The notes under the pieces: model-generated
Databases searched by the model: none
Told to the model about the DNA's origin: nothing
Seen by the model: the letters and a program-made list of their open reading frames with translations, nothing else
In this document: one piece after another, positions 1-64,000 of the stretch
Layout of the letters: each line of letters opens with the position of its first letter
Position numbering within the stretch: the stretch's first letter is position 1
Position numbers and translations under genes: made by a program
Assembly (NCBI RefSeq): GCF_035084215.1
Contig: NC_090340.1
Span: forward strand, 15,562,001-15,626,000
Origin: Heptranchias perlo
Lineage: Eukaryota
Direction: 5' to 3'
Length of the DNA: 64,000 bases

Positions 1-759
1 TAACCCATTACACCATCCAGTCCTACATTCAAAAGCGGAGATCTTCATCTTCGACGCCTCAGCTGGGTTTGTTACATTATCTCAGACCTAAAAAAAGGCT
101 TCTAACATTGGCCCAACTCTACAATAATAGACTGCGGCATTCTAATATCTCTGCACAAGATTCCCTTGCTTACATAAGCTAACCTGTTTGTTGTTTCCTC
201 ATTTTAATTTGGTCCAACACAATAGTAATTTTAATTCTGAATTCCACCATTAGAAACTGGCCCAAGACCACAAGTTCTGTTTGCCCTGTTGTAGCCTCAA
301 CAGTCCGTAAATACTCTGAATCCTATCGCCCGAGAACGTAAACCCATATCAACAATAACTACTTTACATTCATTCAAGACCCTGATATCAAGGCAGCCTT
401 AAAGCCGCAGCATCCCACAGCTAGCCCATAAACAGATTCAATGACTTGTTGTGGTAGGTGATTTGTCACCGCTCAGATACCGCTCTTTCCACAGTCACCA
501 TTTGTTATACAAAAACTTGGGTATCAAATCATGCCACATGAGGTAAGAAATTTAGGGAGTTTGTTGCCCTGTCCATAGGAGAATGCTCCCTAAGGGGTAG
601 GTGGTAGACAAAGAAGCCACCCTCGAAGAAAATAGTGATGATCGCACCATCCTCATTACAACTATTTTAACTCTGTGCAAGCTGTAACTAGGAATGTGTA
701 CACTCATGTACATTGTCCAGTGCTCCCCTGGCCAGCCTCACACCTTTCACCCTCTAAAC

Positions 760-1248
760 ACTGCTGCCTGTACCCTAACTCGCACTAAGTTCCGTTCACC
801 CATCACCCCTGTGCTAAATGGCCTACATTGGCTCCCAGCCCAGCAAAGCCTCGATTTTAAAATTCTCATCCTTGTTTTCAAATTCTTCCATGGCCTTGCC
901 CCTCCCTATCTCTGTAACCTCCTCTAGCCCTACAACCCACCTAAATCTCTGTGCTCCTCTAATTCTTGCCTCTTGCACATCTCCGATTTTCATCGCTCCA
1001 CCATTGGCGGCCATGCCCTCAGCTGCCTATCCCTAAGTTCTGTAATTCTCTCCCTAAACCTCTCCGCCGCTCTACCTCTCTCTCCCCCTTTAAGATGCTC
1101 CTTAAAACCTACCTTTTTGACCACCTGTCCTAATATCTCCTTATATGGCTCAGTGTCAAATCTTGGTTGATAACGCTCCTGTGATGTGTCTTGGGACGTT
1201 TTACTATGTTAAAGGCACTATATGAATGCAAGTTGTTGTTATTGTTGT
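760..1248 (+). mobile_element. L2 LINE 3' fragment
   Basis: SPITPVLxxLHWLP..FKILILVFK C-terminal L2 motif and 3' tail (..GCACTATATGAATGCAAGTTGTTGTT); same family as 51930-52403. Confidence 0.88.
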
Positions 1249-1689
1249 CCATCCATACCCCCTTTTTCCGGGTTCTAGCTCCCTGACTCATAGGAACCCC
1301 GAGCGAAGCAGAGAGATCATCAGTGCAATTGCACGTTGGTACATTACTGAAACTGAGCTTGGATATTAAAAAACAGATTCAAAATTAACACATTTTCAAA
1401 TTCATTTGTCACTCTGCCTGTCAACAGGGAATGTTTCATTGCATTAATCACAGTGCTAGTATGTACACACGTGCATTGTGATAAACACAATGATCATGCC
1501 CAGTACACAGCAGTTTGCCAGGGTATTCACAATGTCAACTGTAACTTTGAGTTCAACACAAAACTAATGCCTATAACTATGATGGATGTCAGACAGACAC
1601 CTCTTGTGGTGGGGGGTGGGGGGTGGAGAGCACTAATGAGTCAGGGCTAAAGCTGTAAAGATTGAAAATGTTTAGTGAATCCTACTCAC

Positions 1690-1806
1690 CATCTGAATCA
1701 TAAAGGTCCAATGTGCCGCCGTTACTTGTTCCCCACTCAGGAACAAGATACAAGATGAACGCTATTTTCCGCCCTTCTAACTCGTCATCATGACAGAGCA
1801 ACACAT
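1690..1806 (-). CDS. OGFOD1: OGFOD1 coding exon 5 (117 nt), carrying the Fe(II)-binding HxD motif; gene continues beyond the left edge
   Basis: TTGCAG acceptor, (D)[44 protein letters not shown] donor. Near-identical to OGFOD1 [28 protein letters not shown]. Confidence 0.97.
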
Positions 1807-1959
1807 CTGCAACAGCATCGGGTTCAAAATTTCAGTGCAGTTGTTACCTAAACAATGCTTAATGATGCTTGAGCATTTCTTTCAGTTTAACAACTTTTAC
1901 TGATATATTCAGTTTTTTTTAAGTTTGAAGTCAGGATTTCTTTTTAAAAAGTGTTCCTC

Positions 1960-2300
1960 TGGGGCTCTGCTGATGGCTTAGTGAATAAACATCCAACATC
2001 CTGTACCACCAAGCTACACAGATCACGCAGATTGCTGATTCCATCACTGGTCTGTATGGAGTTAGCTGAGCCTAGCAATGGCAGCAATAGGAACATTCCA
2101 AATTGGCCTATTCAATGGCCCCTGCTGCAAAGTGTACAGGCAACAAGATTGTGCTCAGCTGTGATGACTCCATGGTCAAATACCCTTTAATACTCAGCGT
2201 CCAAACTCGTGAGGAATGGCATTTGGTGCGAAGCATTATACAACTGTCAACAGCCATGGAACTGTCACCGTTTTCAGGAGTGGGGGGGAAAAATGCTTCC
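1960..2300 (+). mobile_element. Decayed SINE-like interspersed repeat
   Basis: Shares blocks (GAGTTAGCTGA, GCTGTGATG) with 42410-42690; tRNA-like head is decayed. Confidence 0.5.
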
Positions 2301-2359
2301 TGATCAGTCATCTCAGGATTCCCCCCGAAAAAGACGGATTTCCTAATCCATACCAACAT

Positions 2360-2735
2360 CAGCTTGGCTTAGTTAGCAGCACTCTCACCTGTGAATCAGA
2401 TTATAAGCCCAAGTATCATTCCAACACTTGCGCACACAATCCAGGTGGACACTGCAAGAGTGCTGCATTGTTGAAGGTGCATCCTTCTGATGAAATTTCA
2501 AACTTCTGTTTGTTGTGGGTGTAGTGGCAATAAAGCAGGGAGTATCCTTAGTATCCTGGTCAGCAATGCCCCCTCATCCAACACCAAAAACAAATTAACT
2601 AATCATTCATCTCACTGCTATATGTAAAATAGCTGCTGCTTTTTACATAGCAAATCACTGCACGTCAAAGTAAGTCATTGTGTGTAAAGCATTTTGAGAC
2701 ATTTGTGAGGGACACAGTAAGGCACTGCAAATCAA
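2360..2735 (+). mobile_element. DeuSINE-like (SacSINE1-like) tRNA SINE with L2-type tail
   Basis: Head TGGCTTAGTTAGCAGCACTCTCACCT..GAATCAGA, central GAGTGCTGCATTG block, L2-like tail; related copies at 9090-9400 and 63495-63900. Confidence 0.6.
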
Positions 2736-2959
2736 TCTCTCTGGTCAATATTGTGAAATCTGATTCTGTGTGGCTCTGTTAACTACACATAAAAACAGCA
2801 TCAGATGTGGACTGAGCATTTCTCTCAACTCATCCAGTACATTAAACACAGCATCCAAAACAAATATAAAACTAGGAAACAAAATATATTTTTGCTGAGG
2901 TTTGTGTCATATTGGACCATTAAGATAACCTTAAAGACCCATCCTTATAGCAGTCTCAA

Positions 2960-3292
2960 ATTAATTGACTGCAATATTCCCAGGGTGTACCATAATACTA
3001 TCATGCATTATCTCTAGTGTGTACCACAGCTACAGCACACCAAATGTGCAATATCGCCAATGTAAAGCTACTTGTGCAATGTCCCTGTGCATACCACAAT
3101 GCCAGTGAAATGCCACATATGCAATATCCCCAGTGTAATGCAACAGTGCCAGTATGATATTACATGTGCAATATTCCCACTGTAATACAACAGATGCCAG
3201 TATGATATTACATGTGCAATACCGCCAGTGTGATATAACACATGCAGTATCTCCAGTAAAATGCCATGCATTCAATATCCCCAATGTGTACC
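2960..3292. repeat. Diverged tandem repeat (CAATATCCCCAGTGTAATGCAACA-like, about 28-48 bp units)
   Basis: Recurring TGCAATAT..CCAGT and TGCCAGTATGATATTACATGTGCAATA blocks. Confidence 0.7.
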
Positions 3293-3317
3293 ACACTACG
3301 TACTTAGTGTTATATAC

Positions 3318-3418
3318 CTGTGTATTCATACTTAGCGCAGGATAAATCCACTGTAGTTTCCAGTTTTACACCAGCAATATCTGACAGCCATGTACGAAAG
3401 TCTTCAAAGAGTACCTTC
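3318..3418 (-). CDS. OGFOD1: OGFOD1 coding exon 4 (101 nt)
   Basis: TTTCTCCAG acceptor, [33 protein letters not shown](D), GTATAT donor. Matches [34 protein letters not shown]. Confidence 0.96.
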
Positions 3419-3930
3419 CTGGAGAAAGACAGAGAGAGAAACAGCTGAGTGACTCTATCTTAGCTAGACCTGAATTAGATCACAAGTTTCACAAAATTTA
3501 AACACAGACTGGGGAGAGAAAAATTCCACAGGAGAACTGCAGATACCGCTTGAAAATGTAGTATATTACTTCAACAGGTACCTAATAAAGACCTGGGTTC
3601 ACACCAATACTGACAGTTCAGTGAAGGGTTGTAGGTGCTTTTTTCAAAGCGGGACACTGTGCAACAGATGATAAGTTTAGCCAAGCTCCTGCCTAGCAGC
3701 CCCCCCAAGTAAAGGATAAACATTTTATAGCACATATATTACAACAAACCCTGGGTGAAAAGAGTGCAAAACAATCAAATGATCCACTCCCCTTTAAGGA
3801 GGTAGTCAGTTGGGCTGATCAATCACTTTTATGGATCCAATCTATGCAATTGAAGTTTTAGCAATGAACTATTCAGAAATTGATTGAAAATGTGCAACGT
3901 CACTCTCTGCTGGTCAGGGAACTGTACTAC

Positions 3931-5450
3931 ATAAAAACAGAAAATTCTGGAGAAGCTCGGCAAATCAGGCAGCATCTGTGGAGAAAGAAAGGGAGTTAAC
4001 GTTCCAGGTCGAAGACCTTTTATCAGAACTGGAAGATGTTAAAAGAGTTAAAGTTTTTGAGCAAGTACAAAGCCAGGGAAAGGCGGGGGGAGGAGAGGAC
4101 AGAACAAAATGGAAGGTCTGTGATAGAGTGGAGGGCACGAGTGATTAAATGTCAAAAGGGATGATTGTGCAAGGCAAGGAAGGTGGTAATGGGACAGGTT
4201 AAGAAACAAAAGATTGATCAGGAGTAGCTGTGAATGGCAGCAGTAGAACCATTACCAGCAGTAGCTGACCGAAAAAATGGGAGCAGTTGTTATGGTCTGA
4301 AGTTATTGAAATCAATGCTGAGTCCGGAAGGTTGTAAAGTGCCTAATCGAAAGATGAGGTGCTGTTCCTCGAGCTTACATTGAGCTTCATTGGGATAGTG
4401 TACGAGGCCGAGGGCAGAGAGGTCAGAGTAGGAGTGGGAAAGGGAATTAAAATGACAAGCGGCCGACAGGTCAGGGTCACACCTGCGGACAAAGCAGAGG
4501 TGTTCAGCAAAGCAATCGCCCAGTCTGCGTTTGGTCTCCCCAGTGTAGAGGAGACCGCATTGTGTGCAGCGGATACAGGATACTAATTTGAAAGAAGTAC
4601 AAGTAAATTGCTGTTTCACCTGGAAGGATTATTTGGAGCTCTGGAAGGGAGGAGGTGAAGGGGCAGGTGGTGCATCTCCTGTGCTCACACGGGAAGATGC
4701 CGTGGGGAAGAGAGCAGGTATTGGGGGCGATGCAAGAGTGGACTAGGGTGTCGTGGAAGGAGCGGTCCCTTCGAAATGGTGAAAGGGGAGGGGAGGGGAA
4801 GATATGTTTGATGGTGGGATCACGTTGGAGGTGGCAGAAATGGCGGAGGATGATACATTGCGTGTGGAGGCTGGTGGGGTGGAAGGTGAGGATAAGGGGG
4901 TCCCTATCATGGTTCTGGGAGACCGCTCTGTCCTCGGCCTCTTACACTGTTCCAATGAAGCTCAAAGGAAGCTCAAGGAACAGCACCTCATCTTTCATTT
5001 CAGCACTTTACAACCTTCCGGACTCAACAGTGATTTCAATAACTTCAGATCATAACCACTGCTCCCATTTTTTCGGTCAGCTAGTGCTGGTAATGGCTCT
5101 GCTGCTTCCATTTACAGCTACTCCTGATCAAATTTTTGTTTCTTAACCTGTCCCATTACCACCCTCCTTGCCTTGCACCATCCTCCCTTTTGTCATTTAA
5201 TCACTCGTGCCCTCTACCCTATCACAGACCTCCTCTTTTGTTCTTTCCTCCCCTCCCCACCCCTCCTTTCCCTGGCTCTGTACTGGTTCAAAAACTTTAA
5301 CGCTTAACATCTTCCACTTCTGACGAAAGGTCTTCGACCTGAAACGTTAACTCTGTTTCTTTCTCCACAAGTGCAACCTGACTTGCTGAGCTTCTCCAGC
5401 ATTTTCTGTTTTTATTTTAGATTTCCAGCATCCGCAGTATTTTGCTTTTG
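3931..5450. mobile_element. Penelope-like element (GIY-YIG) with inverted pseudo-LTR arms
   Basis: Minus ORF 4290-4619 has CTQCGLLYTGETKRRLGDCFAEHL (GIY-YIG) and EQHLIFRLGTLQPSGL. 3931-~4420 is the reverse complement of ~4925-5415. Confidence 0.92.
5316..5352 (+). ncRNA. Minimal type I hammerhead ribozyme motif in the Penelope pseudo-LTR
   Basis: ACTT CTGACGA A AGGTC TTC GACCT GAAA CG TT AACT: intact CUGANGA/GAAA core, 5-bp stem II, palindromic ACGT stem III. Second, core-mutated copy on the minus strand at 3994-4030. Confidence 0.7.
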
Positions 5451-6700
5451 AACTCTACTACATGATCAGCAATTCCCTCATCTTGCTGTAAAACCAAAAA
5501 AATACAGTTGGTCTTAAGCTGACTGTAGTGTACCATCTGCCTTTGAAATCTGTCACCCTAAAGTTAACCAACGGTTTATGTCCCATCACATGCTGCACCT
5601 CCTTCCTGCAGAACGTATCAGAAAGGGGCCAAGAGGTGGGCAAATCTTGTCACTGAAAGTGTCAAGAGAGGGTCCACAAGGGAAAACATTAAGAAGAGGA
5701 TCCATCATTGAATTGTCAGATAGGTTTCCTCACCCTGTCAGAGATGTTGGAGATGACATGTCAGAGAACATATTGGGGAAAGATCATTCCTGAATATTTT
5801 CTAATGTTTTTGTAGTCTGCCAGGCAAAGACAATGACATACAAACTTTAGGGCCATTCAAAACATAGTTGGGTGCTAGAGGGATGAGTTTCAGTGGATCA
5901 AATGGCCTTGTATTATTCTTAACTTTTCTTGCAGTCCCATGTCTTATGGACAGGGTACTCACTGAAAGTGTTGGAGAGGGAGCACAATGCAGTAAGTCGG
6001 AGAGGCCGTCAGTGAATTTAATACATTTGTGACACAGTGCCAATGTGAAACCATGATGCAGTATCTCCAACGTAATACCGTTCATGCAATTGCAGAAAGG
6101 AAATGTGATTGAGGGTCCATGAGAAAACGTGTAAGGGGCTGGAACAGGAACACAATCGTTAGCAGCATGAAGGGCAAGGGTTATACAGGCCAGCATGAGG
6201 GTGAAGGGTTAAATTGGTCAATCGCAGCCAGAGAATAATGTCTAGTACACTAGAAAACTTTTTTTTAAAAAGGGCAAGAGAAAAAACTTTTACACGAGAT
6301 TCCCAGAGTTTACGCAGGAGTAAACAGCAGCTTGCAGAATTCACAAACAGAATGAAAGCAACAATAAATATGCTTCTGCACAGTGAGATGGCTTGGCCAC
6401 GTTTAATTTGCTTTTTAAAAAAGTTTTGCTAAAAATAATTTATTTTCTGCCAGTGAATTTTCCAACTGGTTTATTCCTACTACATTTCATCCAAATGTGC
6501 AGCAGTAGCTTGGTCTCCAGGGTCTTAGCTTCACCCTCTGACTAGTTTTCACAACATATACAAAGCAGGCTGGAGGCTACTCACAACTGAAAACCAGTGC
6601 TGCAGCTAACAAGCGAACCATGGCTGAAAACACAACACAATAATCCGGTTCAAATTGTGCCCTGAGCAAGCTCAGAGAAGATGGGTTCATAGTAACTCAC

Positions 6701-6747
6701 CTTAGTGCTGAGATATGATATTCTTTCCTCTTCCTGAGGTCGTCAGA
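6701..6747 (-). CDS. OGFOD1: OGFOD1 coding exon 3 (47 nt)
   Basis: CCTGACAG acceptor, SDDLRKRKEYHISAL(R), GTGAGT donor; frame-compatible with exons 2 and 4. Too short for the ORF track. Confidence 0.95.
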
Positions 6748-7633
6748 CTGTCAGGAAACAAAAACACAATCTTTACATCTAGAACCTCAATGTGTCAGTT
6801 CCATCTGAATATTTAAACCTAGAATTGTTATTAGCTCCACCTGATTACCTACAATGTATAACCTCAATCAGCTCTGAATATTCATATCTAGAACCTCATT
6901 CTATCGGTTCAAACTGAAATTTACATTCAGAATCACGTCTCACCAGTGCTATAGACAGCCTATTCAGGCATCACATGGAGGCTGGCTGTGTTTTATTCCC
7001 TCCACTCTCTGTTGAATATATTCATCAGATGTTGAAAAATGACCACGTCTTGTGGTCTGTGTTAAGAGAATAAAAATGACAGCAGTGATATAAGTGGATA
7101 AACTGGACAAGTAATTCACTTGTCCTAAATCACTCTAGCAAGTCACTTCCACACTGCTGCACAAGGGTCACCTCACCTGACATCATTCCAGGATTTCTGC
7201 TGTACAGAGACTTTCCTGCACTACAGTGACTACATTTCAAAAGTATTCAATTGGCTGCAAAGCGCTTTGGAGCATCCTGAGGTTGTGAAAGTTGCTACAT
7301 AAATGCAAGTTCTTTCTTTCATCTCACTCTATCACTCCAGTGTGCCCATTCTACTCTGCTGCACAGTGATCATCTTGCCTACATTACTCCAATGTATCTG
7401 GTCCATTCTGCTGTACAGAGATCTCCTCAGTCTACGCTACTGCTATGTGTCTGTTGTACCATGATACATGAGGTCCTTTCATTCAGTACAGTCTGTAAAC
7501 AATGTAACCAGCAACTTCACAGCTTAATTTCATTGATGTGCACATAGCAACAGTTCCTGTCTCTATCAACTTCACTTTGGTATCTCTCTCCACCCATCCC
7601 TTTCATTTGTTCCCTCCACAATCTGTTTCACAC

Positions 7634-7782
7634 CTGTTTGAATTTATAGAGATCGTTGGATTTTTCACAGAAGTTCAGCTGCAGAAGCTCATTCTGAAGC
7701 CCCTCCAGGAATGGTTGACTCTGGATAAAATTCGATATCACACAGTGTGTAAATGGCCGAGTGCCCACCAGCAGGCCCTGGT
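7634..7782 (-). CDS. OGFOD1: OGFOD1 coding exon 2 (149 nt)
   Basis: Polypyrimidine tract + TTTACAG acceptor. Encodes (D)[49 protein letters not shown] (cf. [35 protein letters not shown]). GT donor, phase 0. Confidence 0.96.
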
Positions 7783-8329
7783 CTGTAAAGGGAGAAGGAA
7801 AGACACAGTTAAATACCTTGGCGAGGAGCACTTTTGCTGCAACAAATTACAGACATGGGAACATTTTTGTAACCATTCAGCATCTTTGCAAAAGTGAAAA
7901 GGAAGTTAAATTGTCAAAGGTTGCTAAAAACTACAAAGAGGAAATATCAATACACTGCTACCAGTACCAACAGCTGCAATATCAGTTCCAGCCAAGCACT
8001 CTCTTATTTGTGTTGCCTGGTTTGGACTTGAATTCTCCAGGCCAGGTAAGAGCTCAGCATGTGTAGAGCTCCCCTCCTGGCCATTAATGTTTGAATGTTC
8101 AGATTGTGCATTCTTTGCATTTAAATCAAATCAAATGTGGTTAAGTTTAAAAAATGTTCAAGAGGTCTGATAGACTTCCCGAGCACTTTACGAATACAGG
8201 TTTGACACGAAACAGGAGTTACACCGCATTGTCTAACCCAAGTGCTGCATGGCTGCTCCCTCTCCAAAGTCAGATTGGACCCCAAATTCATACTGCAACC
8301 TTAGTTGTGCAGGCACTACTAACCTTCAA

Positions 8330-8690
8330 AGCAGGCATTGGTGGGCAACATCCATTTACCCTAACTCTTGGTTTTCTATCGATCAACCAACTTTGATTCC
8401 ATGCTGCTAGATTTCCAGACATGATAATACTTCCTCTTATGCCAAACACCTGAATTTTTCTAACAAGCCTTTTTGTGAGACCTATTAAATGCCTTCTGAA
8501 AATCCACACACACACCATAATGCATTCCTTTATCTATCCAGTCATCTCTGCAAAATAAAACCCTATTAAATTTGTCAAACACAACTTTCCTTTAGCAAAT
8601 CATGCTGACTGTCCTTGATTAACCCATATATTTCTAAATGCTCACTAATTTTATCTTGAATTATGATTCAACAACTTTGCCCAATTATCC
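8330..8690 (-). mobile_element. Old CR1 RT fragment
   Basis: Degenerate DFQKAF / GIRG / SWLIDRKPRVRVNG remnants. Confidence 0.7.
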
Positions 8691-8769
8691 CAAAGACCTT
8701 CACAACGTAGTCACTATTGTTATCTAGGCAAACACAGCAGTTGAATTTTCCACAGCAAGCTCCCACAAA

Positions 8770-9089
8770 CTCACCAAGGCTTCTTCGATAGCACCTTCCA
8801 AACCCACGACCTCTACCACCTAGAAGGACAAGAGCAGCAGGTACATGGGAACAACACCACCTGCATGTTCCCCTCCAAGTCATACACCATCCCGACTTGG
8901 AAATATATCGCCGATCCTTCATCGTCGCTGGGTCAAAATCCTGGAACTCCCTTCCTAACAGCACTGTGGGAGAACCGTCACCACACGGACTGCAGCGGTT
9001 CAAGGCGGCGGCTCAAGGGCAATTAGGGATGGGCAATAAATGCTGGCCTCGCCAGTGATGCCCACATCCCATGAATGAATTAAAAAAAA
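8770..9089 (+). mobile_element. 3' fragment of the second LINE family (CR1 superfamily, Zenon-like)
   Basis: Matches the reverse complement of 59470-59800, ending GGGCAATTAGGGATGGGCAATAAATGCTGGCC..CCCACATCCCATGAATGAAT + A tail. Confidence 0.9.
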
Positions 9090-9400
9090 CAGCAAAGAGA
9101 TGAAACACTAGTTAATATGTTTTTAGTGATATTGATCGAGGGATAAATGTGGGCAAGGACACTGGGAGAACTCCCTGCTCTTCTTCAAACAGTATAGTCA
9201 CATCTTTTACCTCCACCTAAACAGATAGATGGGGCTTCGGTTTCATGTCTCATGTCTCATCCAAAACATGGCACTCCAGCATTGCAGCGCTCCCTCAACA
9301 CTGCACTGAAGTGTCAGCCTAGGTTAGGTGCTCAAATCTGAGAGTGGGACTTGAACCCATGACCTTCTGAATGATATCAACAGCGGTCCCACTGACCCAA
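9090..9400 (-). mobile_element. DeuSINE-like tRNA SINE in OGFOD1 intron 1
   Basis: Minus-strand B box GGTTCAAGTCC (about 9348-9358) and CAGTGCAGTGTTGAGGGAGCGCTGCA block. Confidence 0.65.
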
Positions 9401-9509
9401 ATTGTTTCCTCGGCAGTGGCATCTCTGCTGAGCCTCTTGCCTCTCTTCGCCATCCGAGAGCTGCAGCCCTTGCTCCTGCTCCTAGCCCCATACCCTTGCT
9501 TCCCCTCAC

Positions 9510-9663
9510 CATGTGAGTACTCGAGCCCCCGGCTCCAGGCCTCGCTCACTCGCTCCTTCGCTTCCAGCAGCAGGGGGTTGAGTTCCGCGAGCTCCTGCCT
9601 CTTCAGCTGTCTCTTCCTCCCGGCCCCACTCTCCGGATCACTCCGCAGCCTCTTAGAGCTCAT
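9510..9663 (-). CDS. OGFOD1: OGFOD1 coding exon 1 (154 nt)
   Basis: ATG at 9663 gives MSSKRLRSDPESGAGRKRQLKRQELAELNPLLLEAKERVSEAWSRGLEYSH, which resembles the vertebrate OGFOD1 N-terminus (..QVAEAWSRRTPFSH). GTGAGG donor after 9510, phase 1; GC/CpG-rich context. Confidence 0.92.
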
Positions 9664-9725
9664 CCCTCTCCCGGGACACCTGTTCCAATCCTGCGGGTCA
9701 CCACCACACGCTCCCTCGCCGGAGA

Positions 9726-9745
9726 ACTACATCTCCCGGCAGCAC
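9726..9745 (+). promoter_or_regulatory. ZNF143/THAP11-type promoter motif in the CpG-rich OGFOD1 5' region
   Basis: ACTACATCTCCCGGCAGCAC resembles the ACTACAnnTCCCAnnATGC motif of housekeeping/bidirectional promoters; about 60 bp upstream of the ATG. Confidence 0.6.
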
Positions 9746-9820
9746 CTGGCGCGCCACAGGGCACGGGCGACTCCCGTTACAGCGCCACCCAAAGGTCGAA
9801 TGGGAACTTCAGCCACTTGG

Positions 9821-10880
9821 GCAGCGCATCCAGGGGTGGAGTGCACGAGCAGCAACGCTGCCAGTGGTGGAGTGCACGAACAACAGCGCTGCCAGTGGTG
9901 GAGTGCACGAACAACAGCGCTGCCAGGGGGTGGACTGCACGAACAACAGCGCTGCCAGTGGTGGAGTGCACGAACAACAGCGCTGCCAATGGTGGAGTGC
10001 ACGAGCAGCAACGCTGCCAGTGGTGGAGTGCACGAACAACAGCGCTGCCAGTGGTGGAGTGCACGAACAACAGCGCTACCAGTGGTGGAGTGCACGAACA
10101 ACAGCGCTGCCAGTGGTGGAGTGCACGAACAACAGCGCTGCCAGTGGTGCACGAACAACAGCGCTTCCAGTGGTGGAGTGCACGAACAACAGCGCTGCCA
10201 GGGGTGGACTGCACGAACAACAGCGCTTCCAGTGGTGGAGTGCACGAACAACAGCGCTGCCAGGGGTGGACTGCACGAACAACAGAGCTGCCAGTGGTGG
10301 AGTGCACGAACAACAGCGCTTCCAGTGGTGGAGTGCACGAACAACAGCGCTGCCAGGGGGTGGACTGCACGAACAACAGCGCTGCCAGTGGTGGAGTGCA
10401 CGAACAACAGCGCTGCCAGTGGTGCACGAACAACAGCGCTTCCAGTGGTGGAGTGCACGAACAACAGCGCTGCCAGGGGTGGACTGCACGAACAACAGCG
10501 CTTCCAGTGGTGGAGTGCACGAACAACAGCGCTGCCAGTGGTGGAGTGCACGAACAACAGCGCTGCCAGTGGTGGAGTGCACGAACAACAGCGCTTCCAG
10601 TGGTGGAGTGCACGAACAACAGCGCTGCCAGGGGTGGACTGCACGAACAACAGAGCTGCCAGTGGTGGAGTGCACGAACAACAGCGCTTCCAGTGGTGGA
10701 GTGCACGAACAACAGCGCTTCCAGTGGTGGAGTGCACGAGCAGCAACGCTGCCAGTGGTGACGTGCACGCGCAGCAATGCTGCCAGGGGTGGAGTGCATG
10801 AACAGCAGCGCTGCCAGTGGTGGAGTGCACGAACAGCAACGCTGCCAGTGGTGGAGTGCACGAACAGCAGCACTGCCAGG
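9821..10880. repeat. 31-bp-unit minisatellite (about 34 units)
   Basis: Unit GCCAGTGGTGGAGTGCACGAACAACAGCGCT with variants (GGGGTGGACTG, CTTCC, 26-nt deletion units). No stop codons on either strand. Confidence 0.97.
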
Positions 10881-11731
10881 AGTGGGCAATGGCAACTGCA
10901 ATCACTACAATACTGCTCAATCAGAAACTTGAGCAATGAGAAAGTGTACTCCCAGTGGTTGCAAACGGAATTGCAGCTGCTTTTATCAATATTTGTCCTT
11001 GTTATTATCTTAAGAGCAGCATCACAAGAGTTGCCATGGCTGGCATTTTGGGAACAAAAGAACATCAATCCTCTGTCACTCCAAAAACTCTTCATAAACC
11101 ATCCATGAAAATACCAACAGCACAGCTTCATACACTAATATTTCTGCTCGTGAAGCACTGCTCCTGATAGTGTCATAACCTAGAACTCCATTCCTTTCAT
11201 GCAAAAGCTCAAATACAGAGTTAAGTCACTTAATAAGCCAGGGTGAACAGATTCATTAGGCTATGGAAATCTGTGAACTGCACACCAATACAATTACTCC
11301 GAGCAACTGAAAGGTTCAAATTTATGAAACATCTTTCCTTGTTGCAGTTGGCTCTAACTACAGCTTGTTCTTACATCTATTACATGCTATTATATGCAAT
11401 TTTTAGCCACTGCAAACAAAATCCTTTAAGAGTCACACTAAGCACAAAACTATAGTAAATAATTGTTAATAATTTTTTTAAATGCACATTACTTGTAAAA
11501 TATGTGTGAAGCCAGACCAATTGTGAACAATCTTTAATGAGAATGATTTTTTTTCAGTGTTGCAAGCGCATATTCTTCATGACATCACCGATATTATAGA
11601 GTCTAGCAACTAACTTCCCTGCATGCTACTCATTATAGTTTGGTTTAGCTGAGTGCTGTTACAGAAAGGGAAAGATGAGCACAATGCAATCTACATGAGT
11701 TCAATGCTGTGAAGGGAGAAGTAGAATATCA

Positions 11732-13646
11732 AATTCAGCAAAGGAGGACAAAGAGATTGATTAAGAGGGGAAAATAGAGTATGAGAGTAAACTAGCCAGG
11801 AACATAAAAACTGACTGTAAAACCTTCTGTAAATATGTCAAGAGAAAAAGATTAGTGAAGACAAATGTCGGTCCCTTACAGTCAGAAATGGGGGAAATTA
11901 TAATGGGTAACAAAGAAATGGCAGAACAATTAAACATATACTTTGGTTCTGTCTTCACAAAGGAGGACACAAATAACCTGCCAGAAATGTTAGGGAACCA
12001 AGGGTCTAGTGAGAGGGAGGAACTGACGGAAACCAGTATTAGTAAAAAAATAGTGCTAGGAAAATTAATGGGGCTAAAGGCTGACAAATCCCCAGGGCCT
12101 GATAATCTACATCCCAGAGTACTAAAGGAAGTGGCCCTGGAAATAGTGGATGCATTGGTGATCATCTTCCAAAATTCTACAGACTCTGGAACAGTTCCTA
12201 CAGATTGGAGGGTGGCAAATGTAACCCCACTATTCAAAACAGGAGGGAGAGAAAAAACAGGGAATTACAGACCAGTTAGCCTAACATCAGTAGTGGGGAA
12301 AATGCTAGAGTCTATTATAAAAGATGTGATAACGGAACACTTGGAGGGCATTAACAGGATTGGACAAAGTCAGCATGGGTTTATGAAAGGGAAATCATGC
12401 TTAACAAATCTACTGGAGTTTTTTGAGGATGTAACTAGTAGAATAGATAGGGGAGAACCAGTGGATGTTGTGTATTTGGATTTTCAGAAGGCTTTTGATT
12501 AGGTCCCATACAAGAGGTTAGTGTGCAAAATTAAAGCACATGGGATTGGGGGGACTATACCGGCATGGATTGAGAATTGGTTGACAGATGGGAAACAGAG
12601 TAGGAATAAACGGGTCTTTTTCCGGGTGGCAGGCAGTGACTAGTGGGGTACCACAGGGATCAGTGCTTGGGCCCCAGCTATTCACAATATATATCAATGA
12701 TTTGGATGAGGGAACTAGTTTGCAGACGACACAAAGCTGGGGTGGAATGTGAGCTGTGAGGAGGATGCAAAGAGGCTCCAATGTGATTTAGACAAGTTGG
12801 GTGAGTGGGCAAGAACATGGCAGATGCAGTATAATGTGGATAAATATGAGGTTATCCACTTTGGTTGTAAAAACAGAAAGGCAGATTATTATCTGAACAG
12901 TGATAGATTGGGAAAAGGGGAGTGCAACGAAACCTGGGTGTCCTTGTACACCAGTCGCTGAAAGTGAGCATTCAGGTGCAGCAAGCAGTTAGGAAGGCGA
13001 ATGGTATGTTGGCCTTCATTGCAAGAGATTTGAGTACAGGAGCAGGGATGTCTTCCTGCAGTTATACAGGGCCTTGATGGGACCACATCTGGAGTATTGT
13101 GTGCAGTTTTGGTCTCCTTATCTGAAGAAGGATGTCCTTGCCATGGAGGGAGTGCAATGAAGGTTTACCAGACTGATTCCTGGGAAGGCAGGACTGACGT
13201 ATGAGGAAAGATTAGGCCGACTAGGCCTATATTCACTAGAGTTTAGAAGAATGAGCGGTGATCTCATCAAAACATATGAAATTCTAACAGGACTAGACAG
13301 ACTAGATGCAGGGAGGATGTTCCCGATGGCTGGGGAGTCCAGAACCAGGGGTCACAGTCTCAGGATGCGGGGTATGCCATTTAGAACTGAGATGAGGAGA
13401 AATTTCTTCACTCAGAGGATAGTGAACCTGTGGAATTCTCTACCACAGAAGGCTGTGGAGGCCAAGTCATTAGATGTATTCAAGAAGGAGATAGATATAT
13501 TTCTTAATGCTAAAGAGGTCAAGGGATATGTGGAAAAAGCGGGAACAGGGTACTGAGTTAGACGATCAGCCATGATCATTTTGAATGGCGGAGCAGGCCC
13601 GAAGGGCCGAATGGCCTACTCTTGCTCCTGTTTTCTATGTTTCTAT
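11732..13646 (+). mobile_element. CR1 LINE, 5'-truncated and degenerate
   Basis: [43 protein letters not shown]; 3' GGCCGAATGGCC + TTCTATG tail. Confidence 0.95.
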
Positions 13647-13777
13647 CAGCTTATATCGAATGCCAAAGAATAAGTTGTTCATCCAATCCTGTTCAATGAC
13701 TGTTGCAACATAAGATTATTTTCACTAGAGACTGGGCAGTGTATTAGGTTACAGAGTGTCCTCTCACCTCTAGGACC

Positions 13778-14592
13778 CATTGGAGATGGGGTGTTCTTAC
13801 TTATAATTTACTCCTCAAACTAATAGGGTTCATAGCATTAAATGTCAGATGTCATAGATTTATTAAGCGTACAATAATAATTATTATTAACAATAATTAA
13901 ACATATACTTATCAGCAGCACTTACGGCAAAGCCTTATGAGTTTTTAGCCAGGGAATCCAAACACGTTACAGTTCCGAACTCGATGTAGTTGGTTGATCA
14001 GACCTTAATCAAATTCCAAAGTATCTTGTTCCAACACTCACTTTTTATACCTTTTTTCAACCTTTTAACGTAATCATTTACATGCTTCATAGTTACATTA
14101 CATAGTTATCATTCAATTTGATTGTCCTGTCCTTGCAGCCATACATCCGTACTCCCTAACTTGTTGCATTCCCTAACTTCCCAGAGCAAAGGTCTTTCTC
14201 AGGCAGGTGCTTATCGTCCAATAAAGCTTCAAGGCCTTCCTAACAAAGGGAGCTTTCTGCCTGTTCTGAGTCTGTGACTTCCAGACATTTTAAGATATTA
14301 CCTACCAAGTAAAAATTCTAATTCTAAATCTGTACCATTCCATACCAACCTTCTGCTTCTGAAAAGGATGTGTAGTCCCTTCTGCAAAACTTGTTATCAA
14401 CTAATTAAAGCTCTCTGCTTTTAATCAAGTTTATTGTTTCAATTGACTATTGCATGAAGATCAGTCTTAGTTCAACAGTTCAGTGGTCACTGCATCTATG
14501 TTAAACATACATGTACAGAAAATAAAGCAAGCCTGTCTTATGATTATAACATTAGCAGACCTCACAGCAGTCTGATTAACCCTTTCCTTACA
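13778..14592 (-). mobile_element. Probable solo LTR inserted in a SINE head
   Basis: Minus strand starts TGTAAGGAAAGGG; TATAAAAA at 14042-14049 then AATAAA at 13859-13864. Flanked by GACC/GATC and splits a SINE that is uninterrupted at 27312-27400. The 3' end does not read CA. Confidence 0.55.
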
Positions 14593-14973
14593 GATCTGGA
14601 TATGAATTCAGCCCAGGTTGATGTGAGGAAAATCTCTTCTTCTTGGCTTTGTTCGGACCCAAACAACAGAGATGAAAACAGAGCACGCAAACCCACTGCA
14701 CTCATCCAGTCTCCCAATTTATAAGATTTATATTTAATGTTATAATTTTTAACTCATTCTTGTCTCCCCGCTGAACCCAGCTCACTTTGATCATTCACTA
14801 CTCAAATTCACTGAGCAGCTGTTTAAAACAGAGGTGTGCAAACAGTCCCTTGAACAACACATTTAAAGCTAGGTTTCCATATTAATGACAGTTGCATTCT
14901 AAATGTTTTTTACTTCACTAACTGAACTTTGAGCATTTGAGCTCGTGTTTTTTTTGTTGCTTGCGGCTGGTTT

Positions 14974-17900
14974 CATAGGAACATAGGAAAGTAGGAACAG
15001 GGGTAGGCCATTCAGCCCCTCAAGCATGTTTCGCCATTCAATTAGATTATGCCTGATCTGTATCTTGACTCCATTTATCTGCATTGGTTCCGTAACCCTT
15101 AATATCCTTGCCCAACAAAAATCTATCAATCTCAGTTTTGAAATTTTCAATTGACCCCCAGTCTCAATAGCTTTTTGGGGGAGAGAGTTCCAGATTTCCA
15201 CTATCCTTTGTGTCAAGAAGTGTTTTCTGACATCACCTCTGAATGGCCTAGCTCTAATTTTAAGGTTATGCCTTCTTGTTCTGGACTCTCCCACCAGAGG
15301 AAGTAGTTTCTCTCTATCTACCCGATCAAACCCTTTAACCAACTTAAACAGGATGTAGTTCAGGGATCAAAGACAGAATCTATTTGGTTAGAATTAAGGG
15401 ACAATAGAGGAGCTATTATGCTACTGGATGTATACCATAAGCCACCAAATAGTGGGGAGGAGATAGAGGAGAACATTTGCAGGCAAATTACAGAAAGATG
15501 CAAGGATTATATATAGTGGTAATGGGGGACTTCAATCATCCAAATATAGATTGGGACAGTAACAGTGTAAAGGGCAAAGAGGGGGAGGAATTCCTGAAAT
15601 GTATCCAAGAGAACTTTCTGGAACAGTGTATTTCTAGCCCAACCAGAAAGGAAACAGTGCCGGATCTAGTTCTGAGAATGAAGTGGAGCAGGTGGTGCAT
15701 GTGTCAGTGGGGGAGCATTTGGGGAACAGTGATCATAATATCATTAGGTTTAGAATAGTTATGGAAAAGGACAAGGAACAATCAAATGTCAAAATGCTTA
15801 ACTGGAGAAGGGCAAATTTCATTGAGTTAAAAAGGGATCTTGCCCTGGTGGAATGGAATACTTCACATCTGTCTTCACTAGAGAAGAGGATGCTGCCATT
15901 GTAGCAGTAAAGGAGGCGGTAAATAGCGATATTGGATAGGATAAAAATAGATAAAGAGGAGGTACTTAAAAGATTGGCAGTACTCAAAGTAGAAAAGTCA
16001 CCCGGTCCAGGTGGGATTCATCCTAGGTTACTAAGGGACGTAATTTCCTTGATTTTACTTGCCAATAATTTTTTTTGGCCACAGCCAAAAAAAATTATTG
16101 GCAAGTAAAATCAAGGAAAAACCAAAGATGTTTTATAAATACATTATCGGCAAGAGGAATACCAAGGAAAGAGTAGGGCCCATTAGAGACCAAAAAGGTA
16201 ACCTATGTGTGGAGGCGGAAGACATTGGTATGGTTCTTAATGAATACTTTGCGTCTGTCTTCACAGAAGAGAGGGATGATGCAGACATGTAGTTAAGGAG
16301 GAGGAGTGTGAAATATTGGATGGGATAAACATAGTGAGAGAGGAAGTATTCGGGGATTAGCATCTTTAAAAGTAGATAAATCACCAGGCATGGATGAAAT
16401 GTATCCCAGACTGTTAAAAGAAGCAAGGGAGGAAATAGTGGAGGCTCTGACCATCATTTTCCAATCCTCCCTGGATGCTAATATTGTACCGTTGTTTAAA
16501 AAGGGAGAAAGGGACAGACTGAGTAATTACAGGCCAGTCAGTCTAACCTCAGTGGTGGGCAAATTATTGGAATCAATTCTGGGGGTCAGGACAAACCGTC
16601 ACTTAGAAAGACACGGAGTAATCAAGGACAGTCAGCATGGATTTGTTGTGTCTGAAAGGTCGTGTCTGACTGACTTGGTTGAATTTTTTGAGGAGGTAAC
16701 AAGGAGGGTCAATGAGGGTGGTGCATTTGGTGTAGTCTACGTGGATTTTAGCAAGGCTTTTGACAAGGTCCCACATGGCAGACTGGTCAAAAAAGTACAA
16801 GCCCATGGGATCCAAGGGAAAGTGGCAAGTTGGATCCAATATTGGCTCAGTGGCAGGAAGCAAAGGGTAATGGTTCATGGGTGTTTTTGTGAATCGAAAG
16901 CTGTTTCGAGTGGGGTTCCACAGGGCTCAGTATTAGGACCCTTGCTTTTTGTGGTATATATTAATGATCTGGACTTAAACATAGGGGGCATGATTAAGAA
17001 GTTTGCAGATGATACAAAAATTGACCATGTGGTTGATAGTGAGGAGGAAAGCTGTAGACTGCAGGAAGATATCAATGGACTGGTCAGTTGGGCAGAAAAG
17101 TGGCAAATGTAATTCATTCCGGAGAAGTGTGAGGTAATGTATTTGGGGAGAGCAAACATGGCAAGGGAATATACAATAAATGGAGAGATACTGAGAGGTG
17201 TAGAGGAAGTGAGGGACCTTGGAGTGCATGTCCACAGATCCCTGAAGGTAGCAGGACAGGTAGATAAGGTGGTTAAAAGGGCATACGGATACTTTACTTT
17301 ATTAGCTGAGGCATAGAATATAAGGGCAGGGAGGTTATGTTGGAACTGTATAAAACACTAGTTAGGCCACAGCTTGAGTACAGCGGTCAGTTCTGGTCAC
17401 CACATTACAGCAAAGATATAATTGCACTAGAGAGGGTACAGAGGAGATCTATGAGGATGTTGCCAGGACTGGAGAATTTTAGCTATGAGGAAAGGTTGGG
17501 TTGGCTGGGGTTGTTTTCTTTGGAACAGAGGAAGCTGAGAGGTGATTTAATTGAGGTGTATATAATTATGAGGGGCCTAGATAGAGTGGATAGGAAGGAC
17601 CTATTTCCATTAGCAGAGAGGTCATAGGGGGGCATAGATTTAAAGTGATTGGTAGAAGGATTAGAGGGGAGCTGAAGAAAAATATTTTCACCCAGAGGGT
17701 GGTGGGGGCCTGGAACTCACTGCCTGAAAGGGTGGTAGAGGCAGAAACCTTCATCACATTTAAAAGGTACTTGGATATGCACTTGAAGTGCCGTAACCTA
17801 CAAGGCTACGGACCAAGTGCTGGAAAGTGGGATTAGGCTGGGTGGCTCATTTTAGGCCAGCACAGACACGATGAGCCGAATGGCCTCCTTCTGTGCCGTA

Positions 17901-20900
17901 AATTTTCTATGATTCTATGATTTCTATGATTCAATCTTTGAATCCTCCTTAGATATAGGGCTGGAGGACTGGAGGATTGCAAATATTACACCCCTGTTCA
18001 AAAAATGGGAAAGGGATAAACCCGGCAATTACAGGCCAGTCAGCCTAACGTTGGTGGTGGGGAAAATTTTATAGACAATAATCCGGGACAAAATAAATTG
18101 GCACTTGGAAAAGTATGGGCTAATAAATGAAAGTCAGCACAGATTTGTTAAAGGAAAATCATGTTTCACTAACTTGATTGATTTCTTTGATGAAGTAATG
18201 GAGAGGGCTGATGAGGATAGTGTGATTGATGTTGTGTGTATGGACTTTCAAAAGGCATTTGACAAATTACCACATAATAGACTTGTTAGCAAAACTATTA
18301 AAGGATTAAAGGGACAATGGCAGCATAAATACAAAATTGACTAGCGGACAGAAAGTAGGAAGTTGTGGTGAACGGGTGTTTTTCAGACCAGAGGGAAGTA
18401 TACAGTGGTGTTCCCCAGGGGTCAATATTAGGGCCACTGATCTTTTTGATACATATTAATGATCTGGACTTCAGTATAGAGGGTATAATTTCAAAGTTTG
18501 CAGATGACACGAAACTCAGTAAATTAGCAAACAATGTAGAGTATAGTAACAGGTTTCGGGAGGACATAGACAGATTGGTGAAATGGGCAGACACATGGAA
18601 ATTTAACGCAGAGAAGTGTGAATTGATGCATTTTGGTAGGAAAAATGAAGAGAGGCAATATAAACTAATTGGCACAATTTTAAAGAGGGTGCAGGAGCAG
18701 AGAGACCTGAAGGTGTATGTATACAAATCTTTGAAGGTGGCAGGACAAGTTGAGAAGGCTGTTAAAAAAGCATATGAGACCCTGGGCTTTATTAATAGAG
18801 GCATAGAGTACAAAAGCAAAGAAGTTATGCTAAACCTTTATAAATCAGCTGAAGTATTCTGTTCAATTCTGGGCACCACACTTTAGGAAGGATGTCAAGG
18901 CCTTAGAGAGGGTGCAGGAGAGATTTACTAGAATAGTGCCAGGGATGAGGGACTTCAGTTATGTGGAGAGATTGGAGAAGCTGGAGTTGTTTTCCTCAGA
19001 ACAGAGAAGGTTATGAGGAGATTTGATAGAGTTGTTCAAAATCATGAATGGTTTTGACAGAGTAGATAAGGAGAAACTGTTTCCCATGGCAGAGAGGTCA
19101 GTAACCAGAAGGCACAAATTTAACATGATCGGCAAAAGAGCCTGAGGCGACATGAGGAAATATTTTTTTACTCAGCGAGCTGTTATCATCTGGAATGCAC
19201 TGTCTGAAAGGGTGGTGGAAGCAGATTCAATAGTAACTATCAAAAGGGAATTGGATAAATACTCGAAGGGAAAAATATTACAGGGCTATGGGGAAAGAGC
19301 AGGGGAATAGGTCTAATTGGACAGTCCGTTCAAAGAGCCGGCACAGGCACAATGGGCCGATTGGCCTCCTTCGGCGCTGCACCTACTATGATACCATGAT
19401 ATTTCAATTGGATCATCCCTTAATCTTCTATATTCAAGGGAATACAAGCCTTGTCTATGCATCCTGTCCTCATAATTTAACCCTTTTAGCCCCAGTATAA
19501 TTGTGGTGAATCTATGCTGCACCCCCTCCAAGGCCAATATATCTTTCCAGAGGTGCGGTACCCAGAACTGAATGCAGTACTCCAGATGGGGTCTAACCAG
19601 AGCTCTGTACAGCTGTAACATAATTTCCACCTTTTGTATTCTAAGCCCTCTTGAGATAAAGGCCAACATTCCATTAGCCTTTCTTTTTTTTTTGTATCTG
19701 TCCACTAGCTTTTAGTGATTTCTGTACTTGGACCCCTAAATCTCTCTGCTCATCCACAGTTCCGAGCTTCTCATCATTTAGAAATTACTCTGATCTATAT
19801 TTCTTAGTTCCAAAGTGGATGACCTCACACTTTCCCACATTGAACTTCATCTGCCACAGTTTTGTCTACTCACTTAATCGATCAATGTCCCTTTGCAACT
19901 TTCTGCTCCCATCTTCACTATTTACTGTACCACCTAACTTAGTGTCATCAGCAAACTTAGATATACGGCTCTCGATTCCTTCATCCAAGTAATTTATTAA
20001 TATAGTGAAAAGCTGCGGCCCCAGGACACATCCACTAGTCACATCCTGCCAATTTGAATAAATACCTATTATCCCTCCTCTCTGTCTGCTACCTCTAGCC
20101 TCCAGTTCCCTATCCAAGCCAATAGGTTGCCTCCAATTCCATGCGCTCTCATTTTTGTTAACAGACTCTTACATGGAACCTTGTTGAATTCTATCTGGAA
20201 GTCCATACAAATAACATCCATAGACACTACCATATCTACCACATTAGTTACCTCCTCAAAAAATTCAACTAGGTTCATTAGACATAACTCACCCATTACA
20301 AATCCATGCTGGCTCTCTCTGATCAGCTCATATTTGTTCAAATGCTCAGTCACTCTGTCACTAATAACAGATCCTAGTAACTGTCACACAACTGACGTTA
20401 GACTAATAGGCCTATAATTTCCTGGTTTATCTCTCTTACCCTTCTTAAATAGTGGAGTGACATTGGCAATTTTCCATCCAAGGTGACAATTCCTGAATCA
20501 AGTGAGTTTTGGAAAATCATGACTAATGCATCTACAATTTCCTCACCTACTCCTGCAGTACCTCTACTGTTCTTTGTCTTTGTATAAGCCCTTTCCTTTA
20601 GTTTTATACTATCTCTCACTTCCCTTGTTAACTAAGGTTGTGTAATTGCACAAGTAGTACCCTTGCCCTTTAGGGTTATGTACATGTCGTCTACCAAATA
20701 CTTTTTTGAACACCACCCACTGCTCATCCATAGTTTGATCCGTTAGTAGATCTACCCAGTCTATTGGGTCAATTTCTGCCTCATCCCTCCAAAGTCAGTC
20801 TTAGCTAAATTTAAAACCTCATTTTGTGACTCACCCTTCACCCTCTTGAATCTAATATCAAATACTATCACATTATATATTATATACTATCATCACTGTT

Positions 20901-21046
20901 AGTTAGGTGCTCCCTTACCATTAGATTATTGACTAATTCAGGCTCATTACTCATTATTAAATCTAAGATGGCCTGTTCTCTTGTTGGTTCAAGAACATAT
21001 TGTTCTATAAACCTGTCCCGAATACACTCAAGAAATTCACTGCCTT
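14974..21046 (-). mobile_element. CR1 LINE (pieces 14974-15350 and 19401-21046) split by later plus-strand CR1 insertions
   Basis: ORF2 remnants end at RRLRDDPIE (19401) and resume at xFKxVKGFDRVDREK (15350); same subfamily as 27400-28912. Confidence 0.85.
15351..19400 (+). mobile_element. Two nested CR1 LINEs: host 15351-16043 + 17931-19400, insert 16044-17930
   Basis: APE GDFN motif at 15525. Host frame stops at HPRLLRDV and resumes at IFESSLD..EDW. Two sets of RT motifs and two 3' tails (17930, 19400). Confidence 0.85.
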
Positions 21047-23784
21047 CGGATTTTGACCCAGCGACGATGAAGGAACGGCGATATATTTCCAAGTCGGGAT
21101 GGTGTGTGACTTAGAGGGGAACGTGCAGGTGGTGGTGTTCCCATGTGCCTGCTGCCCTTGTCCTTCTAGGTGGTAGAGGTCGCGGGTTTTTGGAGGTGCT
21201 GTCGAAGAAGCCTTGGCGAGTTGCTGCAGTGCATCCTGTGAATGGTACACACTGCAGCCACGGTGTGCCATTGGTGGAGGGAATGAATGTTTAAGCTGGT
21301 CGATGGGGTGCCAATCAATCGGCCTGCTTTGTGTTGTCGAGCTTCTTGAGTGTTGTTGGAGCTGCACTCATCCAGGCAAGTGGAGAGTATTCCATCACAC
21401 TCCTGACTTGTGCCTTGTAGAGAGGCTTAGGGGTGTCAGGAGTTGAATCACTCACTGCAGGATACCCAGCCTCTGGCCCGCTGTTGTAGCCACAGTAGTT
21501 ATGTGGCTAGTCCAGTTAAGTTTCTGGTCAATGGTGACCCCCAGGATGTTGATGGTAGGGGATTCAGCGATGGTAATGCCGTTGAATGTCAAAGGGAGGC
21601 AGTTAGACTCTCTCTTGTTGGAGATGGTCATTGCCTGGCAATTGTGTGGCACGAATGTAACTGGCCACTTATCAGCCCAAGCCTGGATATTGATCAGGTC
21701 TTGCTGCATGTGGGCACGGATTGCTTCATTATCTGAGAGGTTGCAAAAGGAACTGAACACTATGCAATCATCAACGAACATCCCCACTTCTGACCTAATA
21801 ATGGAGGGAAGGTCATTGATGAAGCAGCTGAAGATGGTTGAGCCTAGGACACTGCACTGAGGAACTCATGCAGCAATGTCCCGGGGCTGAGATAATTGGC
21901 CTCCAACAACCACTGCCATCTTCTTTTGTGCTAGATATGACTCCAGCCAATAGAGAGTTTTTCCCTGATTCCCATTTGCTTCAATTATACTAAGGCTCCT
22001 TGATGCCACACTCAGTCAAATGCTACCTTGATGTCAAGGGCAGTCACTCCCACCTCACCTTTGGAATTCAGCTCTTTTGTCCATTTTTGAACCAAGGCTG
22101 TAATGAGGTCTGAAGCCGAGTGGTCCTGGCGGAACCCAAACTGAGCATCGATGAGTAGGTTATTGGTGTGTAAGTGCTGCTTGATAGCACTGTCGACAAC
22201 ATCTTCCGTCACTTTGCTGATGATTGAGAGTAGACTGATGGGGCGGTAATTGGCCGGATTGGATTTGCCCTGCTTTTTGTGGACAGGACATACCTGGGCA
22301 ATTTTCCACATTGTTGGGTAGGTGCCAGTGTTGTAGCTGTACTGGAACAGCTTGGCTAGAGGCACGGCTAGTTCTGGAGCACAAGTCTTCAGCACTACAG
22401 CAGGGATGTTGTCGGGGCCCATAGCTTTTATTGTATCCAGTGCACTCAGCCGTTTCTTGATATCATGCGGAGTGAATCGAATTGGCTGGAGACTGGCTTC
22501 CGTGATGGTGGGGATATCAGGAGGAGGCTGAGGTGGATCATCTACTCGGCACTTCTGGCTGTAGATGGTTGCAAACACTTCAGCTTTGTCTTTTGCACTC
22601 ACGTGATGGACTCCGCCATCATTGAGGATGGGGATGTTTGTAGAGCCTTCTCCTCCCGTTAGTTGTTTAATTGTCCACCACCATTCACGACTGGATGTGG
22701 CAGGACTGCAGAGCTTTGATCTGATCCGTTGGTTGTGGGATCACTTAGCTCTATCTATAGCATGTTGCTTCCGCTGTTTCACATGCATGTAGTCCTCTGT
22801 TGTAGCTTCACCAGGTTGGCACCTCATTTTTAGGTGCACCTGCTGCTGCTCCTGGCATGCTCTTCTACACTCCTCATTGAACCAGGGTTGATTCCCTGGC
22901 TTGTTGGTAATGGTAGAGTGAGGAATATGCCGGGCCATGATGTTACAGATTGTGGTGGAATACAATTCTGCTGCTGCTGATGGCCCACAGCGCCTCATGG
23001 ATGCCCAGTTTTGAGCTGCTAGATCTGTTCTGAATCTATCCCATTTAGCACAGTGGTAGTACCACACAGCATGATGGATGGTGTCCTCAGTGCGAAGACG
23101 GGACTTCGTCTCCACGGGGACTGCGTGGTGGCCACTCCTATCAATCCCATGTTTGACCTGATGCCCTGAGATTTCATGGGGTCCGGAGTCAATGTTGAGG
23201 ACTCCCAGGCCCACTCCCTCCTGACTGTATATCACTGTGCCGCTACCCCTGGTGGGTCTGGACATAACCAGGGATGGTGATAGAGGAGTCTGGGATGTTG
23301 GCTGAAAGGTATGATTCTGTGAGTATGGTTATGTCAGGCTGTTGCTTGACTGGTCTGTGGGACAGTTCTCCCAATTTTGGCACAAGTCCCCAGATGTTAG
23401 TGAGGAGGACTTTGCAGGGTCGACTGGGCTTGGTTTGCCTTTGTCGTGTCCGGTGCCTAGTGGTCCGTCCGGTTTTATTCTTATGTCTTTTTGTAGCGGG
23501 ATTGTACAACTGAGTGGCTTTCTGGGCCATTTCAGAGGGCAGTTAAAAATCAATCACATTGCTGTGGGTCTGGAGTCACATATAGGCCAGACCAGGAAGG
23601 ACATTAGTGAACCAGATGGGTTTTTACAACAATCCAGTAGTTTCATGGTCACCATTACAGATACTAGCTTTTTATTGCAGATTTTATTTAATTAACTGAA
23701 TTTAAATTCCCCGGCTACCATGGTAGGATTTGAACTCGTGTCTCCAGATTATTAGTCCAGTGAAATGACCACTGTGCTACCATC
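21047..23784 (-). mobile_element. 5'-complete copy of the Zenon-like LINE: tRNA-like head + single APE-RT ORF (degenerate, extreme 3' end lost)
   Basis: A box TAGCACAGTGG 23779-23769; B box GAGTTCAAATCC 23737-23726; ATG 23530 leading to VLLTNIWGL..QQPDITILTESYL (APE start); ALDIKVAFD and FVDD RT motifs. Confidence 0.9.
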
Positions 23785-24405
23785 TCTGGCTTGGTGCTAT
23801 GGCTGCTGCCTTGCTTGGTGCAAATGGCCCTGTGGGAGATATATTTTTGAAAAGTATAATAAAAAGATTAATGAGACATGCAGTGAAGTTATCTGAGAGT
23901 CAGGTGAGTGAGCCAAGCACTGCTCCTTCCTTACCTGGTTGTCCCCCAGCCTGATGCTGAAGTGTGTGAGCTGAACTGTCTTTTTAAAGGCTGCACTCCA
24001 GCTTCCATGCACTGCAGCAAATTACACTCGTTTTACACTAGATATACGCCAATTACTACTCCAATTATGCAAATGAGCTTACCGGGGAAACCCACATGTA
24101 AATACTTCTCCAGACCACTGTTTTTATTGGCGTAACAGTGGCGCAACTCAATACTTGGAAATTCACGCCCAAGTTCTTTTAAATCTTAATAAACCTACTT
24201 TTTCATTTAATCTTCATTAACAATGAACCCTAAAAGAAATTTAGATATGAACTTTACAATCTTATCCTTCTTCTATTTTCAACTTTTCCTGCCTTCGCTC
24301 CTAAGATCTGCCAATGGGTTTGTTCCCACCGTTGCCGAGTAAATAATTTGCCATGGTAAACATATACAGGGAGTGTCCATAGCTCTGTTTAACAATGAGG
24401 GCATC
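23785..24405 (-). repeat. Left arm of an inverted segmental duplication (partner 29608-30211); includes a truncated Harbinger-type end
   Basis: Reverse-complement similarity over about 600 bp, including non-TE flank. Confidence 0.85.
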
Positions 24406-25059
24406 TCAGGTGAGTGCAAGCCTGGCCTCAGCTGCTTAGAGCCTCAGGACTGCAGGAAACCTCATTGCAGGTGAGAAAGCTGCACTCCAAACCTGTAGTG
24501 TGGTTTCTGGGTCATTCTGCTCAGAGCAGCACTTAGCCTGATTTAAAGTTGTGCCCCCTGTTGTTCAGTCATTGGACACTGCCTACAACGAAAGTCACTG
24601 AAGCAGCCTATCGGAGAGAGAGACCATTCTCAAGGGTTTTGTGCCAGTAACAAAACTGATGTATTTTAAAGAATGACAAATAAATTTTCAATATAAGAAT
24701 GTGAAGTACTTTTTAAAAAAATGGTACTCCCCCTAGACTTTGTTTTACACTTAACTATCGGGTAAATTCACTGATGCTGTGCTCCCAACCGACAGCCATG
24801 CTCAAATCTCCAACCTGCGCTCCCTTCAAGAGCATCTAACTGCTGGGATCACAGGATCACTGAACTTATCTGTAGGTATCTGAAGGCAGACCAATGGGAA
24901 CAATGTTTAATGATATCATAGTGTTGCCGGTGTCCCTCTGTGAAGTCATAATTCTCAGAAAATGTTATCGCTTTAAGACATCAGCGACGTGGCAGTGCCG
25001 AGCAACTAAATTCCCTCTATACTACTCATTATAACCTTAGTCTAGTGCTGTTACTGATG

Positions 25060-27165
25060 AGATATTTCATAACACTCAGCAAAGATACATTCCAGTGAGA
25101 AAGAAAGAATCTAGGGAATGGACGTACCATCCGTGGCTAACTAAGGAAGTTAAAGATAGTATCAAATTGAAAGATAAAGCATACAATTCCATGAAGATTA
25201 GCGGCAGGTCAGAAGATTGGACAGAATATAAAACACAGCAAAGAAAGACTAAAAGAATAATAAGGATGGATAAATTAGAGTACGAGAGAAAGCTAGCTAG
25301 AAATATAAAAACAGATAGTAAGAGTTTCTACAGGTATTTAAAAAGGAAAAGAGTAAGTAAAGTGAACGTTGGTCCTCTAGAGAGTGAGTCGGGGGAATTA
25401 ATAATGGAGAATAAGGAAATGGTGGATGAATTGAACAGATATTTTATGTCGGTCTTCACTGTAGAGGGTACAAGTAAAAGCCAGAAATAATTGTGAATCA
25501 AGGGAGGGAGGAACCTAAAACATTTACAATCACCAGGGAAAGAGTTCTGAAAAAGATATTAGAACTAAAAGCTAACAAGTCCCCAGGTCCTGATGGACTT
25601 CATCCTAGGGTCTTAAAAGAAGTGGCTGCAGAGATAGTAGATGCATTGGTATTAATTTTCCAAAATTCCCCAGATTCTGGAAGGGTCCCATCAGATTGGA
25701 AAATAGGGAATGTAACTCCTCTATTCAAGAAAGGAGGGAATCAGAAAGCAGGAAACTACAGCCCAGTTAGCTTAACATTTGTCATAGGGAAAATGCTAGA
25801 ATCTATTATTAAGGAGGTTATAGCAGGACACTTAGAAAATCTCAATGCAATCAGGCAGCGTCAATACGGCTTTGTGAAAGGGAAATCATGTTGAATAATT
25901 TATTAAAGTTCTTTGAGGAAGTAACAAGCAACATGGATAAAGGGGATCCTGTGGATGTGGTATTCTTGGATTTACAGAAGGCATTTGACAAGGTGCCACA
26001 TCAAAGGTTACTACACAAAATAAGAGCTCATGATGTATGGGGTAACATATTAGCAAGGATAAAGGATTGGTTAGCTAACAGGAAACAGAGAATAGGTATA
26101 AATGGGTCATTTTCAGGTTGGCAAGATGTAACAAGTGGAGTGCCACAGGGATCAGTGCTGGGGCCTCAACAATTTACAATCTATATCAATGACTTGGATG
26201 AAGGGACCGAATGTATGGTTGCTAAATTTTCTGATGACACAAAGGTAGGTAAGAAAGTAAGTTGTGAAGAGGACACAAGGAGTCTGCAAAAGGATATAGA
26301 TAGGTTAAGTGAGTGGGCAAAAATTTGGCAGATGGAATATAATGTGGGAAAATGTGAACTTGTCCACTTTGGCAGGATGAATAGAAAAGTTGTTTATATT
26401 TAAATGGAGAGAGATTGCAGAACTCTGAAGTATAGAGGGATCTGAGTGTTCTCATACATGAATCACAAAATGTTAGTATTAAGGTACAGCAAGTGATTAG
26501 GAAGGCAAATGGAATGTTGTCATTTATTGCAAGGGGAATGGAATATAAAAGTAGAGATGTTTTGCTACAGTTGTACAGGGCGTTGGTGAGACCACATCTA
26601 GAATACTGTGTGCCGTTTTGGTCTCCTTATTTAAGAAAGGACATAATTGCTTTCGAGGCGGTTCAGAGAAGGTTCTCTCGACTGATTCCTGGAATGAGGG
26701 GGTTATCTTATGAGGAAAGGTTGGACAAATTGGGCCTGTGTATATTGGAGTTTAGAAGAATGAGAGGTGATCTTATTGAAGTATATAAGATCCCGAGGGG
26801 ATTTAGAAGGGGTAGATGCTGTGAGGATGTTTCCCCTTGTGGGAGAGACTAGAACTAGGGGCTACTGTTTAAAAATAAGGGGCCTCCAATGTAAGACAGA
26901 GATGAGGAGAAATTTTTTCTCTCAGAGGGTCGTGAGTCTGTGGAACTCCCTTCCCCGGAGAGCGGTGGAGGCAGGGTCATTGAATATTTTTAAGGCTGAG
27001 TTAGATAGATTCCTGATTAACAAGGGAGTCAAAGGTTATAGTAGGTGGACAGGAAAGTAGGGTTGAGGTCACAATCAGATCAGCCATGATCTTATCAATT
27101 GGCAGATCAGGCACGAGGGGCCGAATGGCCTACTCCTGCTCTTAATTCTTATGTTCATATCTATG
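25060..27165 (+). mobile_element. CR1 LINE, 5'-truncated
   Basis: ORFs 25095-27060 with PWLTKEV, KSPGPDG, LDLQKAFD, QGSVLGP, FSDD; 3' tail. Confidence 0.95.
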
Positions 27166-27311
27166 TATATATGTTCGTATGTGGTTCAGTGCTGTCAAGG
27201 AGAAGTAGAATATCAGTTTCCATCTTATGCCAAAGAATTAATTATCAATCCAGTCCTGTTCAGGTACCTTTGTTGTACAACAAATAGTGTAATATAAGAT
27301 TATTTTTTAGC

Positions 27312-27400
27312 AGGGACTGGACAATGTACTAGATTTCAGTACTGTCCTCTCACCTCTGGAACCTGGGTATGAATCCAGCCCAGTCTGATAGATTAAAAGA
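27312..27400 (+). mobile_element. LF-SINE-like tRNA-derived SINE head (paralogue at 13727-13777 + 14593-14660)
   Basis: GGGACTGG..CCTCTCACCTCTGGAACCTGGGTATGAATCCAGCCCAG resembles the LF-SINE head as I recall it; B box decayed. Confidence 0.5.
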
Positions 27401-28912
27401 AGTAGGTGAGTTAATTGTAGATGGATTAATCATGATCTTCCAAAACTCTCCTGATTCAGGAATTGTCCCCTTGGATTGGAAAATAGCCAATGCCACTCCA
27501 TTATTTAAGATGTGTAGGAGAGATAAATTATGAAATTATAGGCCTATTAGTCTAAGGTCTGTTGTGGGAAAGTTACTAGAATCTGTTATTAGGGACAGAG
27601 TGACTGAGCACTTGGATAAATATCAGCTGATCATGGAGAGCCAACATGCATTTGAAAAGGGTAAATCATGTCTAACAAGCCTAGTTGAATTTTTTGAGGA
27701 GGTAACTAATTTGGCAGATAAGGGAGTGTGTATGGATGTTGTCTATATGGACTTCCAGAAGGCATTAGATAAGTTTTAACAAAAGAGACTGTTAACAAAA
27801 ATGAGACTGCATGGAATTGGAGGCAACCCATTGACATGGGTAGGGAATTGGTTTGGAGGTACGTGACAGAGAATATGGATAATGGGTATGTACTCAAATT
27901 GACAGGATGTGACTAGTGGTGTCCCCCAGGGAACTGTACTGGGGCCTCAGCTTTTCACTATATTTATAAATGACTGAGATGAAGGAATAGAAAGGCATAT
28001 ATCCAAATTTGCTGACAACACCAAGTTAGGTGGCATAGTAAATAGTGAAGATGGGAGCAGAAAGTTGCAAAAGGACATTGATAGATTAAGTAAGTGGGCA
28101 AAACTGTGGCAGGTGGAGTTCAATATGGGGAAGTTTCAGGTCATCCACTTTGAACCTAAGAAAGATAGATCAGAGTATTTTCTAAATGGTGAGAAGGTAG
28201 GAACTGTGAAAGAGCAGACATTTAGGAGTCCAAGAACAGAAAATACTAAAAGCTAGCGGACAGGTACAAAAAATAATTAAAAAGGCTAATGGAATGTTGG
28301 CCTTTATCACAAGGGGGCTAGAATACAAAGGAGTGGCAGTTATGTTACAGTTATATGAAGCATTGGTTAGACCCCATTTAGAGTACTGCATTCAGTTCTG
28401 GGCACTGGACCTCAGGAAGGGTATTTTGGCCTTGGAGGGCGTGCAGTGCAGATTCACCAGAATGATACCGGGGCTAAATGATTAAATTATGAGGACAGGT
28501 TGCATAGACTAGGCTTGTAGTCCCTTGAGTATAGAAGATTAAGGAGTGATCTAATTGAGGTGTTTAAGATGATTAAAGGATTTGATAGGGTAGATAGAGA
28601 GAAAGTATTTCCTCTGGTGGGGGAGTCCAGAACAAGGGGGCATAACCTTATAATTAGTGCTAGGACATTCAGGGGTGATGTTAGGAAGCATTTCTTCACA
28701 CAAATGGTATTGGAAATCTGGAACTCTCTCTCCCCAAAAGTTGTTGAGGCTAGGTCAATTGAAAATTTCAAAACTAAGATTGATAGATTTTTGATAGGCG
28801 AGGGTATTAAGGGCTATGGAACCAAGGGGGGTAGATGGAGTTAAGATACATCCATGATCTAATTGAATGATGGAACAGGCTCAAGGGGTTGAATGGCCTA
28901 CTCCTATTCCCA
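27400..28912 (+). mobile_element. CR1 LINE, 5'-truncated
   Basis: [36 protein letters not shown]; 3' GGTTGAATGGCCTACTCC. Confidence 0.93.
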
Positions 28913-29607
28913 TTAATATGTCCTCTCTTTTGTTGGTTTTATGAACCCTAAGGAGATTGAGTTTGGCCAATCCCAAGTCAAATCTTGACAGATATTTTAA
29001 CTTTTTGATAATTGATAAAAGATCAGTTCAGTAAAAGTTCAGTTCAGTTACAAACTGTTACAAATCACCAGTGTTGCATGTAATATACAATACATATAAT
29101 TCAGTATTTCACAGTATTACTTATTGATTGTCAGCTTCTATTTGATTGGTGTTTCTCTTATACTGATTATGCACATGTAACAAAGCTTATGCCCACCTCT
29201 CTTTCTCTCTTCCATTGACTAAAACAGTTCTGGCCCAGTGCCCATAAGTCATGATTTTGCTTCAGTCTGCATCAACAGGACAGTGCATCAGCTGAGTGAT
29301 ATGGGATTGGCACCAGGCCAGAAGGGAGATTGAAAGATAGCAGGTGAAGCTCAAAAAGGAAGATCTGTATGGCAGAGTGAGCAGGATGGGTTGAATTGCC
29401 TTTTCTCATTCTTATGTTCTTATTTGTTTTTACACCAGGTATACTGAGACCACATTGGTAGATTATTTGAACCAGGACTTATTTAAACATTGGTATGTTG
29501 TTACTTCAAGAATTGTTGGCCAATGGCAATCTCCACTGGACTGGACTCTTGGCTGCACCTACAAAACACTCACCTTCCTTCAACATCAGTATCTTCTCCA
29601 TTTAACA

Positions 29608-30211
29608 ACACCCTCATTGTTAAACAGAGCTACTGACACTCCCTGTAAATGTATACACATGACAAATTATCACTAGGCACCCATGGAAACAAATCCATTG
29701 ACAGCATCTTAGGGGAGAATACAGGAAAAGTGGAAAATAGAGAGAAGAAGGGTAAGAGCGTAAAGTTCATATTTGAATTTCTTTCAGGGTTCATTGTTAT
29801 TGAAGACTGAATGAAAAAAAAGTAGGTTTATTAAGGTTAAGAGAACTTGGGTGTGAATTTCCAAGCATTGAGTTGTGCCACTGTTATGCCAATGAGAATA
29901 GAGGTCTGGTGAAATATTTACATGAGGGTTTCCCAGGTAAGCTCATTTGCATAATTGGAGTAGTCATTGGCATATATCCAGTGTAAAACAAGTGTAATTT
30001 GCTGGAGTGCATGGAAGCTGGAGTGCAGCCTTTAAAAAGACAGTTCAGCGCACACAGTTCAACATCAGACTGGGGGACAACCAGTTAACCTGACTCTCAG
30101 ATAACTTCACTGCATGTCTCATCTATCTTTTTATGTTACTTTTCAAAAATATGTTTCCAGCAGAGCCATCTGCACCAAGCAAGGCAGTAGCCATGACACC
30201 AAGCCAGAGAA
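29608..30211 (+). repeat. Right arm of the inverted segmental duplication
   Basis: Reverse complement of 23785-24405. Confidence 0.85.
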
Positions 30212-30674
30212 GAAGAACCCAAAATGTCTCTCCTTTTCTGGCTCTGTTCAGCTACTATCCCAGTCTCCATTTCTTGCTTTCTGGCTTCCTTCACAGTCTC
30301 TGGTTCTCGCACACTGCCCTGGCATCTTTCCTAACATTATAGAAACTTCTCCAGCAGCTGGAGGCTGGTAAAGAGAGCTTTGCTTTGCCTGAGAAGAGAA
30401 AGCTACAGACTGGGCAATACAACTATATGCTATCTGCTCACAACACTCTCAAAATTAGGGTCAAACTTTACTGCAACATAATTGCACTGATAATCATATA
30501 ACTCTGATCACCTAAACTCAGCAAACTAGTCTAATAAGCTCCCTTTCTGCAGGAATGTGACTGGGTTACATTTGCTGGCATTTTCCAATAGTTTGGATAT
30601 GCTATTCAGTTCAGTAAATACTTGAAATTTTTCTCTCCAAAGTATGAAACGTTCAATATTTGTAAATTTAAACA

Positions 30675-32820
30675 AAGCCAATTATGTAGGTATGAGGGGC
30701 GAGTTGGCTAAGGTAGATTGGGAAATTAGATTAAAAGATATGATGGTAGATAAGCAATGGTGAACATTTAAAGAAATAATTCTCAACAAATGTTCATTCC
30801 ATTGAGGAATAAAAACGCCATGGGAAAAGTGATCCAACTATGGCTAACTAGAGAAGTTAAGGATAGTATCAGATTAAAAGAAGAGGCTTATAATGTTGCC
30901 AAAAAGAGTAGTAAGCCTGAGGATGTTTTAGAAATCAGAAAGGGATCACCAAGAATTTGATTATGAGGGAGAAAATTGAATATGAGAGTAAACCAGCAAG
31001 AGATATAAAAACAGATTGAAAGAGCTTCTACGAGTATGTAAAAAGGAAGAGATTAGCAAAAGTAAACATGTGTCCCTTAGAGGCAGAGAGAGGAGAAATT
31101 ATAATGGAGATGTTAAACAAATATTTTGTATCTATCTTCACAGTAGAAAACACAAAAAACATACTGGAAATAGTGAGGAACCAAGGATCTAATGAAAGTG
31201 AGGAACTTAAAGTAATTAATATTAGTAAAGAAAAAGTACAAGAGGAATTAATGGGACTAAAAGCCAACAAATCCCCTGGACCTGATAGCCTACAACCTAG
31301 GGTTTTAAAAGGGGTGGCTGTTGAGATAGTGGATGCATTCGCTTTGATCTTCCAGAATTCCCTAGATTCCAGAATGGCTCCCATGGATTGGAAGGTAGCA
31401 AACATAACCCCGCTATTCAAGAAAGCAGGGAGAGAGAAAACAAAACTACAGGCAAGTTAGCCTGACATCAGTAGTAAGGAAAATGCTAGAATCTATTATT
31501 AAAGACGTAGTAACTGGGCACTTACAAAATCATAATATGTTTAGGCAGAGTCAACACGGTTTTATGAAAGGGAGATCGTGTTTGACAAATATATTAGAAT
31601 TTTTTGAGGGTGTAACTAACAGGGTAGATAAGCAGGAACCAGTGGATGTAGTATATTTGGATTTTCAAAAGGCATTTGATAAGGTGCCACACAAGGTTGT
31701 TACACAAGATTAGGGCTCATGGGATGGGGATAATATATTAACATGGATAGAGGATTGGTTAACAGACAGGAAACAGAGCATAGGAATAAACGGGTCATTT
31801 TTGGGTTGGCAGGTTGTAACTAGTGGGGTGCTGCAAGGATCACTGCTTGGGCCTCAGCTATTTACAATATATATCAATGACTTAGATGAGGTGACCGAGT
31901 ATAATATATACAAGTTTGCTGATGATACAAAGCTAGGAACTAAGCTGTGAGGAGGACACAAAAAGACTGCAAAGGAATATATACAGGTTAAGTGAGTGGG
32001 CGAGTAGGTGGCAGATGGAGTATAATGTGGGGAAATGTGAAATCATCCACTTTGGTAGGAAGAATAGAAAAACAGAATATTTTTTGAAAGGTGAGAGACT
32101 ATGAAATGTTGGTGTCCTTGTACATGAATCACAGAAAATTAACATGCAGGTACAGCAAGCAATTAGGAAGGCAAATGGGATGTTAGCCTTTATTGCAAGG
32201 GGGTTGGAGTATAAGAGTAAAGAGGTCTTGCTACAATTATATAGGGCTCTGGTGAGACTACACCTGGAGTACTGTGTACAGTTTTGGTCTCCTTACTTAA
32301 GGAAGGATATACTTGCCTTAGAGGGGATGCAACAAAAGTTCACTGGGTTGATTCCTGGGATGAGAGGGCTGTCCTATGAGGAGAGATTGAGTAGAATGGG
32401 CCTATATTCTCTGGAGTTTAGAAGAATGAGAGGTGATCTCATTGAAACATATAAAATTCTTAGAAGGCTTGACAGGGTAGATGCTGAGAGGCTATTTCCC
32501 CTGACTGGAGAGTCTAGAACTAGGGGTCATAGTCTCAACATAAGAGGTCGGCCAGTTAGGACCGAGATATGAGAAAACTTCTTCACTCAGAGGGTTGTGA
32601 ATCTTTGGAATTCTCGATCCATGAGGGCTGCGCATGCTCAGTCATTGAGTATATTCAAGGCTGAGATTGCTGCATATTTGGACACTATGGGAATCAAGGG
32701 ATATGGGGATAGGGTGGGAAAGTAGAGTTGAGGTAGAAGATCAGCCATGATCTTATTGAATGACAGAGCAGTGTTGAGGGGCCGTATAGCCTACTGCTGC
32801 TCCTATTATGTTCTTATGTA
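30675..32820 (+). mobile_element. CR1 LINE, 5'-truncated
   Basis: ORFs 31068-32572 with KSPGPDS, QHGFMKGRSC, YLDFQKAFDKVPH; 3' tail TTATGTTCTTATG. Confidence 0.95.
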
Positions 32821-33700
32821 CTTTTGTAACTGGTCAATCTCTCATGGCATTGCTCATAAAGAAAAATATTGGTTTGAAGTATTTTTTCCAACGTGGGCAT
32901 CAACATAGGAGGGCAGGGGAGCAGCACTGAATTGGTAAGTTAAATCAAACCTTTCTGTGATAAAAATAGATATGCTATTTCTAAAATTAAAAAGAAACTT
33001 ACGATCCAGTGACACCTTTCTCAGTTTTTCTCTGTATTCATCAGGACTGAAAACTTTTAAGGACCCCATCATTAATGGTACTGATTAACAGCTTCCAACT
33101 TTCTTATAAATGTTAAAATGTTGAAAGAATCCATCACACACTAGACATCAAAGTTCAAAGCATCAAAGGTGTACAAAATAGCTAAAGATATGGGCAAAGA
33201 AAGTCAATTTCAGCAAAACACAGAACAGGAGGTACCAGATCATCCACCCATTTTACATCCCACCCAATGTTTGAACAGGGTGTGTAACAGACGGTCGATC
33301 TACTTTTGTTCATTTTGCACTCGTGCTAAAGTTGAATTTCACTCCCAATCTGTGTTCTTTGACCTGAAGCCAGAAGTTTACAAATAATTGGCAACGTGCA
33401 ACCTCCCTTCACCAAAATCAATTAAACTCGGATTGACCTCAGAACCTATTTAAACCACTTCTCTGGAATGCCTGAGCAGTGGCCTTAAAGGGATGTCAAG
33501 TTACCTGATGAACATCACAACTGTGCCCCAGACTGCACACTACCAGGACACAATGCCACAGGAGCTTAATTAATAATGATTAAAAATGGTTACTTTGAAG
33601 CAGCCTTTGATTTCATCCATGGCAACACAACTGTTATTTCCATTAGCTAATTTGTGGCTGTGAAAAGTGCCAGTGAGCTGGCTAGAAGGCAACACTCATT

Positions 33701-33883
33701 TGGGGGTGATTTTAACTTTCAGCTATGATGTAAAACTGGTGAAATCGGATCGGCTGCCCATTATACATCTCGCTGGATTTTCCATTCTATTGATTTCAAT
33801 GGACAGGATAATCAGGCTGGTGTATAATGGGCAGGTGATCTGATATCGCCCGTTTTATGTCATCGGAAAGTTAAAATTAGCCT
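33701..33883. mobile_element. Palindromic MITE
   Basis: GGGGGTGATTTTAACTTT..AAAGTTAAAATTAGCC termini; central ATTGATTTCAATGG. Confidence 0.7.
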
Positions 33884-34496
33884 AATTATGTGAGTCTATC
33901 TGAAAGCAGTGCCAAAAGCCAACCAAACAGCTGCTCAGATGTAACAGTCACTCTTTTTGTTTAATAATGTGGGTAATTGGAGTGAATTTTTGTGCTTAGC
34001 AAGGTGGAAGATATTAATAGTAACCAGTAGAACATTTTCCCACAGCGGATACTCAATCCCAGTATCAAATGCTCACAGCTCAGATACAACGAAGCTGTCT
34101 GTATAATGCCTCATAATTACTGGTAGGTCATGCATTGCAGAGGTTAGATGCAGAGTAAAGGCTTCCTCTAATCTGCCCTAGCAACGTGCCATAGCCCTAA
34201 CCTTAATAGAACATCCTTTAGAGGCAATATTTTTATTTCCCACATCAGCCATCCCTGCAACCTTTGAGTGTAACTGGCAAAATCTACTTTCACCAGGCAA
34301 AGGAGACTTCCATCCTGCAATTAAGAGTATCCAAGTACCAATGATAAATGGACAGTTTTCTATCCCAGTGCATTCCCTCCTGGTAACAGTTTTGTACTTA
34401 AAAATAAAAGGTTTAAATTAATTAAATTGTTTCTTGTAGCTTAACTGAGACCAGATCACAACTGTAACTTAACCAGAGTCTGAAATTCTGAACATC

Positions 34497-34715
34497 TTTT
34501 TTTTACAGAGTGAGTTGTAATGATCTGGAATGCATTGGCTTGAAAGGCATTGCAGATTCAATAGTAACTATCAAAAGGGAACTGGATAAATACTTGTGGG
34601 GAAAAAAATTACAGGGCTAAGGGGAAAGAGCAGGGGAATGGGACTTTCAAAGAGCCAGCACAGGCACAATGTGCTGAATGGCCTCCTCGTGAGCTGTACC
34701 TACTATGATACTTTG
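34497..34715 (+). mobile_element. CR1 3' fragment
   Basis: Matches the 3' ends at 19165-19400 and 40395-40625. Confidence 0.85.
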
Positions 34716-35688
34716 AATCATTGATGAAACAAGTGGAGCAGATATGTTTCCAGTACTAATCTGAGCTAGAACCTGCTAACAGCAAGACTAAACAAACTTG
34801 TATTATCTGTACTCTACATCACTGGCCAGCTGGAACATAGGAATTGCTAGACAAAAAAAGACCACGGTCCATCCAGTTCCCCATCCACCACCCTAGTAAT
34901 GCATGATCCAATGGTAATGGAGTTGTTGACTAATCATCACAATCAATCTCTATCAATTAGTCTAAACAGACCCAGAAATGACTCGCAGAAAACCCTATGT
35001 TTTGGGAACCATAAGTCCAAAGTCACCTTTTTTTCCTCCCGATCAAGCTATGCTTACCATATGTCTCAAATTACTCATATACTGTATCCAAAAACATTAT
35101 GGCTGCACAGAACTCTACTCACCAACATCCAGTTACTGTTTGATTTTTGTAAAGAGCTCAGAGGACAGTCAGCTCTGTGCTAACATTTGATTGGTAAAAA
35201 TGTTCTCAGGAAGTCAACAGACCCTCTCGGAACATTTTGAGTTTGGGTTTATACCAGTTGTAGTTACATTGCAGTCTGCTAAAATACAAAGCCCCTCAGT
35301 CCACAGACATCATACCCACGTTATACTGCAGATTTTGTTTCAGTGTAAAGCCAAAACTGCTTCTCTTCGACTCAAATCGTGCAATAAAACGGATCTGAAA
35401 GCGCGAAGTTAGGGAACTCTGGTAAATATAAGTGAACAACGCAAAATATTTTTTGATAATTTCGATGTTTCTTAATAAACTCGCTAACTTTTTTTTCAAA
35501 TTCACCTGCCATTCAAAGCCTATTGATTATGCATCCTATACTTCGATAAGACAAATCTGCGACTGACGAGCAGTGCGTTCCTTTAACGGTGGATATCCTT
35601 TTATTGCGTCCTTAATAGGAAGTAACTGTTGATAACTCACAATAACAATTGACACCGCAGCCATGAATCGCGTATTCACACCGCGCAA

Positions 35689-35803
35689 TTTAGGGTTTAG
35701 GTTTAGGGTTAGCACTATGGTTTAGGATTAGAGATTGGGGTGATCGAATTAGGGTTAGGGTTAGAGGTTGGGGCGAGTGATTATGGTTAGGGGTTAGGGT
35801 TAG
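35689..35803 (+). repeat. Degenerate (TTAGGG)n-like tract
   Basis: TTAGGGTTTAGGTTTAGGGTTAG..TTAGGGTTAGGGTTAGAGG..GGTTAGGGGTTAGGGTTAG. Confidence 0.8.
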
Positions 35804-36002
35804 AAACCGCTATTGACGCCGCCGTTGTCGCTGGACGCGTGTTTATCAAAATGATCTAAGACAATACATGGGTTTATTGAAACCACAGTTCTACACGTGA
35901 TGTCATTAGCCGCTGACATATTTCTCATCCGGCCTTCAGTAAACCCACTCACTCACTCCAAACCATCAGAGGTCCCATTCTTACTGGCATCCATTGTCCG
36001 AA

Positions 36003-36042
36003 ATGCTTCCATGCGCACTGATCCTGGGGATTACACCCAGCG
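36003..36042 (+). pseudogene. Leader exon of the VJ-C1 pseudogene
   Basis: MLPCALILGITPS + G|GTACCT phase-1 donor. Joins the CCTGATAG acceptor at 36236 to give ..SAVGDF, a plausible signal cleavage region. Confidence 0.65.
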
Positions 36043-36245
36043 GTACCTTTATATATGCTTACAAGATAGTTAGAGTTAAGAACAATACACGCGTAGTTAT
36101 ATTATTTGATCAGTGCATTTATCTCCATTCGCGGTTATCGTCCTATATATTTTTACTGCTTTTAACCTCGTTTCTCTATTTAATTATCTGTACAATGAGA
36201 TGTTTATATTTGTGTGTACATTTGCTTCCTGATAGCTGTTGGGGA

Positions 36246-38090
36246 TTTTTTTATTCGTTCATGGGATGTGGGCTTCGCTGGCAAGGTCAGCAATTATTGC
36301 CCATCCCTAATTGTCCTTGAGAAGGTGATGGTGAGCCGCCCTCTTGAACCGCTGCAGTTCGTGTGGTGAAGGTTCTCCCACAGTGCTGTTAGGAAGGGAG
36401 CTCCAGGATTTTGACCCAGCGACGATGAAGGAACGGCGATATATTTCCAAGTCGAGATGGTGTGCGACTTGAAGGAGAATGTGCAGTGGGTTGTTCCCAT
36501 GTGCCTGCTGCTCTTGTCCTTCTAGGTGGTAGAGGTCGCGGGTTTGGGAGGTGCTGTCAAAGAAGCCTTGGCGAGTTGCTGCAGTGTATCCTGTGGATGT
36601 TACACACTGCAGCCACGGTGTGCCGGTGGTGGAGGGAATGCATGTTTAAGCTGGTAGATGAAGTGCCAATCAAACGGGCTGCTTTGTGTTGTCGAGCTTC
36701 TTGAGTGTTGTTGGACCTGCACTCATCCAGGCAAGTGGAGAGTATTCCATCACACTCCTGACTTGTGCCTTATAGGTGGTGGAAAGGCTTTGGGAAGTCA
36801 GGAGGTGAGTTACTTGTGGCAGAATACCCAGCCTCTGACCTGCTCTTGTAGCCACAGTATTTATATGGCTGGTCCAGTTAAGTTTCTTGTCAATGATGAC
36901 CCCCAGGATTTTGATGGTGAGGGATTCGGCGATGGTAATGCCGTTGAATGTCAAGGGGAAGTGGTTAGACTCTCTCTCGTTGGAGATGGTCATTGCCTGG
37001 CCCTTGTCTGGCACGAATATTACATGCCACTTATCAGCCCAAAGCAGGATGTTGTCCAGGTCTTGCTGCATGTGGGCACGGACTACTTCATTATTTGATG
37101 GGTTGCGAACGGAACTGAACACTGTGCAATCATCAGTGAACATCCCCATTTCTGACCTTAAGATGGAAGGAAGGTCATTGATGAAGCAGTTGAAGATGGT
37201 TGGGCCTAGGACACTGCCCTGAGGAACTCCTGTAGCAATGTCCTGGGGCTGAGATGATTGGCCTCCAACAACCACTACCATCTTCCTTTGTGCTAGGTAT
37301 GACTCCAGCCACTGGAGAGTTTTCCCCCTGATTCCCATTGACTTCAATTTTACAAGGGCTCCTTGGTGCCACACTCAGTCAAATGCTGCCTTGATGTCAA
37401 AGGCAGTCACTCTCATCTCACCTCTGGAATTCAGCTCTTTTGTCCATGTTTGGACCATGGCTGTAGGTCTGGAGCTGAGTGGTCCTGGCGGAACCCAAAC
37501 TGAGCATCGGTGAGCAGGTTATTGGTGAGTAAGTGCCACTTGATAGCACTGTCGATGACATCTTCCGTCACTTTGCTGATGATTGAGAGTAGACTGATGG
37601 GATGGTAATTGGCCGGATTGGATTTGTCCTGCTTTTTGTGGACAGGATATACCTGGGCAATTTTCCAAATTGTCGGGTAGGTGCCAGTGTTGTAGTTCTA
37701 CTGGAACAGTTTGGCTAGAGGCGGCTAGTTCTGGAGCACAAGTCTTCAGCACTACAGCCGGGATGTTGTTGAGGCCCATAGCCTTTGCTGTATCCAGTGC
37801 ACTCAGCTGTTTCTTGATATCACGTGGAGTGAACAAATTGGCTGAAGACTGGCTTCTGTAATGGTGGGGATATCTGGAGGCGGCCGAGATGGATCATCCA
37901 CTCGGCACTTCTGGCTGAAGATGGTTGCAAATGCTTCAGTCTTGTCTTTTGCACTCACATGCTGGACTCTGCCATCATTGAGGATGGGGATGTTTACAGA
38001 GCCTCCTCCTCCCGTTAGTTGTTTAATTGTCCACCACCATTCACGGCTGGATGTGACAGGACTGCAGAGCTTTGATCTGATCCGTTGATT
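36246..38090 (-). mobile_element. Zenon-like LINE, 5'-truncated, inserted in the V exon
   Basis: WHQGALVKL, QGSVLGP and FTDD in ORF 36670-37374; 3' tail at 36246; collinear with 59470-61330. Confidence 0.95.
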
Positions 38091-38387
38091 GTTGGCCAAA
38101 TTCCTCAACTCACGGTGGCGGTGAAAGAGACAAACATCACCTTCTTCTGCCCGTTCCACCTCTTTCAGAAGGAGTCAGATGTAAAGGTTCACTGGTGGAG
38201 ATAGGGTGACGAGGGTTCTTGGACGACGGGGCAGCGAATAAGAGACAGTATAAGCTTCTGAAAAAAGGGGGAGCCATTTTCAATCTCTTGAATGTGAGTT
38301 TTGAGGACTCTGGCCGCTATTACTGCTCCGTGTATTGTCGGGGAAGAATGTTTGGGAATGGAACCGGCTCAGAGTTCCATGAGCCTG
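38091..38387 (+). pseudogene. Ig V-set exon with germline-joined J-like motif (main part, 3' of the LINE insertion)
   Basis: VGQIPQLTVAVKETNITFFCPF..VHWWR*(TAG 38202-38204)GD, a frameshift at about 38205-38218, then LDDG..FNLLNVSFEDSGRYYCSVYCRGRMFGNGTGSEFHEP with G|GTGAGT donor. Has canonical Cys, Trp, DSGxYYC and FGxG. Confidence 0.9.
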
Positions 38388-38512
38388 GTGAGTCGCTGGT
38401 GCTGACTCTGTGTCAATTGTGCAACAGGTATAATACCAAAGGGATACAGAAGTGTCCGAGAATGGGACACCAGCCCAATTTTTTGCGTCCAGTGACAGTA
38501 TGAAGCCACTCT

Positions 38513-38790
38513 AGGGGTGCATTTGTCGATTTACACTGCCGCTTTCCTCCGTGCGCTCTGTGCAATGTAATCCTCCATATTTTAAAAAAAATGGTTTACC
38601 ATTTTCTTACACAGTGCAAGGGTGGAAATCTTCCCCCTTCAATGGCAATGGGGTAGATCTCAACTTTGTGCATTATGTGATAGCAAGTTCAATGGGAATA
38701 AAAACCGGGGGAGATGTAAAACGGGTTGGCAACTGGCTATCATCCGTTTTATTCTATGGCACAAAGTCAAACATGTACTGCAATGTGCGC
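38513..38790. mobile_element. One or two MITEs in the V-C1 intron
   Basis: GGGGTAGATCTCAACTTTGTG..CACAAAGTCAA (38650-38770), same family as 43195-43358. Confidence 0.6.
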
Positions 38791-38994
38791 TAATTGTGGG
38801 CTGATTTCTGGAGGTAAGATTGCTTTGTTTGTTACTGGCTAAATATTCTTTTAGAAAACTATTAAAATTTCACTGGAAAAAGCAAACATAGGGAATCCAT
38901 GTTGTGGGGAAAAGTTGGACTGGTCACTGTATGTAGCAACATTCTAAATACTGGCATGAAATTTTCCTGTGGAAATGGTACATCTTTTCATGGT

Positions 38995-39640
38995 ATAATG
39001 GTATGTTACAGCACAGAAGGGAGCCATTTGGCCCATCGTGCCTGTGTCGGCTCTTTGAAAGCTATCCAATTAGTCCCACTCCCCTGCTCTTCCCCCGTTG
39101 CCCTGTAAATGTTTTCTCTTTTGAAAGTTATTATTGAATCTCCTTCCACGGCTCTTTCAGGCAGTGCATTCCAGATCATAACAACTCTCTGCGTAAAATT
39201 GTTTTCTCATGTTGCCTCTGGTACTTTGGCAATCACCTTAAATCTGTGTCCTTTGGTTACCCACCCTTCTGCCACTGGAAACAGTTTCTCTTTATTTACT
39301 TTATCTAAACCCTTCAAGATTTTGAACACCTCTATCAAATCTCCTCTTAACCCTATCTGCTCTAAGGAGAACAACCCCAGCCTCTCCAGTCTATCCACAT
39401 AACTGAAGTCCCTCATCCCTGGTATCATTCTGGTAAACCTCTTCTGCACCCTCTCTAAGCCCTTGACATCCTTCCTATAGTGTGGTGCCCAGAATTGAAC
39501 ATAATACTTTAGCGGAGGCCTAACCTATCTTTTATAAAGGTTTAGCATAACTTCCTTGCTTTTGCACTCTATGCCCCTATTAATAAAGTCCAGGATTCCA
39601 TATGCTTTTTTAACAGCCTTTTCAATTTGTCCTGGCACCT
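38995..39640 (-). mobile_element. CR1 3' fragment
   Basis: RFTRMIPGMRDFSYVDRLERLGLFSLE; 3' GGGCCAAATGGC. Confidence 0.92.
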
Positions 39641-40039
39641 TTTGGATCAGCTTTCTGATTTCAGTAGAAACAAGACCACAAGAGACCTTTGTGAATACAT
39701 GTCCCTACACATAGCGGCCACAGGAAACCCTCCCTCAGGTTCCTTTCCACACTTTTTATTTCCACGGGGATTCCGCCGAAAAGCCACGAATTCCCGTTTT
39801 TCCGGGGTTTCCGCGGCTCTTCCGCCGAAGTTACGGGGGACCAGCGGGAGAACCCCGGTGGAAGTTTTTATGATGTCCTTGTGAAATAAGGAATAGTCCG
39901 CTGTTTTGAAGTTTTAAAGTTCCTGGAATATTAGCAGGTTCCTGATAATCATATGTATATAAATTATATGACATGAGCGAAAGTTTCAAGCTGTTTGAAA
40001 CGAATGGAAGATATTAGAGCAGAAATTAGCATCCCAACC

Positions 40040-40628
40040 GTTCTGACGGGAATACTTAAGGAGCTGAAGGGAGCAGTTGGGAGATTTTTTTTTACACACA
40101 GGGTTGTTGGGACACGGAATACCCTTTCAGAAACAGTAATGGAAGCAGAATCTATAATCACTTTTTTAAAAGGAAAGTGGATAAATATTTGAAAAATTAC
40201 AAATGAAAAGGGTATGGGCAGAGGAATGAGGCTAAGTGGGTTGCTCTTTCAGAGCCCACACAGGCACACTGAGCCAAATGGACTCCTGCACCGTAAAGTC
40301 CTATGATTCCATAAACAGATAACCATGATTCGGTAATCAGAGGAAAACAGATTTAAGATCATTGGCAAAAGAACCAGAGATGAGATGATGAGATTTTTTT
40401 TTACACAGCAAGTTGTTATGATCTGGAATGCACTGCCTGAAAGGGTGGTAGAAGCAGATTCAATAGTAACTTTCAAAAGGGAATTGGATATATACTTAAA
40501 AATGTAAATGTTGCAGGGCTATGGGGAAAGAACAAGGGAGTGGGACTAATTGGATAGCTCTTTGAAAGAGCCAGAACAGGTACGATGGGCCGAATAGCCT
40601 CCTTCTGTGCTGTTTGATTCTGATTCTA
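40040..40628 (+). mobile_element. Two tandem CR1 3' fragments
   Basis: FFTHRVV / FFTQQVV..WNALPE motifs, each followed by a GGCCnAATGG-type end and CTATGATT-type tail. Confidence 0.8.
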
Positions 40629-40821
40629 CCAAATATGGTACTTTTCTCTCTCCGTTATGGAGCCTATAATTTCTACCTTAAAATTTAGTATTATTTAAAA
40701 ACACGGAAATTAAAAACACAATGTGAAACGGATCCGTCCTAACTCGTGTTCTAAATTATAGACTACAGAAATAAAATAATAACTAGTATTTCAAACACAA
40801 AAGCAATTTTTTCCACCCAAG

Positions 40822-41122
40822 CTCGGCCCACTCCTCTGAGGATCGTCTTGGTTAGGTCTGAATTCCGACCATCCACCTCTCTGACTCTCCTGTGTAAAAC
40901 AGCTAAGTTTTACCCTGAGGATCTCAATGTCACTTGGTATAAAGACAACGAAGAAATTGTAACCGGGATCAATACTACTAAACAGCGAAGCAAGTTGGGA
41001 CTGTATGAGGCTTCCAGCTCTTTAATGGATACGGCGCCTGTCCGGCAGTGGAACTATTCACAGCTGCCGAGTGTCTCATGTCTCTCTTCAGACTCCAGCC
41101 AGCGTGAATTAAAACTTTGAAG
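40822..41122 (+). pseudogene. Ig C1-set exon
   Basis: (A)RPTPLRIV..SLTLLCKTAKFYPEDLNVTWYKD..GLYEASSSL.., a +1 frameshift at about 41046, then SGTIHSCRVSHVSLQTPASVN*(TAA 41110-41112)NFE with G|GT donor. C-x4-FYP..W and CxVxH are C1-set hallmarks. Confidence 0.9.
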
Positions 41123-41418
41123 GTACTGTCAATATATTTTTCAGACACGTTGGCTCGATCACAGTTTTTCCCAATACAAAGACAAGTTTGTGAACACTTC
41201 TGTGAACATTTGATGCTACTGCACTTGTTAATTACATTGAGGATCTGTATGTCAGATTGTTGGCATTTTATTTAATTATTTTTTGAAAGATATCTGCATT
41301 TATGTTAAATGACCTTTACATGATTAGTTCTGATCCCGCGTATCCCCGGGTTTTCTTGCTAGCTTAATTGACACTATTGCCCGTCGGCCTTACATTTCCG
41401 TTACTCCGTGTTTGCTAG

Positions 41419-41520
41419 TGCTGCTAACGACTCTGTCCTCTTTTTGGTGCCTCGATATTTAGGGGGTATATTGGTCATAGCGGTGCTGATAGCCTTCGTT
41501 GGGAATTATTTTAAACTGAG
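41419..41520 (+). pseudogene. Probable transmembrane exon of the VJ-C1 pseudogene
   Basis: AANDSVLFLVPRYLGGILVIAVLIAFVGNYFKL followed by a strong AG|GTAATG donor. The acceptor phase is off by one relative to the C1 exon (another lesion or wrong acceptor). Confidence 0.6.
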
Positions 41521-42694
41521 GTAATGTCAAACGTGAGATATACATTTATTACCAGAGCGCAATGTCGCTTTACACATCAAATCTTTGTGGTAAATAAGGC
41601 AATAACGTCGCGTTAACTGATAGGAGATGAAAATGAATTTTCTTTGAAGGTGGACATTTATATCACAATTTACACATTGGAAGTAATGAGGTGTCTATCC
41701 AAGGTCAATAGTTGGCGCAGAATTCTGTCAACTATATGTCCAGACCAACAGTACCCCACAAACGTCAAAGATCTCCTCTGGTTCCTGTGTGTTGCAAAAA
41801 TATGTGGAGGATTTCCATGTTCTAGGGAAATAGTAGAAATGTTTTAAGAGAAGCTGTTTAGGATTTCACTAGAAATAGTAACCGGAGGAAATCTCTCCCC
41901 CCCCCCCCCCGCCCCACCCCGGTTATTAAACAGGAATCCAAATTCAACCTCCTCGTTATCGGACTAATTATTTGTGTCAGGACAATTATTTTAAAGGAGG
42001 AAGAATTGCGCTGATGCATTTTAAGGAGTGTTTGTGATTTGGCTGCAAGTAGCCAGAGCGGGTTCCTCCAATCGCATTGTGATTTACCAGGTCTGCTCAG
42101 TTATGAAGCTGCTTTTCTTGATTCAGTGCATATTGAGCAACTCAATACAATATCCAGAACCAGAGTTTACATTTAGGCGCGGTTGCAGAGAAAATGTGTC
42201 AGCAAGGAGCAATATAATCAATCTACCAGATGTTTGTTTATTGGTAAACTGAAAGTAGATTACGTTTGTTCCAATAGTTGGATTGGAGTCTGATTTAAAC
42301 ATGTTTACAGTGATCACAGTGCTATAAACTGGGAGTAATCTGATAAACTCGTTAAAGTTTGAAACACATACGTTACCCAATCTGTTCCTGGTTAAAAATA
42401 ATCAATAACCAATGGGCCAATCGCCAAATGCTGTGTGTACGGACCGGGAAGATCGCAGGTTCCATCCCAGGACTATGCTGAACTAGCTGATTTCTGCTAT
42501 GGGGCAGTAGGGTCTCATTAGATTGTTCTTGGGCTCGAGAGATAGTTGATGGGGGTGATAGGGAATTCAGCCAGGTTAAACTGATCCATATCCAATTATT
42601 TATTCGGAAAGACTTGACGTGTGAAGTTCAGGTGAATGCGGGATACTTGGCTGTGATGTCCCCCTCCCTTGAGTCCGAAAACCTGCTGTCACTT

Positions 42695-44420
42695 AGGGGT
42701 ATAGATTCATTTTGGACAGTGGCGTAAAATGGCAGCCCCTTTTACGCTCCGTCCGATTTAAATTTTCACTGAAGTCAATGGAAAAGAAAATCAGGCAGAA
42801 TCCGAAAAGAATTGGGTCTGGCCAGTTTTGCACTATCGCCCGAGCTGAATTTATACCCCTTACTGTCTAGACTCAACCTTAAAAGTTGGTCACTTGGGAT
42901 TCATACTAGAGGGTGTATTGCCAACATTGAAACAGGAGTCAGCACATTTGGGAGAGGACGGGTAACATTGGAAAGGAAGATGTATGTGTGTGGGGGAGGG
43001 GGGTATTAATCGATCAAAGTAATCAGTACTTGAATCCACTGCCAATATGAAGTGTTGTGTTTCTTTACCAGGTCATGCAAGAAATAACTGAATGGAACCT
43101 GACCTACTGTGCTGAAAATTTCAGTCTCCAAGGAAATTGTAAGACTGGTATACTGTACAGAGTATGACTCTCAAGCCTCAATGTGTGTGTCATGGGGGTA
43201 GATTTTGACTTTGTGCAGATATTGTAAAACGGGTGTTTTACATCTCTCTTGATTTTATTTCCATTGAAGTCAATCAGAGAGAGAGAGAGAGATGTAAAAT
43301 GAGCTGCCGATTTGCTGTCACCCGTTTTATGCTATCACACAAAGTCAAAATCTACCCCATTTTTCAGGTACCACCTGATATCTAGATTCAATAGTTATAC
43401 TGTTACCCTCCACAAGCTGTATTACAAGTATTACTAATTTGATTTTTTTCTATACATGTTTTTTTTTTGCAAAAGTTGGTAGCCGAACTTCTGGTTAAAA
43501 TCACAGAAATAAATATTCGATAATGATGACCAGTGATTGAATTAATAAAAGCAGAGGATATTGGGATAGATCTTGACTTTGTACAATAGTGTAAAACGGG
43601 TGATAGGGAGTTGGCGCCCGTTTCACATCTCCCCATTTCTATTTCCCTTGAAGTCAGTGGAAATAAAAATAGGGGGAGATGTAAAACGGGCCGCCGACTA
43701 CCTATCACCCGTTACAGACTCTCGTACAAAGTCAAGATCTATCCCCTGTTCTCCTTAGAAGAAAACGTTCCAATGTGTGTTTAATAGGAATAAACTTGGA
43801 CGTGTTTGAATTTTCTTTTAACTTCCATGGATACATTTGGGGAGGTAGGATAACTGTTATTGTGTTTAAATTAGTACGTGTTATATACAAAGTATTGAGA
43901 GTATTACTTCCACTACAAAGCACATGGGGGTAGATTTTCAACTTGCCACCCAGGCGTAAAACTGGCGTTTTGAATCGGTCATTGTTATAGGAACCGCCAG
44001 ATTTTCAATTCCATCTTATGCACCAGCTCAGTAAGTTGAAAATCTAACCCATCCTGCTGTGTAATGCCAGCCTTTTATTGGAATTTGTTATTTCTGTTTG
44101 TACTTTCATGGAGTTTATTCAATAAAAGATTTTCAGTGCAATGTCTCTTAAGACAAAGTGATTATTTAAATTATTTCCTTGGCATAAATGGTAAGAATAT
44201 AGGAAATGAGAATTTAAATAAGAATTTAAAAAATATTGCAGTCTTCAGAGTCCATAGGGGTCATTTTAACAGTGGGCGACGGTGTAAAACGGGCGATATA
44301 GAATTAGCCGCCTGTTATTATACACCACGGCCGATTTTCCTTTCCACTGAAGTCATTGAAAATCGGGCTTGGCGTATAACGGACGGCCAAATCGATATCG
44401 TCCAAAGTTAAAATTACCCT
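42695..44420. mobile_element. Cluster of palindromic MITEs (about 42695-42860, 43195-43358, 43562-43746, 43926-44050, 44256-44420)
   Basis: TIRs such as GGGGTAGATTTTGACTTTGTG / CACAAAGTCAAAATCTACCCC and GGGGATAGATCTTGACTTTGTAC / GTACAAAGTCAAGATCTATCCCC; internal GTAAAACGGG and central TGAAGTCA. Confidence 0.8.
43072..43087 (+). pseudogene. Probable terminal coding exon (RSCKK-stop)
   Basis: Strong TGTTTCTTTACCAG acceptor; phase 2 matches the TM donor; TAA at 43085-43087. Candidate AATAAA signals downstream, e.g. 44121. Confidence 0.5.
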
Positions 44421-44503
44421 CATGTTTCCCTTACTTTGATGTTTTGTTAGTATTTCCTCCATGGGCTCCTACCAGGCTAGAGTTAATTATAGACATGACA
44501 CTG

Positions 44504-44730
44504 TGGGGATCTAATCAGTGACTCGCCTCTGAGAACCTGTTCAATGATCCTCCTTGGGAAACCCAATCAATGAGTTTATTTTGGAGGCCTGACTAGTGAT
44601 CCCCCGCATCCCATCAGTGGCTCTCCTCTAAGGACCGAATCAATGACTCTTCCTTTGGAGACCTGATCAATGATTTCCCTCAGAACCTTATCAAAAACCC
44701 TTCTCCGGGGATCTGATCAATGGCCTTCCT
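44504..44730. repeat. Diverged ~27-bp tandem repeat
   Basis: About 8 recurrences of GACCTGATCAATGAnTCTCC-like units. Confidence 0.65.
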
Positions 44731-45436
44731 TTTCCAAAGAGTGTTGAATTTATCCTACTGGTCCACCTCATCCGGACAGCTGTACCAGTGCCCATAGATA
44801 TATGTTAAATACTGGGGTGTGGAGCAGCAACCTCCCCACCTTCCCATTCCAGAGTGCAATCTGCATACTGAGGAGATCAGCAGAGAGTTGCTCTACAATC
44901 CAAGCTGTGCCCAGTACACCACTCTCACCAAAATGAATGCAATGGATTCTAATCAATTGTCTGATGATGTTGCCCAAAACACTTTCATTCTTCAATAAAT
45001 CTAAAGCTGTTTGGCATCAACAATGCACTGTCTGAACTGGATGTGAAATCCAATACAGTTGAAGACCTCCCCGGTGAAGAAGACTAATGTCCAGATTTTA
45101 CACTGTAGCCTATGCAACGCAACCAATGCCGCCATTGGATAGTAATGAAGTTAAGTTCATTGGGTGGAATTTCTGCAGGGGATTCTCCCAATTTCCTGCC
45201 ATAATTTTGGTAAAAGATTGACGGAAACCCCTGAGAGAAAGCTAAATGGCCATTTACAGCATTTCTCCAGAGTTTCGGAGATCTTCCACCGGAGTTAGGG
45301 CTGACCATCAGACAAGAAAATTCAAACCCTAGCAGCTCAATGGTGTAATCTGCAGCACTGTTAATCAGTTCCACAGATGTACAGTCAGTAATTCTGGCAG
45401 GGAAGGGGTCTACCGATCCTCCACATAGATTCTGTG

Positions 45437-46745
45437 GGATATTGGTGAAATTCGGAGAAACAAGATCCAATTTTCACTTGGGAAAATCAGCATAAATGGG
45501 GTGATATGAGTCTAAAAATGGGTTCTGTAGCCTTACATAGGACATAGGAACATAGACACAGGAGTAGGCCATTCAGCCTCTTGAGTCTGCTTCACCATTC
45601 AATTAGATCATGGCTGTTCTGCATCTCAACTACATTTACTTGCCTTAGCACTATAGCCCTTGATTCCGTTACCTAACAAAAATCTATCTATCTCAGTCTT
45701 GAAAGCTCCAATTGTCCCAGCATCTACAGACTTTCGGGGAGAGGGTTCTAGATTTCTACAACCCTTTGGGTGAAAACGTGCTTCCTGATTTCACTCCTGT
45801 ATGACCTGACTCTAATTTTTAAATTATGTCTCTTTGTTCTGAATTTCCCATCAGAGGAAATAGTTTCCCTGTATCTACCCTACTGAATTCATTTAACTGC
45901 TGGAAGGAGCAGGAGTGCTCCTCCTGGCTTCACAGAAATACAGGCCTTTGCCAGCCTGGCTTCACCCCGCCTCAGCATTGTGACCCACCACTCCCCCACC
46001 CCTGCGCTCCGAGCACCTACCTGTGGATCTCCGCCAGTGTCCAAGCTGGCTGACATTCCTCAGGCTGAAGATCGGTGAGCTACATCAGGACAACTGTTGG
46101 CATTTGCAACTCACCTGCCAGATTCACCTGAGGCTGAGGCCTCAAAATCGTGGCCAAAAACTGTTTTCTACTGCTACTGTTGGATCCATATAAATGGGCA
46201 GGGCGTATTGACAAGGGTTACAGAGGCTGTAAACTCAGCCCAATGATCAAAAATGTACTGGGCGAATTATTTCCTGGCAGAGATTTTTTTGCCAATGGAA
46301 TTATAGTAAATAGTCTAACTTAGATCTGATATAAAGGGACCAGTTCTGGGGCAGGAGGGACCTGTTCAAGATGTCCTCATGGGGTGGTTAACTAGTGCTG
46401 TGGTGGGGGGGGGGGGATTTAACTAAATGTAGAAATCTGGACCCCTCACCCCAAAAGTCTGTAGATGCTGGGACAATTGGAGCTTTCGAGACTGAGATCA
46501 ATAGATTTTTGTTGGGTAAGAATATCAAGGGCTACAGTGCTAAGGTAGGTAAATGAAGTTGAGATGCAGAACAGCCATGATTTAATTGAATGGTAGAGCA
46601 GGATCGAGAGGTTGAATGGCCTACTCCTGTGTCTATGTTCCTATCGTAAGGCTACAGAACCCATTTTTAGTCTCATATCACCCTACTTATGCCAATTTTC
46701 CTAAGTGAAAATTGGATCTTGTTTCTCTGAATTTCACCAATCTCC
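45437..46745. repeat. Inverted duplication: arms 45437-45760 and 46428-46745 (CR1 3' end plus about 100 bp flank)
   Basis: ATTGGTGAAATTC..CAAGATCCAATTTTCACTT..TAAAAATGGGTTCTGTAGCCTTAC is mirrored at 46646-46745. Confidence 0.9.
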
Positions 46746-46749
46746 ATTA

Positions 46750-48232
46750 TTATAGGTATATTATAGGCCACCAAATAGTGGGAAAGAGATAAAGGAGCAA
46801 ACTTGCAAGCAAATTACAGAAAGATGCAAGAGTAGTGATAATGGAGGACATAAATTATCCCAATTTAGACTGGGATAGTAACAGTGTAAAGGGCAAAGAG
46901 GGGGAGGAATTCCTGAAATGTGTACAAACGAACTTTCTTGATCAGTATGTTTCCAGCCCAACGAGGAAAGGAGCAGTGCTGGATCTAGTTCTGGGGAACG
47001 AAGTGGGGCAAGTGGAGCATGTTTCAGTGGGGCAGCATGTTGGGGAAGTTATTTTAATATTACATCGAAACTACAGCACAGAAAGTGGCCATTCAGCCCA
47101 ACTGGTCTATGCCAGCGTTTATGCTCCACACCAGCCTCCTCTCTCCCTACTTCATCTAACCCTATCAGTACATCCTTCTATTCCTTTTTCCCTCATGTGT
47201 TTATCTAGTTTCCCCTTAAATGCATCAATGCTATTTGCCTCAACTGCTCCTTGTGGTAGCGCGTTCCACATTCTTACCACTCTTTAGTTAAAGAAGTTTC
47301 TCCTGAATTCCCTATTGGATTTATTAGTGACTATCTTAGATTGATGACCACTAGTTTTGGACTCCCAACAAGTGGAAATATTTTCTCTACATCTACCCCA
47401 TCAAACCTTATCATTATCTTAAAGACCTCTATCAGGTCACCCCTCAGCCTTCTCTTTTCTCGAGAGAAAAGCCCCAGCCTGTTCAGCCTTTCCCGATAAG
47501 GATATCCTCTCAGTCTTTGTAAATCTTCTTTGCACTCTCTCCAATGCTTCTATGTCCTTTCTATAATATGGAGACCAGCACTGTGCACAGTACTCCAAAT
47601 GTGGTCTAACCAAGGTTCTATACAAGTTTAACATAACTTCTCTGCTTTTCAATTCTATCCTCCTAGGAATGAACCCCAGTGCTTTTTATGGTCTTAATAA
47701 CCTGCATTGTTACTTTTAGTGATTTGTGTATCTGTACCCCTAGATCCCTTTGCTCCTCTATCCTGTTATTATTCAAGCAGTATGTGGCCTCCTTATTCTT
47801 CCTACCAAAATGCACCACCTCACACTTATCTATATTGAAATTCATTTGCCAATTACACGCCAATGCTGCAAGTTTGTTAATGTCGTCTTGCATTTTGACA
47901 AATTCTTCCTTTATATTACCTACACCCCCCAATTTGGTGTCGTCTGCAAATTTTGACATTGTACTTCCAATTATTGTACCATCAGGTTTAGTATAATTTG
48001 GAAAAGAACAAGAAACAATCAAGCATAAAAATACTTAACTGAACGAGGGCTAATTTCATTGAGTTAAAAAGGGAGCTGGCCCAGGTTAACTGGAATCAGA
48101 AATTGAGAGGCAAAACAATAATTGAACAATGGGAGGCCTCCAAGGAGGAGATGGGTCAGGTACAGAGTAGACACATTCCCACGAGGAGCAACGATAGGGC
48201 ATCCAAAGCTCGAGTTCCCTGGATAACTAAAT
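46750..48232. mobile_element. Plus-strand CR1 APE fragment (46750-47045, 48040-48232) interrupted by a minus-strand CR1 3' fragment (about 47060-47972)
   Basis: FLDQYVSSPTRKGAVLDLVLGNE on +; [11 protein letters not shown] and [11 protein letters not shown] on -. Confidence 0.85.
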
Positions 48233-51200
48233 GAGATGGCTTCTGAACTGCCTGTTCTCCAGAGAGCTCCATTGCTGTACAACTCTATTCTTGAGCATTC
48301 GTTGCCATCCTTTGCCCTTTCTTCCCCATCTCCCCTCTTCCACTGTTTAAATTCCACTGCCTCTACTAGTAGGTACATTTTAGCCCTAACTGCAAGTTCA
48401 AGCTGCAAGTTTAAAGTTACCTGGGCCCACTGCCCATCCCCCAACCATGCCTGCTCTTTGTTTTCATCAGTGAGCACTGGATCTTTGTTCAAACTTTGCT
48501 TCCAAATTCCTGGACTTCTCTGCCATCAAAACTACACTACTCCACTGGACTACACTGCAAGACTCAGCTGCTGTGCCTCTGATCTGCTATTCAGTTGCTT
48601 AATTTTTAAGGTAACTTTGTCTAGCCTACCGCTGCTATTACCTGCTGAGCTTATGACTGTCCTATTGGTCGTTCAACTTTATTTTGCTATAGTATGGTTC
48701 CTGGCCAGGAATTCACTCTCCTGGGCTGCAGTCCATTTCTCCACCGCTTCTGGATCTTATAGTGACCTCCACTTCACCACCATTTTTCTACCCCGCGATC
48801 AATTCTGCCACTTCCTGGCTCTTCATTCCCATGGAAATACCTCCAGCAGTGCATCCTCCAATACTCTACCCTTCAAATCGCTTCTGGACTCACTCCCCCT
48901 CCACAGCTGTCTCCGAACTGGGACTTCACTTCGATGCTCCAAGCTGACTCCACCCAATCTATGTCAACTTTATCCCACCATGGGACCTCTGACTTTAACT
49001 TTGGACTCTCTCCTATTGCCTCCTCTCCATTCCCTGATTATTACTAGGACATATTTATCCCAATCTTGCTTGGTAATGACACCTATGTAACTTGAGCTTC
49101 CCTGTGTCCATTCATGAGTGCATTATGGCTGCCACTCCGGACCCGAGCCCATCGCTTCTATTTCCCCTTTTATCACCTTTTTTCTTATTTTCTCTTTACC
49201 CCTCCTAGGCCCCTCTCTCCTCTCATCACGTCTCCTTTCATTTCTGCCCTCTCGGGTACTCTGCCCTCCCAAATCCCTACCTCAACACTTCCTACTCTCC
49301 ACTGTCCTAGGCTTGACTCCCCCTTAGATAAGCCTACAGTTTCCCACTGTGCCTCTCCTGGCATCCTCTGAAGGGCCCATTGAGGCACTTGTTGCTTACG
49401 AGCAGCAACCCCAACTGCCCCATCCTACTCGTCACCAACTTTCCTGCCCAGCACGCCCGCTGGGGGCTAATCTTGCCAATCTCCTTTCCGTCCCACTCAC
49501 TCCTCCCAGCGCTGACCCTGTGGACTCTGCCAGCTGATCACCTCCCATTTACGCATCTCCCTCAAGAATGTCCATTAACTTGTGAACAAGGCCCCTGCCA
49601 TCCAAGAGCTTATTGTGCAAGGCATTGATATCATGGCCTTGACGGAAACCTGGCAGATGGGTGATGACACCTGCCCCCTTAATGAAGCCTCCACACCTAG
49701 CTATACCTTCCATCACTTGCCCCGTCCAAACCGTCTTAGTGGCGATATGGCCCTTATCACCAAATCGCACCTTGGTCTGTCCCCCTACTCCTCTGGCACC
49801 AACTCCTCCTTTGAGCATCTCACCTTGTTCCACCCCTCTCACCTCTCCTTTAAAATCCTCGTTCTCTAATGCCCACCCTCAGCCTCTGCACCAAGTGACT
49901 TCTCATCCTCGGTGATTTCAACCTCCATTTCAACTCATCATGACCTCTCTCCTCTCTCCTCTGAGTTCAGTGCCCTCTTACCCTCCCTTAATCTCTCCCT
50001 CCATACAACTCCGCTACTCATATTCACGGCCACCCCCTCGACCTTGTTATCTCATGTGGCCTCTCGACTCCCATCATGTCAATCACGGATAAGGCCATCT
50101 CCGATCGCTTCCTTGTAATCCTCTCCACCCACAACTCCCTTCCCCCTCTCAACCCCATTTCCTACTGTGTTCGCCCCTGGAAAAAACTCTCCTCCAAGTC
50201 ACTTACGATTTTCAAATTCAAAACTATCGAGCCTTTGGCCCTCCATTCACCACAACATTTCTGCAGCTACCGATCTACTCAGTCACACTCTCACCTCCAC
50301 CTTTAATGCCCTTGTCACCATTAAAACCATTACTCTCTCTCTCACCCTGGTCATTCTCCCTGGTATGACCCTCATCTCCACTCCCTTAAGTCCAAGGGAT
50401 GCAGACTTGAACATTTATGGTGGACAACTGGTTTATCCATTCATCGCCAGATCTGGCTGGACCACATAAAGCACCATTGAATTCTGCTCTCCTCTGCCAA
50501 AACTGCTCACTGTTCCAGGATCATCCTGGAATGCAAAGATAACCCCCGGCTTCTCTTCTCCACTACAAACCGTCTTCTTAAACCCCTCTCCCCTGCCTCC
50601 TCCACCATCACCTCCAACAACAAGTGTGAGGAGCTCGTGGTCTTCTTTGTCACTAATATTGAGACCATTCATTCAGCTGCCTCTGCCGCTTCCCTCCCTT
50701 CCCCTTGCCCACCAAGCCAAACTTCCCCTATGGTTCTCCCCTGCCCTAGCCCTGAACTTGCATCTTTCTCCAGTTTCTCTCCTATCTCCCCTCTTGCGTT
50801 CTCCGAGCTCATTTTAACCATGAGACCCACCTCCTGCTCCCTCGATCCTATTCCCACCAAACTGCTGACCATTTAATTTCCCTTCCTGGCTCCCATTTTA
50901 GTTGATATTGTTAATGGTTCCCTCTCCTCAGGTACTGTCCCCCTCCCCATCAAATCTGCCATCATCACTCCCCTCCTCAAAATACCCACCCTTGACCCCA
51001 CTATCTTTGTAAACAACTGCCCCATCTCCAACCTCCCTTTCCTCTCCAAAGTCCTTGAACGTGTTGTCACCTCCCAAATCCGTGCCCATCTTTCCCTAAA
51101 TACAATGTTTGAATCCCTTCAATCAGGTTTCTGCCCCTGTCACAGTACTGAAATGACCCTTATCAAAGTCACAAATGACATCCTATGGTAAACTATCCTC

Positions 51201-52403
51201 TCTCATCTTTCTCAACCTGTCTGCAGCCTTTGACATGGTTAACCTCACCATCCTCCTCCAACGCCTCTCCTCACTCGTCCAGGTCAGAGGGATTGTGCTC
51301 GCCTGGTTCCATTCTTATCTATCCAGTCGTAGCCAGAGAATCACCTGCAATGGCTTCTGTTCCCACTCCCGCACTGTTATCTCTATCCTTGACCCCTCCT
51401 ATTTCTCATCTACGTGCTGCGCCTCAACGACATCATCCGAAAACACAATGTCAGGTTCAACATTTAGGCTGATGACACCCAGGTCTACCTCACCACCGCC
51501 TCCCTCAATCCCTCCACTGTCTCTGATTTGTCACACTGCTTGTCCAACATCCAGTACTGAATGAGCAAAAGTTTCCTCCAACTAAATATTGGGAAGATCA
51601 AAGCCATTGTCTTCGGTCCCCACTACAAACTCCGTTCCCTAGCCACCGACTCCATCCTACTCCCTGGCCACTGTCTGATGTTGAACCAGACCGTTCGCAA
51701 CCTTGGCATCCTATTTGACCCTGAGATGAACTTCCGACCACGTATCTGTTCCATCACCAAGACGCCTACTTCCACCTCTGTAATATCGTCCGTCTCTGCC
51801 CCTGCCTCAGCTTATCTGCTGCTGAAACCCTCATCCATGCCTTTGTTACCTCTAGACTTGACAATTTGAGTGCTCTCCTGGCTGGCCTCCCATCTTCCAC
51901 CCTCCATAAACTTGAGCTCATCCAAAACTCTGCTGCCTGTATCCTAACTCGCACCAAGTCCCGTTCATCCTTCACTCCTGTGCTCGCTGACCTACATTGA
52001 CTCCTGGTCCGGGAACGCCTTGATTTTAAAAATCTCATCCTTGTTTTCAAATCCCTCCATGGCCTTGGCCCTCCCTAACTCTGTAACCTCCTCCAGCCCT
52101 ACAACCCTCCGAGATCTCTGCACTCCTCCAATTCTTGCCACTTGCGCATCCCCAATTTTAATCGCTCCATCATTGGCGGCCGTGCCTTCAGCTGCCTAGG
52201 CCCTAAGCTCTGGAATTCCCTCCCTAAACCTCTCCACCTCTCTACCTCTCTATCCTCCTTTAAGACACTCCTTAAAACCTACTTCTTTGACCTGTCCTAA
52301 TATTTCCTTATGTGGCTCGGTGTCAAATTTTGTTGATAACGTTCCTGTGAAGCGAGTTGGAATGTTTTACTACAATAAATGCGCTATATAAATGCAAGTT
52401 GTT
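48233..52403 (+). mobile_element. Long degenerate L2 LINE
   Basis: C/T-rich sense strand; APE start NKAPAIQELI..IDIMALTETW (49582), SCSLDPIPTKLL, LSAAFD, WFHSYLS, LQLNIGK; L2 3' tail at 52360-52403. The 5' boundary is uncertain. Confidence 0.9.
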
Positions 52404-52409
52404 ACAAAG

Positions 52410-53430
52410 ATATAAAGATTATATAGATGTTCACCAGGGGTTGGTATTAGGATTATTTCTCTTTTTGATATATATTAATGGGTATACAGGGTACAATTTC
52501 AAAGTTTGCAAATGACACAAAACTAGGCAATATAGTAAATGATGAGGAGGATAGTAACAGACATCAGGGGGACATAGACAGACTGGTGAAATGGGCAGAC
52601 ACAAGGCAGATGAAATTTAACGCATATAAGTGTGAAGTGAGATATTTTGGTAGGAAGAATGAGGAAAGGCAATATAAACTAAGTGGTACAATTTTGAAGG
52701 GGGTGCAGGAGCAGAGAGACCTGTGGGTGCCCATAGACAAATCTTTGAAGGTGGCAGGACAAGTTGAGAAAGCTGTTAAAAAAGTATTTGGGATCCTTGA
52801 CTTTATAAATAGAGGCATAGAGTACAAAAGCAAGGAAGTTATGCTGAACCTTTATAAAACTTTGGTTAGGCCTCAGCTGGAGGACTGTGTTCAATTCTGG
52901 GCACCGCACTTTAGGAAGGATGTCAAGGCCTTAGAGAGGGTGAAGAAGAGATTGATTAGAACAATACCTGGGATTAGGAACTACAGTTATGTGGAGAGAC
53001 TGGAGAAGATGGAGTTCTGCTCTCCCCTTAGAGCAGAGGAAGGAAGAGATGATTTGATAGAGGTGTTCAAAATCATGACAGCTTTGATAGAGTAAATAAG
53101 GAGAAACTGTTTCCAGTGGCAGAAGGGTCGATAACCAGAGGACACAGATTTAAGGTGATTGACAAAAGAACCAGAAGCAACATGAGGAAAAACAGTTTTA
53201 TACACGAGTTGTTGTGATCTGGAATGCACTGCCTGAAAGGGTAGTGGAGGCAGATTTAATAGTAAGATTCAAAAAGAAATTGGATAAATACTTGAAGGGA
53301 AAACATTTACAAGGCTATGGAGAAAGAGCAGGGTGGTGGGACTAATTGGATAGCTCTATCAAAGAGCTTGCACAGGCACGATGGGCCGAATGGCCTCCTT
53401 CTATGCTGTATCATTATATGATTCTATGAT
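52410..53430 (+). mobile_element. CR1 3' fragment
   Basis: ORF 52478-53095 (SKFANDTKLG, LVRPQLEDCVQFW); tail TATGATTCTATG. Confidence 0.93.
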
Positions 53431-53727
53431 AAAAGTGCAGGAAAATAAAGCTTTGTACCCATTTGAACTTAATAGTTCTTGTTTAATTTTAAAAGTATAC
53501 AGCTCTTTTCTTCCCAGTAGATATATAAAAATTAATGTTATGCAAACTTCAGAAGAAGAGTGATATAAATTAGGAAATAAAAAATAAGAACATTTATAAA
53601 TGTCATGGGCTTTGACTTTAGAATGGTTATTTTGCAGTAGATTCCCTTGCAGTAATCCATAAGAAGAGCAATTTTGTTAAATAAAAAGCAAAAAACTGAA
53701 AATGCTGAAAATCTGAAGACAAAACTG

Positions 53728-54652
53728 AGGAATCTGAAGTACAACTTCAAAATTTGGGGGGTGTAGTTAATACAAAGGAAGAATGCGTCAAAATACAACA
53801 CGATATTAATACACTTGCAGAATGGGCATGTAATTGGCAATTCAATTTCAATATAGGTAAGTGTGAGATGGTCCATTTTGCTATTAAGTATTCGAAGGCC
53901 ACATACTGCTTGGATAATAAGCATCTAAACGGGATAGAGGAGCAAAGGGATCTAGGGGCACAGATACACAAACCATTAAAAGTAGCGACACAGGTTAATA
54001 AGGCCATAAAAAAAAAAAACAAAGCATTGGGGTTCATTTCTAGGGGATAGAATTGAAAAGCAGAGAAGTAATGTTAAACTTGTATAGAACCTTGGTTAGT
54101 CCATACTTGGAGTTTTGTGCACAGTTCTGGACTCCATATTATAGAAAGGATATCGAGGCACTGGTGAAGTTGCAAAAAAGATCCACAAAGATGATAGCAG
54201 AACTGAAAGGATATACTTATCAGGAAAGGCTGAACAGGCTGGGGCTCTATTCTCTGGAAAAGAAAGGTTGAGGGGCGAACTGATAGAGGTCTTTAAGGTA
54301 ATGATAGTGTTTGATAGGGTAGACGTAGAGAAAATGTTTCCACTTGTGGGGGAGTCCAAAACTAGAGGCCATAAATATAAGATAGTCATTAATAAATCCA
54401 ATAGGGAATTCAGGAGAAACTTCTTTACCCAGAGAGTGGTAAGAATGTGGAATGCACTACCACATGGAATATCTGAGGTGAATGGTAGAGATGCATTTAA
54501 GGGGACGCTAGATAAGCACATGAGGGAGAAAGGAATAGAAGGATATGTTGATAGGATGAGATGAAGAGGGGTGGGAGGAGCCTTGTGTGAAGCATAAATG
54601 CCCACATTGACCATTTGGGCCAAATGGCCTGTTTCTGTGCTGTAGACTCTAT
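53728..54652 (+). mobile_element. CR1 3' fragment; its tail is split by a Harbinger-type element
   Basis: ORFs 53754-54564; CTATG tail resumes at 56461. Confidence 0.9.
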
Positions 54653-56460
54653 GGGCTATAAATTGGGCCGTGGAGCGCCCATTGTATAGGTGCTGCGCGG
54701 CCTCCTAAGGGCCCAAAATGGCATCCAGAATGCGCATGCATGCTTCTAGCGTGATGTACGCCAGACGCCATCTTGGTAAAGGCATTTGCACGTGCACAGA
54801 TAACAATGCCAGCAGCATGTAAAGTAAGGAGAGTATGCATTAGATCTGTGTGCAATGCTGATTTAAAGGGACAAATGCAATTCTGGAACTCAATGCTCCA
54901 GCCAACACACTGTCTTAACCTTGCTGAGCTGAACAGGTTGTAAACAGCATGGAGGACCCCACCACCAGCGCTATTTAAAGGGATCAAGCAGGATTTACAG
55001 GTTAGTTGCTGGATTATTGCTGCTAGCTGCTGATTCATTTGTACCTTTTTTGGAGGTCTCCTATACTTGAATACTAGGACTAGGGGACATAGCCTAAAAA
55101 TTAGAACCTGGACATGCAGGAGTGAAGTTAGGAAACACTGCTACACGCAAAGGGTGGTAGAAGTTTGGAACCCTCTTCTGCAAACGACAGTTGATGTTAG
55201 CTCAATTGTTGAATCTGAGATTGATAGATTTTTGTTAACCAAAGATATTAAGAGATATGGAGCTGAGGCGCATGTATGGAGCTAGGTCACAGATCAACCA
55301 TGATCTCATTGAATGGTGGAACAGGCTCGAGGGTGCTAAATGGCCTACTCCTGTTCCTATCATCTTATGTTCCTATAATAAAGTTTCAATACTCTACAGG
55401 GAGTGGGCTGGCTAGCTGATAGGCAGCTGATGGGCACGGAATGCTGTCATCCTGAGAGAGGACAGCAGGTTCATGTTCCATGGAGCCACTGCCACTTACT
55501 GCCTCCTGTTATGCGCCACCTTCTCCTGACAGAAAGTGGGACCTGTGTCGGTGAGTGTCTTGTAGGATGTTTGGGTGATATGCCTGTCATGGTTGAATAG
55601 CTGTCTGTGTCTGTGATCTGTGAGTTGTGGGTGTGCTGCTTGCAACAGTGGTAATATGTGAGGGTAAGAGGAAGCATCTGTTTGGAAGAGTTGAGTACTG
55701 ATTGAAAGAGTTTGTTGGTAGGTGGGTGATGGGGGGGTAAGGTGTGTGGAGCAGTGGATGCGGCTAGTGGTGCAGTTGGTAGGAGATGCCAGTTGACAGT
55801 TGACCTCACACACCTTGATCACTGAACTATGTTCAGGGTGCTATGTGCCTGGCATTGACTTGGTCCCATACTGTCTCCACTGCCTCTTGAGCATATGTCT
55901 GGAGGGCCTCTTGTCCCCTTGCGGATATAAGATGTCCCTCCTTCTGTCCACCTCTTGCACCAAGGCCTCTAGTGCATCAACTGAGAAGCTTGGAGCACGT
56001 TCTCTCACAAGCCTGGTACCAACTCAGATTGGCAGTTTGGTGAGGTCTGGCGTGCAGATTGGAGGATGTGGGATTTTTTGGTGCACAACCTTTATTCACA
56101 TACCAACAGTTTGTAAACATAGGGATGGGACCTGCATCTGTGTTTTATGTGCGCAGTGTCTGATTTCTGTTCAGACTCCGCACGGACTCGTTTCTTATAT
56201 TTTGCAAATAAGAGGTGCAGGCTGCCTTTAAGAGCTGCAGGCTGCCTTTACGAGGTGCAGGCTGCCTTTACGAGGTGCTAGCCACTCGCGCGATATCGGG
56301 GCCCCCCCTGCTGGTGAGCAGCCACTCAACAGTGCAGCTAGGCCTGGCTGCTTGCAGATAACGAATGTTACGTGCTGCCTGCATCTCAACGATTGGGCGC
56401 AGGTGAATCGCGCATCATGTCCCCTGTGCCCAGTTTCGGGGGTTATCCAATTTAACCCCC
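54653..56460 (-). mobile_element. Non-autonomous PIF/Harbinger-type DNA transposon with a Myb/SANT-like remnant; CR1 3' fragment nested at 55065-55375
   Basis: Imperfect TIRs GGGCTATAAATTGG / CCAATTTAACCCC; 3-bp TAT duplication (54650-54652, 56461-56463). Minus strand ~56005-55870 reads RERAPSFSVDALEALVQEVDRRRDILYPQG..KRQW. Confidence 0.75.
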
Positions 56461-56477
56461 TATGTAATTCTATGTAA

Positions 56478-57745
56478 TATAAAACAGAACATGCTGGAAA
56501 TTCTCAGTGGTCAGTCAACATCTGTCAAGAGAACAGACAAGTTAATGGTTCAGCATAGCCCTTCATCAGAACTGGAAAAATAAAGATAAACAGTATTTCA
56601 AAAAGGAAGACAAGAATAAAAACTTACATTAATATAGCGCATTTAAAGTAGAAACATTTCCCAAAGTGCTTTATAAAGGCCAAACCAAAAAGATAAATAC
56701 ACCCAGCCAAAGAAAACGGTATTAGGAAGGAGGAACCACAAGGTTGATCAAAGGTCAGTTTTCAGGATGGTCTTAATGGAAGAGAGAGAATGCAGAGGCA
56801 GAGGGGCTTAGAAAGATAATTTCAGTACATGGAGTTTAAGCAATGGTGGGCATAGGGAGGGGTAATGCCACACATAGGGGAATGGAGTGATGGGGGTGCT
56901 GTTGGCTGGCTGGGTTACTGAGAGAGGGAACAGCAAGGCTATGAAGGAATTTATACGAGGATGAGAATTTTAAATTTGAGGCACTGAGGGGCCAGAAGCC
57001 ATTGTAGGTCAGCGAGGACAGGGGTGATGGGTGAGCAAGACAGGATATAGGCAGCAGAGTTTTGGATGAGCTGAAGTTTATGGAGGGTGGAGGATGGGGG
57101 GGGTGTAGCTAGGAGAGCATTGGTGTAATTAGGGTATATCTTGACTATGTGTGATAGTGTAAAATGGACGATAGCAAGTTGGCCGCCTGTTTCACATTTC
57201 AGCTGGTTTTTATTTCCTATTAAATTACCCCATTGAGTTTGGAGTTGATCAAGGCATGGAAAAGTGTTCCAGGTGGAGGGGGCTGAGGTAAGTGCAGAGG
57301 TGGGTAATGCTGCAGAGGTGCAAGTAGGCAGTCTTTATAATGAAGAGGATATGGGGTCACTATCTTTTGTGAATTGGGTTAGTGCCTTATCGGTGCTGTG
57401 GTGGGGTGGAAACCTGATTGGACAGGTTCAAGCAGGGAGTTGCAGGCAAGGTGGGCATCAAACAAAGGGAAGAATGGGGGGAAGAACAGATATATGTGTG
57501 AGAGGAAGCAGAATGATCTCTTGTTTTTCATTTAAGCACTTTACAGATCATTCTATCTACTGCCATGAGTGTGTTTGTGTGTGTGTGTGTGTGTATTTAT
57601 ATGTGTGTGTTTGCCTCCCCTTTCTATTTGTTCTGCTCCTTTTTAAATGCTTCCCATCTGTCATTTATTCCGTTCTGGTGAAGGGTTAGATCTGAAACTC
57701 GCCTGTCCTCTCCACAGAGGCATTTATTTTAGCTTTCTGTTTGAA
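56478..57745. mobile_element. Decayed Penelope-like inverted ends (about 56478-56600 and 57640-57745) enclosing a minus-strand L2 3' fragment (about 56620-57450)
   Basis: AAAACAGAACATGCTGGAAA..CCCTTCATCAGAACTGG resembles 3931-4032; TTCTGGTGAAGGG..TGAAAC on the opposite side; GCAGCAGAGTTTTGGATGAGCT is L2 antisense. Confidence 0.6.
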
Positions 57746-58194
57746 ATACGTTATTGCCTAAGTGTGAACTTTTGCAACTTTTCTATAAAAACAGGTCTCA
57801 TCTTGTAGCTGATTTCTTCATTTAGCTAATGATTTACCACAAGTGCACTCTTAGCTCGAGCTAATGAGAAATTACAATCACTGGAGGGTTAGAACTGCAC
57901 GGCGATTCTGCTGGTGACATAATGGAAACTCGCTGTGGTTAAAGGTTGAGTCCGTCTCAGGACAGGCGAGCTGCACACTGCTTGCTTTATCGTGCTTAAC
58001 GTTCAAAACAAATACAAGTATAATTTAAACAATTTATTTGAAACCCCTCATCTCTCAACCAAACGTTTCTAAAGTTGTTCTGCAAGGTCTGTAGTTTGTG
58101 ATTCCGCGGCGTGCTGATTCTGAAAACAGAAATGCGAGGCAATTATCTCGATGTCAGCTAAATGTCAATGTTACATATGTTAACGTTAGAGATG

Positions 58195-61100
58195 TAGCTA
58201 TACAGCAGTGATAACTGGGGACTTCATAATATGGACTGGGATAACAATAATAGTATAAGGGGCACAGAGGGGGACGAATTATTTAAATGTGTTGAGGATA
58301 ACTTTCTTGACCAGTATGTTTCTGGCCCAATGAGGAAGGAGGCATTGCTGGACTTGATTGTAGGGAATGAGATGGGCCAAGTGGAACAATTGTCAGTGGG
58401 GGACCATTTAGGGAGCAGCGATCATAGTATCATGAGGTTTAGAATAGCAATGGAAAAGGACATTGACCACTCTAAAGTAAAAATATTCAATTGGAGAAGG
58501 GCCAATTTCACTGGATGAGAACAGATCTGACCCGGGTAAATTGGAATCAAAGATTGGCAGGCAAAACTGTAATTGAACAGTGGGTGACCTTTAAGGAAGA
58601 GATGGTTCGGATACAGTCTAGGCACATTCCCACGAGGCAGAAAGATAGGGCAACTAAAGCCAGAGCTCCCTGGATGACAAAAGAGGTAGTGAGTAAGATA
58701 AAATGGAAAAAAGGGGCATATGACAGATGTCAGGTTGATAACATGAGTGAGAACCAGGCAAAATATAGAAAGTTCAGAAGGGAAGTGAAAAAGGGAAATA
58801 AGAGGGGCAAAGAGAGAGTATGAGAATAGACTGGCGGCCAACAACAAGGGGAATCCAAAAGTCTTCTATAGGCATGTAAACAGTAAAAGGGTAGTAAGAG
58901 GAGGGGTGGGGCCGATTAGGGACCAAAAAGAGATCTACTCATGGAGGCAGAGGGCATGGCTGAGGTACTAAATGAGTACTTTGCATCTGTCTTTACCAAG
59001 GAAGAAGATGCTGCCAGAGTCTCAATAAAGGAAGATATTATTGAGATACTGGATGGGCTCAAAATTGATAAAGAAGAGATACATGAAAGGCTGACTGTGC
59101 TTAAAGGCGATAAGTCACCCGGTCCGGATGGGATGCATCCTAGGTTGCTGAGGGAAGTAAGGGTGGAAATTGCAGAAGTATTGGCCATAATCTTCCAAAC
59201 ATCCATAGATACAGGGGTGGTGCCAGAGGACTGGAAAATTGCAAATGTTACACCCTTGTTCTAAAAAGGGTGTAAGGATAAACCCAGCAACTATAGGCCA
59301 GTCAATTTAACCTCAGTGGTGGAGAAACTTGTAGAAACGATAATCCAGGACAGAATTAACAGTCACTTGGACGAGTGTGGATTGATTAGGGAAAGTAAGC
59401 ACGGATTTGTTAAAGGCAAATTGTGTGTAACTAACCTGTTAGAGTTTTTTGATTGATTTATTTATTTATTTTTTAAATTCGTTCACGGGATGTGGGCGTC
59501 GCTGGCAAGGCCAGCATTTATTGCCCATCCCTAATTGCCCTCGAGAAGGTGGTGGTGAGCCGCCTTCTTGAACCGCTGCAGTCCGTGTGGTGACGGTTCT
59601 CCCACAGTGCTGTTAGGAAGGGAGTTCCAGGATTTTGACCCAGCGACAATGAAGGAACGGCGATATATTTCCAAGTCGGGATGGTGTGTGACTTGGAGGG
59701 GAACGTGCAGGTGGTGTTGTTCCCATGCGCCTGCTGCTCTTGTCCTTCTAGGTGGTAGAGGTCGCGGGTTTGGGAGGTGCTGTCGAAGAAGCCTTGGCGA
59801 GTTGCTGCAGTGCATCCTGTGGATGGTGCACACTGCAGCCACAGTGCGCCAGTGGTGAAGGGAGTGAATGTTTAGGGTGGTGGATGGGGTGCCAATCAAG
59901 CGGGCTGCTTTATCTTGGATGGTGTCGAGCTTCTTGAGTGTTGTTGGAGCTGCACTCATCGAGGCAAGTGGAGAGTATTCCATCACACTCCTGACTTGTG
60001 CCTTGTAGATGGTGGAAAGGCTTTGGGGAGTCAGGAGGTGAGTCACTCGCCGCAGAATACCCAGCCTCTGACCTGCTCTCGTAGCCACAGTATTTATATG
60101 GCTGGTCCAGTTAAGTTTCTGGTCAATGGTGACCCCCAGGATGTTGATGGTGGGGGATTCGGCGATGGTAATGCCGTTGAATGTCAAGGGGAGGTGGTTA
60201 GACTCTCTCTTGTTGGAGATGGTCATTGCCTGGCACTTATCTGGCGCGAATGTTACTTGCCACTTATGAGCCCAAGCCTGGATGTTGTCCAGGTCTTGCT
60301 GCATGCAGGCTCGGACTGCTTCATTATCTGAGGGGTTGCGAATGGAACTGAAAACTGTGCAGTCATCAGCGAACATCCCCATTTCTGACCTTATGATGGA
60401 GGGAAGGTCATTGATGAAGCAGCTGAAGATGGTTGGGCCTAGGACACTGCCCTGAGGAACTCCTGCAGCAATGCCCTGGGGCTGAGATGATTGGCCTGCA
60501 ACAACCACTACCATCTTCCTTTGTGCTAGGTATGACTCCAGCCACTGGAGAGTTTTCCCCTTGATTCCCATTGACTTCAATTTTACTAGGGCTCCTTGGT
60601 GCCACACTCGGTCAAATGCTGCCTTGATGTCAAGGGCAGTCACTCTCACCTCACCTCTGGAATTCAGCTCTTTTGTCCATGTTTGGACCAAGGCTGTAAT
60701 GAGGTCTGGAGCCGAGTGGTCCTGGCGGAACCCAAACTGAGCATCGGTGAGCAGGTTATTGGTGAGTAAGTGCCGCTTGATAGCACTGTCGACGACACCT
60801 TCCATCACTTTGCTGATGATTGAGAGTAGACTGATGGGGCGGTAATTGGCCGGATTGGATTTGTCCTGCTTTTTGTGGACATGACATACCTGGGCAATTT
60901 TCCACATTGTCGGGTAGATGCCAGTGTTGTAGCTGTACTGGAACAGCTTGGCTAGAGGCGCAGCTAGTTCTGGAGCACAAGTCTTCAGCACTACAGCCGG
61001 GATGTTGTCGGGGCCCATAGCCTTTGCTGTATCCAGTGCACTCAGCCGTTTCTTGATATCACGTGGAGTGAATCGAATTGGCCGAAGACTGGCTTCCGTG

Positions 61101-63152
61101 ATGGTGGGGATATCGGGAGGAGGCTGAGATGGATCATCCACTCGGCACTTCTGGCTGAAGATGGTTGCAAACACTTCAGCCTTGTCTTTTGCACTCACGT
61201 GCTGGACTCCGCCATCATTGAGGATGGGGATGTTTGCAGAGCCTCCTCCTCCCGTTAGTTGTTTAATTGTCCACCACCATTCACGACTGGATGTGGCAGG
61301 ACTGCAGAGCTTTGATCTGATCCGTTGGTTGTGGAATCGCTTAACTCTGTCTATAGCATGTTGCTTCCGCTGTTTAGCATGCATGTAGTCCTGAGTTGTA
61401 GCTTCACCAGGTTGGCACCTCATTTTTTTTAGGTACGCCTGGTGCTGCTCCTGGCATGCTCTTCTACACTCCTCATTGAACCAGGGTTGATCCCCTGGCT
61501 TGTTGGTAATGGTAGAGTGAGGAATATGCCGGGCCATGAGGTTACAGATTGTGCTGGAATACAATTCTGCTGCTGCTGATGGCCCACAGCGCCTCATGGA
61601 TGCCCAGTTTTGAGCTGCTAGATCTGTTCTGAATCTATCCCATTTAGCACGGTGGTAGTGCCACATGACACGTTGGATAGTGTCCTCAGTGCGAAGACGG
61701 GACTTCAACTCCACGAGGACTGTGCGGTGGTCACTACTACCAATACTGTCATGGACAGATGCATTTGCGACAGGTAGATTGGTGAGGACGAGGTCAAGTA
61801 AGTTTTTCCCTCGTGTTGGTTTGCTCACCACCTGCCGCAGGCCCAGTCTAGCAGCTATGTCCTTCAGGACCCGGCCAGCTCGGTCAGTAGTGGTGCTGCC
61901 GAGCCACTCTTGGTGATGGACATTGAAGTCCCCCACCCAGAGTAACAAAGAGGGTAGATGAGGGCAATGCAGTTGATGTGGTGTATATGGACTTTCAAAA
62001 GGCATTTGATAAAGTGCCGCACGGCAGACTTATCTTAAAGATCATGGCCCATGGAATAAAGGGGGCAGTAGCAACATGGATACAGAATTGGCTGAGGGAC
62101 ATGAAATAGAAAGTAGTGGTGAACAGTTGTTTTTCAGACTGGAGGCAGGTATGCAGTAGTGTTCCCCAGGGGTCAGTGCTGGGACCACTGCTTTTCTTGA
62201 TATATATTAATGACTTGGACTTGGGTGTACAGGGCACAATTTCAAAACTTGCAGATGACACAAAACTTGGAAGGGTAGTAAACAGTGAGGAGGATAGTGA
62301 TAAACTTCAAGAGGATATAGACAGGCTGGTGGCATGGGCGGACACGTGGCAGATGAAATTTTATGCAGAAAAGTATCAAGTGATACATTTTCGTAGGATG
62401 AAAGAGGAGAGGCAATATAGACTAGAGGGCACAATTCTAAAAGGGGTTATAGGAACAGAGAGATCTGGGGGTTTATGAGCACAAATCATTGAAGGTGGCA
62501 GGGCAGGTTGAGAAAGTGGTTAAAGAAGCATACGGGATCCTGGGCTTTATAAATAGAGGCATAGAGTGCAAAAGTATGGAAGTCATGATGAACCTTTAAC
62601 TGGAGTATTGTGTCCAGTTCTGGGCATCGCACTTTAGGAAAGATGTGAAGTCCTTAGAGAGAGTGCAGAAGAGATTTACTAGAATGATTCCAGGGATGAG
62701 GGACTTTGTTACGTGGATAGACTGGAGAAGCTGGGGTTGTGCTCCTTGGAACAGAGAAGGTTGCGAGGAGATTTGATAGAGGTATTCAAAATCATAAAGG
62801 GTCTAAACAGAGTAGATAGAGAGAAACTGTTCCCATTGGTGGAAGGGTCAAAGAGCAGAGGACATAGATTTAAGGTGATTGGTAAAAGAACCAAAGGTGA
62901 CATGAGGAGAAACCTTTTTACACAGTGAGTGGTTAGGATCTGGAATGCACTGCCCGAAGGGGTGGTGGAGGCAGATTCAGCCATGGCCTTCAAAAGGGAA
63001 CTGGATAAGTACTTGAAAGGAAAAAATTTGCAGGGCTATGGAGAAAGGACGGGGGAGTGGGACTAGCTGGATTGCTCTTGCATAGAGCCGGCGTGGACTT
63101 GATGGGCCGAATGGCCTCCTTCCATAACCTTTCTATGATTTTATGATTCTAT
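58195..63152 (+). mobile_element. CR1 LINE (58195-59455 + 61944-63152) interrupted by a young Zenon-like LINE
   Basis: Frame breaks at NLLEFFD and resumes at VTKRVDEGNAVDVVYMDFQKAFD; 3' tail at 63130-63152. Confidence 0.93.
59456..61943 (-). mobile_element. Young Zenon-like LINE, 5'-truncated within APE, near-intact APE-RT frame
   Basis: 824-aa ORF with GDFN, SDH, NYRPISLLS, QFGFR, ALDIKAAFDRVWH, QGSVLGP, FADD; (TAAA)n-type 3' tail. The first ~20 aa of the track ORF come from the host CR1 antisense. Confidence 0.97.
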
Positions 63153-63494
63153 ATGTGTGGATCTTTCTGTGAGGACGCTGTATAGTGGATCACTGACTAT
63201 GTTTGTTGGCAGCAATCTATAAATCGATAAGGTCAGGAGAATTGTCTCTTTATATACTGCCCTCTCAACGTGAAATAGGCTACATCAAATGAGGGACCAT
63301 GTGGAAAAATTGACGATTATTTTCAGCTGTAATAGAGAATAATGCTATCTGTCAGAAAATTCTCACTGTGCGTAATGTCATCCAGTATATTAGATTATAC
63401 ATTTGAAAGGAACAATGGACATGTTATAGAAGAAGACACCACTAGGAAAATTAGCACAAGAAATAGAAAGAAAAAAGAAAGAAGGTAAAAGAAA

Positions 63495-63900
63495 GAACTT
63501 GTATTGATATAGCTCAATTCACAACCTCAGGACATCCCAAAGTGCTTTACAGCCAACAAAGTACTTTTGAAGTGTATTCACTGTTGTAATGTAGGAAACA
63601 TGGCAGCCATGTCGCATACAGCAATGTCCCGCAAATAGCAATATTATAATGACCAGATAATTAGTGATGTTGGTTGAGGGGTAAATATTGGCCAGAACAC
63701 CGGCAATATGATGCAGGATTATGCTCTGAGGAACCTCTCTCTCTCCTTTTCACTCACATAGTTACTTTCAAGGAAACAAGAGAAATAACGGGCTACTACC
63801 AGTGTCCTCATGTACCACGGCTGGCTGCCACAGCCCTAGAGATGGTATGTAAACATTAGTGATGTCAGATTAATTGGAACTCAGGATCCAGAAGTGCAAC
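63495..63900 (-). mobile_element. DeuSINE-like/L2-tailed SINE remnant
   Basis: CACAACCTCAGGACATCCCAAAGTGCTTTACAGCCAA..TTTTGAAGTGTA mirrors the SINE tail at 7220-7320. Confidence 0.6.
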
Positions 63901-64000
63901 TCCGATGCGTGCTGGGATGACACTCCAATTGCAGGTTGCAGACACAGTGTAAATGTAGTCCTATATAGTTGGGGGGGGGGCGGTGGTCAGAAGTGCAGAG

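Follow-up and report, generated by a model that had tools for sequence, protein, structure and literature searches.

The window, the whole 64,000-nucleotide stretch of Heptranchias perlo DNA analysed here, carries on its plus strand the remains of a receptor gene in which leader, V, C1 and transmembrane exons follow one another, joined at phase-1 junctions, in the order given in a preliminary description of the sequence. The leader exon (36003–36042) comprises 13 codons and a split codon before a GT donor at 36043, and its length and pattern agree with the first 13 residues of the horn shark models P0001 and P0006. The single V(J) exon is now in two pieces. Its first 10 nucleotides lie at 36236–36245 behind an acceptor AG at 36234–36235, and the remainder, at 38086–38387, is 73% identical with the V domain of P0001 over 94 columns, with a TAG stop at 38202, a frameshift at about 38214–38218, YYC at 38318, N-G-T-G at 38357–38368 and a GT donor at 38388. 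The end of the intron upstream resembles an alternative-acceptor extension of P0006. The YYC and G-x-G motifs share one exon, and no recombination signal was found past the second Cys. Of the J-like FGNGTG segment described earlier, the G-x-G motif stands, but the Phe is not the J-Phe, because counting back from the donor places Asn at that position, FGNG lying two residues out of this register.

From 36246 to about 38085, the sequence is not intron. These 1.85 kb are a 5′-truncated LINE on the minus strand (36246–38085), inserted in the V exon and 93% identical with a copy at 59470–61332. Its edges are marked by contig ends at 36247 and 38087, the 3′ boundary on the plus strand being uncertain by a few bases. 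The insertion has no target-site duplication; a 6-nucleotide repeat considered for this role was dropped, as the horn shark orthologue identifies it as coding sequence.

The C1-set exon (40822–41122) matches the Pfam C1-set profile with an E-value of 1.3e-8 and is identical with P0001 at 55 of 69 positions. The CxVxH motif noted earlier is present (41065–41079), but in a shifted frame, behind a frameshift at about 41037–41043; a TAA stop at 41110 and a GT donor at 41123 follow. The transmembrane exon (41419–41520) is of the short-tail Arg type, with the Arg codon at 41453. From just before this codon onward, it aligns without gaps with 13 paralogue exons, and the Arg lies 16 residues before a D/N-H pair in the window and in all 13 of these short-tail exons. 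The acceptor and the Arg are 34 nucleotides apart, a spacing that misses by one base the 29, 32 or 35 nucleotides found in all 13 paralogues. An acceptor at 41461 would be in frame, but it loses the conserved Arg, and the paralogues use the upstream position. A tail exon was also described, and a segment at 43072–43087, encoding five residues and a stop, is in frame with the transmembrane donor; it is only a possible exon because no homologue was found among the fetched paralogues. With the 1.85-kb LINE, two stops, two frameshifts and the one-nucleotide acceptor defect, the gene is real and dead, a pseudogene. Contigs of sequencing runs X1–X4 included none over its leader, C1, transmembrane or tail exons.

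Outside the receptor gene, the 5′ part of OGFOD1 occupies 1637–9663 on the minus strand, with its start codon at 9663 and exons near 7650–7790, 3340–3420 and 1637–1810. It was recognised by a PF13661 match and by a scan with motifs that we take to be those of the protein; a search with the PF10637 profile gave no match, nor did its control. OGFOD1 serves as the synteny anchor originally proposed, and together with NUDT21 and BBS2 it anchors the locus. The gene has an orthologue in the horn shark, whose leader–V–C1 reading frame is open. Its models P0001 and P0006 stop without a transmembrane segment, so the assignment of the window copy to an activating type rests on its own decayed transmembrane exon.

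The proposal that the gene is a dead representative of a chondrichthyan VJ–C1 family with little prior description is supported. All 99 C1 matches in the genome, and all but two of the 97 V matches, lie on contig C18, where about 95–100 V–C1 units form two tandem clusters (2.7–6.0 Mb and 14.5–15.64 Mb) with one outlier at 19.03 Mb. One V match elsewhere, on C30, was rejected as an I-set repeat gene; the other sits on the contig designated C1. A same-strand C1 exon follows 86 of 94 V exons at a median gap of 1.5 kb. The V and C1 exons in the window belong to one gene. Genes and proteins have one C1 per V, P0010 seeming to be two fused models. The 67 fetched loci with open V and C1 exons reduce to 61 distinct sequences at 98% identity and 46 at 90%, and part of the unit count reflects recent segmental duplication (97.6–99.8% identity), which could include duplication in the assembly. 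Homologous proteins, 61 in number, come from sharks, rays and a chimaera. In an intact paralogue, L093, the V, C1, transmembrane and tail exons are joined in contigs of four runs, which represent one sample of unstated tissue and are RNA by our guess, the runs not being on record as such. Database names of family members include Ig lambda-like, NCR3LG1-like, tapasin-related and CD276, inconsistently within one clade; public annotations thus already contain these genes, but hidden under at least five unrelated names. We found no description of the family in the literature searched, including the accessible portions of PMC12227049, PMC10751288 and PMC6795676, whose supplements could name members of it. 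The CD28 family of PMC11599192, in the part of that source available, is V-only and a different one.

Among the 67 open loci, the transmembrane exon has the short-tail Arg form in 11 and a second form in 42, and none was found in 14; since some long-tail members also carry Arg at the outer membrane edge, this residue alone is not diagnostic. ITIM/ITSM exons were located in 19 of the 42 second-type loci within the 10 kb fetched. Among 65 database proteins, 25 have an ITIM/ITSM in a tail of at least 40 residues and 11 are of the Arg type, 9 of the latter coming from seven named shark species, apart from the G000 gene models.

V and C1 domains each form a well-supported clade of their own, outside IgL, TCR, UrIg, NKp30, B7-H6, tapasin and SIRP, in trees built without NITR or named PRARP sequences and with mammalian SIRPs only. 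Support for monophyly is 97/91 and 100/99 in the C1 trees and 96/93 and 100/100 in the V trees, and nesting within IgL or B7-H6, which would have undone the original proposal, is not seen. AU tests rejected none of the sister groups tried.

Single-exon VJ, one C1 and a transmembrane segment make up the layout of a TCR chain, and this has to be weighed as a sign that the family belongs with the antigen receptors. Of 71 V exons examined, 44 have the G-x-G in J register, the C1 clade joins Ig and UrIg C1 domains (85/88, LG+C20), and a grouping of the family with IgL is not rejected by the AU test (V p 0.076, C1 p 0.28). Against this, the J-Phe position holds Phe in 1 of 71 V exons and Asn in 43. 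In 34 of the 71 it opens an N-glycosylation sequon which, judging from sequence, would probably work against an interface of the VH/VL type. The V domains fall outside the Ig/TCR/UrIg group (82/84), tails with ITIM/ITSM are not a feature of antigen receptors, and the genome has its TCR-like V array, its IgL clusters and its UrIg-like genes on different contigs. We regard this placement as improbable.

Still less probable, and in our judgement close to negligible, is that the automatic names are right and the family is a germline-joined Ig light chain, TCR, B7-H6 or tapasin paralogue. C18 does carry a B7-H6-like V–C1 pair, at 37 Mb, and a sister relation of C1 to B7-H6-like (p 0.21) or tapasin-like rows (p 0.16) is not rejected by the AU test. 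The predicted fold of P0012 (pLDDT 78.5) is a V+C Ig tandem for which B7-H6 (Z 16.2, rmsd 4.3, 190 aligned) is among the top structural matches, but these are tied among Rst, B7-H6, B7-H3 and Neph1, also include TCR and Fab chains, and do not discriminate. Matches in the ESM Atlas are similarly tied among SIRP-beta-like, tapasin-related and Ig-kappa-like clusters. The V and C1 rows of the B7-H6-like locus (L202) and of two loci that we take from their motifs to be tapasin-like (L205, L206) lie outside the family. Germline-joined IgL controls from the same genome have F, F, Y and S at the J position, keeping F/Y in three of four, and fall elsewhere in the tree. IgL constant exons are terminal and lack a transmembrane segment, whereas the family has transmembrane and tail exons; the names themselves disagree within one clade. 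As regards TCR, none of the 72 V exon ends has an RSS-like site, although a similar scan picked up only 2 of 5 TCR-like controls, so that the stronger evidence is the presence of Cys, G-x-G and donor within one open exon.

A more serious candidate is SIRP. The family could be the cartilaginous-fish branch of SIRP, in the V–C1 form of SIRP-alpha/beta, and on myeloid cells would then read CD47 or another self marker of that sort. Mammalian SIRPs are its best non-chondrichthyan profile matches (85–128 bits versus 58–64 for IgL), and the first C1 of SIRP-alpha in turn finds family members as its best matches in G000. The two share a J-like single-exon V, a C1-set domain and inhibitory forms alongside short-tail activating ones, the tail motifs of the family being akin to the ITIM/ITSM of SIRP-alpha. 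SIRP C1-1 is sister to the family (93/87) under LG+G4, and family plus SIRP is not rejected for V (AU p 0.27). This grouping is not stable: under LG+C20, SIRP C1-1 joins a multi-C1 gene on C12 instead, and for V, SIRP is placed among IgL/UrIg or NKp30-like rows and apart from the family. The family has one C1 rather than two, about 100 genes rather than few, and in its activating members an outer Arg in place of the mid-membrane Lys that serves SIRP-beta (P0076) for coupling to DAP12. SNPH is linked to SIRP in human, whereas syntaphilin-family genes lie here on C22 and C3, not C18, a difference in neighbourhood that concerns one marker only. We consider a SIRP origin rather unlikely.

The tails and their matched ectodomains point to paired receptors. 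Eight inhibitory/activating pairs were tried, of which four are close, with V exons 92–99% and C1 exons 86–96% identical but adjacent introns only 52–73% (background 52%), while the other four include V identities of 47–66%. Such exon-limited identity matches the conversion signature of PMC5112662, as given in the part of that paper available. For closely related paralogues, pooled dN/dS comes to 0.59 in V (24 pairs) and 0.48 in C1 (27 pairs), values that give no sign of domain-wide positive selection. Similar ectodomains on opposite tails, members with ITIM/ITSM, short-tail members with a charged residue in the transmembrane segment and clustered genes fit the definition of paired receptors in the available portion of PMC3533184. 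The gene had been described as an antigen-receptor-like relic; about 95–100 units divided between ITIM/ITSM and short Arg tails look instead like a paired innate receptor family. We conclude, with a probability of roughly 0.8, that the window gene is a broken member of a large cartilaginous-fish VJ–C1–TM family, likely of paired receptors, and that this copy was likely of the activating kind.

From their sequences, the family members likely function as on/off immune sensors. The unrearranged V domain would bind a ligand carried by cells or by microbes. Long-tail members would recruit SHP-1/2 through their ITIM/ITSM and damp the cell, while short-tail members would use the transmembrane Arg to associate with an ITAM adaptor similar to FcR-gamma or CD3-zeta, through which they would signal. 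Through gene conversion, the ectodomain of an activating receptor may stay similar to that of an inhibitory partner, which is what one would expect were pathogens to exploit the inhibitory member. Diversity would come from gene number and birth-and-death rather than from RAG rearrangement.

In mammals, birds and bony fish, NK and myeloid cells are under the control of receptors from large paired clusters; we know of no comparable cluster defined in sharks. Cartilaginous fish may have a leukocyte receptor complex of their own, about 100 germline VJ–C1 receptors, both activating and inhibitory, distinct from SIRP, older than the shark–chimaera split and located at OGFOD1–NUDT21–BBS2, a proposal to which we give slightly less than even odds. 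If so, gene duplication and conversion diversified the VJ–C1 module into an innate system that exists alongside the RAG-based receptors. The family offers concrete candidates in matched inhibitory/activating pairs, and since its ectodomain combines a C1 with a VJ that is not split, some 100 sequences bear on the descent of the RAG-invaded gene and of SIRP. The window copy, a pseudogene, is of value mainly as a pointer to them.

In its tandem clusters, birth-and-death, opposite tails on matched ectodomains and exon-limited conversion, the family resembles LILR/KIR and CEACAM. Among paired-receptor clusters, it differs in having VJ plus C1-set, the antigen-receptor domain pair, whereas LILR and KIR use C2 domains. 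NITR and CHIR also form paired-receptor clusters, and NITRs combine V with I-type domains, in contrast to the C1-set second domain seen here. LILRA receptors share an Arg in the activating transmembrane segment, according to the accessible part of PMC3533184. UrIg and UrIg2 of sharks likewise have a non-rearranging VJ exon with C1, but as described in the available portion of PMC12227049, genes of this type have at least three C1 domains, form dimers, are few and lie by the MHC or an antigen-receptor complex; they form a separate clade on separate contigs. PRARP/VJC1-type genes share the non-rearranging VJ–C1 layout and are described as linked to the MHC or its paralogues in the accessible part of PMC10751288. 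Other single VJ–C1 loci in G000, on C11 and C36, fall outside it. NKp30 (NCR3) has a similar single-exon VJ with a G-x-G-T strand and an activating transmembrane segment of the Arg type, but no C1, and the NKp30-like genes form a separate clade in a cluster of their own on C42.

The leader, V and C1 exons named in the preliminary description are all present. A short intron separates the leader exon (36003–36042, 13 codons) from the V exon, which starts at 36236, is split 10 nt in by a 1.85-kb minus-strand LINE insertion, resumes near 38086 and ends at a donor at 38388. The C1 exon occupies 40822–41122 (Pfam C1-set, E = 1.3e-8). Besides the LINE, each of the two exons carries one stop and one frameshift: at 38202 and near 38216 in V, at 41110 and near 41040 in C1. 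The horn shark protein P0001, open through leader, V and C1, is the clear orthologue: its C1 domain matches that of the window at 55 of 69 positions, a likeness that no paralogue in the Heptranchias genome approaches (57% at most), and the two are sisters with supports of 100/98–100/100 in LG+G4 trees and 100/95 under LG+C20. The window V and C1 therefore belong to one gene, dead in this genome, as had been proposed. The inserted LINE is 93% identical to a second copy in the window, and a long, nearly open reverse-transcriptase frame of the same LINE family spans 59470–62030. A CpG-rich stretch 200 nt upstream of the leader holds degenerate, telomere-like hexamer repeats (35722–35803).

Searches with the window C1 exon identified 99 matching places in the genome, all on C18, the contig that carries the window (150 of 180 candidates scored). 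The orthologue V gave 97, 95 of them on C18, including two that are the window's own fragments, and a Callorhinchus protein gave 150 scored matches, again all on C18. A same-strand C1 exon follows 86 of 94 V exons at a median distance of 1.5 kb, and the units form clusters at 2.7–6.0 Mb (60 V and 66 C1) and 14.5–15.64 Mb (33 V and 33 C1). With 10 kb fetched around most units and about ten near-identical duplicates left out, 67 of the fetched loci have open full-length V and C1 exons (44, 22 and 1 by cluster), representing 61 distinct loci at 98% and 46 at 90%; pairs of members average 40% identity in V and 51% in C1. A single isolated, divergent member (L034/L126, 19.02–19.03 Mb) lies 3.4 Mb from the second cluster. 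Blocks at 3.48–4.02 and 4.28–4.85 Mb, and at 14.68–14.79 and 14.98–15.12 Mb, are duplicates (97.6–99.8% identity) that reflect either recent duplication or an assembly artefact.

Of 76 proteins retrieved with a family profile, 61 are from cartilaginous fish (230–573 bits). Four of these were in the query and seven were treated as models of this genome's own genes; the others come from 16 named sharks, rays and the chimaera Callorhinchus, and their distribution suggests one chromosome per species for the family in most chromosome-level species. Their database names are scattered (SIRP-alpha-like, tapasin-related, NCR3LG1-like, Ig lambda-like, CD276, MHC-like). Below them rank 12 SIRP-type proteins (85–128 bits) and three Ig light chains.

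Two tail classes are present, predicted to be activating and inhibitory. The first has a TM segment with Arg near its outer edge and D/N-H 16 residues on (11 of 67 open loci), the tail being short where models exist. The second TM type is found at 42 loci, 19 with ITIM/ITSM exons within the fetched range; in 14 no TM exon was found in the 10 kb fetched. The Arg type accounts for 11 of 65 stored proteins, and ITIM/ITSM motifs in a tail of at least 40 residues occur in 25. In four inhibitory/activating pairs, the V exons are 92–99% and the C1 exons 86–96% identical, adjacent introns being 52–73% identical against a background of 52%; other pairs tried were less close. Such exon-confined identity suggests gene conversion as the process that matched the ectodomain exons, as is reported for Xenopus CEACAM pairs in PMC5112662. 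The TM exon of the window gene can be aligned to those of the Arg type and keeps the Arg and the 16-residue spacing; its acceptor-to-Arg distance is 34 nt, that of paralogues being 29, 32 or 35 nt in 13 of 13. Judged from this exon, since the horn shark models end before any TM, the window gene was likely once of the activating kind.

In four sequencing runs of a single sample, whose RNA status is a guess, contigs skip the introns of L093, an intact inhibitory member. The V–C1, C1–TM and three tail junctions are present in all four runs, four of the five with GT–AG ends as printed, and one contig spans V, C1 and TM. The contigs were matched at 92% likeness and may derive from close paralogues.

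We consider it probable, at about 0.8, that the family functions as paired receptors. Following the paired-receptor model in PMC3533184, ITIM/ITSM members would recruit SHP phosphatases and Arg members would associate with an ITAM adaptor. The V domain would bind ligand, and conversion would keep activating decoys matched to pathogen-exploited inhibitory receptors. A strong arms-race reading is disfavoured because pooled dN/dS is 0.59 for V and 0.48 for C1.

That the family works instead like a dimeric antigen receptor seems quite improbable. The window V exon does hold YYC and G-x-G together ahead of the donor at 38388; of the J-like FGNGTG originally noted, the G-x-G stands, but the register reads N-G-T-G, with F two residues early. 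Counting back from the donor, 43 of 71 V exons have N at the J-Phe position and one has F; G-x-G follows in 44, and 34 have an N-x-S/T sequon beginning at that position. Germline-joined IgL controls from this genome carry F, F, Y and S there. No RSS was seen downstream of the second Cys in the window, in agreement with the first reading, and none of 72 V exon ends has an RSS-like site, in a scan similar to one that caught only two of five TCR-like controls. An RSS-like heptamer-12-nonamer inside the V coding sequence, at its beginning (38111–38138), one of three in the window at the threshold used, is likely due to chance.

Trees were built with outgroups from this genome (IgL, IgM, IgW, TCR-like V, UrIg-like, NKp30-like, B7-H6-like, tapasin-like, MHC and other VJ–C1 loci) and mammalian SIRPs, family rows being thinned ahead of each. 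The labels UrIg2, NKp30 and B7 were assigned in this analysis; the others are assumed from sequence motifs. The family forms a single clade for C1 (97/91; 100/99 under C20) and for V (96/93 and 100/100), and nesting inside a known family, raised earlier as a possibility, was not seen among the outgroups sampled (PRARP and NITR left out). The C1 sister group varies, being SIRP C1-1 under LG+G4 only and an Ig/UrIg group under C20 (85/88). AU tests rejected none of IgL, SIRP, B7-H6-like and tapasin-like as sister (p 0.076–0.28), and structure searches were not discriminating. That the family is the shark branch of SIRP, a reading compatible with paired-receptor function, seems rather unlikely. 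Syntaphilin-family genes, one of which flanks human SIRP, lie on C22 and C3.

The receptor locus adjoins OGFOD1, as first described: this minus-strand gene runs from window position 9663 to 15.544 Mb on C18, with family members on either side. NUDT21 (15.65 Mb) comes next, and BBS2 lies at 15.76 Mb; in human the three adjoin one another at 16q13. A 31-nt tandem repeat of 34 copies (9822–10879) lies directly upstream of OGFOD1 exon 1.

Paired receptors are already a known kind; what appears to be new is a set of about 100 unsplit VJ + C1 genes, and the importance rests on this family, not on the window pseudogene. The earlier view of it as poorly described is borne out: no description was found in the open literature searched, although prior mention is possible, and the available texts of two shark papers on non-rearranging VJ–C1 genes (PMC12227049, PMC10751288) do not mention it.

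Other loci lie outside the family. Single-exon VJ + C1 genes at L198 (C11 48.14 Mb), L193/L194 (C11 54.2–54.4 Mb) and L204 (C36 19.19 Mb) are candidates for PRARP/VJC1-type genes; the V at C11 54 Mb has a CD28-like proline-rich loop, yet C1 comes next. L192 (C42 3.89 Mb), L195 (C14 59.91 Mb) and L210 (C1841) are UrIg-like V-C1-C1(-C1) genes in a single V clade (100/100), UrIg2 being the best solved match of L192; the available text of PMC12227049 names two UrIg-type genes only. L200/L201 (C12 29.0–29.4 Mb) have many tandem C1-like exons, one joining SIRP C1-1 under C20 (91/92), and are possible SIRP or B7-H6 relatives. NKp30-like single-exon VJ genes cluster at C42 5.82–5.98 Mb (L132, L134, L157, L158), and duplicated B7-H6-like V-C1 genes (L202/L203, 36.95–37.0 Mb) share C18 with the family.
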